Assembly (NCBI RefSeq): GCF_052425735.1 | Contig: NC_135760.1 | Coordinates: forward strand, 10,602,001 to 10,666,000 | DNA from: Oculina patagonica | Lineage: Eukaryota | DNA: 64,000 nucleotides | Reading direction: 5' to 3' | In this document: positions 1 through 64,000 of the stretch, piece by piece | How positions within the stretch are numbered: position 1 is the first letter of the stretch | How the letters are laid out: each line of letters opens with the position of its first letter | Notes under the pieces: model-generated | Database searches by the model: none | What the model was told of the DNA's origin: nothing | Seen by the model: the letters and a program-made list of their open reading frames with translations, nothing else | Position numbers and translations under genes: made by a program

Positions 1-125
1 TCTTAAAATGTCGTTGGTATGTTTTCCCATATCGTTCAGGAATGTTTGTAAAAACTAACACAGTTTAAATTCTGGAGTCTTGGTAATAATAATAATGGAA
101 TATTCATGCAGGATAACCCTTAAGT

Positions 126-919
126 AGATTAAAAATATAACACAAACAGCGGTGATAAACATTATGAAAAATCGCATTTTACTAAACTTGACGTTTCGTA
201 TGCTAAGCTACATACATTTTCAAAAGTATGACCGTTAAAACTTTTTGGCAACTATTTATATATTGTGACGATGTTTACATAGGAAAAACAAAACGACGAC
301 TTCACGACAGAAAAACTGAACACTTTAAAGCCCTCACTAAATGCGACCATCCATCAGCTATTGCTGATCACATAAAAACCACCGGCCATAACATCAAATG
401 AGATCATTTCGAAATCCTTGCGTCTGGCAAGACTGACCTCCACTGCAAAATTAACGAGACATTATTTATCCAAGAACTTCAACCCTCATTAGATAGATAG
501 ATGCTTTATTAAAACTAAATTGCAACCCAAGGGTTGAATAATATAGTTTTTTACAAAAAAATTACAATAGTTAAAAAAGGTTAAAATTTCTTATATATAC
601 CAAATGAAATATACAGCTATGAAAAGTCAAATATTCATTAAATGCAAATGTCGGCAGTGAGAGGTTGCTGCTTTTTTAACTGAAATGTCACTACATTTAT
701 TAAGTTACTGCTGAAGATCAATCGTCTCAGTCTTGGTTCCAGACCCCTTTCATTACAATATATAAATAGTTGCCAAAAAGTTTAACGGTCATACTTTTGA
801 AAATGGATGTAGCTTAGCATACGAAACGTCAAGTTTAGTAAAATGCGATTTTTCATAATGTTTATCACCGCTGTTTGTGTTATATTTTTAATCAAGTTAC
901 GATGGCCTAAAACCAAGAA
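126..919 (+). mobile_element. Penelope-like retroelement remnant (GIY-YIG endonuclease fragment flanked by inverted repeats)
   Basis: About 277-490 translates to YIGKTKRRLHDRKTEHFKAL...SAIADHIKTTGHNIK*DHFEILASGKTDLHCKINETLFIQELQPSL (GIY-YIG C-terminal half with one stop). About 128-262 is the reverse complement of about 760-893. ccttaagta occurs on both flanks (117-125, 920-928), a possible TSD. Confidence 0.75.
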
Positions 920-2103
920 TCCTTAAGTACATAAGTACTGTTATAAACGGGGTCCTGCTGACTAAAAATTAATTAATGGTCTTCGTCTTCTTTTTCACGC
1001 CATTATCACCAGCAAGTTGAGCAGAACTGTCAAGGGACAAGTGATGCTGTTAGTAGCAATGGCTGATAATGGAGTTTCGCCTTCCATACTGATAATTTTG
1101 ATCTTGGTGGTAATTTTCTTTAAATCTGAACTGGAGACTTGTTAGCCCCCGGCGTATCCAATTGAATGTTCGGTGATCGAACTAAATCGAACACCAATCG
1201 TTCGATTGGGTTCGGTAATCGAACTTAATCGAACTCACAATAAAATTTGGTCAATCGAACAAAATCGAACGTTCGATTACCGAACGGTCTCGAGAACAGC
1301 CGACAATCGTACTTAATTGAACGTTCGATAACCGAACTTCTGTTTGTCTATTCTATATTGCGGACTTTTGGACGGTGCACCGTCCCCTCATTATGCACGT
1401 ATCAATGTTAAGCTGCTGGGGGGGGGGGGGGGGGGGGAGGAGGTCGGGTATAGGCCGGGCATTTGAACTTAGTTGAGACTTTCTGTTCCAATGCCCAACC
1501 CCAGGGCATTTGTGTATGTTCAAATGAGCCACTTAACTTCAATAAAATATTGTAAGAAATTCCATTAAAACGGTCAAACGTCCCCACTACGGGCAAACAA
1601 TTGCTGTCAAATTGCGAAGCCTCGATCGAACGAGCGACGATCGCAGCTTCGCCGCTCACAAATAGCGTCAAAAAAAAAAACCCTCTGGCACCCAGGATAA
1701 GACAGAGGACGATACCGAAAGCTAAAACGTGACGGTTTCACGTTAAAGCCATTTTTTGCAGGCTTCTTTTCCCGGCGAGGATCATGCCATGGCTTAAAGT
1801 TAATCACGGTCTTTTTAATATTCAAATGATCACATAGAATACGAATGAATCTCCCATCGACTGTGTTCGCCGACTCCAAATGCCTCTTTATTTTTCTCCC
1901 ATGCGGATTTGTTTTTAAGAATAAATTAGCTTTAGTTTGAATGCGAGGATACTGTTTGTTGTATTTTAATCACAGTAACTAGCTACAGCTCAATATCCTC
2001 GGCGTTTGATTAATATTTCCTGTCAGGTTTTCTTCCGTACACCCATTGGCCATCCCCTCAAAATCTTCGTATTCAGTAAAAGAAAACACCGAAAAAAAGA
2101 AGT

Positions 2104-3693
2104 ATAGTAAAAACCCGCAAGTAAGAACCTAGTTTTTCCAGCCTAAGCAGGTTCTTACGTAAATGGTAGTTAACACAAATGTAGGCTATTATAAAGGTTC
2201 TTATTTTCTGAGGAAAAAATTACATTGTTGCTTATAGAACTTTTAGCGATAGTCGGCCTATTTTTTGTATAAAACTTGCATAGCAAACAAGTGTTCATGT
2301 AAACATGAAGCACTAATCATTCAGAACATGACATTATAGCCTGGTCCAAAATTGTTTTCCCAAAAGTAAACATCTTTTCAAATGTTAGTGTTCTTATTTT
2401 TTTTTTACGATGTGAGGCTGAAACCTTCCTAAGATTATAAAACGTTCATAGACTTATCCGCGAGAAGCCGTAAATTAAAAACTATATATAGAAGTGACCA
2501 GCAATAACTATTTCCTAGTCCCAATTTTATCGTCTAAGTACAGGGATTAAAGGATGTTTCAAATGTATTAAAGAGTAATTAAATATAGGAAAAGTGATAA
2601 GGCCTTTTTGCTTATTTACTAGAAATAATTTTAGTTGCGGCGCAGATAAAGGATTAAGTGGAGAACAATTGTGAAGTAATCGTGTCGTTTTGTTTCGTTG
2701 CGCAAATTATCGCAAGGCTTTCGGAGCTATGGGCGGTTTTCATCAGTGTCACAAAATTGTTTGCATGAAAACATTAAAAAGCTATCCGATTATAGAGCTC
2801 GATAGATTTTTTTAGCAAATTTTTGTTTTTAGAATTTAGGCCATCCCAATAAAATGTTTCGTTTCCCATCGCCCCGTCTCTTGTGATGGTGGGTCGGTCG
2901 GTCGGTCGGGCAAAAAAAAACACTTGAAGGGTTCTGGTTTCCAGAAAAGGCAGAGCTGCTAAGTAAGAAAGCCTGATTTCAAACTCAACTCGAAAACGTG
3001 GTCTCTTCATTCGTTATTCCTAAACAGTCTTTAAATAACGTAGTATCGCTGTTTATTAAAGACAAAGACATCACATCATACCAATTGTTGTTAATAAAAC
3101 ACGATCACCGTATGCTTGTAAATTGAAGTACTTGCTTCTTTGACTAGTGAATCTGGAATTTTTTTTTTTTTTACTTTTCGAAAAAAATGGGTCGGTCGGG
3201 CGATGGGAAACGAAACATTTTATTGGGATGGCCTTAGTATGCAGCTGCCTTGTTTTTGTCCGTCTTTGGGGCTTAAATACAGTAAAAACCCGCGAGTAAG
3301 AACCTAATTTTTTCAGGTTAGCCTAAACAGGTTCTTACATAAAAGGCAGTTAAGACAAATTTAGGCTATTTGGGTTCTCAATAGGTTCTTACTTCCTGAA
3401 GAAAAATTTACATTGTTACTAATATAACTTTAAAAGGCATTGAACCTATTTCTTGATTAAAATTTCCATACCAAATAAGTGTCTATGTATAAATAAGGAA
3501 CTTATCATTCAGAACAAAACAATATATACATGTACAGTAATGCCTTGTCCAAACTTATTTTCCTAAAAAAGTAGACATTTAAATCCATTTTAGAAAATAA
3601 GAATCTGTTTCCAAATTTTAGGGTAAATAGGTTCGTATAAAAATGGGTCTAATTTGCAAATTTTACCCTAATACGTTTTTAATTTTTACTGTA
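2104..3693. repeat. Two diverged direct copies of a non-autonomous DNA-transposon-like repeat (about 2104-2440 and 3278-3693)
   Basis: Both start ta(c/t)agtaaaaacccgc(a/g)agtaagaacct and share ggttcttac, ttacattgtt and atcattcagaaca blocks; the second copy ends tttttactgta (inverted terminus). Confidence 0.65.
2838..3234. mobile_element. MITE with about 36-bp terminal inverted repeats
   Basis: aggccatcccaataaaatgtttcgtttcccatcgccc at the left end; its reverse complement gggcgatgggaaacgaaacattttattgggatggcct at the right end; no coding capacity. Confidence 0.8.
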
Positions 3694-4465
3694 TGGCAGC
3701 CGTAGGAATTGTAGAATGGGTAAGATATATAGATTATAGCTTTAATGTTATTCGCTTTCACTTAAAACCATTTTAGATATCACTCTAAATTATTATTACG
3801 ACTGAAAATTGAAAAATGCGATAAAAATACCCGTTTTTGTTACTGTTAAAAACCACTGGGACATCACGAATTTCAAAATGCTTAATCTCCTAAACGAAAC
3901 ACTGAATCGGTACTAAAATATGTTTAGAATATTTAAAAAGAACAGCTTTGTGTAGGATTAATTTAAATTTTGACTTTCGATGAAGTCAGATGAAAACCAC
4001 CGATTTTCGTCGACAATAAAAATTAGTGATTTGATATTCCAGAGATTAAGCCGCTATTTAATTCTGCGATTAACTTCTTCGATTTTTTTTCTGATTTTGG
4101 TGATCTTGAGCCAGACTTCTTTAGCGATTTAAAACTTAGCGAGTCCTTGATTAGCGAATTTTCATGAATCTCTTCGTGACTAGTGTCACATAAAAAATCA
4201 TCGTAAAGGAAATAGACTGTTGATAAGTGCGTGTAAGAAATGGTAAAAAATGGTAACCTCGGTCCAACTCAAGTTAACTAAGAGCGCATCTTCATAACTT
4301 GCAAATTAAACTCGTCCACGAAAAAAATAATCTGCATGGGAAAATACATCATGGAAACATTTGCACCCTTAATAGCCGGGATCATTGAATTAATCTTCTC
4401 ATTTTGACAGCAATAAATACAATTTCAGAGACAGTAAACTTTATCTTTCGATAAAGTCGTCAATC

Positions 4466-5419
4466 ATGGCCAACATCTCCAGCTCAAATTTTACAAACAT
4501 CGCCAACAAGTTGGTAAATATTAGCAAGGAAGGGGAAACACGAAATGCTCTGTACGAGATTAATTGCATCATCACCATCATCATTAACAGCATCACTTGT
4601 CCCTTGACAGTTCTGCTTAATGTGCTGGTGATTATGGCCGTGAAAAGAAGACCAAGACTGCAGAGTTACGCCAACATCTTGCTGGCCTGTTTAGCGGCAA
4701 CTGATGTTTTAACTGGCCTCGCAGTGCAGCCATCGTATATTCTGTGCAAAACATTCGAGTTATTGCCTGGTATGACAGAATCGGAGACATATGCATGCGC
4801 TTTTCACTACTCTTCTCTACGCGGCGTATCTGTTTGTTCTTCTCTTCATCTGATGTTAGTAACTTGCGAGAGGCTCATTGCAATCAAATTTACCTTGCGA
4901 TATCCTTACGTTGTCACAATGAAAAACCTTAAGGTGGCAGTCTTCGCAGTTTGGATCGTTGCTCTTTTTTGTGGCGTATCCAGGTCAATAAACAGAGACG
5001 CAATATTAACATTTTCCAACAATTTAGTAACTTTTACTTTTCTTTCGTGCATTGGTTTCGTTTTATGTTCTTACTTGATTTTATATCGTGAAACACTTCG
5101 CCACCAGAAGATGATCAAAACTCAACAGCTGCCCCAGGAGGAAGTGGAAAGACTAGCCAAAGAAAGCAAAGCGCTCAAGACAACTGTGTTTGTAGTAGGT
5201 GCCGTCGTGTTGTGCCTTGTACCTGCCGTTTTCTTTCTCGTGTTAGTGGCTTTGGGCGCTTACGGTGGCTCAGTCTCGCTTATCGGGTTCACACCGTGGG
5301 TCCGCACGTTTGCAATGTTAAACTCGCTTCTTAATCCACTGATTTACTGCTGGCGACAGAAAGAAATGAGAAAGTTCGTATTTCGATTTCAAACCCAAGC
5401 CGTGCTTCCCGCTAACTGA
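4466..5419 (+). CDS. Rhodopsin-like (class A) G protein-coupled receptor, single coding exon, 317 aa, orphan
   Basis: Seven hydrophobic segments; N-terminal N-glycosylation sites (NISS, NFT, NIS); TM1 LLNVLV, TM2 LAATD, TM3 CERL (DRY position), TM6 CLVP, TM7 NSLLNPLIY. A likely 5'UTR splice acceptor (ttctcattttgacag) ends at 4410. Confidence 0.93.
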   Translation: MANISSSNFTNIANKLVNISKEGETRNALYEINCIITIIINSITCPLTVLLNVLVIMAVKRRPRLQSYANILLACLAATDVLTGLAVQPSYILCKTFELLPGMTESETYACAFHYSSLRGVSVCSSLHLMLVTCERLIAIKFTLRYPYVVTMKNLKVAVFAVWIVALFCGVSRSINRDAILTFSNNLVTFTFLSCIGFVLCSYLILYRETLRHQKMIKTQQLPQEEVERLAKESKALKTTVFVVGAVVLCLVPAVFFLVLVALGAYGGSVSLIGFTPWVRTFAMLNSLLNPLIYCWRQKEMRKFVFRFQTQAVLPAN

Positions 5420-5457
5420 TAACCTGCGTGAAGCCACAAACAGTAGACTTGTAAAAA

Positions 5458-6377
5458 CTTATTACATGAAATTTTCGCGACACGTTAATTTCGCGATTTT
5501 GAGGTGCACATATTTCGCGACACTTAAATTTCGCGATTTTGCGAAAATTTTGTAATTTGAATCACTTTAATTTCGCGTTTTTGAGTGAGACACAATTTAC
5601 ATTTTCTTAGCAATATATATTGACATGCCTTTAAATTATATAAAACGACTTCATCGAAGGAACAATAACGTCAAAATCATCGGTAGCATGTCATTCTCTT
5701 TGTTTTTTTTGTGTGTAACATTTTAATTAATTGTAGTTTGCAGTAAGTAAGTAAGTAAGCAACGTAGTGTGAATAGTGTTTTTGTATTGTAAGCTATTAG
5801 GGACGAAGTGTCAGTAATCAAAGATGTAGAATAATAAAGGAACCGCTGTACAAATAAGCTATGTATTTCAAGTTAGTAAGTAATTATTTACTAGTGGTAA
5901 CCACAGGTTAAAAAGTGCGGGCCTTGACGCACATAGACAAGGTACTGGTAGGCAGTGCCGATAAATTAATGACTGAAATGATAAAATGGACAAAAGACAA
6001 TTATTCTGAGTAACGCGTCACGCAAGGATTTTTGCGGTGCAGTGTGAATTGAGATGTGATTTTTCTCAGTCGGTAAATTCGCTATGTTGTAAGTGTTAAG
6101 TTAGTAAGTAATTATTTAAAATGTGTCTCGTTGTATTAATGTAATTAGCGTAATGTATTGTACTCTAGCGTATTGTATTGTAAGTAAGAATTATATTTTA
6201 GAAGTAGTCATAATTAGTTATATATCCTTATAATTAACAATTATTTTTTTTCCTTTTGAAAGTGTACATGTAAAAATTACGTCTCTTGTAAATAGCCCGT
6301 TGTAAATATGTATTTATCTTTAATCTGTAGTACCTATGTAATTAGTGTTGCGTGTAAATAAAGTTGCATTAAAAAAA

Positions 6378-6424
<47 letters not shown>

Positions 6425-6670
6425 CGTCAAAATTAACAAAAACGCAAGAGGGGACTTAATCTCAATAGAGCAGTTCTCAGAATGTCTACAAGTGAGTCAA
6501 TTGACGACAACATCCATTTACATTGATTACTGACATATGCGAGTCACTTAATATTCGCGTCATTTTATGTTCGCGACACTTATTGTTCGCCTCACTTTAA
6601 TTTCGCGATTTTTTTAGAATCGCGAAATTCGCGAAATTTAAGTGTCGCGAAACTTTCATGTAATAAGGTA
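5458..6670. mobile_element. MITE (ttattacatgaaa...tttcatgtaataa TIRs, ttcgcga-rich subterminal repeats) interrupted by a retroposed insertion
   Basis: Left cttattacatgaaattttcgcgacac versus right gtgtcgcgaaactttcatgtaataag; multiple tttcgcg units at both ends. Confidence 0.75.
5678..6419 (+). mobile_element. Non-LTR retroelement 3' end / retroposed insertion with (TAAA)n tail
   Basis: 14-bp target-site duplication aataacgtcaaaat (5664-5677 and 6420-6433); aataaa followed by a (taaa)n tail at about 6370-6420. Confidence 0.75.
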
Positions 6671-7301
6671 CCTCGTGTAATAATGAATAACAAGTAATGC
6701 CGTGTAAATAATAATGTTGATGATAATGATGACGATGATGATGATAAAAAACATGTAAAAAGAAAATCAAGCCACACGACTATTTCATCGTTACATTGTT
6801 TTAAATTAATTATCACCATTGTCTTTTAACAATTAAACTTTAAAATATGGTATACTGTAACTTTTCTTTTCGTTGAAAAAGCGTCCAATGTCAGAAGTCG
6901 TTAGCTATATATAGTGAATGAGGCTTCATGTGAAAAAATAGTTCAGGCATTTTTATGGGTGTGGGGGTGGGGGTGGGAAGGAGAGTAGTATATATAAAGG
7001 AAAGATTAGTGTGGCTGTGCCAAACCACACGTTAGCATGCCTAGATTAAAACTGATGACGACTTTTCAAACCTAGTGCTTATGCTTTCGATTATCACAGG
7101 GGCAAGCACTTCTGTAAATTCTATACTTAAAAAAATAGAGTTGAAGTTGAAGTTATCACATTTCACACCAACCTCGTATCGATGGTCATTCTTTTCAACT
7201 GGTCAACAACAGGGCGGAGTGAGGGCTCTGGGAACGTAACTGGATTGAAGTTCGAAAGTCGTACTAGTACTCCGATCTAACGGTCCCTGATATCGTACCT
7301 A

Positions 7302-7528
7302 AGGGACGGACCATTATTTTTTTGGAGGGGGGGGATGAACAATATTGAAAAAAATTGTTTGCAGGGCCTGGAAAGACAAAATAAATTGTTTGCAAAAACG
7401 ATATGTATAACAAAAAATAGTAAGAATTTCGAAAAAAAATGTTTGCAGAGGTGCATAAACTACAAAAAAAAAGTTTGCAGAGGAAAATTTTTCATCCCCC
7501 CCCTCCAAGAAAATAATGGTCCGTCCCT
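7302..7528. mobile_element. MITE (agggacggaccattatttt TIR); related degenerate copy at about 8470-8712
   Basis: agggacggaccattatttt ... aaaataatggtccgtccct perfect 19-bp inverted termini. Confidence 0.75.
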
Positions 7529-8954
7529 TTTGTGCGGTCTGAGACCGAGTTAAAACGTCTGCGAGAACTTAGCCCGTCCTAGGCGTTCGATTAGTTGGGC
7601 GGCAGCGCGAAAAACGGCGGAAAATAAAACAAGAACTTGGCTTGTAACCTCTTGAGAGTATGTCCTGGCTTGTACGGAATAAAATTGCAACATAGACCTT
7701 AAACATTTGTTGATTTTTTATTAATTAAATTATTTATAAAACACCTATTTGTGGCCACTTGTTCAATAATATATTTACTAAAAGTTAAGATACATACATT
7801 TTTTTATAAAAAGAAAATTTAGAAAGCACCTTAAAGGCGATGTGAGAAGAGGCGATTTTCTTTGCAACTTGAAGACCTTGCAACGCAACAAACGTGCCAG
7901 TTGCGAAAAAAAATTCACGTTCAACAACCCTTTTTGCAACCTGCAATTCAGCAAAATGTTGCGTTGTAAGTTGCAAGAAGTTGTTTTCCTCTCATAAAGA
8001 ATTTTGGACCGAACAAAACAACGTATGCATTATCCGTGACCGTAGTACTGTCGTCAAATTTTTAACTGTTTTAAGATTTGATAAAATCATTTCATTGTTT
8101 TTTCATTTTTTCATTACCATTTCATAACTGGAACTTAAGATTTTAAACATAGCAATGTCCTATAGAAAAGTGATTTTTAAATGCGCTGTTCGCTGTTCGC
8201 CGAAAGGTTAACCGATAACTGAGATTTCAGCATCCCAACAACCTAGATGATCACTTCATAACAGAGCGCGAAAACTCGTGAGCACAGATTCACCTCTAAT
8301 TAAATCCTAATTCATGTCTGTTGCGCTCACGAACTTAACTTTCACTATAAACTTAACCGTGGTTGCTATGCGTTTCATACACGCTGTCCATACCAAGGCT
8401 TTAACCCGTTTGACTGTTTTTAAAACAGGTTAAAATGGTTTTTAGTTGTTTGTTACATCAACATTACTTAGGGACGGGCCATTATTTTTTTTTTTTTGGA
8501 GGGGGAGAGGGTTGGGCAATTTTCTGGGGAAAAATATTTTGTTTTCACCATCAGGTTGTGCAAGAATTGTTTTAAGTTTTTTTCTTATCATTTTCCTCAT
8601 TGCTCCCCTTGCACGTTTTTTTTTCAGCCGTTTTTTCTATTCAAGAATTTTGGTAGTTGCCACCCCCCCCCCCCCCCCCCCGCTCCCCGCCCTCAAAAAG
8701 AGTTTCGTCCCTTACTGCGGTCCACTGATAGCAAACAATGTCAGTTGGTATGAGCCGAGCAAAAGTCACGTGCAGGTAAAGTCGCGACCTTACGAGGTCT
8801 GAACATACGCAAATTTTACAGGAAATGATTAAACGTGTCAAGACCACTTTACCAGTGGTCAGTGGTATACGGCGTATCTCGGCACCAGTCCATCGCCGGC
8901 GTGAGCGTCGTGGTATCTCATGAAGTTGTTGTGTTTATTGTCTTGTCGGTTACA

Positions 8955-9070
8955 CTAAACTCTATTGTCCGCTCTCTTATCAATTTGTAAAGAAGGGCTG
9001 TGGTTTTGACTTCCGTTAGTTGTACCTGCCTTGGCATTACTCGTGCCTGCTTGAGAAGTAGTTGTGGTAT
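8955..9070 (-). CDS. PDGF/VEGF-like gene exon 6 (cytoplasmic tail, stop)
   Basis: ttccatacacag|, (D)[40 protein letters not shown]. Confidence 0.7.
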
Positions 9071-10274
9071 CTGTGTATGGAAGAGTATAGCATGGTTTGT
9101 CAACTCACACGAAACAGACAGATGTCTTTTTACACCGCATACATTGTTTTAAACCAAAGAAATAAAATATTTTGGATACTTCATTAAAATATCTCTAATA
9201 AAAATAATGAAGCGAAATTTAATACTGTGCCCTACAATACAAAGAAATTAAATTAGTTACATTTGGACCGAGATTATGCATCCGTTTTTCCACATTCTTT
9301 CTCTGAATCACCTTTTTCTTTTATACATTCATTGAAAATGTGAAGCTGTTTTGCGGTTTTCTCTTTATTAAAGCAAGCTTTCAGTTAATAGTCATAAGTG
9401 GTTAAACGATGACGATATTTTTGCAAAATCGCGAAATTAAACCGGACAAAATGCCTCTAACTTTCGAGTAATTTAGTACCTGCGATGATTAACGTCAGTA
9501 AAAGGTAATGAATAACAACATATTTATTTCTTTAAAAAATACCTTTAGGAGGGCAACAACAGTTGTCGTGCATCCAGTGAAAGACTCCCGCCTTATGTCT
9601 CCAGTACAGGTACAAATCAAACAGCACAACTAGAACGATAAGTTCTCCTATCATCACCGCTACTAACCGCTTCCAGTTGACCTCTTCCACTGCGAAGGAC
9701 AAAAAAGCTTGCGTGTAAACAAGCGCGTGAAAAATGTCTCATCAAATTTAAGGTAACAAAAAGATAAAGTTACTTTGTACACGATTAATCGTTACTTTGT
9801 ACACGATTAATCGCTAACTTGGTATTATCCTCGAGCTGCTAATATCAGTGTAGTTTTAGCTTTGTATTCTAGAAGGATATGATTTCATTCAATTCATCCA
9901 AAGTGAAAATATGGCTACCGAACGCGCTAGACAAGACAAGACACTGCCTCTCTCGACGCGCCCTGGGTGTATGAATGGGTACTGACGAACTGACCCACAG
10001 ACCCACTCCTAGTCGCTTTGTGCTACAAAAACAGAGTTGAGCGCTACCCACATAAACCACTGACTTCTCAGATTCTTGGAATAAAACAGTCTATACAAGA
10101 CAATTTTTCTATAACGGTTGGACTGAAAACGCTCAAGTCTGCGTTCGAGCCTTGAGGTCTATTGGACCAGAGCTTATCCCGGTTTCCGAAGTATGAAGCG
10201 ACTAACCGCCGACCGGTTAGCTCAGTTGGTAGAGCGCCGGACTGCCGTTCGGGAGGTCTCGGGTTCGACTCCCA

Positions 10275-10315
<41 letters not shown>

Positions 10316-11194
10316 CGTGCTGCCTTTGCAATATGACATCTGCAAATGGTTAGATGTTCTAGTCTTCTCGGATAAGGACGATAAACCGTAGGTCCCGTCT
10401 CCTGTATCTTCAGTACATGGTCAGCAGGGGACGTTAAAGAACCCACACACTTATCGCAAAGAGTAGGGCACGGAGTTCCCGGTGTCGTGGTCTGACCTTG
10501 TTTCACGGATTGGTGCTTCACAAAGGGTTAACCTCATTGCGCCTTTCCCCCTTGGACAAAATTGTCCAAGAAAAATTACTATGAACTATGAACTATGAAC
10601 TATGACTAGGAGTGTTCCTACTCCCCCCTGGATGGCATGCTAGTACCGTTGCAGGGTTACCCCCCAGCATTAAATTTGAGGTACCTATACACCTGGGTGG
10701 AGTGAGGCACTGTGAGAGTACAGTGTCTTGCCCAAGAACACAACGCATTGCCCAGCCAGCCAGCTCTAACCCGGACCGCTCTACCCGGAGTCCAGCGCGG
10801 TAACCATTACACCACCGTGTCTCCCATAAGAGTTTCGTGTAAAGTAATAAACTTGTGTGTTGCTGACTTACCTGTTCTTTTACCAGTGACGCCAGGCCCC
10901 ACGTTTCTCACTATAGGGTCCTCACACTCGCACGTTGTGGCGTTGAGATATTTCTCCTCAGATCTGCACCTTTCCACTGCGAACTGAGTGCAGACACAAC
11001 CACAAGCTTGGTGACTCCATTCCTGAAATTATAATTCAATTTAACATTTTAAGACACTGATGAAAATGAAGGACTGGAAAGAGAGGAAGAAGCCACTGGT
11101 GGAAGTGAATGAGTGGAAAGTGTTGTTTTAGGAAAATATTGAATTGGGGGGGGCAAAAAGGAAAAGGGGAAAGGGAAAAAAAAAAAAAGAGAAG

Positions 11195-11226
<32 letters not shown>

Positions 11227-14200
11227 GGGGGGGGGAGAAAAGGGAGGGAAAGAAGGAAAAAAAGAAGAGGAGAGGAAAAGAAAAAAAACAGTAGCACGTA
11301 TTAAATACAAGAGAGAAGTAAATACATACGTACAGGAAATACATAGCTATGCAAGGAAATACTTTTGCGCGATAAATAAACAAGCGCAAGGAGTAAATAC
11401 TGTCGAGGAGAAATTTGCGCGGGGTGGGACTTCAGGGAGAGTACAAAGGGGGATATTAGGACAGTTTCTTACCCGGCATGACCTTTCGCCCATTGGTCAG
11501 ATGATCTAACCACTGAGCTACAGGGAGACTGGTGACGAGATACAATCCCAGACAAAGGTCGTTGGTACACCTCTAATAACGTGACAATTCGTTACGAATG
11601 CGATGAAATAAAGATCCCCCCTCCTCCCTTTACAATGTTGTAAAATAGGAAGCAATGGTAGGCATTGTTTTTTCAGAGGCTTGCAAATACCGCCGACCAT
11701 TCAGCAAATATACATATAGAAGGCCAACAGATTAATAGAGTCTGCCACACTAAATCGCTGGGAATCCACATTGACCAACATTTGTCATGGACCAAACATG
11801 TCAATGAGATTGCCAGGGTTGTTTCCTCTGGTATAGGTGCTCTTAAAAGGCTACGGCCATTCATGCGAAGAGACAGCTATTTTGCTATATAGAGCTCTCA
11901 TTGAACCGTATTTCGACTATTGTTGTCCTGTGTACAAAAGTTACAAAATCGCGCCTTAAGAATCATTACGAAGTCGGATTTCTTTTCTAGTGCTACCGCC
12001 TTACGATCAAAGCTAGGATGGGATACCCTCTTTACCAGAAGGAAAAAGCTTAAAGCGAAACTAATGTTTAATACTATCAATAAACAAGCTCCGGAGTACT
12101 TACAAGACCTATTTACACCATTCAGCACAGAATATAACCTTAGAGACAACGCAAACAAGTTAGCTCTACCTAAGCCCCGTACTGATTTTTTAAAACGAAG
12201 TTTCTGTTACAGTGGGGCAAAGTTGTGGAATAGTCTTCCCCACGATGTCAGAGCTGCTAGTTCCTCTAGCCAATTTAAAAGATTTATCAATTGCCTGATG
12301 TCTCCCTCGTGCTCCAACACGGCAAACATGTAAATCAGTTTTTTTTTTTTTAATTTTAACTGATGTTTTTACCGTGTATAAATAAAGTATATGTATGTGT
12401 ATGTACAAATAAGAAGGAAAGTTTACTAGTTACTCGAGTTTCACGCTCAAGGCGATCACAGATGAGTAGTTAGAGAAGATGTCAGTTATAAATGTTCAAA
12501 TTCAGGGACGGTTGAAGCGACGCTTCTCTGATTGTTGTCGCGAAGAACTTGTTTTCGTGGCGACATTTCGTTACCAGCTCGGATTTCTTGTTTAAAAGGG
12601 AGGCATTTTGCGAGGTCAAGATGCAGTTTTTCAATTAAACACAGGTTGCAGCGAGAAGGGTTACCTTTGTACGCTCTTGCTCTTTTGATGATGCGCCAGT
12701 TGATTTTGTAGTCGATGTTTCTGTCCTTTAAGTCCCAGATGTGTTTTGAAAGTACAGTGTCATGTGAGTGTATGTATGTAGGTTACACAACATTAAAAAT
12801 CAAAGTGCCCGTTGGGCTGTCTCGTGTTACAGATCAGTAAAGTAGCACCCGTTGCTAACAATCATATAAGCTCAGAAAAACCATCTCCGGATTCTACAAT
12901 ATTAATTCTCAAATTTCATTCTCAAGCATTTGCAACAGCTTGTGCTATACCAGCATCGCACCATGTGCCCTTTCTTCACATTCTACTCTAACCTACTTCT
13001 GAAATATACAGAGCCAGGAGCGCATTACTAGTAATGGCTCCTGACAAAGCCCCATTCTGATGACTTAGTGTCTTCAAAATGTCATATAACGTTCTAGAAA
13101 TCGTCTTTAAATAAATTTTATTAAATGTTCAAAAATCACCTCCGTCGTGCGCCATAGTGAGATATGAAAAAATTAAGTCACAACTACTTTGCTCTGCCGT
13201 AGACTCAATAAAAAATTTTTTACACCTCTGCACAAACATGTTATCCTACCGTTCGCTCACCTGATATTTAGTGAAAAGAACTTTCCAGTTTAGAACTTCC
13301 AGCGCTTGATACAGCTACCTATTAGTAAGAATAAAAACAATTTTTCCCGTTGGATCGATTTCGCACTTCCCTTAATGGTTTTTTTTATCTACCGCGTTAT
13401 TACTGCTTTCTATATGCCTGAATGAAGTTTAAACAACCTACCAAAACGCAAAATGAGATACCACTTCAATTTTTTTTTGCGTGATAACTTCACTAATTTC
13501 TCCTTTTGACACATATTTGACTGAAATGCTCTGGCGCCAACAACCCTCCACCCGATTGTACACTCCCCCGACTACCCACTACACAGTATCTTCGACAGAT
13601 GTTGCCCGAACATTCGGTCTTTGTTTAGCAAGAACGTCACCTGACACTACACTTAAAATTAAAGCGAAGTGGTGAAAAGCAAAGCAAATTAGTTTCCTGA
13701 GAAGGTTTTTCGACGTAATTTGCTTCTCACTTCTTTCTAATGGGGATCTTTTATCTGGAGGCATTATGTATTAAATTAACAGCAGTAAGATTGTGGCCAA
13801 GGAAATGTCTAGAGGTATTGATTTATAGTCTGCGCTCGTGTTTCCTTTTGTTTCACACTTTTTGCCATGCACATGTTTTGCTAGTTTAGTTTGTTTTTGC
13901 TCAAGTCTATTTGTAAAATACGCTTTAAACTCTGAAATTTACGCCGTAAAAGGACAAGATATATGTTCCGTGAAAACGTTGATATTATTTTGATACTAAA
14001 TGTTTTCATATTTGTCCGGCCGAGTGACAACCGGAAATGAATTTATTGCTTGACGCTTAAAAGACTTTATCCTGGTCCTCTTCGTGCCATTCGAGTCAGT
14101 CTCGCCCACACCCAGACCTTTCGTGCTTCTCTGCTCTTCAGGCGACGAAACAGCCCAAAGAGAAGCTTTGATCACGTCGGACCATTTCGTAAGTTCTCTG

Positions 14201-17200
14201 CCGGTCCGGATTCGGGAGAAGATGCTGTAGATGTCTGCAACAGCAACGGGACTCGTCGGGGAGCTCGTTCTCGATGGCCCCTGGCCTGTTTGACTGCCTT
14301 CACCCACGTTTAACTGCGAATGCAGTTCATTCATAAAAGGGCCAAACTGCTGTTGCTGCTGCTGCTGCTGATCAAAAAAGTAACCGGATAAAATGGTGTT
14401 GAACTGAGAAAAAAGCCACCTCCATCCATGATCGAGTGTTCTAGCGAAGTTCCCGCGTTTGTGATTGCGTGCGATCATGACCTTCAATGTCATTTCCCTG
14501 ACAGGTTCTGTTATACTGGAGACGGCTTCCTTGTTATAAAGACAAAATTTGAAAATCGGTTCGCCTTTTTTAAGTGGAGGTCGCACAAATCTCGCGTTTA
14601 TAGATTTTCACCGCAAAGTAATCAATTTTTTTTAGTGGACCCGGCCCTAAGAAAAAAAAAAAAAAATTATAATTTGACTTTCTCAAAATTCACATCACGT
14701 TTGGAAAGCGTATAATAACAAAGCAAAGCAAATTAATTTCCTGTTTCTCAGATAACGATATCGCACTTCCCTTAATCCTTTCGTTCTGTTTCTACACTAT
14801 TCATAATACGCCCTTCCTATTCTTTACTGAATAAAGTTTAAAGAAACGAAAAAGCCGAAGATGAGATACCACATCAATATTTTTTTTGCGTGTACCCAAT
14901 TTCTCCTTACACACATGATGAAACTGCCTGACCTCAACAACCCTCGACCCTAACACGCACCAATGGCTTTCTTACGCAAACAGATTACAACAGCTTTTCA
15001 GCCAGCCGCATACTTTACAATACCCACCGCAAATTAATATCAAAACACAAACCTACCGTAAAATAATTCATTTTCATATACCTTTTAAGCAAAATGAATA
15101 AAATTCAATGCGGTAAAACTTTCACACTATCATTTCACCTCTCACCGGAAAGCAGCGAAGAAGCGACGAAGACACATCCCGACACCAGCAAAATTTCTAT
15201 TATGTGTCTTTTCGTCTTGTTTCCTGCTACTTTTACTTCGTCCCGAGACCAGCACTTCCTGAGCTACCGTCCCCGCGTCGTTCGACGAGAGAGGGGGGGG
15301 ACGAAGTGAGGGATGTGTGTTGTTAGTGTATTGATTTTTGTCTCGTTTGGTGCGGGAACGCAATTTTTAGCCGTAATGTCTGTTAGGATTGTACGGCTAC
15401 GTATAATAAAGTTTAAAATCGAATTGAATAGCTTGAAGTTTTCACGCACATAAGACAAAGAAAATTTTGAGTTCCGCCGGACCATTTTCAAAAGCCCATA
15501 TCGCAATCCGTTTCATTTCGACATTTTGGCCATCCGTATCTTTGATTTGTGTGTTTTTAAAGATCCCTTATGTTTTAATGTTATTTTATATATTTAAACG
15601 ATTTGATGTCATTTCTATGCCTATTTGCCTAATCCGTGACACGGTCCCTTTAGGGTTACACAGAAATTACATTTTTTTTTTATTTTTTGGTTCTTTTAGG
15701 GTCAACAAAAAGTTAGCTACACCCAGATTGTCTTTTGCGAACCGACGAGCATCCCCGTCCGTTTCATTTAGGACCCCCCCCGGGAATGTAAGCGTCCTGT
15801 GTGGAGATTGCGGATTTTTTTTTTCTGTTTGAAATTCTACATACCTTTGAAACGGTACAAAATTCCGGTGGTCGTGCGCACTCGCACTTACACGGGAAAG
15901 GATTCCAACTGCAAGTAAAAACAACAAAGCAGCTTAGTCAACTTTTAAACAGACTCTTCATTTAACATAACAACAAATATTCACGAAAAAAAGAATGTTT
16001 CTAAAGATATTCGAGGAAGGGGGTTCACTTTTCATACGAAATATGTTATTGGGTAATTTCATTGCCACGTTATTCTGTTCAACATGCATACACACAAGAA
16101 GTGTAGCGGGACATAGTGCAGCAACGTCCCCTTGTGTCGTCTCATACTTTTTAGACCGTGCAACACGAATTTTGCGGGAATTTGCAAGGGAAACCATGTC
16201 CTCTTGTGCATAGGCGTACGAGGCGGGGGGGGCCGCCCCCCCGGCCCGTTTTCGGGCAAAATGCTTAGAATTCGGGCAACAAGCGAAAAAATACAAAATA
16301 AGCTAAAACGTCTAGTCAACATTACGTTTAAAACGAATTAAATCAACAGGAAAAGTATTGGAAATATACCTAACTTTGATGTTCAAAAGTCCCAATTTCT
16401 TATTCATCTGAGTTCGCTTCCTCTCGCCAATTGCTATAATCATGTTCGATTTTTCTCGCAAATTCTGTGCGAGTCCTCAGTTTTAATCAGTTGCAATCAG
16501 CTTTTCAACAACTTGAGGGTTTGCGCACGATGGATTTAGTGCAAGATCTTGAAGCTGTTATAAATGTGACGAAGCTAAAGCTTTCGACTAAAACGTTTAG
16601 TTCTCAGGGCTAGCTTGAAACTTTCAACGAAATGTTTTGAAACCCATTCATCCTTGCATGTTTTACACGCTTTTGTATTACTTTCAAATGGGGGAAAACA
16701 AAGTAAATTGGCTCACCAAAATTAATATAATTGTTTCTTAAGTAGAGTGAATAAATTAAGGATATCCGAAAAAGGATTCACTGCATTGACACCTTCGGAT
16801 AACGCCACGAAATTAATTTAAGAACTTAAGCAAGCAGGCGAAGTTTGTACACAACTATTTAAATGTATGTTTTATTTTTCATTTTACATGCCTCTTTATT
16901 CGGCTTCAACCCATGTCATTTTTTCGGGCAAAAAGGTCTCCGCCCCCCAGGACCGAAGGTGCCCGTACGCCTATGCTCTTGTGTGAACAGTACAAGACTT
17001 TGTCGCTGTGACATGTTCCTCCCACCACATTCGTGTCTCAATCTCGTTTCCAGACACCGCGAACCTTTAGGTCGGCACCAAGAATCTAGAGCTCTGGGCT
17101 AGACTGGAAGCCCGCCAAAAAGACGACCAAATCTAATTGGCTGTTTAAAACTTGTTCGTTTCATTCACAATCTCGGGTGCACGCGCACAATCAAACCAGA

Positions 17201-20200
17201 ACCAGAAATTCCTGGTTCCGGTTGTTGAATCGCCCAGAGACGTTGCGTTTCCCGCCGGCCGCTGGTCAAGGGGACGCAGCCTCTGGGAAGGAGATTGTGA
17301 AGAATCTACGCTTCCTTTCAGTTTTCACACACAATGGCCGTTTTCACACTAGAAGACGGACAAATTGTCTGAACGGACAAGTCGTCTGACGATTTGTTCG
17401 TCTAGTGTGAATTAAGACGGCTTTTTGACTACTTGTTCGCTTGTTCGTCTAGACGACCAAGTCGTCCTCAAAAAATCGTCTCTCCAGACGGCCAAATCGA
17501 CGGACAAATTCAGACGACTTGTACGTCTAAAATCGTGTCCATCCCGTTTTCACACAACGACGACTTCTTCGCCTCAGACGATTTGTCCGTCTCTAATGCG
17601 AAAAGGGCCAATGCATGTGCTTAAGAAGTTACCACTGACCTAAATCTGTTGGGGCACGGTGTCGGAGGCTCATCGGTGTATTTACATTGACAGCTGCATG
17701 TGCCTTCATCAAAATCTTCATTTTCCGAGCAGTCTTCGGCCTTCGTAACGCACGTGCACTCGCAACTCGTGTGATTCACGACGGATATCCGTTTCATTTT
17801 ACTATTTGCTAAATCCACCACATCTCCGGTGATATTGTTCTGGGTTTTGGCGACGCAGCGATAGGTTTTTGGAGAGACGTTACAGCCCCCACTGCACCGG
17901 TAAACATCATCAATGAAATAAGGAACGTATTGATGGTTAGGAGGGTCTAGCGCCAAGACCACTTGCCTGGGCTCGCAGCTGACGGGATTATCTTGAATAC
18001 TGAAACCTGCAAAATATATTACTAAAGATTTACCAAACGTTACTCAGGGTAGCATTCGTTGCCTCTGACTAGCGATCAAAAAACTTAGTCTTCCTCAGTC
18101 CGTCTGTTATAAGACTGGCTGTAAGGTGCAGAGTATGATGGGAAGAGGAAAACAGTAGGGACGTCGTTCTTATCATCATCAACGTCATTCTCTCCCCAGA
18201 GCCCTTCGTTTCTCGTAGCCGACGAGAAACGAAGGGCTCTGGGCTCACAGGATTTCCAGTCCTAGATTCAAACCAGTTACAGCCAATCAAAAAAACAATC
18301 AAAATCCTATGTCCCAGAGTCCTTCGTTTCTCGTGCAAGGGCTTCGCCGGCTAAGAAAAGCAAGAAGAGGTATGGGGACGAAAATGCCGCAACGTGTTTC
18401 CTCATCAGAGAGAGCTGGGACTAGTCTCTAGACTAAAGAAAACATCTTTAGCGCCGAGTAACTTGGACCACTAGTAATGGCGATTCGCAGCTGTTTGCAT
18501 GCAAATTTGCACTGCAACGTACCAGTTTATTCGTATATATAATAAGAGATTTATTGCATGGTCACTTGGATGAATGAAATATGAAAAGAATTAAAAGCAT
18601 GCTTATCTGAAGCTTTCTGTGCAGCTCTCAGTGAAGTAACTTTAAATGCACGGCTCGACGAAACTTTTCGTGAGATCCGGCCAAAAATTTGCCATAGTCT
18701 TCCTAGCGCTGTGTGGCCCTCTACATTTGATCGTCCCACATCTCAGTGAAGTGGTTAATGACAGCTACGTTGCTTATCCCCCCCCCCCCCCGATACATGT
18801 AACATACGAAACGTTAAGTTTTTAATCAAAGTTTTTTCCGACATGCGTTGTGTCATTTTTCACCGCAGTGTTTTTTTATTTTTATTGAAGTTAAAATGGC
18901 CTAAGAATAGGAATGGTCGTTGCCCAAAACACGAAAGAAAATTGAACACAACACTCTTTATTCCACGCAAACGACGAGCAAAACAACATAGCTCCGGCAT
19001 GTGCTTTTACAACCGTTTGTACCCGGCAACAAGATTAAATGATACGTTATGTAACGGTCACACAGTGTCCCAATACATACATACGTAACAGGAAAGAAGA
19101 TTCAAAAGTTTTGGCAGTATCTAGTCACAAATGACACAAATAGAGGGAGTTACACCAAGCATTGACCAATTAAATTAATTTTCTTCATCCTGGACAATCT
19201 TGTCCCCAGAGCCCAACAAACAAGAGCTGACGGATTTCATTGAACTAGTGACAAACTGTTTTTGTTTTAGTTAATTACTATGATTTTTAATTACTATGAC
19301 AGTACTCCCATAGGATTTTTTAAATTACTCTTGTATAGAGCAACTGAAGTGTTTCTTTTTTAATTTTTCTTTTCAAATCTTTTAAATGTTATGATTAAGT
19401 TAATATTATTATTCAGTGTTAACAAATAATGTAAAGCAGTGTATGTGCTTTAAGATAACGTTAATTAATTACTCACCTACTCTCTGACTTACTTTTATGA
19501 CCTTTTATTTATACTGGTGCAAGATTATACCAAAAAAACTCGCTCTGGTACGACATTTTTGTGCAGGTATCATGTACCTTATTATAGGAATATAACGAGG
19601 CATTTTAACAACGCGAACAAAATTTACGCGTAATAAAAATTAACGCGAAGGGGTTTAGGAAAGGGGGGGGGGGAGTTCTGGTCAAATGCTTATAGTAAAA
19701 AAGTTAACACACAAAATTAACGCGAATTTTTGAAATTCGCGTTAATAACATGTATCGTTAATTTCCTATAATAAGGTATTCAAAGAAATACAGAGGCACA
19801 AGTTTTTTTTTTGTAAACTTGCACCGGTACTAGACTAGACTAGCCTGCGAATACAGTCGCCTCTATCTCGTCGCGTCCCGGCCGGTTGGGCGTTCGAGAG
19901 GCGGCTGTATTCGCAGGTTAGAACTGGACGTATCTGTCACGACATTTACAGTCTCCTACAATGTGTCACGCTATGTCAATAGAACTTAGTGCCTTCTCAA
20001 AGGGCCGGGCTAGTCGTAAGGGAAAATTAAATAGCAACAAAAGAATGAAAACAAATACAGTAAAATTGTCGGTTGTAAAGTTCAGTCAACTTGTCGGTCC
20101 ACAATTGAATGAAAGTCATTTGAAAAGAAATTTGATCGCCATTTCCATGCCACAGGTCTTGTATAAAAAATATGTCGATGTTTATATCATTCGAGGTAAA

Positions 20201-20608
20201 ACAGCAGCAGCAGTTTTGTTTGAGCGAAGAAAAGTTTCTCGATCATTTATAAAATCTGATAAAACTCTTGAAAGGAATGAAATCGAACCAGAATATTAAG
20301 TATTACCGTATGTGAACCTTCAAAGGGAACGCGACGATCGACAAATAAGAGAAGCGTTAAATGTTACCCGCTTTAAAACGTAAACAAAGCAAAGAATGCA
20401 AGCTGCACTATTAAAGAATTCATCGCCGTTAAACAAACGAAAACTACTTTATTAGCCTTTTGATTTCTCTAAATCAAGCCTGTGACAATGAAAGAATAAT
20501 CGAAGCAATGCTTTCCCGTAACAAATATTCGGGTCGTCACTTACCTCGAACAAAACCAGCATTAGCGAATATCGTCAGGAATGCACCCACAAACAATACG
20601 CCAGCCAT
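8955..20608 (-). CDS. PDGF/VEGF-family growth factor with CX10CXCXC repeats and a transmembrane helix (6 exons, 302 aa)
   Basis: Exons 20608-20545, 18006-17640, 15908-15845, 11022-10872, 9689-9543 and 9070-8955. All have GT/AG boundaries and matching phases (64+367+64+151+147+116=909 nt). Protein: [22 protein letters not shown] signal; CEPR...YRCSGGC...C...NHTSCEC knot; three C-X10-C-X-C-X-C repeats; [24 protein letters not shown]; tail ending DKRADNRV*. Confidence 0.85.
9543..9689 (-). CDS. PDGF/VEGF-like gene exon 5 (transmembrane helix)
   Basis: tccttcgcag|, (V)[48 protein letters not shown], g|gtattt; phase 1-1. Confidence 0.8.
10140..10825 (-). mobile_element. tRNA-derived SINE (family B) split by the family A insertion
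   Basis: gaagcgacta|ggagt...ctcccccctggatgg...gtgtcttgcccaagaacacaac...ccattacaccaccgtgtctccc. The uninterrupted junction gagcgactaggagt is seen in the copy at about 57223. Other copies at about 34610-34750, 38340-38610 and 57810-58070. Confidence 0.75.
10205..10603 (+). mobile_element. Apparently full-length tRNA-derived SINE (family A) with (ACTATGA)n tail
   Basis: Pol III A box tagctcagttggtagagc and B box ggttcgactcc; 3' tandem actatga; 5-bp duplication gacta (10200-10204, 10604-10608). A partial reverse copy lies at about 33300-33446. Confidence 0.85.
10872..11022 (-). CDS. PDGF/VEGF-like gene exon 4 (CXCXC repeat and stalk)
   Basis: aatttcag|, [50 protein letters not shown], g|gtaagt. 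Confidence 0.85.
11665..12405 (+). mobile_element. 5'-truncated LINE (CR1/L2-type reverse transcriptase C-terminus), frameshifted
   Basis: [56 protein letters not shown] are typical of CR1/L2-clade ORF2 ends; aataaa and a (tatg)n tail at about 12380-12405. Confidence 0.85.
12420..12770 (-). mobile_element. Penelope-like element 3' fragment (GIY-YIG C-terminus plus degenerate hammerhead)
   Basis: Minus strand reads [44 protein letters not shown], then after a frameshift [18 protein letters not shown], followed by actcatctg-tgatcgccttgagcgtgaaactcgagt. Confidence 0.75.
15845..15908 (-). CDS. PDGF/VEGF-like gene exon 3 (CXCXC repeat)
   Basis: ttacttgcag|, (S)[21 protein letters not shown], |gtatgt; 64 nt bridges phase 2 to phase 0. 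Confidence 0.85.
16209..16975. mobile_element. hAT-type non-autonomous element (MITE)
   Basis: 12-bp TIR cataggcgtacg/cgtacgcctatg; perfect 8-bp TSD ctcttgtg (16201-16208, 16976-16983). Confidence 0.85.
17335..17610. mobile_element. MITE with internal agacg/cgtct repeats, about 30 nt from the exon 2 donor
   Basis: tggccgttttcacactagaagacggacaaat ... atttgtccgtctctaatgcgaaaagggcca imperfect TIRs. Confidence 0.7.
17640..18006 (-). CDS. PDGF/VEGF-like gene exon 2 (cystine-knot domain plus first CXCXC repeat)
   Basis: Acceptor ttttgcag|; [17 protein letters not shown]...YRCSGGC...NHTSCECTC...CSCQC...PCPNRF; donor ag|gtcagt. Confidence 0.9.
19575..19778. mobile_element. MITE (taccttattataggaa TIR); other termini of the family at about 42426 and 45383
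   Basis: taccttattataggaa ... ttcctataataaggta perfect 16-bp inverted termini. Confidence 0.7.
20545..20608 (-). CDS. PDGF/VEGF-like gene exon 1 (signal peptide)
   Basis: ATG at 20608, [21 protein letters not shown], donor g|gtaagt, phase 1 matches the next exon. Confidence 0.8.
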
Positions 20609-23138
20609 CAGTCGAAGAAACGACGTCTTGAAGTTAACACTCAGTCAGCGATGGGTCGGCGAGAAAAGTCGTCCAACGGAACTGCGGCGAAAAATACGTG
20701 AAATTTGAGTTGTGCGTGTTATGATACCCTTTCAGCTCGCTTTTACGAAAGCCAGGCTGCTTCAATATCATTTAGCACGTGTCTCTTGACAGCGATGGTA
20801 AATTATCAGCTGATGATAGTTTTTTCGATTTAAAATCGTTACCGCAGCAAACCCTCTTTCCTGCAACGAGCTATTTGTACTGCGATTTTCGAATGTTGTC
20901 AGTTCTAGGTCACATATTATACCGACGCGCTATCAAAACTCTTTTGTATTGTCTTGAAGGATTAATTATTAATGAAATACAAAGAATAGTAATCAAACAA
21001 CAGCTAATTATTGATACACGGCAAATAGCATTTTACAGAGGTTGCCGAGTTTGACGCACGGTAGCGGAACGCGCGATTCGCATGCCGGCAACGTTAGAGA
21101 CAATTCAGTCCTGTTCAGTGTTTAACAAATCTAAGTTCCACAAATTAATAAAAAAGAAACATTATTACTTAACTTTAGAAAGTCGTGTTATAGCTTCAAA
21201 CGACGCAGTAGATTAGAAAATAATTCTTATAAATTACCTTGCAGTAATGCTTGTATACACTGGCGATCTCTTGATAAAGTATTTTACCCACCGTGCTGGT
21301 AAATGTTCGTATATTGTCTTGGTAAACGGCGTTAAAATCACAACCAAAGTTTTATGTTTCACTGCGGAAAGTGGCAAATCATCGCGTACGTGAGCTCTCT
21401 CATACCGTGACATCACTTGACATTTGTTACGTCACAAACATTTTATCTGAAGATTTGTTACGTCACTGACAAACGCTTCAAGTGTAGTCACACGATATTT
21501 GGGAAGTGGTCATAACAAGTGTACTCGACGAGGACCCACCTTGTGTCGGGGGCTATACAAGATACCACCTGTCTGGTAAGCCAAATGGACAAATTTTATT
21601 GGCCTCAAAATTTGAGTCGAGACTTACATATTAGGTGTGTATGAAGCTTGCCTTGCTGGAGAAATGACACAATGAGGTTTGAATCTTTTACTTAGTTTGT
21701 ACTCCTGATAAAGTGGGGGCAACAGCATCAGTTACGTGTCCGGATCAAGGCAAAGACAAGACTGAAAGGCAGATGGGAGAAGAAGAGAGAACGCACGGCG
21801 AATACTAAAAAATAATGACATGACAAACGCAAATCCACGTTTTCTTCTTCTTTAAACATGTAAAACAAGGTGCTTTTAGCCACACTGAACAGTTAAAGAA
21901 GAATTTTCAAAACTCAGAGCCAAGCGACAGTGAACTGAGTAAAGCTACAGAAAGGCTTCCTGAAATGAAAAACAAACTCGTGAATTCTTCACGTGCAAAA
22001 TACAAATTTGTGCATTTATTTTAATGAAGCTTATAATGTAAATTTGCAATGAATACCCAAAACGCCATACGGTCTTGCCTTTTAGGTTTTAGCTTTGACC
22101 CGACAACGTTTATTGAAATACCTGTATACAACGCAAGACACCATCTTCTTTTTGCAGCTGAGCCACGGTGGGTCCTGTCTGAGTACAATAGTTTTGACCA
22201 TTTCCTTTACATAGAGATTTTGCGAGCAAAAAGAGTGACTACATTAAATAACACGGTGATAAAGGTAGTTAAAGGTAGTCTACCTAAGCAATCAGTTTAA
22301 ACTAGTGAAGACTACTGATGAGCTAAAACCGAAATTCTTATTTGTGTTTAAGGGCAACCGATTGTTTATCCGTGATTTCTACGAAACCGAGCATTTGAAC
22401 TGTTGCTGAAGGGAAGTTTCCATGGATGACTGGATGCGTCTTTAGCACGTCCGCTCTCTGCAGAATATTCTTAGAAAAAGAAGAAGGGAAGTATGCACCA
22501 ACAAACACCAACAAAATATGCTTGCAACTTAGGAAAACTAGGAATGTTGGAATGTGGGAATGTGGGAATACTGGAAAACCGGAACACTGTAACTTGGTGT
22601 TTCTGATAGTGAAGCGTGCCGAGAGCATTTATTTTCAAGTCATTTTTCAAACTTTCGACATAACTCTGGGTTATATGCTACTTTTTTTTCTGGCAGAGTA
22701 TCTACAATTCTATTGTTCCCTCTAGGCTGTATTCCAAATCGATATTTGTTATACAGTATCATGCATGCCACCGAGTTTCCTTGTTGTCCCTTTCTCTTTG
22801 CTCTTTCTACGATTTCGTTTAATTTGGTTATTGCATCACAGTTTAAGATGTTTCCCATGCCCACCAAACGCCAATTTGCAGACCTGACCGGAAGTTGAAT
22901 CTCAGGACGCGCGGTGGCCTAGCCGTTAGCACGCAGGACTTCCGGAATTCCCACGTTTCATTGCCGTTCCTGGATTTCAGCATTTGATGACTTGACGGTT
23001 TGATTTACATTCAATGATGAGTTAATTGATTTACCGTCGATACTTGCCGCGTTGTAACGTTTTCCTGCTGCAGTTGAGTCTTGGCTTCCTATGTTAAGCC
23101 TTTGCATTCGAGTATTTCACTTATAACTGATCACAATC

Positions 23139-24314
23139 ATGGCAGAGGTGCAGTTGAAGTGGTTCCACACGTTTCTCTTCCTTTTCCAAGCTATTCTATC
23201 AGTGGCGGACACTACTACAGACATTCTGACCTGTCTGACGTACAGAGAACAAGGAAATCAACAATGGTTTGCTGTGAGTCTTAGCGTCACCCTCGTAACA
23301 CTCACAGTGCTATGCGTTTGGTCGATAATTGCAAGCACCAGCCGTGCGACTCAGGACACGGACGATGTAGAGGTTGCTAATCCGGACGTGATATTCCGTA
23401 GCACGCGTATCAATGTTGCCCTCGGTTGCTTGTGTGTCGGGCCGCCGCTCCACAGCCTTCAGCTATTCTTCTTCTGCGCTTGTCGCTTCAAAGAGCTTTG
23501 GAAGTCGAGCAATGGTTTGCGCATCGAAAAAGATCGTCTCTATTACCTATACGTCCACACGCTCAACTTGAAAATGGTGGAGGGGCTGTTAGAATCTGCT
23601 CCGCAGCTTATAATACAGGTTTACGCTATGGTGATGCAAAACAGTGAAAAAATTGAACTTATACAGATGATCTCGGCGCCGATTTCCTTTGTTGCCCTGG
23701 TGTGGATGTTTACGTCCATGGAAATTCTTCGTGAGTTCGAAAATTACAACTTGAAGTTTCTACACAATGTTCTAATCTTTCTAAGCAACGTCGGTATGAT
23801 CGCTGCTCGTTCGCTGGCGATTATCTTTTTCACAGTCGCTTTTCCTTGGTGGTTGCTCCTTGAGTTCGGCGTTCACTGGCTCCTAACCAATGTCATTGGA
23901 ATCTGGCTGTGGCGATCTAACCGAAAGCAAGATATGTTGGTATTCATTTTCGCTTATTCTCCTCTCTATCTATTCGTTTACAGCTCATACTACTTAAAAA
24001 AGCTCCGGGGCAATGTGCCCTTTAGCTTAGCGCTTCAAGACATATCGACAATCTCATGGCATGTCCTTTTTACTGTGGAAAATATCGCCATGATAATTTC
24101 TGCGCACTATTTAACGTCCCACGACAAAGCGTGGTTTGATACTACTGCCCTTGTTGTTGTTCTGGTTGGAAATATTGGAGGGATGCTTTTAAAGTGGATG
24201 TCATGGTGTTGTTGTTTTACAGCAGAGCGTTCGCCTGATAACGAAACTCTTTCAAGAGCAGTAACAATTGTTTTAAAATCGGACTCTTCAAGTAGAAACC
24301 ATTTAAAACATTGA
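23139..24314 (+). CDS. XKR: XK-related protein (XKR/CED-8 family putative phospholipid scramblase), single coding exon, 391 aa
   Basis: Family motifs ADTTTDI (TM1 DxxTD), EGLLESAPQLIIQ, SFVALVW, ARSLAII, HW and ENIAM; multiple TM segments. Confidence 0.9.
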   Translation: MAEVQLKWFHTFLFLFQAILSVADTTTDILTCLTYREQGNQQWFAVSLSVTLVTLTVLCVWSIIASTSRATQDTDDVEVANPDVIFRSTRINVALGCLCVGPPLHSLQLFFFCACRFKELWKSSNGLRIEKDRLYYLYVHTLNLKMVEGLLESAPQLIIQVYAMVMQNSEKIELIQMISAPISFVALVWMFTSMEILREFENYNLKFLHNVLIFLSNVGMIAARSLAIIFFTVAFPWWLLLEFGVHWLLTNVIGIWLWRSNRKQDMLVFIFAYSPLYLFVYSSYYLKKLRGNVPFSLALQDISTISWHVLFTVENIAMIISAHYLTSHDKAWFDTTALVVVLVGNIGGMLLKWMSWCCCFTAERSPDNETLSRAVTIVLKSDSSSRNHLKH

Positions 24315-27300
24315 ACTGCAATCTGTAACATAAAAATTTGAATTTTGGCTTTGTACAATCTAAAAATTTAAGATCTGGCTTCGTCATAAATGAAGAGGGT
24401 ACTGATTTTGAGTTGTAAGGGCCGGTTCAGACGTTGAACTATTCATGAGCCTAACCTAATCAGCCTAACATAAATTATTATAATGCATTTTGCAAGCAGT
24501 TGAACTCAGGAAGCATGAGTCTTAAGGAGAGTGTTTAATTACCATCAGACGTCTTAGGAACGGCTAGGTAACGGCTACTTAAGACGTCTGAATCAACAGG
24601 CGTACTTTTGTTATATGGCCTGAAACGAAAGTTTGGCAATTGCGAGCCATTGAAGTGAGACCTTGCTGATTAAAGCCGATAAACGGGTCATTTCTGAAGA
24701 CAGAAAGCGTATACAATAATTCCATTCCTGTTTACAAATGTTTATGTATACCAGTAAAACACTTGTGCTTTTTTTTTCTTTTCCTAAGCAGTTTAGTATT
24801 ACTGTATATAAATTAGTGTTTGCTCAGTTAACAAAATCCTTCAACCACATCTTCGTGTCTCTCTTCAGTGCTAATCTACTTCCATTATTTATTTGTCGAG
24901 TGTTCAAGATTAATGAATTCGAAATAGACAAAAGCTTAGGCTGACATTTTGACCTTGTATTTTTCTTGACAGGCGAGAGTATTGTTATGAAATTTAAGTA
25001 GCTCATAGTTTTGGAGGAATGAACGAATTGGCATGACAGAAGAAGGTAGTGTCACGAACAACGCAGCTTGAAAGAAAGGCTAATTCTTTTCCTAGTCCTA
25101 TTCTAATCTTCAGCAGCAATCACCCCGGCTTGTTTATCGGTTCGGCCATGCTTACACTTCTTTTGCGTTTCAGTCTAGCTTAGAAAACTATAACTTTTTC
25201 AAGAGGTAATTTTGCAGACCTTTGCACGTCAAAGAAATTACGTATCGCTACATTGCTCCCTTAAATTATCTGTTATAAATATTTCTGGTCATTTCTTATT
25301 CGTGTAACTAAGAATTTTATTAAAACTGTTTTTTTTGTTTGTTTTCTTTTGCTGGCTTGTGAAGCATGAAGCTCTTAGCATCGGCCTAAACTGATACTTA
25401 ATTAACAAAATATTGCATAAGGTTCCACGGCTACACAAGATTATACAAGTGGCCAAATCCCTTTTCCAGTAATTGATTTAGTTAAATTGGACACTAAACT
25501 AACACATCAAATCAGTAAAGACCAGTAAATGAGTGAAAACTAAGATTGTTTTTTGTGGGAAAATGTTATAGTTCCTATTATTTATGCTGCTTAGTTAAGT
25601 TAGAATGTCTTTATTTAGATCGAAAGGATTAGCCAAAGTAAATAATTTCAACTGGTATTTAAACATAAATAAAAACTCTCATTACTGTTACGTATACTGT
25701 CCTTATTCATGAATAAACTGTTTTATTAAGGAACCGATTTTAAATCCGGTGGATTTACAATGTTAAAATAGGCTGGGTGAATCGAACTGCAAAACAAGGA
25801 AACATGTTTTCAGAAACATTTATAGCGCGCACATGTTTCCTCGATGTTTCCTAGTTTTGCCACCCGGGAAGCATTGTTTTCAGCGTTATTTTTTTCCCAA
25901 GAAGTAGAATTTGCTTCAGCTGCTATTCGGCAGAAACATTTCGTGTTTCCGCACGGCATGAAACATAGCAAAACGAGGAAACAATTGTGGAAACATGCTT
26001 CCAGTATGTTTCCGATCTGGAAACATGTTTATTTGTTTTGCCGGGCCTTTAGTTGAGCAACATGGATATTATACCGTTAACTGTGTGACTGTGATCAATT
26101 TACCCTTTGCGCTGATTCGAGTAGACTTTCTAAAAAGTCGTTTGCTTCTCGTTTCCGGGTTGGTGCTTGTAGATCCCCGGTGCTCGACTTGACGACTTGT
26201 AGATCGAAGACGTGCTTTCAAGTGGAGCCAGAGCGCGAGCGGAGAGCACGGGGCACACCACAAACCGAAAACGAGCAGCGACGCAGTAGAAAGTCTAGAT
26301 TCCAAAGCCTATAATTCGAGACAAAAGTCTTGGGACACTTTTCTTTTCCACCCTTTTCCACTCAGCAAGGCCGTTAAACTGCAATGTTGTGATATCATCT
26401 ATGCCAACTCTCCCAGATTATCCTGGAGTCTCCCAAATATAGACCGAATCTCCCGTACGGGTTACCAATTCTCCCTGACACAAAGGAAGTACGTGATTTT
26501 ACCGGCTTTTGGCCGATGACGGGCGATTTCGGGAAGGTGGTGGGGGGGGGGGGGGGTTAAGGGGGACTTTTGGATCATTTGACGTGTTTTTGCGGTTGAT
26601 TCGGTAACTCTGTTCCCGTTTTGGGGGCCGAGAAGAGGCCCGCAATCGTGCATTTTTCGCAGTTGTATTCGTCTCTGCCAGCGGCTTTGATCTATTTGCT
26701 GCTAGGTTTCGGAGTCTCGGATACGTTTGTTTCTTTTTCTGGCCGACGGTCTCGGTTTAAATAAAACAAATCAAAGGTCTAACAAAAGAGACCGTTCTTC
26801 TCAAGCGACACATCCAAAGATAAAAGATGTTACGCTTCCCGCTAGAAGGGGTGGATAAATACTTCAAGTTTTCCCAATGGCACCCCTTGACATACGTGAG
26901 ACCTTACTAAACCAACAGGAAGACTAGTACTAATGCATTTTTTCTATTGACGAATATCGAATAAATGTTACGCTTCAGCATTCCTTTAAGGTGAATTTGG
27001 ATCACGCAACTTAAGTCCGACGTGTGACGACTAGCACCCACCGTCTGCAATCGACGCTACTTATAAGATGAAAGATGCCCGATTTCGATGATACTATCTC
27101 CCATCAGTATAGCGATATCGATACAGTCGACGGCACAGTCCAGGCGCCCTCGCGACCAATGTAAACATTTTTGTCAGTTCGATAATAGATGCCCAGTAAT
27201 TTGAAATTGCAGAACTTGAAGCAGACCCAAAATTTGGTACCTTGAAACTACAAACATTCTATTTGCGGCGTGTTTTCCAAATGGTGCACAGCTTTAAAAG

Positions 27301-29462
27301 TATTGTCATACATCGCAATCCTTCAAAGGAACCAGTCGATCGAGGAAGACAAATCGTCCGAGGAGGTTTTCAGTCCAGTGATCAAACCAATAGGAAGCTA
27401 AACTGGGTGCTTAAGTTTGATGTTATCTCGAACGGCTAGTCAAAACAATTTTAATTGCTTAATAATCATTTTCAAGTGTTTTTACACAGTATGAGTGGTT
27501 TGTTTGTCTTAAAATGAGGAGTAGTTATATTTGCTTCCATTAAGATTCAAGTATTAGGCCACCGCGCCTCAAGTATTAGAGGGACTGATATAAAAGCTAT
27601 CTGAACCATCCAAGTTTTCATTACTATAATTTATCCGTTCGCCTAATGAAATTTTTTTTCCCGTTTAATTACGATTATTATTTGTTTTGGGCACACGGGA
27701 GTTAGTTTCGAAATTTTTCATATATATGTTAAATACATTCAGTCAACCATTTTGACCTTGGAATATTGAGCGCACAATGGCAGCGCCACATCTTTTTAAA
27801 GGCGCGGCAGACAATAAATATTGTTTTAGACATTTCATTATCAACAAGTTATGAAAACGTTTTTAGCGCCAAAAGTTGCTCAAAAGTTTCCGAGCACATT
27901 CGGGACAGGCCTGGGTAGGAAGAGCCTGTGATGCCGCCGTTCCATGATATCAGAACTAGTATCATGATCTTATTGGTAAGATTGCTGAGTTTCACAGCTT
28001 CAGCATGAATATTTGCGCATTTTGCTGATCATGAATTCATCAAGACAGTCTTATGGGGAGAAGGAGAGATGGAGAGGTCGGTGAGAGCAAAATTGCCGAG
28101 AAAGACCGGGAGAACCTTATATTTGGTTTATAAAATGAGATGTAACAATTGACACGTCTTAAGTGAGAAAAATGATGAATGTATTTGTGTGGGACCATTT
28201 GTGTCCTGTGAAAGACAAAACCCCAAAAGTAAATATTAAAAACAAAGAACACGCCCAAATATCTAATACAAGCTTAAAGATCAGCTCGCCGTACACTCAT
28301 AAGAGGCAGGCTACTTCGTCATTTAAAACAACAACAGAAATTCCTCTATACGTATACATCAATACTTCAAATACAATAACGACCCGAAACGGAGCAATGG
28401 CCCGTGCGTGGGAAAAACCCTACAATTTATGAAAAAAATCACCGAAACACTATTTACAATAACAACTGTACTGTAGGAGCAACTAACCCAAAGTTGAACA
28501 TGCAGAAATGATATTTTGTAAAACGTCGTAACTGAAACAGGTTAAAGTTGTTCAGAGGCAGATTTTTTCAGAAACGAAGCTGAATTTCCATAAACAATAC
28601 ACTACTATGGGGACAACGAACTAGGAACAAATTTTAATACTACTATCATTCTTATTAGTACTCGTATTACAAACCGTAATTATAAAGGGAATGCATTTTT
28701 TCAACTTTGGTCAGTTTAGCTTCGCAGTTGTTTACTCATCAATTTTCATTCGATATCGATTCTACGAAATAGCGAAACTAGTGATAGTGAACGAAAACAA
28801 AGATTGCTATCAGAAATTCTATACAGATCGCTCTTCCGAAGACTGTCGAAAAAACTGAGCTCGGTATTGGTTCATTGACAAGTTAATAAATCACGTGCTA
28901 TGTGTTCTAACCAATCAAATCGAAGCACTCTATACTCGGCCACTTGGAATCAAAACCAACTCAAACCAGAATTTGGATCACGTGAGTTATTTCGCTCTTG
29001 CTGCATACACCTGGTTGGATATGTAATCTATATGTGGCTTATATTGTTTACATCTACGACAGTCTACGGAGAAGCTTTGTTGAATGGTAAAACCTAAAAT
29101 GAACGCGAGGATATGTCATGTACCTATTACTCACAAGTACTTAAATATTAATTAGTATTTTAGTATTATTATCAGTATTTTACATCCAGAAAGGAATAGC
29201 ATGTTCACAGGTTACATGCAGCTAGGCGGAATAGATGAATAGCTATATTTTTGTTTTTACCATTTAAGGGATCGGTTAAAATGAAGAATTTACAATAAAT
29301 GGTCACAAAGCCTGTGTACTGAATGCATGCTATCTTAATTGGCCAATGACTAAGACATTTTGCCCCTTATTTACACACTTGATAGCCAACATAACTTGCA
29401 GTTTATAGGCAATGCCATATTCAAAAATCTTGTTGGCGCCAAGGTTCACAGCAGTAAAGTCT

Positions 29463-30889
29463 TCAAGCGTTAGTGGAATTCCACGGGGAGAACATGTCTC
29501 CCTCAAAGCTCAAATTGAATGTTCCTTCACCGTCATCTGCGTCGTACCTCTCAGCTGCTGCATACATATCCTGACGTAACTCCTCGACCTGCTGTTCCTC
29601 GTTGAGCTCTGCGTCAGCCTCAGCGTAGGCAGACTCGGCATTGACCCCCCACCGCCTCTCCACAATGTGATCTAACAGACGCTCCTCAGCCCACTCCTCA
29701 CAGTAGAAGCCGCTCAGAGATGACTCCAGTCTTGTGAAGCGCTGAGCCACCAAGTCCATTGGTTTGAACTTTCGCTTGGCTGTAATTTTCTTCTTGTTCT
29801 TCATCGCCAGCAGATCTTTATTCACTTCTTCTTCAATGTTCTTTTTCTCGAGCGGTTCATCGGAAACCATGACCTTGTTCGGCTGCATGCCAGTGAATTT
29901 CCTGAAGCGCTTGATCATAAAATCAACGATTTCGTACTCGTTTTCCTGGTCATCTATGCCCGCCTTCACTTCTGAAAACACATCCAGTACGATGGTAAGG
30001 AACATGTTCATCAAAATGAACGTGCCCAGGACCATGAAAGAGAAGAAGAATAAGGGCCCCAGGATAGGCGCCGCGTCTTCAATGGCCCTGTAGTCAAACG
30101 CTCCAAGTAAAATTCCCATCACGGTCTCGCACGTGGAGACAAAGTTATAGAAGTCCGCAATGTCCTTGCCGAACACAGCAAATGCAAACAGTGAGTAAGA
30201 GAAAAAAAATACCAGGAAGACCACAGAGAAGGCAGCCAAAGGGCCAGCTGAGCCCCTCAAGGTTTGCGCAAGGATCGTGATACGGCGGTTGAAGCGTAGA
30301 AGCTTAATTGCTTTGATCCACGCAGTGAACACCACTAAGGCAACCATATACATGAATACCTCGTTCCAGGACGCTACTCGGCCAAAACTGACGTATTTTC
30401 CAGGGTTGCTCTCCAGGCTGGCAATCGCTTGGCTGACGAGCATAGAACGCGTAAAGAACATCCCCACGCACGTGAACACCAAAATGATCATGGTGAACTC
30501 GACATAGTTCCAGAACTCTTTAAAGTAACCTTTGCGTAGTCTGTAGAGCTGCTTGAGCTCTTGATAAATAAACACGCCGAAGAACAACAGGATGAAAAAC
30601 TCGCAAGCCAAGAGGAACGATTCGAAACCACCGCCGAAAGTGAAAAGGCGAGCGATCTTGAGATCGGTGAAAAGGAATACGCCATTGGTAGGCAGGAATT
30701 CAACCACTAAAGTCATCACACAGAACAGATTTGCCACGTGATTGTAGGTTGCTATCTCAGTGATGACAGCACGAGTTTGTGCATCGATCCAGTTGTTGTC
30801 TTCCAGTGTTTGAATGATCTTTGTTGCATTCTCTCTTGTATAACCTAAGTCTGCGACAAATCCGCCTCCACCATATGTAGATACGTATC
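29463..30889 (-). CDS. PKD1: Polycystin-1-like last exon (channel-like S2-S6, C-tail)
   Basis: GYVSTYGGGGFVADLG...WIDAQTRAV...KLLRFN...LGPLFFFSF...LMNMFLTIV; stop TGA. Confidence 0.93.
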
Positions 30890-33800
30890 CTAAGAAAAAT
30901 GAAGAAGATAACGTATTTCGTTGCGGTTCAATTTTTTCCCTTTCACATTTGTGACCGCAAAATCTGTCTAAACATGCATATGCCATTGGATTAAAGACCA
31001 CCAACCCCTCCCCTACGTATTCCCCCCTCCATCCCTTTCCTTCTTCCAATCATATCCCAGGAGTCCATTACTCGTACTACATGGATTTAACAGTAGCCCA
31101 ATATTGGAAAATCAAATACTAGCCTAATATTGTAAATTAATACGAGCCCAACACATTATTTATGACATATTTTGTCACTTGCCAATATTGGGCTCGTATT
31201 AATTTTACAATATTAGCCGGGCTAGTATTTGATTTTCCAATATTGGGCTACTGTTAAATCCATGTAGTACGAGTAATGGACTCCTGGGATGTGTTAAGCG
31301 GCTATCACACGACACAACAACAGTTGTCAAACAAGTTGGCAAACTGTTGGTGAGAATAGAGAAAAGTTATATTTGTCGCTAACAGTTGGCCAACTTATTT
31401 GCCGTTGCTGCGTCGTTCACACACACCAACTTGAGTTTGCCAACACGAGTTGGCCAATTGTTTGTCGTGTGAAGGCCGCTTTACGTTTGGAACACGCTTT
31501 GAATTAAAATTTTTAATTTGAGCAATACTTTTTATTACTTATTACAGCGCTGCACAAAAAGGTTTAACTTTTACGTCAGTTAGTGCATGAAACCTAAATA
31601 CGTTAAACCTAGTAAATGTATGTGCAACCATTTAAATGAAATTTTTTGCGTAGTTTTTCTTTTATGTGCTTGTTTTTCAATATCTAAGGGCTAAAACAGT
31701 CGAAAAACAGAGGTCATTTGTTAGACAACTACATCAGGCCATATTACCCCAAGACACCATAACTAAGGAAACTTGTAAGCATGTTCATGTGTAGACGGCT
31801 TACCCATAACAGGTAAGGTGTCCAGTTCATCGGATGTGTTGAATTCCCAAGCCCGGTAGGTGAAAGGAGGATTGTATAGCGACTCGTTCTTCAGCGGCTC
31901 CCAACCAATATCATACTGACCGGTGTCTTCCGCGAAAAACCCGTACCAGTCATTACATTCGTCGATGTAACGTCTGAGGTCTGGGGCAACTTCACAGCTA
32001 TCTGTTTATAAAAATAAAAAAATATCTATCAATGTTGTTGATTTACATTTCATTTAGAAAAGAGCAGTTTTCGCTTGAGTATCAAAGTAATTCGCGTTCT
32101 CTTTGGTTTTGCATTACTACGCTTAGTAATTGGTTTTGAAATCCCACGCCACTTTTTCATCCAATCAGAAGTAAAACCTAAACAAATCGCAAATCGCTCA
32201 TGTCACCGTGAAACGCTTCCCAGACGCTTCGCTCCGTATACATACACATAGATTTACTTCGAAATTTAAAGATTCACTGGATTGTCTGTGTCCTTTGTGA
32301 TTGGCTAGAGTGATTACTTCGGTTTTAGTTTGAAAATGGCAGTCAACTGTAAACCGCTATATGAGAAGCAAAACCATTCCAATGCTAACTTGTTACGCGC
32401 GTTTGACTCTCGGTCTATGCAAATCGTGGCGACTTTATCTGATCAGTTTAGGTAACTTACGGCAGTCCAGAACGGGCCTTTGCATATTCAGAAAAATATT
32501 TGTACATTTAAATGTTGTGGATCATTCTATACTGAAACAGTGGCTAAATTTGGCTTTTTTTTGTCCGATTTGAACAAGGGCTCAATACACTGTACGCAGT
32601 CGAAAGGTGTTTCCTTCACCGTTTCTTGGTTTTCGGTCGCTGTTTGGTAAATTTCTCGACGTCTGCAAAAAATATTCCGTCTCTAGATCGGGTTTTTCCG
32701 AAGATTAAAACTATAAAAATGTCGATTTCGAGAGAATAATTTGGTTTTTCGTTATGTCTAAAAATTTTCTCTGTGATGAATGAAAAAAATGGCGCGCGCG
32801 CTCCCGGCAAGGCGTTCGGCGGGAAAACTTGGAGGCCGTGATGAATGCACGGGAACTTTCGTGGAATACTGCGGAATATGCAACGGCTTTCCAGGCTCCT
32901 GATTGGCTGTATTCTTCAAGGCATGGGATAAAAAAACTGTATTCTTTTATTTTAATAACGAAATAACAAATCTTAAAACATTACTCACAGTTTTTAACTC
33001 TAAGTTGTCTAAACCTCGCCATTCCAATGATGTAAGCCGTCAGGTCAGCAGTGAAGCCAGGCTCAGTGTCATTTCCATTGTACCAGGAGGTGGTATAGAG
33101 AGCATTCATCAGCGTCGTCTTCGCGTACAGGTAGAAGTTTTCACGGCTACCAATCTGTATTTCGCACGACAAAACACAATATAAATGGGTACAATCAAGA
33201 TGACATTAGGATAATGATGATAATGATCATCAATTTATATAGCGCATTTTTCATATGTTATGTTTAAATGCGTTGTACACATACTGTAATTTACTACACA
33301 AAGGCCAGACCACAACACCGGGAACTTCGTGCCCTACTCTTTGCGAATAGTGCGTGGGTTCTTTAACGTCCCCTGTTATAAGACTGAGGATACAGGAGAC
33401 GGGACCTACGGTTTATCGTCCTTTTCCGAGAAGACTAGAATATCTAAGAGATAGGATAAGAGATAGCCTGCGAGAGCAGCCTGGTTTTTCACTGTTATTT
33501 CACGGGATAGAGCGGTTTTCACTTGAGAGTCGAAAGTAATTCGCGTTTGCATTGCCGGGTTTTGCATTACTACGCTTTGTGATTGGTTTAAAACCCTCTC
33601 GCCACTTTCTAAGCCAATCAAAATTAAAACCAAAACCAATCACGACTCGCTCGCGCACGTTTTTCCGCGCTTCGTGCCGGCTACATGTATTTGCTTCGAG
33701 TTTTGATTGGTTTACTGGATTGTCTGTGTTCTTTGTGATTGGCTAGAGTGATTACTTTGGTTTTGGTTTTACGACACTCAATTGAAAACTGCTCTAAGTA

Positions 33801-36800
33801 ACACATAATTTACGGCTCCTCTCTTGCTGAAGCGTAGGAGTAGAGATAAATGACTGGTGGACGGAACTTACCAAATTACGGGAAAGGAAGTTTATTCACA
33901 GTGCATCTCTGACTTGAGTATAAGAATAAGGATCGTTAAATGACCGGGGGATGGAATGTACAAAATTCCGGGGCGGGGGAGGGAGGAGGGGAGAGGAGAA
34001 TAATCTCCAGTACTCGTAGCCGCTTCATGCTACGGAAATCGCAGTTAAGGTCATTGCGCTGTATTGCATTGCGCATCCTTACTGCGCAGAATTTTACGCG
34101 TAATTAGCGCGCGCACATAAACAAAATGAATGGCGGCTTTTTTCTATGCGGCTTAGTCCGCGAGAAAAGGAAATTGTCGCTTTCTCCTAAACGAGTCGGT
34201 GACCTATCAATTTTTTCTCATATTTTGGTTGTAGCGATCAAATTGTTTCTGTAAAATGAAAACAGATCAATTCTTGTGTTTGAAAAATAAATTATCGCTA
34301 AAAACGTGTACTTTGCTAGTACTCGCACAGGAATTTTAAAGGAATTATATGGAATATACAAGGTCTTCCCGCTCCCAAACGAATCTGGTGACCCCCCCTT
34401 TTTAAAACAAAATTTAAGTTCCCTTAAAGTTTTATAAACCAGTAGGCGACGTTTGGTTAAAAAACTATGTTCAGTTCTATTTCAGGGTAAATACATGCCT
34501 TACGAGCAATTGATTGATACCAAAACAGAGGTAATTGAACTTACATGTAAACTAGAAGAATAAGAAAGAAAATCATTCCGGTGCAATAGCTATATATATA
34601 GCTTGGTGTTTCAATGCACTCAAGTGGATGAGATGCTAGTCTATCACAAGCTATCCCTCCCCACCCCGGGCAGGGTCAGGCTTTCCTTGTTCACTGGTAC
34701 TAATTCAGTGCACCAGGGTGGAGAGAATTGCTGTGAGAGAAAAGTTTCTTGCCTCCGCCTAGCCGGCCAATAACAATTACGCTAGCGTGCCCAAGATACT
34801 TACCGCTGAAAATGTCTTGCTGCCTCCATGAACTCCTTCTACAAATGAGTTATACATTGTTTGCCTGAAAGCAAAGGACGTTGGATCGCGATGAGAATAG
34901 CTGACGATGCACAAACAGGCGACGAAAAAACAGTAGAGCGCGACCTCCTTGATGATTGCATTCATTTTCATTTCTTTAAACCTGCAAAATAAGATTATAA
35001 ACGTGTTTTTGAGAAACGAACGCTAGTAACGCTCAAAGACAAGTACATTGTTAACACCTTCTACTTTTTTTGCATATTCATAAATAATATAGGCTTCTCA
35101 CACGAAAATATTCCTTGGACCTAATCTGTTCCTTAAAGAAACCTGTTTGCTTCTCGGAACGGATAATGTCCGCGGTAAAATATTCATGCAAGTTTTCACG
35201 GCAAATGAAGGTCAGAGGTTATTGCTAAAATATCCCATGAGTAGAAACTAACGATAGTGGTTTTCTCAGTAGTAAGTTGAAACAAGTTCTCAGGGGCACC
35301 CAACGAAAGAATTTTACTATTGGTGTCGGAACAATCTCAATCGCAATTTCGTTTTACTTGAGCATAGTTAATTTCACTGGAGCCACTTGCCTTCTTGGCT
35401 ATATCGTGCACATTGTACATGTAGTTGTTGTAAATATTTTGAAACAAATTCAGCAAATTAACTTGCAATTATACCTGAGTTGTCTAGCTTGTTCCAATTT
35501 CGTTTTGTCAGGAGGTTGTAGACGGATAAGTGTCTTCGGTTTCATTCTTTTGTCGCTTGGTTCTGAAAGAAAGAAATAAAGAACAGCTATGTAAAAATAT
35601 AATTAAAAAACAAATACCTTGTTTAATACATTTATATCGACTATCGTATTCACCCAAGGGAAAAAACTCACTGCCTATAGTTCAACGTTACTTCTGAAAT
35701 CATTCTTTCTCTTTTAAGGTTTGATCCAAAACTAAGCAGAAATTTGGAAACCCTTTTAATTCTTTAAATAGTTACTGATTACAGAATCCACCAAAACCAG
35801 AACTTAAACAGAAAATATTTTGAAAATTGGTGTATTTTTCAAAACTTGTCAACTCTAGTTATATGCTTGTGTATATCTAGTCTTTTTTCCGCATTTTTTC
35901 GATGTTTGTTTAAGTTATTGTCCTTTTCTCCACAATTTCTTGTTTAGCCTTCAATTATCTGTAAAAGTAAAATAAAAGGTTACCATTATGGAAGGGTAAG
36001 TGTTTGCTTTTAAGGAGAAACGTCACGGACAACTCAACTGAAAAATTGCAAGTTTCAAGTTTTCGTCATCTCGTCCCCATAGCCCTTTCGTTTCTCTTAG
36101 CCGGCTGGGCCTTGGCACGAGAAAACGAAGGGATCTGGGAACACAGGATTCCAGTCCAGATCGACTTCCCCGAGCGCATGACGTTCAAAAGAATGTATGA
36201 GAGAGTCGACGTTTTCGACTTCCGTTTTGGAATTCTTCCCCCAGGCCCCAGAGCCCTCCGTCAGTTTCTCGTGCCAGCGGTAGAAACGAGGGGGGAGATG
36301 GTTTTTCGTTCGTAATTCTTCTTAACCTTCGAGACGATCCTGGTTTTTTCGTTTTATTACTTCTTATTTTTCAATTTAGAAAATTTTTCTTCAATAGGTA
36401 GTTTCGCCGGAATTACGCTTTACTGATCCTAAACAAAGTTGTGAAGTCGAGGTTGAGGGGAATAAAACAAAAGAAAATTCAAATTATTCCCCTGAACGTC
36501 GACTTATTCCTTTGCGATCAGTGGAGCGTAATTGAAACTAGCCTATTTGGAAGTAATCAGAAAAATAAATTAAAATATCGTGGCACTGCTCCTTTAATAA
36601 AGAGAATACTGTGAGAGTGGGAATGAGCTTGATGAGCTTAAATGTGTATTATTAAATGTTGAAGCAAGCAACCGTCTACAATATCCTACCGGTATACGTT
36701 GGATCAATAGTGATTTAATTCGGTTTATCGTATTGAAAGATGAATTTGGAAGCAAAGACCGATCACAAGCGTAGCAAGTGATTGAATTTCTTATGTACTA

Positions 36801-39800
36801 TATTTCGGGCTGATCCAAACCAGCCTTCTTCAGGTACAATGGAGTTTACATTGGCTGTGTTTACATTGGCTCGAGTTTACATTGGCTGTGTTTACCATTG
36901 GTCTGTGTTCTACCAGTTGGCTGAGTTTACATTGTTATGCTAACACAGCCAATGTAAACTCCATTTGTTTCCTCTGTATAGTGGCTGGTTGTGAACCAGC
37001 CGAAATATCGTTAGGATAAGAAGCTAAGTGCATTCTACGTATATATACGTTCATTTATTTTCAAATTCATTAAATGTGTAGTCCCACCGACCTCTTTTAG
37101 GACCGTCGTGTAACCAATCCTCGTCGTCCAGTTTCTTCTTGTCGGCGTCTTCCTCTTCCTCCTCCTCTGGGGGTTTCTTGATGATGATGGCGATTATGAG
37201 GGCGATTCCAAGGATTTTGATTGGTTGACTGATGAGCACGTCTTGAAAAAACGATATCAACATGGATGAAATCCACTGAGCAGATTTCTCTTTGCCAAAC
37301 TGCAACCCGTACAGGACACAGAAGAAAGCTGTCGTGAAACATGTCAGGAAGCAGATGACCCAAGCGATGTAGAGAAACCAATATGGCAGGAGCTTCTTCT
37401 TCTTCTTCTTTTTCTTTTTCATCTTTTTTTCCATTTCCTCCTTTCGCTCTTGTTTGGAAATTCTGAAGCTTATATCCTCGGATTCCACGCCTAAGCCTAG
37501 CGCAACTTCATCGCTTTCTGCCAAGTTTGTCTTTGAACTGAAGTCCAAAAACTGCTCTTCTTGTTTGGAGCCCGTATGCAGAATTTCGATGAAGTCGTTC
37601 TTGTTGTTTTTGTTGAAGTCGAAGAAGCAGAAAAACAACTCCTGGAACCACCAGCAGGTTCGTTTGCTGCGCCTCTCTCTGAGTTCTTCCTTTGTCGGTT
37701 TCGCTTCAACATTACGAAAGATTCCCACGATGAGGAGGTTAACTGGGATGATTATCAAACTGCTCATGATGCCGATTCCAATCTGCGCTGGACTGAACGC
37801 CAGGGGTCCAATCTGAAGTGTAGAGGCAGGATCAGATTCACCTCCAACCTGATAGAACATAGCGTTTGTGATCATAGAACAGTACAGCAGTGTTAAGCAA
37901 CAGGTTATGCGCTGAAGCCGCGTGAAACGACTCTTCGCAGGGCGGATGAAGACTGAGAACCAGAGGTGGCCATCAGCCAGGTTCTTCTGAGTGGTGGAGT
38001 AAAAGAGATGGTTGAAGCTCGTCATTTCATCGTGGCCTGCCACAGGAATTAACCTGTCGACCGTGCCATCACCTTCTTCTACTGCTAGCCAACTCTCGCA
38101 GATGAACAAGAACTTCTTGTCGTTGTTGAGGTCGTGAACGAGCACTCGACTTACATACCACGACGGTGAGCGACCTGCCATGAAAAAAGAAAGGAGTTAG
38201 AGAGCCGTTTGAAACGTGGTACAAAAATGGTACATGTTTGAGTTGGAAGCCCATGTAAAAAACTGTTAATTGTGAAAAACGGAGGTCAAAACAATGTGAA
38301 ACTTGTAGAAATCAACTAAGACGTGGCGTTGTGGAACGAGACAAGCGGTCTAGATCTGGATTGAATCACTGGTCGGGATCCCTGTGTTGTGTTCTTGGGC
38401 AAGACACTTTACTTTCATGGAGCCTCTCTCCACCCAGGTCTATAAATGGGTACCAGTGAATTTAATGCTGAGGGGAGGGGGGGGGGGGAGTAACCCTGCG
38501 ATTGACTAGCATCCTATCCAGGGGGGGGGAGTATAAATAGTCCTAGTCACTTCTTGCTACCGAAACCGGAGATATTAAAGCGCCGGCGTGATGCGATAAA
38601 GGCTCGAACGCGAAGTTTACCTTTATTACCCGATGCGAACATTTCCTGAAATCAAGCTTACCTGCATTATTATGCCATAGATGTAAGTAATTCAGTTCTC
38701 CAAAGCTTTCCGGAAACGTTGCCAAAAATACATCAATTCCACGTCGCTGAAACGTCTTACGTTTGGGATCTTTCAGCATGCGAGGCTCACTTTCACCTTC
38801 ATCTCCAGAGAGGATAAAGCTGACGTCAGCAGTAGTTCCCGCTTTTTTACCGTACCCCGTGTACACAGTTATCTCGTAATGGCACTGGTCATAAGGCTCG
38901 TTGTCTTCTAAAGGAGTTACTCCAGCCTGGAATAAAATAACATAAGATTTATTAGAAAAAAAAGCTGGCTTGGAATTACAAGTTTTTTTAACCGTATGTA
39001 AACAAGGAATAGGAACTTTTCAGCTGAGGTTCACGTGATAAAATTTCTATTAAAAAGATTGTATATTATGGAATATGGAGGGCAAGCTCTTGCCCTGCAG
39101 CAACATTTTTCATACAAATATTCATAATGTTTCAAAAAATACTTTTTTTTTTCTCTCCCTAACCCTTTAATGCTAGGGGCCTCAAACTTGGCCATTTTGC
39201 TATTTCAGATATGCTCTTTCCATTTTTGGCATTCATTAAGTGATAGCCCATAATTTTACAAAAAGTAGGTCACGTGATGGCCTAGCTACAAAATGCCTAT
39301 AAGCGATCAGAATATGCGTATAGTTAGTGCCCAGGTAATAAATCCTACAAATTAGGTAAGTGGTATATTATTTGAGCTGAAAATGGGTTTCAGAATGAGA
39401 TACCCTCCAAATGAAATAAAGCAAAAATTAAACATTTCATACCCGACCGATATCCTTTTTGTCTTCTCTTCGAGCATAAATAGCTAATATCATATAGACA
39501 CCAAATATTCCCAGAACAGCGGCCAGGGCGACTGGATTCTCTGCTAGATTGGCGTTGAAGACTTTGTTGAAGTCGATCGGGTTTGGCGCCACGAACATGC
39601 TACCTGTGAAGAAATGTTAACATCATACTGTTGAGTAGCGTAAAAGAAGCTCTCCTTCAGTAATCCATTGCTTGCTTCGAAGCTTTCAAACGCAGTGCTC
39701 TTGCCCGGAGCAAAATTTAACCGGCCAATTTGAACTGCCACTCAAATTCCTTAAGTCCTCTACTTTCCAGGCAAAAGAGAACGTTTTCTTGGTTTTGCAC

Positions 39801-40820
39801 TTCACGGTTGGAGCTTTAGTTGTGAGGGAGCTGCACGAATCACAAAATTTCAAAATGAGAAATTATAACCTTGGGTAGGCGCTCTTTCGAGGATATACTA
39901 CTCTATGCGTGTGTTATGACTCAATATCTTACTGAGCAATCCTTACTTGCAATACTAGTTTTAAAGAATAAATCACGGATTTTGCTTTCGCTGCGTCGGC
40001 AAACTAGACAGTCTAGACTGTCAATATTGACGAAAAAAGTGTATTATTGAAGGTGTCTTAGTTTTGTAGAAGTGCCAAAAAGTTTCATTATAAACCAAAC
40101 GTTTCGAAGGGATAACAACTTAGCCCTTCATCAGTGGTTGAATTGGTCGACCAATTCACCACTGATGAAGGGCTAAGCCCGAAACGTTTGGTTTATAATG
40201 AACTTTTTGGCACTTACAATACACTTTTTTCGCAATTTTTTACTTACTTGCAATGTTCACTTTGCTCACGCTTCTTCGGAATCGCTTTCTTGTGACAACC
40301 TTTTTAACAGTCTGAGTTTGTACGTTGCCTTCAGATGCAGCAGTTGTTGGTGCCAAAGTAGTCGTAACGAGTTCTTCGACTTCCTCTTCGATTTCTTCCG
40401 CGTCATCCTCACCCGGTGTACACAAACAGTGTGTACTGTTCGCGATGGTTTTTGGTCCAACCTGATGTTAACAAAACAGTAAAAAGACTGTTAAAAAAAA
40501 CATCTCGAGGACATGAGCATTGCCCCGTTCTAACATTCACAATGATTGTTCGTTTGTGGTAGCGGCAATATCTGTATTTGTCAAGGAATACCTATTTTCA
40601 TACAAACCGGAAACGTTCTCTTACTTTTAAAGTGATCACTTTTTTTCGGTGTTTGTATCTAGTTTGAACTAATTGTTTTAGCAAATACTGAAAAAGGATA
40701 GTGATCAGAATCCTACAAGTAAGCCAACAATTGAGAAAGGTTTTCCTTTGCACTAAAAAAGCCCACACAAACGTAGTTTATTTAACAATTAGACTACGAG
40801 CCCAAATTTTCTATGAGCAA

Positions 40821-40856
<36 letters not shown>

Positions 40857-40857
40857 A

Positions 40858-40893
<36 letters not shown>

Positions 40894-43800
40894 GAAACTC
40901 TAAAGGATTGCAGTCCAAAACCTTCAATATTGTGCACTTTGGAGACAAAAATCAAGAAAATTTACCGCTCAAAGAGCTACGCGAGCGCGCGACTGTTTTC
41001 TATCGACGAATAGAAATCAGTGGGAGAACCAATCAGATTCGCGGATTTCCATTAGAACACAGCTGAGTTTCTACTAAAAGTGATTATTAGACACTCAACG
41101 TGCTCATTTGGAAATCCGCGAATCTGATTGGTTCTCCCAGCCTGAGTTTTCTGAGCGAATAGTCAACGAGACGCGGCCGAGATGACTATCGCTCATAGAA
41201 ATGAGGGCGAGTAGTCTTATTGTTTTAGTAGAAACTTTAAAACATTAAGAAAAAATGCCCCTTTGAAGAGCTAAGCGATCGTGTTCAATTTAATATAAGT
41301 AGAAAGCGATGAGAGAGAGTCCATCATATTCGCAGATTTTCAATAGACCACGGTAAGTGACTTTTACCTGCTATATGAAGTAAACAAACCCGAAAAGATA
41401 CTTTAAGCGATCGATGTTTGGGACAAATTTAGAATGATTCGTACAAAGACCAAGTCATAAGCTAATAACGTTAAGTTTATTAAAAAAGGTAGGCCGCATA
41501 AAATGACTTTCATACCTTGCAGCCTATTGTTGTCCAAGTGTTCTTTTCTTCATTAAACATTTTGCATGAAGGCAGGTAGATGCGCAGTGCATAGCTCGTG
41601 TTCACATCACCACTCAAGTCATCCTTGTTAATGATTTTCACGCCCAAATAAAACTGCTTGGCGGTCACATTCGCTAGCAATGTGGCCAGATCCGTACCAT
41701 TATCGCTGCCATTTTGACCATTTATCAACAGAGGGTTGATTAGTACATGTGGGATCACGTAGGTAAACGGATGAGGCCTTTTCTTCATTTTCTTCGCTTC
41801 TGTCTGACTTGGGAAATTATGTCCGAAGTCGTAATGGTTCGCAGTCGGTTTTTTGTCGTACCTCACTGCAACCATGAATTTGATGTCTGGATGAAAGAAT
41901 TTCATCTCTATAGCTATGGCCGCCTCGATGCTGGAGCGATTGAATTTATGCACACGCATCGGCGGATCGTCATCTGCAAAGTGGTTAAGCTCCATAGGTT
42001 TTACTGGGTTTACCTTGAGATTCCGAGGAACAAACATTTCTAGTTGTTGTCCTGCTAAGTCAAGTGGTTTGCCGTTACCATCCGTGAGTGATAAACCCAC
42101 TGTCTTGGAATTCAAATCGCTTGAGCTGTTATCCCAAGCAAACGGATTCTTATCCATGGCTGACAACTAAGTACAAGGAAAGAAAACGTATCTTACAGTT
42201 AGAAAAAGAAAGTGAACTGTAGATATTTGAGTAAATGCAAACTAATACCAGTCTTTCTGTATACACGCATTGCACACCTATTGTTGTATTGCGCATGAGC
42301 GAAGAGGAGAGGCAAGTCAAGCTATTAGTAGTTATTTTAAGACGATAATAAACGAAAGCAAATGTAGTTTAATCACTTGGCAGCCAATCGTCTCCTTATC
42401 CTGAACTGACGACTGACATCTCGGATACCTTATTATAGGAAATTAACGTTCCATTTTATTAACGCGAATTTCAAAATTTCGCGTTATTTTTTTTATTTTT
42501 ATTTATTATAAACATTTTTTTTATATATTTTTATCCAAATTTTTTTTTAATTTCTTTTTTTTTTTTTCCCCTTTTTTTTTTTCCTTTTTTTAATTCTCCC
42601 TTTTTTTTTTCTTATAAAGTAACGCATTTTCCAAAAGTATTTACTTAATACCAAGATTGCTTTTTCAATACATCCGTTTACTTCTATAAAAAAAGAAATT
42701 AGTAAGTAGTAAGTATGCAAACATGAATAAGAATGACGAGAGGATGGAGAACAGCCAACAATAAAGAAAACGCCAAAAAGAACCATCCCGAGCAAAATGA
42801 CTAAATAAAAATAATTAACTAATAATGACAGTTATAATGATACTAATAATAAGCAATTACATGATCTTTAACGTGAGGGGTAAAGAAGCCTAAAAACATT
42901 CAGAGCTTATAACGGGATTTGAACCCATGACCTCCGCGATACCGGTGCGTCGGTCTACAAACTGAGTTATAAAGCCTTACTTTGGAGCAAGGTACCTTTT
43001 GTGGGTTACATCTTTTCCATAAAAAATTTTTTCCTCCCTTAAATTTTTTTTTTTGAGAAAATTTGTTTTTAGGGGGGGGGAATTTTTTAAATTCATTTGT
43101 CCCGACAAAGTTTTTTTTTTTTTTTTTTGTAATTCCCCCAAAAATCCGGTACTTCTATTTTGTCTCGGTGGTCCTTGCAAATTCACGTTCGTTTCAAATA
43201 ACATTACTTATTCTGATAGAGCGGTTTTCACTTGAGTGTCGAAAGTAAGTTGCGTTTGCTTTGGTTTTGTATTACTTCGATTAGTGATTGGCTTAAAAAT
43301 CTCTCGCCACTTTCTCAGCCAATCAGAACTAAAACCAAAACCAATCGTGACTCACTCGGGCACTTTTTCCCGCGCTTCGTGCCAGCTACACGTATTTGCT
43401 TCGAGTTTTGATTGGTTCACTGGATTTTCTGTGTCCTTTGTGATTGGCCAGAGTAATTACTTTGGTTTTGGTTTTACAACACTCAATTGAAAACTGCTCT
43501 ACTACTGATGATAATATTAATAAAACTAACAATAAAAGCATTAATAATATTTTTACTAACAGTTGAACCAATAGCACTGGTAGCTCCTTCATCAACAGAG
43601 GCGTTGGCTCCTCCAAACAGCGCCATGGGGTCAGGTAGTCTAACTCCCCCCATCCCCTCCCCCTCTTCGGCATCCTCGTCATCGTCGGCTCCACCGATGC
43701 TGTCTAGAGTCTTTCTGCCAACAGACATGTCCAAATTTGGCGATGAAATCGATTTAGGTTTGTCCCCAGCCGCTAACTGCTTTAGGAGAGCACCGCTGAC

Positions 43801-46800
43801 CTTGTCCACTACACCGAGGGCATTCTTGGTGTTGTTTTGACTTTTGCTCTACGAGTGAAAATGAAAGGAGAGTAGCTGTTGTTAGGAAGCAGAAGATCTT
43901 TTTTGTGAAACAATTGGGCAACCATTACGCGTCATAAAATCCAAAATGGTGGCTCGCGGGAAATTTAAAAGCCATATTAACCTTTTCCATTTTTTGTTTC
44001 TATTTAAGGGGCTTTGTCACGGATTTTACCAGATTTTTGAACAGCCAAAATTTATATTTGTGTGGCAGGAAACCTAAATATAATGGTCCATTTTTAATTA
44101 AAAATTGTTATATTAGAGCACTGAGACCGTTAACGAGCGTCTTTGGCTGCGGATGGCTCGGCCATAGACATGGATTGCATTTTCAGAAAGTAAGGCTAAA
44201 CTTTTCAAGTTGTTTCCGTGCGTCTTCCAAACAAAATCGATTTTAATAGCCGTAGCTTGATTTCTATCCGCAAATTAAGGTTATATCTTCCTTTAGATAT
44301 TTAAAGCTAATGTTTTTTATGGGTTAAGTTGCCTACCACTAATTTAACAGTTTGGACCAAAAATTTGCGAAATCTTCGTGATGTAGCTCCTTTAAATGGT
44401 ATTTCTCCCTCGTTCTATAAAATAGGAAATTTGGAATTTAGGCATTATTTTAAACAATTCGACGTCAACTTGTCAAAAGACTGGAGGTTCTGGAAAAATT
44501 TCCGTACAAGTACTCACCGGATCGCCCGCGGAAGTCCCATTCGCGGCTTTTTGATACGAGTCGATTGAGGCTCCTACAACGTTGCCAATAGCAGATCCCA
44601 GGCTGTTCGCTACATTCTCCACGTCACGTGCACTGTCACTACTGGATAGGAAGTCACCCATCTCACCTAACGCGTTCACGGTAGCGTTCTGTCGAAAAAC
44701 ACGTACAAACGTGTCAGTGATTGTGTAGTGTTTCTCGACACCCACACGTGCACGAGTAGAAAGAAAGGCAGTAAGACAGCTACAACTCATCATCTTCCAC
44801 TGCGCAATATTATTAGACATTCTATTAGAGCGATTTTACAAACCTCGACTCTTACATGCTAATGAGCATCGTTAAATGCTAATGATAAAGACCAATAGAG
44901 ATTTCTGATTTGTTTTCAAACCAGCGTGCGTTCGACCTATGTCTCACATGATATGGTAAACGACAGCAAACAGAACTTGAACTTGCTTGAGCTATTTTTA
45001 AGCGGTGGTGAACAATCTTCTAAAAAATGTGCGTCTAGCAGAATTTTCAAGCCATATTTCAGCGGTCTCGTCGTCTCGAATTTTTCTTGGACGCATTCTC
45101 AAAGTATCCATTTCTTTTGTAAGGCTAAAAAGGTCCCAGGCTCGCTTAGCATTAAACGATGATTCTCATTAGCATGTAAGAATCGAGGTTTGTGAAATCG
45201 CTTAGTGTGGTGTCGAGTGTTAGTAGTAGATAAATGCAGACAACGAGGGCTCCAACATGGCGTTTCCATACTGTGCTCTCTAAATTTGTGTGGAACATTT
45301 TGACGGATAACTCGAGTACGAAATATCGTACAGACCTGAGACTTGGACACGTAGACTATCTAGTATTTTGTTACAACCTGTAATACCTTATTATAGGAAT
45401 TACGCGTTGATACGCGAATTCAAACATTCGCGTTAAGTCGCGTTTTGTTACGTTATTTGCACCGTTAAGTGGAGCGTTCCATGACGTATTGGACACTCGA
45501 GTCAGTCGGACTCCAAGGAAAAGCATATACTGCACGAAGAGAACGAGGGAGACCGACTGTTGGAAACGCCTAGTGGAACTGCTGTGACGTCGCGTTTCCT
45601 CAACCCCCCTCTCGCGATTCCATGGGAGATGCGAGTGGTTAAACCTTAACACAAGCGAATAAATAAGGTATTTTTGATTTTTTTTGACTCAATAGCGTTT
45701 GATTTATTTTTTTGCAGCGCGTGACATGACAGTAGCGTAACTGACGTGTCAGTGAAAACCAGCAATTCCTGACTTTAGCAGGAATTAACCTGTTCATCAG
45801 GTCTCCCAAAGAACAAGTCTTGTGGGACGCGTTTCTCGCGTTATTTGCGCTCTACTAAGTGCAGTTGGATAATTAACGCAGATATTTCATACAGGGGCAA
45901 AAAAAAAAAAGGAGAACGTACAAATAAGCAGATGATGGATTGCTCTTTTCTTTAAATTGGTCACGGTTTGTGCAGCTCGAAAAATTTGGCCTAGTTCTCA
46001 TTAAGTTGGCCTTTTGTTTAGTGTTTTCGATACCTGCCTGACCATCCTGCATGTACTATTTTTGTGAGAACGTTGAGGCTGAGATTTGCCCCAAAATTTA
46101 AGAAAATGCATGGGCTAAAATAAGAACATCCTCAGGCTAAGCCAAATTTTACGCGTTCTTATAAAAAGGAGTTTTTTGTTCTGTTGATTATAACGGTTTT
46201 TTTTAAATACCTCGGCAAACTTTTGAACTATTCATTTTAACCTCAAAGAATGTATATTAAAATTGAAGTTTATGTTTTCACCTGAGCATCCTCATCAACT
46301 TCGCCGGTTGCCTGTGTCAATGAGTTAAGTGCTTCTCCTTTCATCGCCACACCGTCAAAATCTTTAACAGGGAGCTGACTTAACTGGTCCGCTACTTTGC
46401 CACGGAACTGAAAGAACAAATATATACAATTAGTTTTAAGTGAAGCAAACGTGCTGTTGGTTTGTGCAAACTTTGATAACTGCACGAGCGGACTGTTTCG
46501 CGGTCATATTCCGGGTATAATACCGTATTTTCTCCCGTATTTTAAGCTTGGCCCGATAAAGCCGGTCGTTTATTTGATTCCAGCAGTTTATTTAAGCCCT
46601 ATGTTTCTAAGAAATGATTTTTATTCATTATTTTTGACAGCCATATATGCAGACAATATTTCCAAAGCATATTAAACTTTAATTTGAATAAATATTTGAG
46701 AGGTTTATTTTCAAATACAGCTAGAGACCCGGCGTTTATTCGGGGCCCGGCGTTTAATAGAGAAAATACGGTAACTTGTATCGTTTACACGAACAAGGGC

Positions 46801-49800
46801 TGGAGCAATTGTTGTCAGTACCAGTCTCACTCGTAACGGCAAACGAAGCAGAAAAAGGTCCCCCATAGATTGTACCGGGTCTCCAAGGTGAAGTTGCAAA
46901 TAGGCCTCTCGGGTATTTATTGAAGGTATTATACGGTTGAGTTTATTGACTACATTAGCCAGAAGCCAGATACATTTTTGTCGAAAATAATGAATAAAAA
47001 CCGTTGCTTAATGAAAACCGGGCTCGAATCATGAACTGAAGGAGTCAAATAAACGACGGGTACATGCACCAGGACGGCCGGGATTAGGGAGCGGGAAGCC
47101 GAAAGTTATTTAATAGGGGTGATAAATAGTTACAGAAAATACTGTAATGTCGTTCGCAATGGCCACTGGTTAGAATTTTAAACGGAAAAAAGTCCCGCCT
47201 GAGGAGTGCCCACGGGATTTAAATTTGGGTGTTAGTCTTATTTAGCCAGGAAGCAGTCCCCCCCGACGGCGCCGGGACGGCCGGAGGGGACGCGAGAGGG
47301 AAACAGGAGACGCGCGCCCGGGACCAGCCGGAGGCCGACGCAGAAGAGAACGTGGATTTGGTAAGGGTTGGGACGAGAATGAGCCAGCAAACAACTATTC
47401 AGTATTCAAAAAGACTGTGCATGCGTTCCTTTTCCGTCATCTTGTGTTTCTTACCGCGGCTCGTTCATCTGCTGCCGAGCTGTCGTTTCCACCCTTTCCC
47501 GCCTTAGCGTTCAACACGGAACTGGCTGCTCCAGCGAGCTGAATTGCTTTCTGATCACCTCCCTCGTCACCCGCGGCACTCTGCATGTCTCCGAACACTT
47601 GATCGTAATCAACCGAGACTGGTTCTAGAACCTGAAAAAAAAAAAAAGAAGAAAACAACATAAAATCAGATTAAGGCTGGTCGTGTTTCATTTCTTTTGC
47701 CTGAATAATAATAACTAGAATAAAGTATACCCGGAAACTTCGCTTCTATCTTAAACGACCGAGTTGCTTCGGTTTTGATATCCTGCGTTACTTATAAATA
47801 CACTCTTTTTTGTTTCTTTAAGACTAAATAGCGAGGTCGTAATTTGCGAAATTTTGAGACGATTTTAAGAATAAACCGGAGGCTGAGATTTTTAAAAGAA
47901 TATAATTTGTGTGTTGAAATTTGGAAATTCAATACAAATGTATGTTTTCATCTAAAACTCAGTAAAATTCTTCCTTTCTTTAAACGGCAAACCTGGCCAA
48001 AAATAAAAACAACAAAACCAGCACTAGCCAATATGTTTGATGCTAATATAAACATTTCTGCAAGAAGTTATACGCCAAACACTTGTAATTCATACCCCAA
48101 TACATTCTAAAATGGAAACGGTCATACATTTAATCTAAGAATATTCACAAGAATATTTTCAGCTTAAAATCGACAGAAAAATAAGAATATTCAGCCTGGA
48201 CCGGAAAAACAATATTCTTATAGAAAAAAAGAGTGTACAGGAATAAAGACTGCCAGCCAATGTCATTTTTAGTGCAGAATGCACTATTGTGATGGTTTGT
48301 TGGGGCTGTCGTTCGCTTAACCCCTAAACCACTAAACCACTAACGCGCAAGGCGCTATGGTGTAAACTTTAATAGTCAATTAATTAACTAATATCAATTA
48401 ATTAATTAATTATTCCTGTGGAGGGGATGGGGGTGGGGAGCACCTAACAATACGCCTCAGGTAAAACGCGGAGCATATCTACGTTACTTTCATATGAAGA
48501 TTTCAACGGTATATATTTGTTTTAGAAAACCCTTTGCTCTCCTTGTGGTACTATTCTTCCTAGGGCAAAGAACTTTGTGCCAAACGCATGCGCAGATTAG
48601 TCTACGTTATATCCTCAGGAACATTGCGTGTATCACGTGTTCTGCGGTAGGTTTCATGCAGGCTTCGTGGAGCCAAGTTAAAACCGTAAACAAATTAAAT
48701 TAGATTTGAGACTTTCACAGCGCTTTCGTAATTAAGTATGCAAAAACTTGCACCGGGATTTTCGGCGCGAAACTCCTAAGAACAAGGGAACAAATACCCT
48801 AGCTGTACCGCGCTTTAAAAAAGCCTTTCGAAAGTGCTGTTTTTTATTTGATTTGTTCTTTACTTTTTGAAAAACGTTTTTCAAGCAGTTAAAACCACAA
48901 CTTTATTAAATTAAAGTGAAATAGTTGACTTTATTATTAAAAGCAAGACAACTACCATCGGTGTAGCCGTGAAAAACAAAAGTATCATGTTACAGCATTT
49001 GCAAGGGAAACAAAAGTGTCTTGCTACCAGCAAATAACAATGTTGTTATGGTTGCAAAGATAAGCGTAAGGAACTCCTGGGAAGGAACACAAGTGGTGTT
49101 TGATGGAGACCCACTAAAAAGTATCCGAACATTTAAGTTGAAATATCTGAGAATGCCACTAAATTCGCTTCTTATTTGTTTATTCTTGCGGGAACAGTTC
49201 TAATTGAAACTACACTCCTACGTGAAAAACAGATCTCAAGTTGCCGCTCGCAAATAAACATGAACGTTGTCGCGTGATTTAGTTGTCACGTTTGGTCATT
49301 CAACATGTTACAAGTACACATGAAACAGCGTTTCAGACTGAAAGGTAAAGCGAAATTTTCCTGGAAAATTATTATCATGCAGTCAATTGCTTGGCCATAT
49401 TGCATTCTGCACTGTCCTTTAAGTCTCTGAGTAAGTGTCCCTTATCTTATAAGAAGGACGGAGGCGGATGATGATAATGAAGATGACAGCTCGCTCTTAC
49501 CCTCACGTTAAATTTGGTCTCGCTGGCTCCAAGATAATTGTCCATAATTTTCACTCTGACTTCAATCGTATAGTTGTGCTCCGGCTTGCCGAGAGGAAAA
49601 ATAGCTGTCATCTTGGGCTCTAGGCCTGCAGACAGTGGGATGATTTCATCGCCATTCTTTAGCTCTGGAAAATATAGAAAGACGGTTAAAAAAGGAGCTG
49701 TGCTGACTATTTCCAAAAAGTACGGCAATTAAAACTCAACAGATGTGTTATGAAACGGAAATAAACATTCAGGAGATTCTTTTATAATTTTTTTCGGCGC

Positions 49801-52800
49801 TCGAGCCAATTTTAAGGTGCTCGACCCAGCCGAACCACCGCCCACAGGGAGGAATCCACAATCAATGGAAACAGACGAAACAGAGGGGAGAGACCGGACA
49901 TGACGCGGGACGGCCCCGCGAGACCCTACGTCACGCGCCAGAGAGCGAAAGAGGCGAGACAGACAGAGATGGGAGGCCCGCCACCCCGAGGGGCGAAGGA
50001 GCCATGGCCCACCCGCCCACACCCGACCCACGAAGAGGGCGCGAGGAGACGACCGCGGACCGCGCCCGAGCCCCGAGTGGGAGGGGCGGGGCGGGGAGGC
50101 GAGGGCAGCGGGGTGGCGGGGGGACCGCGAGCGCGAGGGGGGGGGGGCGGGCGGGGGGAGGGAGGGCGGCACCGGACGACTCCCAAAGTATGCAGTTCAG
50201 TCTATGTGTATCATGTGAATAGTGGATATGTATTGACATAGTGAGGGTCAAAGGATAGGTATCGCAAGAAAAAACTGGGTCGAGCCACCTTAAGGGGACA
50301 GACCATGAACTTAATGGCGCTCCTGTAAATATCTAATTGCCGTAAGCCCCCTTCCTAATCAGCCCCTTTTCGAAAGTCTTGAGAGAAATAAGCACTCCCT
50401 CCTTCCCCTGGGGAAGATGAGCTTTTGCGCCTTAGAATGTATGAATTTGTTTATTCACATTACCTATCAAATATGTTAGAGGTTTATCCGGATCTGTCCA
50501 GCCCTCGCATGTGACGTTGAACTGCGTTTCCAAAGCGAACCCTTCTGAAACAGGGACATTGCACTTTCCCCCAGTCGGGGCAATGTTCATTACCATCTCT
50601 TCAATCACATATCCCCCTGGGTACCCCCCTGGTCTCCAAGCATTTAGCTGTAGCCTGTACTCTTTGCCAGGCTCCAGATATCCAGCTTCAATGACTAAGC
50701 TCGAGGCTTCAAGTCCAGTAGCTTGTGTATAGTCTACCCAGTCTGTTTTCTCCTCCCAGGCGCTGTCATCATCTCTGTTCAATCCTTCTTTTAACAAGTA
50801 AAGTGTCCACTGATACCCCAGGCGGTCACTAGACGAACAGTCGATGCACAGGCTTTCCACAATCAGTCTTTCCAAAGGATTTTTCTTTTCAAGTACATTG
50901 AACACATACCTGGTGGGCAAACGGTAAAAAACATTCAAACTTCTATTAGAGGAAGAGTATTGAACGTTGCAGGGTGGTGGTCAGCCGCATGGAGCAACTA
51001 AACTTAAGTTGAGACCAATAGTATTTGAACCCCGGTCGCTGACATGCCAAGCAGGAATGATATCCACAGGAGGCAGCGTGGCCGAGTGGTTAGAGCGCCG
51101 GACTTGAAATCTGGAGGTCCCGGGTTCAAGTCCCGTTCTGACCACTATCTGGATTTGTTCTCGGTCGTCCCGAGTTCAAATCCTCGGTCATGCTTGTAAT
51201 TATAAATAGCCAACTGGTCTGCCTCCTGCCAGTTGGGATTTTTAACCATGTTATGTTATATTTGTTCAGTATTTGTTTCATATACACGGCCCCACAAGCT
51301 TCTAGCTTTAAACACAAACCGTTTATAAATAAAGTTGCCTTTACCTTTTTACTAAGTTACCGACGACCTGTTACCAGAATTCTGTTTGTTTTTTTCCTTT
51401 CGCTATTATTAAAGCTTACTGCAAGCAACACAAGCTAAAGTAGGCTAACCGGAGTGCTATCTATGCTAACCGGAGTGCTTGTTAGGCTAACTGAACGCTA
51501 TTTAGGCTAACTGTAGTGCTATTCAGGCTTGCGGGAGCGCTAGTTAGGCTACCCACAGTGCTAGCGCTGTTTAGTGTTCACTACATGAACTGAGTGTTAC
51601 GAGGTATAGATATGTCATGAGGTGTCTCGCTATTGTCTCGCGACATCAACTGAGTGCTAAATAGCTAGTCCCTATTTTAGGTCGCATGAACGAGGATACA
51701 CTTACTTTATCACCATTGTAGGCGGTTGTCCTCTAAGTACTTCCACTGTCTGGTCATACTGAGCCCTGCGCGTCTCCTTACTTACTATAACTCTAAAATC
51801 GTAAAGTGCATTTTGGTAGAAGTCACCCGTAAACACGGAAACTTTTTTGTTGTTCCCTCCGAAAACATAGGTTCCATTCTCCCAGCAGCCCCCGCTGTCA
51901 CTTTGAAACGAAATGGACTCTGGGAAACCTTCTTCTTTCTTTTTGCACATCCAAGTGAATGTGATACCGGTCATATCACCAGGAACATCCGGGTCTTTTG
52001 AATCTGACGCGTCCAGAGTCAAGGGTAACTGATAGCCAACAGAACGTTTCACACTGCCTAAAAAGAGAAGCATGAAAAGACACAGCTTTTTTCAAGTTCG
52101 AAAAACTCGGAAGAGATCTGCTGTTCACTGCTAGTGCTTCAGCTCCGTTCCGTAGCATGGATGGATGCTACATTCTCGTCCCCAAAGCCGCTTATCCTTT
52201 TTTTTTACTGGCTGAGCCTGTACACGAGAAACAAGTGGTTCTGGGGACACATGATTTGATTTGATTGGCTGGTATTTTAACAAAAGGAACGCCAAAAAAA
52301 TGAGCTGTTTTTAAATCCCTTTATTTAAACTGGAGTTTTAGACAGTTGATTTGATTGGCTTGATTTGAAACCCCCTTTGGTTAGATGTAGCCAATCAAAG
52401 CATGTATCCCCAGAGCAACTTGTTTCTCGTGCACAGGTTCAGCTGGCTAAGAGGGACAAGCGGCTCTGGAGACGAGAATGGGGATACTCGTCTATCACAG
52501 TTTATTACCCAGTATTTTCTCAAGTCACCTAAGTTACTGGGTGACTTGAAAATCGGTGACAGACCATGAGGGTAGGGGGCTCCAAGAATTCTACATAAGG
52601 AACCCTAGTTTCGAACCAATTCTCGACATACTGAATTTATGTTTGTCTGCATCACTACATTTCCACACATGCAAAGATCTAGAGCTGTGACTAAAACACA
52701 CATTGTACAAGTTTATAGATAATAATAAGATAACAACATCACCGCTCTTAGCAGTGGATTAGCTGGCGTACCATCTACAATTACATTAATGAAGTTGATA

Positions 52801-55800
52801 AGGTCCACAGGGACACCAGACCAACTGTCAAGAATTTAAGGGTAGTACGCCTGCCTTAAAAAAAACACTAGGGTTCAAAGGAAGAAGTGCATATACAGTG
52901 AAATCCTAATATCTCTTACCCTCGAATTCTTGAACCTTCCAAAAACTCGACCAAAAGTCGTTTCCCTACCCTTTTTAGGAACACAGTAATTTTGCTTCCG
53001 ATTTCGTGAATTTCCCGAGTTCACGATCCAATTTTCCTATTTTTAGAGGTTCGAGAAAACGGGATTCAACTCATAAAATAAAAAGTAAACTGATCGTAAA
53101 GGCAGGGCACTGAGGTAGGAAACTAAACTCAACCATTGTACAGTCAACTCTCTCTTAACGGACACCTCTATAAGACGGACACCTCTTTAAAGGGACCGTG
53201 TCACGGTAGCCAACTTAGGCATGGAAATGACCATCAAATTTGTTTAATGATAAATACCTCTAAAACAGGAAGGAGTTTTTAATAACACACAAATGAAAAG
53301 AAGGAGGAGGCCAAAAGTGTGAAGATTGAAACGGATTGATTGGGCTTTTGAAATATGGTCCGGCGGAACAGTTTTCAAAGTTAATCTTGTCTGCTTGTAA
53401 CTTTAATTTATGACGCCCGGGAGACACATTTGGCTGCAATGAACTATGGTTTTGTCATTTAGAATCATAGAATTAATTTCTTTCACTTATTTCTGGAATT
53501 TTGGCAAAATGAATAACATAAGATTAACTTAGCCGTGACACAGTCCCTTTAAGACGGACACCTTGTGTTAGTCCCGTCCCTGCCGTTTTTCAGTCATTTT
53601 ACTCGTAATTAATTTCTCTATAAGACGGACACCTCTCTAAGATGGACTGTTGGAACCGATCCCGACGGTGTCCGTTTTAGAGAGAGTTGACTGTACATGT
53701 AAAGCTCCTTGCTTTTCAGCCCTTACCTCTTATCACGGCGAACATGTCTGACCGCTTTACTTCAATCCACCAGCTGTATGTTTCGAAGATCTCCGACAAA
53801 TCTCGATCCTCCTTTCCGATGAAGCCAAGCTTTAGGCTAAACTTGATGAAGCCGAACGGAAGCTTTCTTTCCCTTATCAGCAAATCTGCTGACTGTAAAG
53901 TTTCTTGCGTGACGGGAACATCGAGAATATGCACGAGTTCTACGGGAAGTTCCAATGGTGTGCTCTCATTATTCGGATTGTCGCGGGTCACCAAGAACAC
54001 GCCCCATGTAAACACGAGGCTTGCCGCCACAGGACATCTGTAGCTGACCTGATGCTTTAAAAGCAGCATCTCAGACTTCTGAATCTTCTCGGGTGGATCC
54101 TGTAAATCTTCGCCAACAATTTTTACTGTGGGTACATCACATGGGTTACTCGTGATATTCACAAGAGTGCTTGCAATCTGCTTCGACACAGTATTGTAAG
54201 CCGTTAGCTTCGCGGGGTACGATCCCATATCGACATAAGTATGGCTGACGTTTACTCGTGTCTGGTTGGCGGTCAGCTCGTGAAAAAACTTGAATGTGTT
54301 ATTACTACAGCGTTTCTCTCCTAATAGCATCGCAGAAGAATCATGAAAGTCTAGCTTCAGGCAAGTGTCTGTTCCAAGTTCCTCGATATGTATGTCAAAA
54401 CGGGTCGGATCACCTTTGTACGTGGGATAACTGGAGTTGATCAATATCTTTCCGACAGCTTTTTCGATGGTGATGTACTTAGTCGCATGCATACTTGCTA
54501 AAATATTGTCCACAGTAACCCCAACTTCGTATGTCCCAGAGTGGTTATAACTATGTGACGTGTAGGGCTCTGATGTGAGACGCAATGGCGAACCATCACC
54601 AAAGTCCCAGGCATAACTGTTGTCTTTCGCTTGAGATGTTACGTTGAAAAATACCTTTTCCTTGGAACGGAAAAAGTTTTTCACCTCTCCGAAGCCGTGG
54701 GTCAGCACTCCATCCTCTAGTCGCCTTATATTGATACTGACATTTTTAAGTTCTTGCACGTCGATATCTGCTGTCAACACGAGACTACTGACGTTGTTGG
54801 AAATGTTCACCCAAGTTGTAAAAACTCCCTCTTGTCCAAACGTGTGCATCTGTACATAGGGTCGAACGGGTGAAATGTCAAAAGGATTTTTATCTGTTAG
54901 ACTAGATCCGTCGTCAAAATCCCAAACGCAAACTGCATCTGTTGGAGGCGTCACATTGGCTAATACGCTTAATTGATATATGACTTGGCCAGGATTAAGC
55001 CTTATTGGGCTGTTTGTAGACAGAGAAATGTTTGCAACTGGATACTCTACCACCAAAGCATAAGGCAAGTTCATCGAGACTGCAAAAAGAGAATTACTAA
55101 CTGTGACTTTCACAGGAAAGTTCCCATCTTCAGTAAACGCGTGCATTCTGGATTCCAGCTCGTCTGGGTGCGCCAGCGCGCGGTATGCGGTGTACCGGCT
55201 GCCGTCACTATAGTCCCACACATATTGTATCCGGGAACCTTCTCTGACTGTGACGTCTACGGAGACGTTTTCATGTACCCGGATGAACTTCTTTTCACTT
55301 GTAACAGTTACGTCTTTTATGGGAATATCTACATCAACGACGAGTTTGTACTCCTCGCTGCCCAAGCGGTTGTGACAATTGACGGAAGTATTGTAAGAAC
55401 CAATTTCTGAGTACCGATGGTACAGCACCTCTCCGAGATGGGTGTGGTCGATTTCGAGTGTTTCTCCGTCTCCAAAGTTTAAGGTGCAGAAGAAGGTGGT
55501 TCCTGTTGTCATCTGGACTAAAATTTCCGAGTCTGTGCCAAAAGTGGTTGGACTGGCACTTAAAGTGAGTCCTGTGATATTCTCGAGATTCTGTATCACT
55601 ACAGTGGCGTTGAGAAGCCGTTTGACGGAGTTCACCGCGTTGTAACACGTTATTTCTACCTTGTACGTCCCTATGTCGTTATAAACATGGGCTGTAGAGT
55701 ACTCGGTGCTTATTGTAGGCGGTGTGCCATCTTTGAAGTCGAACGAGCACTTGACATTAGTGCCATTGCGCACGACTCGATGGACAGTCACTACGTCACC

Positions 55801-58800
55801 AACGGCGAAGTACACGTTCTGTGTGACATGCGCAGCGGGGAGACTGAACACCACTTCTGAAACTGGAATTTCTACCAGAGCCTGAGAACTTATGGAAATG
55901 TTCGGTCCAACCAAGTTGAAGGCGAAGATAGTGACGGTGTAATTCCCGACAGCCGAATAGAGATGAGTGGTGGCACATTTTCGACTCTCTTCAAGTGTGG
56001 TGGCCTCTTCGTATCGTGCGCTTCCATCTCCAAAGTCTACCACATAAGTAATGTTGGTACCTTCGGCTGCTTCCCACTCGATTTCAGTCATCAAGCCAAC
56101 CGCCTTGGCTTCGATGGGCTTTGAGAACTTAAATCCAGTAATAAAGTCGAACACAGCAATGACCGACGGTAGAGTAACTTGATTTACGGAGTTCGCCACG
56201 ATCAGTGTGATGTAATAGGTACCAGGGGATGTGTACGTGTGGCTAGTTGAATTAACTTGCGTGCGTAATTTGTTTCCGTCTCCAAAGTCCCAGATGTAAG
56301 TAATGTTCGACCCAGAATGCCAAGGAACATCAAATACAACAGGGTCATGCGTATTCACGATGCTACGATGCGACATCGTGACGTCATCAGCCACGGGAAT
56401 ATCAATGGCCACAAGCACGGTCTGCGTGACGTTGGACGTCACGTGTTTGACACCAGTGGACTGGTACAGATGTCTTATGACGAAGTCCGCGGCGTGGACG
56501 TAATGCGCCGCCATGATGTAGTGCCTGTGGTGCATGCTGGGATTGCTTGACCTAAGCAGTTTGTCTCCTGGTACTGGATTGCTGTTGTACTCGAATTCAA
56601 ACGCTGCGCCATCTGCGGGTGTTATCACCTTAAAAGCAAGTTCCCCTCCTTCAGATATCCAGCCGAGAACATCCCCTTGTTTTACCGAGATCTGCTCTTC
56701 TGTTGGTAAGCTCTTGATGTGATGCCCCAGTGTGTCGATCGTGATTCGATTTTCTGAAACGAGTTCGTAATCCGCCCTGGGCGCGTCCGTTTGATACGGC
56801 ACAAGAGGTGCACACGTTTTCCTGGTCTCTGTAGTGTTGGCTATGCAGCGCCGTCTGAAAACGCAGAAGATTTCCGACGGTTGACACCTGTTCTTGTTGG
56901 TGGGATCACACATGTCACTCTCCGGCACACACGACTTGTTTGATAGACAATACTTTTCGCCACTAAAACAGCGCGGACGGAACACCTAAAACAAAATTGT
57001 TTACAAAATGTTATTCAAGTCTAGACCATCAATAGAACAAGTATCAATCGATGGCGTTGATAAGCAACGTGACAATTACTCTTTTTGGCATTTTAGCCTG
57101 ACTCTTATTGGAGTAATGGGCAGAGCGTAAGGTGTGGAGTAATAACATAGAAAAAAATATAAAGGCAAACTCCTTGGTAGGAGGCCCATCAGGCTGGGGC
57201 TTGTCCCAGTTTCCGTAGCATTGAGCGACTAGGAGTATTGCTACTCCCCCCTGTATGATAACATGGTTAAAAATCCCAACTGGCAGGAGGCAAACCAGCT
57301 GGCTATATACAAAGCGTGACCGACGATTTGAACTCGGGACTACCGAGAAACAAATCCAGCTAGTGGCGGGGGGGGGGGGGGGGGGGTCTTGAACCGGGGA
57401 CCTCCGGATTACAACACCAGCGCCCTAAATCACTCGGCCACGCTTGCCTTGTAAAGTGTCTTGTCCAAGAATCCCAGCCATGGCTCGAACTCATACCCCG
57501 GCGTAGTTGTGGCCGCGCGCTAACCAAAACGGCACCGCGCCTCCCATAAAGCTGCAAAGCTATACTCATAATAATCATCTAACCCACCTGTAATCTCACG
57601 TTTCCAGTCTTTGCTCCTTCAAACTCCCATTCAGTAACTCTACCGTCGTGACGAAACTCGTAAGCTGGTGACACGATCGTCCCTTGGGGACCGGACGGGA
57701 CTAAATGTATTGTATTGTTGCTACGAGGAATGGCTGGTCCGGAGTTGTAATAGCGAGAACCTAATAAGAAAAAAAAAATGTTAAACTGTATGCTGCATCT
57801 AAGGTCACTTCTACAAGATTTTAATCGCTCTCTGTAGGATACAGCGACGGGAAATATTCCCTGGATGGGATAGTTGTCCATCACATGCTACCCTCAGCAT
57901 TCTGTCAGGATGCCCAAATAATACGCCGACACTCACACTTCTGGGTAAAAAGAGGTACTGCGAGAATGAAGTATAAAAACACAACACAATGACTCGGTCA
58001 CCGATCGAATCCGGACCACTTGATTCGGAGTCCATCGAGCCAGCCATTAAGTCATTACCCCTGCCGACAGCATGTATCAATCTTGCTTAAATCCAACCTG
58101 GAAGCAACAGAGGCATGGATGTGTACATGTACATTTTGAATACGTTCTGTAATTCACTACATACAATACCTATTGTTTTTACAGTTTCGAAAGGAAACAA
58201 GTAAAATAAAACGCTAAGTTGTTCTGATAGAGCAAGGTTACCCCGTTCTTTGTCACTGCATTATCGTTTTGAATTATAAAGGTTTACTTACTCAGTGAGA
58301 TGGACTCGTAACTCCCGTCACCAAAGAAGAAAGTGTTATTGATGCGCGATCCTCGAATCAGCGAACCATCACACTCTACCCAGGATCCTAGAGGAACTGA
58401 GTGCGGACAGTGTAACTCTATGGGTCCCATGGGATCATCTACGTCATACATCTGTAAAAAATAAACGCAAATATAAAACTTTTTCACTTAACAACAAATT
58501 TGATAGCCATGTTTTATTTTGATAATTATAGTGCGCATAAATGTTTCACGTCCATTAATACGGGCGTTTCCGAGCAATTAATGGCGTCGTTTTCGCTTCA
58601 CTGTCTGTAACTCTCTAAGGGAAGTGTCATCTTTAGTGCACTTTCTTTACCCAACAAGAAACGCCGACCAATGAAAGGTGGTCATAAAGACGGGCACTTC
58701 TGAGCAATGGCGTCCTTTTCGTTTCACTGTCTTTTATTTCAAACTCTGTAAGGGAAGTGTCATCGCAAGTATACTTTCTTTACGCAATGAAAGGTGGTGG

Positions 58801-60555
58801 TCTATTTCTTCCCCCTCTCCCTCCCCGTGCGTCATCTTTAGAGATGGTGACTGCCATGTACTGTATACCCTCCCCCCCTTAACAAGGAGTAAAAAAGTTT
58901 CAAAATTTTCTTTGTCGTTTTTAGGGAAGTGGAAGCTCAATACAAGTGAAATATTTTGAACTAAGTGACTCATCTCTAAATCTTGTGCGAGTAAATTTTG
59001 TTTATGAGGTTCATATAATTCTTCTTCTTAGTTCTTGTATTCTCCCCTAGGCTCTTAACTAGGTGAGACTGCTAGAGTTCAGGTACCCTGAGTGAAAATA
59101 TTTAAGATTTTGTTTTACTATACCGTGAATACTAAACTATTCTTGAATACTGAAGAAATCTTCTCCGAGAAATCTTAATTTGTACTTTCTTACCTCAGAT
59201 ACCGTTATTGAGCCAGTTATGGGGTTTGTTGCTTCCATAGAGACAATATACGAACCGGGCTGGTCATAAATATGATGGGCCTGAGGCTGTTTTAAAGGCT
59301 CTAACGATTCTGAACCATCACCGAGTTTGAAAGAGAATGTAACGTTCAGTCCATTGATCATGTCTCCGAATATTGTTACTGGTTCAAGGAGCGGCAGACG
59401 AGCTGTTTTGATGAGACTCAGACCCAGTATTCTCTCGGACGCAGAATAGACGCTGTTTCTCAGTCGGCCACCGCATCTGGGCAATTAAAGGAAAAGAAAA
59501 ATATGTTTCAAACGTAAGGTTGGCCGCTTAATAGGGGTTCGTCAGAAATCAGTGTAAGGCCTTTAAGAAACGACACCTTATTTCAATGCAAACTAGCGTG
59601 GAAAGAAATCACGGAATTACATGAAGAAGACAATGCAACAAACTTCTGTTTGAATGGTCTTATCTGTCGTCACCTTCAATTTTTGACTTTTTTTCAGCGA
59701 CGAGCTTGATGAAAACAAAGCTAAACTTCCTATATCACATTCTTGCTGGCCACGGCCAAAAGGTGGCCCCGGTCGCTTAACAGAGGTGGCCGCTCTATAG
59801 GGGTTTTATTTACAGTATTATACTGACGATAGTTTCAGGACAATGACGACTGGCCGCTTAATAAGGTGGGGCGCTTAATAAGGGAGGCTGCTTAATGGGT
59901 GGCTGATTAATAGGGGTTCGACTGTATTTGTCAAATTAAAAGCGGCCTTTTGATAGTTGCCGTAAAAATTCCAAAAGTCGCTTCCCTGAAAGTAGCAATG
60001 AAATGTTGTTAGCAAAATCCGAATGTAATGATCGTCGGAAACTAAAGAACAAATTAACACAAATTTCAAACTACTTTTGGGTTAACGTTTTGGAGGATTT
60101 TAAAACACGTTAGATTTTAGATGAAAAACACCACTGAGTTCTGTCTTATCTGCCCTCGTGCCATGTCTATGTGTGTCTGTGTCTTTGTGAGTGGTTCCTT
60201 ATTGCCTCAGCGATCTCATGCGGAAATAAAAATACATCCCTTCTGACTCACAACAAGCTGTAAATAAACAAGCTCTATTGTTTCTGGAGTTCTTTTTACC
60301 TAAGCGATGCCCGTGCTTCGCTCGGCCAGCTTTCGGAGCCTGGACACGACATATCACATTCTGAATCATCCACTGCGGCAACCGGCAGAGAGTTGGCGCA
60401 CAGGCAGATATTCCCCTCTTGTAGAGTGGCATAGCGGTATTTCCTGCCGCATTGTCTAAGACAATGAAGAGGGCTGATATCCTGCATGTTGTAATCTCCT
60501 GGACTTGAGATAAACAAGCGGTTCTCCTCATTTATTGCGAAGCAACCCATATACT
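29463..60555 (-). CDS. PKD1: Polycystin-1-like protein (WSC, about 10 PKD repeats, REJ, GAIN/GPS, PLAT/LH2, polycystin channel-like TM domain); at least 22 exons, about 3,430 aa, 5' end not resolved
   Basis: Exons: 60555-60300, 59476-59194, 58451-58292, 57760-57588, 56985-53727, 52057-51706, 50909-50464, 49664-49501, 47631-47455, 46407-46282, 44688-44518, 43848-43561, 42166-41516, 40461-40248, 39603-39443, 38926-38662, 38174-37092, 35562-35475, 34981-34804, 33154-32989, 32001-31804, 30889-29463. All are GT/AG and phase-consistent (10,286 nt). Exact orthology (PKD1 versus PKD1L paralogue) needs a phylogeny. Confidence 0.9.
31054..31290. mobile_element. Foldback-type MITE with about 95-bp near-perfect inverted arms
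   Basis: atcccaggagtccattactcgtactacatggatttaacagtagcccaatattggaaaatcaaatactagc... mirrored at about 31188-31290. Confidence 0.8.
31804..32001 (-). CDS. PKD1: Polycystin-1-like exon (TOP domain)
   Basis: YSCEVAPDLRRYIDECNDWYGFFAEDTGQYDIGW...AWEFNTSDELDTLPVM; not in the ORF track. Confidence 0.87.
32989..33154 (-). CDS. PKD1: Polycystin-1-like exon (TOP domain)
   Basis: IGSRENFYLYAKTTLMNALY...IGMARFRQLRVK. Confidence 0.87.
33508..33796. mobile_element. About 290-bp MITE (tagagcggttttca / tgaaaactgctcta); further copies at 32061-32360 and 43217-43501
   Basis: Three similar same-orientation copies with TA-flanked inverted termini and internal gattgg/ccaatc repeats. Confidence 0.8.
34804..34981 (-). 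CDS. PKD1: Polycystin-1-like exon (TM6/S1)
   Basis: FKEMKMNAIIKEVALYCFFVACLCIVSYSHRDP. Confidence 0.87.
35475..35562 (-). CDS. PKD1: Polycystin-1-like exon
   Basis: EPSDKRMKPKTLIRLQPPDKTKLEQARQLR; phases 1 to 2. Confidence 0.8.
36794..36838 (-). ncRNA. Minimal type I hammerhead ribozyme motif (Penelope-associated type)
   Basis: Minus strand UGUAC-CUGAAGA-A-GGCUG-guuuggau-CAGCC-C-GAAA-UA-UA-GUACA: stem I UGUAC/GUACA, core CUGAnGA and GAAA, 5-bp stem II, minimal stem III. Confidence 0.7.
37092..38174 (-). CDS. PKD1: Polycystin-1-like exon (end of PLAT, TM2-TM5)
   Basis: SPSWY...FICESWLAVE...HLWFSV...SRFTRLQR...W...QDVLISQPIK. Confidence 0.92.
38662..38926 (-). CDS. PKD1: Polycystin-1-like exon (PLAT/LH2)
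   Basis: YEITVYTGYGKKAGTTADV...FQRRGIDVF...LWHNNAG. Confidence 0.9.
39443..39603 (-). CDS. PKD1: Polycystin-1-like exon (stalk plus TM1)
   Basis: SSMFVAPNPIDFNKVF...ENPVALAAVLGIFGVYMILAIYARREDKKD. Confidence 0.88.
40030..40235. repeat. Palindromic Penelope-like remnant containing two opposed hammerhead cores
   Basis: Centre ggtcgacc at about 40146-40153; + strand 40158-40192 acca-ctgatga-a-gggc-taa-gccc-gaaa-cg-tt-tggt; mirrored variant on the - strand at about 40094-40138. Confidence 0.7.
40248..40461 (-). CDS. PKD1: Polycystin-1-like exon (second half of GPS, acidic insert, furin-type site)
   Basis: VGPKTIANSTHCLCTPGEDDAEEIEEEVEELVTTTLAPTTAASEGNVQTQTVKKVVTRKRFRRSVSKVNIA; a|gtaagt. Confidence 0.83.
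40782..41238. repeat. Composite interspersed repeat with two direct copies of atagtcaacgag...gactatcgctcatagaaa...gggcgagtagtc
   Basis: About 40820-40898 and 41158-41237 are near-identical; an internal inverted aaccaatcagattcgcggatttcc pair is present. Confidence 0.6.
41516..42166 (-). CDS. PKD1: Polycystin-1-like exon (GAIN-B, first half of GPS)
   Basis: NPFAW...LPSCKMFNEEKNTWTTIGCK. Confidence 0.88.
43561..43848 (-). CDS. PKD1: Polycystin-1-like exon (GAIN)
   Basis: SKSQNNTKNALGVVDKVSGALL...GGVRLP...AIGST; phase 0-0. Confidence 0.8.
44004..44396. mobile_element. TTAA-flanked MITE (Kolobok-like)
   Basis: ttaa-ggggctttgtcacg ... cgtgatgtagctcct-ttaa imperfect TIRs. Confidence 0.55.
44518..44688 (-). 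CDS. PKD1: Polycystin-1-like exon (GAIN-A)
   Basis: NATVNALGEM...AIGNVVGAS...AGDP; phase 0-0. Confidence 0.8.
46282..46407 (-). CDS. PKD1: Polycystin-1-like exon (GAIN-A)
   Basis: FRGKVADQLSQLPV...LTQATGEVDEDAQ; phase 0-0. Confidence 0.8.
47455..47631 (-). CDS. PKD1: Polycystin-1-like exon
   Basis: VLEPVSVD...AASSVLN...DERAA; 177 nt, phase 0-0. Confidence 0.8.
49501..49664 (-). CDS. PKD1: Polycystin-1-like exon (REJ)
   Basis: FPLGKPEHNYTIEVRVKIMDNYLGA; phases 1 to 0. Confidence 0.85.
49812..50293. mobile_element. TTAA-flanked MITE with anomalous GC-rich interior
   Basis: ttaaggtg-ctcgacccag ... ctgggtcgagccaccttaa. Confidence 0.6.
50464..50909 (-). CDS. PKD1: Polycystin-1-like exon (REJ)
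   Basis: YQWTL...NIAPTGGKC...GFALETQFNVTCEGWTDPDKPLTY. Confidence 0.88.
51069..51335 (+). mobile_element. tRNA-derived SINE (family C); reverse copy at about 57255-57450
   Basis: A box gtggccgagtggttagagc and B box ggttcaagtcc, then body ...gcctcctgccagttgggatttttaaccatgttat shared with the 57.3-kb copy. Confidence 0.8.
51441..51565 (+). repeat. Short tandem array of about 21-bp units (taggctaacyggagtgctatt)
   Basis: About six degenerate units visible. Confidence 0.65.
51706..52057 (-). CDS. PKD1: Polycystin-1-like exon (REJ)
   Basis: LTLDASDSKDPD...FTWMC is typical of REJ. Confidence 0.88.
52172..52480. mobile_element. MITE (cattctcgtcccca / tggagacgagaatg); relatives at about 18185-18385 and 36067-36290
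   Basis: Inverted termini plus an internal inverted cacgagaaacaagt pair. Confidence 0.7.
53139..53696. mobile_element. TA-flanked MITE (cagtcaactctctc TIR) containing a nested TTAA-targeting MITE at 53191-53548
   Basis: Outer tacagtcaactctctc/gagagagttgactgta; inner agggaccgtgtcacgg/ccgtgacacagtccct with TTAA duplicated at 53187-53190 and 53549-53552. Confidence 0.8.
53727..56985 (-). CDS. PKD1: Polycystin-1-like giant exon: Cys-rich segment, about 8 PKD repeats, start of REJ
   Basis: WDFGDG, VDFGDG, FDFKDG, LNFGDG, WDYSDG, WDFDDG, WDFGDG and LDFHDS cores, each followed by H-x-Y...G-x-Y...N-x-V-S-like motifs. Confidence 0.93.
57588..57760 (-). CDS. PKD1: Polycystin-1-like exon
   Basis: SRYYNSGP...TEWEFEGAKTGNVRLQ; phases 1 to 0. 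Confidence 0.8.
58292..58451 (-). CDS. PKD1: Polycystin-1-like exon (PKD-like)
   Basis: MYDVDDPMGP...FFFGDGSYESISL; phases 0 to 1. Confidence 0.8.
59194..59476 (-). CDS. PKD1: Polycystin-1-like exon: end of WSC plus first PKD repeat
   Basis: CGGRLRNSVY...FKLGDG...HIYDQPGSYIVSMEATN. Confidence 0.85.
60300..60555 (-). CDS. PKD1: Polycystin-1-like exon: WSC domain
   Basis: EYMGCF...CLRQCGRKYRYATLQEGNICLCAN...ECDMSCPG; the next exon supplies RCGG. Confidence 0.85.
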
Positions 60556-63500
60556 CTGAAATGAGAAGAAAATATTTCAAGCACATCACAATATATAGAG
60601 CCACTTTTTAATTAGTGAGAAATACTTTTAATACTGAGGCCATTTCTGGGTTGCCTTTTGCCTTTGTTTAAGAAAGCAAGTCCTTGTGCGAACTTTTTCA
60701 CATAAAAATGAGTTTCACTGGCAGGAAAATGAGATTGCTTAAAAAACACATTTTCGTATAAATGGTTTCGCACAAAGACTTGTTTTGACGAGGACTGCAA
60801 ACGACAACTTGAAAATGGTCCATGCACTCAAGTTTAACAAAGAAAACCCTCAAAAGTATTGCATTCTAAGGTAGAAAAGCACCAAGGAAATTATAGAAAA
60901 TGAACGAAAAACGGTATGCAATGGTTTAAACCGACAATTTGAAAAATTTAGGCTCAAAGTTTCTTATATGACGCGTCATCCATGATGAGCTTTCGTCTTT
61001 CCGACATCGGCACGTATAGCGTACAGAGAGTGTTGATCGCCCACGTTCAACATGTAATAACACGGACCCTTTTTGTCATCTTTATTGTCCTTAAAATAAG
61101 GAGTACGTGTTGCTAAGGTACATTTAGGTGGATTGTTAAATATTTCAATTGAATAAATTTGTTTAGTTGAGCACAAAATTTTTAAACCCTTTGAGAAAAC
61201 TATGTGGTAAAAATTTCGCATTTGATATATTTTTGTTAAAATGCAAACCCTAAATTTGTACCAGTTTTTTATAAAAACTTTGTCGAAGGGGTCCAGAAAA
61301 AAAACTTTCTTTTTTTGATGAATGAACGTGTGGTGGCTTTAAATCACCAGATATTTTTTAACAAAAATTTGAAAGAAACCTAAATGGTTTTCAAAAAAGT
61401 AACGTTAATTGAAACAATTTACACATTTTTGTAAAGTTTGGTAGCTAACGATAGATCAAAGCTACAAATAGCTTTGCACGTCAATTAACCGACAAACCAA
61501 ACAGTTATTAAAAACAAATCAGGATTTATTTAAAGCAATATAAAGATCTTTTTTATTTATTGTTTTACGCAGGTTTTGAAATAGAGGAATTCAATTCCCA
61601 AGTGTTGTTTGCACTTAGCAAATTAACAGGCAACCTGCAGAAATGTTTTTATGAAAAGTGTGTGCGATCTCTTAGTGATGCGATCACCAATGAGATCGCA
61701 CAAATAGGATAATTTAAAGGACAGCAAACCTTCAATACCCACACCAAACACAAGTACTAACCAACCATGATTTGCACAATATCTGAGTAATACTTAAAAG
61801 TGTTCAATAATTAACGAAACCACAAGAAAAAACCCCAAACACGTCTGGCTCAGATAGGTTATGAGTTATTTTCGCATTAATTATTTAATTTTTCTTCCGT
61901 TGCCAACGAAAGGCTCTTAAATTTTTCATAAGGTTTGAACTTCTAAAATCTTCTTCCCTTGGAAGCAAAAATGTAAAATTTTTCGATTTCTTGTTGCTTC
62001 CACTAATAAAATGTTGTATTGTATCACAGTTGCATAGAAGCTTGGTTTAGATTTGATTTTTTGTGCACTAATGCAATGAATAAGACATTCCTGCAATCCT
62101 TAACCCTGTACAATAACAAAACCTTAATAATTTCCACTGGAACAATTTTAGCAAGAAGTGTGCCATTAACAAAAATAGTTATTACATTTTCTAAAGCATG
62201 AAATTTCTAAGTCATTAATACACTGATGTATCTAGCGGTATTGAAATTAGTAAACCATTTTGAGTAATCTTAGATTAGATCAATTAGAGGAGAGTCGAAG
62301 GGCGGTAATTTTTTCAAATAAGTGGAAGAAATATATATTTATATAGAGAGATCAATTATTTCGATTTTCATGAAATGAAGAGGAAATTTTTTTCTTAGGC
62401 ACTTGAGATCTGGACTTTCGTATCATGATACTTATAAGCTTTAGAGAGACTTAACATTATCGTTTATTAAACTACGTCTATTTTTTCTCTAAGGAAAAGA
62501 ATAAGAGAAATTTGATGTTTAAAACCCATTTTAAATATAAATTACCTTCTGGACGAACTTGCTTTCGCAAGGTCGAAACCCGGACCTAAAAACAAAGAAC
62601 GATCTTAGTAAAAAGATTTTCTTCTCTACGGCAGTAAGAAAAAGATAAACCACACTTGAGAAACGGAAAAAGCACGAACGTTTAACACTTACCGTGAAAA
62701 ATGTTAACAGGATAAATACCCCCAAGTAAATATAATTCATATTAATTTTGTGTTATGTGCGGCAACGAATGTACCTTGTCCTGAAATTGAGTGTAAAGAG
62801 AAGAGCAAATACCTGCGAACTACTCAACCTTTCACAACTTTGAGCTGTAATCAGTAAATAATTTCATATTCGATGAAATCAGCAAAATTTGTCGTTTCTC
62901 ATTGGCTAAATGAAGAAAAACACTCGTTTATTTTTAATGACCCATTGTCAAATACTTAGCCAATTAGGTTTCTACATTAGGCTAATTAATTGGTTCGGTC
63001 AATTAGTGTATCGCTTAACATTGTAACAAACAGAATTACGGGAAATTAAAGCAAGAAAATTACTTAATGTGGTAATAACAGTTTTAAGGTGTTTTTGTAG
63101 CAATGTTCCGTATAGCTTACTGTGAATAGTAAATGGTTTCCCACTTTCATTTCGATTGTAACGATATCCAAGATAAGACCACCTTTTAAGGACTTAAAAG
63201 TCCTTCTTATTATCACAAGAGGTGCAAAACGTGTAATTACTCAAACTTAAATTGAGGGGAAAATAAAAAAACATTCAATATTTAAATATGCACTTTCAAC
63301 AGCCCTGCAGGATGGCTAAATATTACTGTCAGAACATAGAAATATTTTTCACAAATACGGAGTTAAGTCTTTTAAGACAAACAACATAACTTCTTTTGCG
63401 TGTAATAACCATATGCGGTTGTTAAATTACGATTTCGCGAAAAAATTATTTTCAGATCAATTATCAGGCCGGTTAGATATAGGTGTTATTGCACTAATGT

Positions 63501-64000
63501 ATTGATCAAATATTGTTAAAAAAATGTTAAAGAATAAGCCCAGTGTACCATATACGGATTAATCGAACAAGATAACGCTTTTATCTTTCACAACTTTGTC
63601 GCATACATCAATTTTCGGCAAACACGCAAGACAAATCTGTAAGTCTGGCCGGAACTGTTCGCCAGAAACAATTGGAACAAACTAATTGATTATTAATTTT
63701 TATTTTGTACAATGTTATAAAAACACGCATCGGCGAAATTACTAGAACAACAAGTTTCAATTACAGTACGTGTCGTTAAGCGCAGATATTATAGTCAAAA
63801 GAATACTAGGTGACCGCCATAAGAATTTTTTCTGCCCAATCAGGAGGTAGCGCTCAGAGAGCTGTTTGGTACTGACGTGGTAAGACTCTTTCCCTAGGGG
63901 CTTCTCTTGGGCAAACGTAACGCCTTTTGCGCAGGGCTCAACTGTGTCATCGTAGTATCGAAGCAGCTCTTAAAGCCACCCCAACCCTCCCCCCCTCCCC

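Follow-up and report, generated by a model that had tools for sequence, protein, structure and literature searches.

Whether polycystin and adhesion-GPCR function needs GPS cleavage itself, or only the GAIN fold and a buried stalk, is debated. Two members of the PKD1 family, PKD1L1 and PKDREJ, have lost the HL-T/S tripeptide, are reported not to be cleaved at the GPS and function without such cleavage (PMC9672506). Convertases do process GAIN-domain receptors: ADGRB2 is cut between its CUB and TSP1 domains, and BAI1 in a convertase/MMP-14 cascade (10.1101/2023.03.12.532270; PMC13631675, PMC13197933). In Notch, furin cuts at S1 inside the heterodimerization domain, which leaves non-covalently associated subunits (PMC2726630). 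Among cnidarians, polycystin 1 of Nematostella vectensis, a hair-cell marker (OK338071), has been described with WSC, PKD, REJ, PLAT and TOP domains and 11 TM, the GPS being unlisted (PMC8846589). In the literature that we searched, neither cleavage of cnidarian polycystin 1 nor a convertase site at a GPS turn is reported.

Here we analyse a polycystin-1-type gene in 64,000 nucleotides of the coral Oculina patagonica (the window). Its sequence and those of its orthologues indicate that self-cleavage has almost certainly been lost and that a convertase-type site stands at the same spot.

A polycystin-1-type receptor gene

The gene occupies approximately 29466..60607 on the minus strand (Pfam on the large exons) and encodes a polycystin-1-type receptor with WSC, PKD repeats, REJ, a GAIN-like domain, 11 TM, PLAT and a channel domain. 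On that strand, Pfam places WSC at 60299-60607, eight PKD stretches at 53719-56985 (E = 1.9e-68) and REJ in three exons (51705-52091, 50435-50980 and 49450-49728; E = 5.6e-25, 1.7e-21 and 7.6e-06). The first PLAT exon lies at 38660-38926 (E = 2.3e-10), a further PLAT stretch at 37054-38196, and Polycystin_dom and PKD_channel, in the TM2-11 region, at 29466-31049 (E = 1.5e-23 and 5.5e-49). Spliced contigs join TM1 to PLAT, and because this cytoplasmic domain follows TM1 the topology is fixed: everything N-terminal to TM1 is extracellular or lumenal. An ectodomain with PKD repeats and REJ, PLAT right after TM1 and a C-terminal 6-TM channel-like block are the features of the PKD1 (11-TM) family. 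The GPS cysteine framework of that family is also present before TM1 (C..F..W..GC and ..C.C) and agrees column for column with at least 40 paralogues of the same genome. The Pfam GPS model had no match on exons searched singly, and the stalk/TM1 exon matched no PDB entry by sequence.

The exon at 41516..42166, with bounds from spliced contigs, carries a sandwich that may be like that of GAIN subdomain B and the N-terminal half of the GPS (…SCKMFNEEKNTWTTIGCK). Its AF2 model (pLDDT 87) is missing the last strands; the best AFDB/Swiss-Prot matches are pre-GPS segments of PKD1L2 (E 9.6e-8, TM 0.64), PKD1L3, sea-urchin REJ (suREJ1) and PKD1L1. Compared with solved structures by Foldseek and VIA-align, the same model matched generic beta-sandwiches only (Z at most 7.8), with solved GAIN domains absent from the matches. 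AF2 modelling of P0080, the one contiguous fragment that spans late GAIN strands, insert and TM1, gave a poor and uninformative model (pLDDT 66, pTM 0.31). When the GAIN and insert exons were co-folded with alignments unused, the score was 0.00, which speaks neither way.

We also considered a PKD1-like protein of the coral skeletal matrix, Acropora digitifera aug_v2a.02830, which is said to keep the GPS cleavage site. It is another paralogue, because none of its eight MS peptides matches the window gene within a third of the peptide length and its N-terminus differs.

Exons and insert at the GPS turn

The minus-strand exon that ends at 41516 translates to ...LPSCKMFNEEKNTWTTIGCK and is followed, after GC-K, by a GT..AG intron (40462..41515) whose position is common to paralogues and orthologues. 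The next exon, 40461-40248, encodes VGPKTIANSTHCLC, TPGEDDAEEIEEEVEELVTTTLAPTTAASEGNVQTQTVKKVVTRKRFRR and SVSKVNIA, in that order. The C-terminal half of the GPS, VGPKTIANSTHCLC (40420..40461), carries the last two GPS cysteines and aligns with VGPK..C.C of the paralogues. In place of x-H-L, translation, alignment and composition then reveal an insert (40273..40419) that is acidic, then Thr/Ala-rich, then basic and that runs for 49 residues from C-L-C to the second R of RR. Its last residues, RKRFRR (40273..40290), are kept among orthologues; they form a furin-type R-x-R-R motif that has Arg at P6 and leads into Ser-Val. SVSKVNIA and the opening base of a divided Ser codon (40248..40272) precede a second GT..AG intron (39604..40247), which is lineage-specific and absent from all canonical paralogues and from distant single-exon orthologues. 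A nested palindromic element lies inside this intron (40020-40243). The exon at 39443..39603 carries on with (S)SMFVAPNPIDF and holds the remaining stalk (S)SMFVAPNPIDFNKVFNANLAENPVA, TM1 and ARREDKKD.

Splicing was read from Logan contigs of four runs in four studies; that the runs are RNA was only guessed, but the contigs are spliced. They join 41516|40461, 40248|39603 and 39443|38926 across GT..AG introns, the first two being the junctions for which the preliminary description had sought reads, and minus-strand translation agrees throughout with the exons, junctions and residues that it gave. Each contig retains the whole 214-nt insert exon, the skipping of which would break the frame because 214 is not divisible by 3. 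Three contig polymorphisms (I24V, L36S and L36V) all fall in the variable middle of the insert.

MAFFT alignment with canonical paralogues places the insert exactly at the GPS turn, HL|T corresponding to SK|V in the window gene and to KR|V in the orthologue L021, and VNIAS opens the strand that corresponds to the stalk (or tethered agonist). All 49 same-genome paralogues surveyed have canonical C-x-C-x-H-L-S/T-x-F in one exon with a contiguous stalk; a first look at 11 loci, which partly overlap these, had found the GPS in eight, all with H-L-[ST]. The window gene is thus alone among about 50 paralogues of this genome in bearing an insert at the turn. Translation and the paralogue alignment bear out the earlier claim that x-H-L-T/S-x-F is replaced by a 49-residue insert ending in R-X-R-R. 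The GPS Cys/Trp framework had also been called intact, which holds for the cysteines and only in part for the tryptophans, the first of which is Phe here (CKMF versus CLYW in paralogues).

The catalytic tripeptide H-x-S/T (HL|T or HL|S) is absent at the strand 12-13 turn, where the window gene reads S-K|V and the distant clade K-R|V or T-R|A. Across the orthogroup there is no His at -2, and +1 is Val, Ile or Ala, so that base and nucleophile are both gone. With neither of them present and a linker interrupting the turn, cis-autoproteolysis should be impossible.

Conservation and meaning of the basic site

The arrangement is common to 27 distinct orthologous sequences, 8 close and 19 distant; outside this genome about 26 related sequences have it. 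The representative sequences were almost all exon-sized ORFs, with no full-length annotated orthologue among them. We left out of the insert comparison P0002 and P0005 (61% and 47% GAIN-exon relatives), as well as P0004, P0007 and P0009, whose contigs end before the next exon. Seven of the eight distinct close orthologues have [KR]R[KR]RF[KR]R before SVxK, the exception being P0058 with RFRK (Lys at P1). The 19 distant relatives all lack HL[ST], and the last residue of their inserts, Arg in every case (KKVVKR or RKITR), matches the Leu of HL|T in the alignment; this position is held by Lys in 8/8 close and Arg in 19/19 distant sequences. The motif of the window clade is R-F-[KR]-R|S-V-x-K; that of the other clade is [KR]-x-[VI]-[KT]-R|[VA]-[ST]-F, with Arg on the canonical P1. 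Codons for these Arg and Lys residues turn over synonymously between species while the residues stay. With HL[ST] missing and the insert ending in a basic motif in orthologues too, the loss of self-cleavage is almost certain.

The linker measures 33-56 residues across the orthogroup and, judged by composition, is probably disordered, with an acidic start, a Ser/Thr/Pro/Ala-rich middle and a basic end. Its one strictly kept feature is the basic motif abutting the stalk strand; the rest varies in length and sequence. The earlier proposal of control by O-glycosylation is hypothetical; Thr at P7, the residue by which glycosylation could be tied to cleavage, gives way to Lys in other orthologues. 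In all 13 complete inserts the first 20 residues contain nearly every Asp or Glu and the last 16 contain 5-9 of the 6-10 Lys/Arg, which makes charge polarity a conserved trait.

The earlier expectation that RxxR would be conserved alongside the loss of HL/T stands in its looser form: a basic site occurs in every orthologue found, but the strict furin motif R-x-[KR]-R, present in 7/8 close sequences, is found in few of the 19 distant ones. There, K-R|V or T-R|A predominates, P4 being Val, Glu or Lys, and such sites fit only the loose convertase pattern with P1 Arg ([KR]-x(0,2,4,6)-[KR]), which all 19 have. The site had also been put at the same topological position as the autoproteolytic bond. 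This is exact in the distant orthologues, where KR|V or TR|A sits on the canonical position; in the window gene RR|S precedes it (SK|V) by 4 residues. Shuffles of the window insert predict 0.03 strict motifs against the one observed, and the 13 complete inserts hold seven where 0.55 are expected; RSKR and RVRR, in other lineages, are independent cases among them. By these counts the basic site is more than chance.

We consider it quite possible, at a little under an even chance, that a convertase-dependent cut at the basic site replaces self-cleavage. The protein would be unable to cut itself and would instead be cut at its basic site, late in the secretory pathway, by a furin-like proprotein convertase. 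The last GAIN strand would stay in the sandwich and hold ectodomain and membrane part together as a non-covalent pair, much as in Notch S1; once the ectodomain was removed at a later stage, a stalk starting SVSKVNIASSMF, or VSFAGGFF in the distant clade, would become exposed. The site lies on the secretory-lumen or extracellular side, N-terminal to TM1 with PLAT following, and R-K-R-F-R-R|S-V has the furin/convertase substrate pattern with Arg at P1. More than 20 P-domain convertase (P_proprotein) loci exceed the Pfam cut-off in the same genome. Ser-Val right after the site is a favourable context for furin; Val at P1', as in K-R|V of the distant clade, is not. Strand-like residues immediately ahead of the strand could make the site inaccessible, and the polarity from acidic start to basic end could have a purely structural cause.

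Such a cause is central to a rival account that we judge rather unlikely, in which the GAIN is non-catalytic and not cleaved: the turn would be replaced by a tolerated disordered loop, and the receptor would signal without NTF/CTF separation. Its acidic and basic ends could pair electrostatically or serve to bind ligands, for instance sulfated glycans or cations, which would suit the polarity seen in all complete inserts, and the scarcity of the strict furin consensus among distant orthologues points the same way. PKD1L1 and PKDREJ, without HL(T/S) and not GPS-cleaved (PMC9672506), offer precedents, as do several adhesion GPCRs that resist cleavage yet are active (PMC13062082). Charge pairing, however, needs no invariant Arg or Lys at the exact canonical P1, and it accounts neither for strict R-x-[KR]-R (RFRR, RSKR and RVRR) having been gained several times independently nor for the conserved Ser-Val. 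The Arg or Lys aligned with the Leu of HL|T is the sole basic residue common to both clades, and it would suit a trypsin-like serine protease, extracellular or in the membrane, that cuts at the canonical position (K|V in the window clade, R|V or R|A elsewhere). The stalk would in that case be exposed in a regulated way, as in protease-activated receptors, and not by constitutive maturation. Engineered enterokinase sites before the tethered agonist do acutely activate adhesion GPCRs (PMC9674912, PMC11849108), but the sites here are multibasic runs instead of single basic residues, and the window clade has gained a textbook furin motif 4 residues upstream; we regard this account as improbable.

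It is highly improbable that the arrangement is an artefact of splicing or annotation and that the real transcript restores HL/T through a different exon or splice site. Rare isoforms can go unseen in contigs, and the insert exon does contain an in-frame GT (GGTGAG, 40413-40418). Orthologues have GGCGAG or GGCGAA there, however, no contig uses it as a donor, and its use would still yield no HL/T. The same junctions come from four studies, a search for HL[ST] in every frame of both introns found none, so that there is no hidden micro-exon, and distant orthologues have the same arrangement in a single uninterrupted exon.

To return to cleavage from outside: slightly more tentatively than for the convertase itself, we suggest that in this cnidarian polycystin-1 orthogroup the self-cutting GAIN bond may have been turned into a bond for an outside protease, convertase or trypsin-like, which would control ectodomain separation and exposure of the stalk or tethered agonist.

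Significance and comparison with known systems

Self-cleaving chemistry has been removed in this orthogroup, and a protease-type basic site has long been kept at the same bond in many lineages. If the site is cut, two-chain status itself would be under selection, the enzyme that produces it would be swappable, and polycystin maturation would be switchable by convertase inhibitors or point mutations. If it is not, the orthogroup offers a clean natural case of a polycystin-1-type receptor that works with a loop for its scissile turn. Nematostella polycystin 1 shares the domain list of the window gene, the comparison being by domain list only; the orthogroup is possibly that of the hair-cell protein, a link that would put the feature in a tractable mechanosensory cell.

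The gene resembles PKD1 and the autoproteolytic adhesion GPCRs in overall architecture, in the position of its GAIN/GPS just before TM1, in the four GPS cysteines, in the stalk strand (x-x-F/I-[AG]-x-x-[FM]-F-V-A-P) and in PLAT after TM1, and its upstream model is like the pre-GPS regions of PKD1L2 and PKD1L3. It differs from them in that the orthogroup has neither His base nor Ser/Thr nucleophile and carries the long linker in the strand 12-13 turn. PKD1L1 and PKDREJ are known examples of HL/T loss. What appears to be new is that a conserved basic site takes its place, the literature read describing for those two proteins neither a long insert nor a conserved multibasic site where the scissile bond used to be. 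The convertase sites of ADGRB2 and BAI1 are far from the GPS, outside the GAIN, and replace no autoproteolytic bond. The closest working analogue is Notch S1, a furin-type site in a loop of a juxtamembrane regulatory domain, although the folds are unrelated (LNR/HD versus GAIN) and cleavage is demonstrated in Notch and predicted from sequence here. If an outside protease does cut these polycystins, they would be nature's equivalent of the adhesion GPCRs engineered to be cleavable by enterokinase or thrombin, and a case of convergence with Notch S1.

Gene architecture and splicing across the GPS

The window carries a large minus-strand gene (~60.6 kb to 29.4 kb) in which Pfam identifies WSC, at least 8 PKD repeats, REJ, PLAT, Polycystin_dom and PKD_channel on the large exons; its architecture is polycystin-1-type. 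The GAIN exon (42166-41516), which ends ...SCKMFNEEKNTWTTIGCK, is followed on the same strand by a 214-nt insert exon (40461-40248) encoding VGPKTIANSTHCLC-TPGEDDAEEIEEEVEELVTTTLAPTTAASEGNVQTQTVKKVVT-RKRFRR-SVSKVNIA, by the stalk/TM1 exon (39603-39443), which reads (S)SMFVAPNPIDF... and then TM1, and by the first PLAT exon (38926-38660). RKRFRR lies at 40290-40273, and the second Arg of its RR is 49 residues from C-L-C. At 41560-41571, the first GPS Trp (C-x-x-W in paralogues and in the Tara scaffold L021) is Phe in the window gene and its close orthologues (CKMF).

Pfam does not name the GAIN exon. The best match of its AF2 model (38 homologues; pLDDT 87, pTM 0.82) among Swiss-Prot AlphaFold models was human PKD1L2 1118-1296 (E 9.6e-8, TM 0.64), and the other top matches, mouse PKD1L2, both PKD1L3 proteins, sea-urchin REJ and PKD1L1, also fall just before a GPS. 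Matches among solved structures were generic sandwiches only. Because we know of no solved polycystin GAIN domain, and because the model lacks the last strands, the predicted fold is named only as polycystin-type and juxta-GPS.

Logan contigs from 4 runs, which come from 4 different studies under 3 species labels and whose RNA nature is only guessed, contain ~0.22 of the words sampled from this GPS region, in agreement with its exon content. They span 41516|40461, 40248|39603 and 39443|38926 across GT..AG introns, with all four exons on one contig in 3 of the 4 runs. The preliminary description had placed the 41516/40461 junction correctly, and contigs of the four runs join both it and 40248/39603; the HL/T-restoring transcript that it had named as a refutation is absent from these contigs, and neither intron 1 nor intron 2 encodes HL[ST] in any frame. 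The insert exon is whole in every contig aligned to the window, and its length means that skipping would break the frame. An alternative in-frame donor GT (GGTGAG) within it was rejected, being unused, different in orthologues and in any case unable to restore HL/T. Rare isoforms can escape contig assemblies, but in distant orthologues a single exon encodes the whole arrangement, so splicing is no concern for the feature itself. That an artefact explains the missing HL/T is highly improbable.

Intron 2 (39604-40247), which interrupts a Ser codon in the stalk, also occurs in a coral-reef metagenome scaffold (L001, ~511 nt) and a genome contig (L018, ~1008 nt) and is missing in all canonical paralogues and in the distant single-exon orthologues; its restriction to the window gene and close orthologues suggests that it was gained in this lineage. 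The window copy contains a nested palindromic, MITE-like element (arms 40020-40045/40218-40243 and 40078-40106/40180-40208) that stops 4 nt short of the donor and has a contig depth of 100-400, against 4-35 on exons. Intron 1 contains two direct repeat copies (40780-41250; ~338 nt apart, 89-90% identical, with internal inverted arms), over which summed contig depth reaches thousands to tens of thousands, indicating a very abundant, transcribed repeat family.

The GPS turn in paralogues and orthologues

In the window's genome (529 Mb), the TM1 exon has at least 78 matches and the GAIN exon at least 32. H-L-[ST] directly follows the GPS cysteines in all 49 paralogues whose GPS was read, and in each it continues without an intron into x-F-G-G-x-x-x-V-A-P-N-P-I-D-F (for example, VGPKSTPEATQCLCNHLSSFGGNFFVAPNPIDF); a separate, partly overlapping set of 11 paralogue loci gave a located GPS in 8, canonical in every case. 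MAFFT alignments with paralogues place the window insert precisely between C-x-C-x and the H-L position and, counted backward from VAPNPIDF, equate H-L|T with S-K|V of SVSK-VNIAS. The turn therefore lacks both the His base and the Ser/Thr nucleophile, the stalk strand is retained, and RR|S lies four residues N-terminal of the canonical scissile bond. Loss of cis-autoproteolysis in this gene is close to certain. Self-cleavage had been proposed to have been swapped for convertase cleavage at the same position. This is partly supported: the substitution is real, with a basic site in place of the HL/T turn and RR|S within four residues of the proposed position.

Other PKD1/REJ-like genes of this genome form large tandem arrays on contigs C13 (~25.4-26.9 Mb and 0.7-1.0 Mb), C8 (~24.2-24.4 Mb), C4 (~26.6-26.9 Mb) and C7; in two of them, L035 and L058, the final GPS cysteine is gone (C-x-T-N-H-L).

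The same insert exon is present in L001 (GAIN exon 79% identical), L018 and six exon-sized ORFs of other assemblies. All close relatives share HCLC[TK]PGE and an acidic run, then a variable Thr/Ala-rich run with indels, and end in [KQ][KQ]V[VI][TK]R-[KR]RF[KR]R-SVxK-[VI][SN][IFL]AS. The RxxR motif of the preliminary description is conserved in close orthologues, R-F-[KR]-R being kept in 7 of 8 distinct close sequences (the exception, ORF P0058, has RFRK). Arg/Lys codons vary among species (AGA, CGA, AGG, CGG, AAG) while the residues stay constant, and the contig polymorphisms I24V, L36S and L36V all fall in the variable middle of the insert. In one relative, the ORF P0062 (ENA contig, 78 kb) fuses the first 19 GAIN-exon residues (MDKNPFAWDNSSSDLNSKT) straight to the late insert exon (VKKVVTRKRFKRSVSKVSFAS); a misassembly, an internal deletion or decay of the copy might account for this.

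The GAIN exon of L021 is ~40% identical to that of the window, against at most 31% for same-genome paralogues, and L021 reads VGPKTTFNSTQCICK-(insert)-RQVRKVVKR-VSFAGGFFTAPNPIDFDKAFAGFANLAENPVAF... in one exon. A search with this exon found 18 further such sequences; HL[ST] occurs in none of the 19, and all have inserts of 33-56 residues that close with a basic run; the final residue of this run, Arg in every sequence, immediately precedes [VA]-[ST]-F-A-[GS] (KKVVKR|VSFA, KVIKR|ATFA, RKITR|ATFA). Aligned with canonical paralogues, their [KT]-R|[VA] coincides with H-L|[ST]. We read them as orthologues in other taxa, because the window gene is the best match to the L021 exon in its genome and the same search found no second insert-bearing copy there. 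Compared with them, the window gene and its close orthologues retain KKVV[TK]R and add nine residues (KRF[KR]RSVxK), an addition that supplies a textbook furin motif and leaves Lys at the canonical P1. What was described from one gene is thus confirmed and extends to a conserved orthogroup.

In two relatives, L073 (Logan contig) and L072 (NCBI contig), neighbouring exon-sized frames are only ~35-180 nt apart, which implies short introns. In L073, GC-T also runs on into VGPK without an intron; the window gene, its close orthologues and same-genome paralogues are all interrupted at this point.

Possible cleavage of the basic site

The HL/T substitution is real and under selection. In place of HL/T stands a long, compositionally disordered linker, the only strictly conserved part of which is the multibasic, lumen-facing motif next to the stalk strand. 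Among 13 complete inserts, strict R-x-[KR]-R was observed 7 times, compared with an expectation of 0.55 in shuffles that preserve composition; the observed sites include independent ones in the orthologues P0079 (RSKR) and P0077 (RVRR). The first 20 residues of these inserts hold nearly all Asp/Glu and the last 16 hold 5-9 of the 6-10 Lys/Arg; this charge polarity could itself be the selected trait, and a structural loop that is never cut is a less probable but serious explanation.

Convertase cleavage during secretion is the most economical reading of the motif, although we put its probability somewhat short of even. Over 20 loci in this genome (C9 ~28.8-29.7 Mb and others) pass the Pfam cut-off for a proprotein-convertase P domain, and several sit in clusters; this suggests an expanded convertase family. 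Against convertase cleavage, most distant sites meet only the loose convertase rule, with Val at P1', and P1 is Lys in the close orthologue P0058. A trypsin-like protease cutting at the canonical position, where the distant sequences place Arg and the close ones Lys, seems unlikely. The candidate stalk starts would be SVSKVNIASSMFVAP or VNIASSMFVAP. The inserts of two distant orthologues, P0076 and P0079, contain a further site of strict furin type (RSKR) near their middle; if both sites were used, the linker part after RSKR could be cut out as a piece. A convertase-type substitution can be tested directly and is relevant to specialists in polycystins and adhesion GPCRs.

Comparison with known systems

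The HL-T/S tripeptide is also missing from PKD1L1 and PKDREJ, which are reportedly not GPS-cleaved (PMC9672506), so loss of HL/T alone is not new. In Nematostella, polycystin 1 is a POU-IV target specific to hair cells; its published domain list (WSC, PKD, REJ, PLAT, TOP and 11 TM, with no GPS given; PMC8846589) agrees with the window gene, and this protein may represent the insert-bearing group in the anemone. A coral skeletal-matrix PKD1-like protein, for which a conserved GPS is claimed, is a different paralogue. If a convertase cuts the basic site during secretion, the product would be a two-chain receptor whose chains stay together through the buried last strand; Notch, a two-chain receptor after S1 cleavage (PMC2726630), is the model for this proposal. 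In adhesion GPCRs a foreign protease can stand in for autoproteolysis, as work with engineered enterokinase sites ahead of the tethered agonist shows (PMC9674912, PMC11849108). Our literature searches turned up no description of a GPS turn with a convertase-type site. Convertases do cut certain adhesion GPCR ectodomains (10.1101/2023.03.12.532270), but far from the GPS, whereas the site in the window gene lies at the GPS turn itself.
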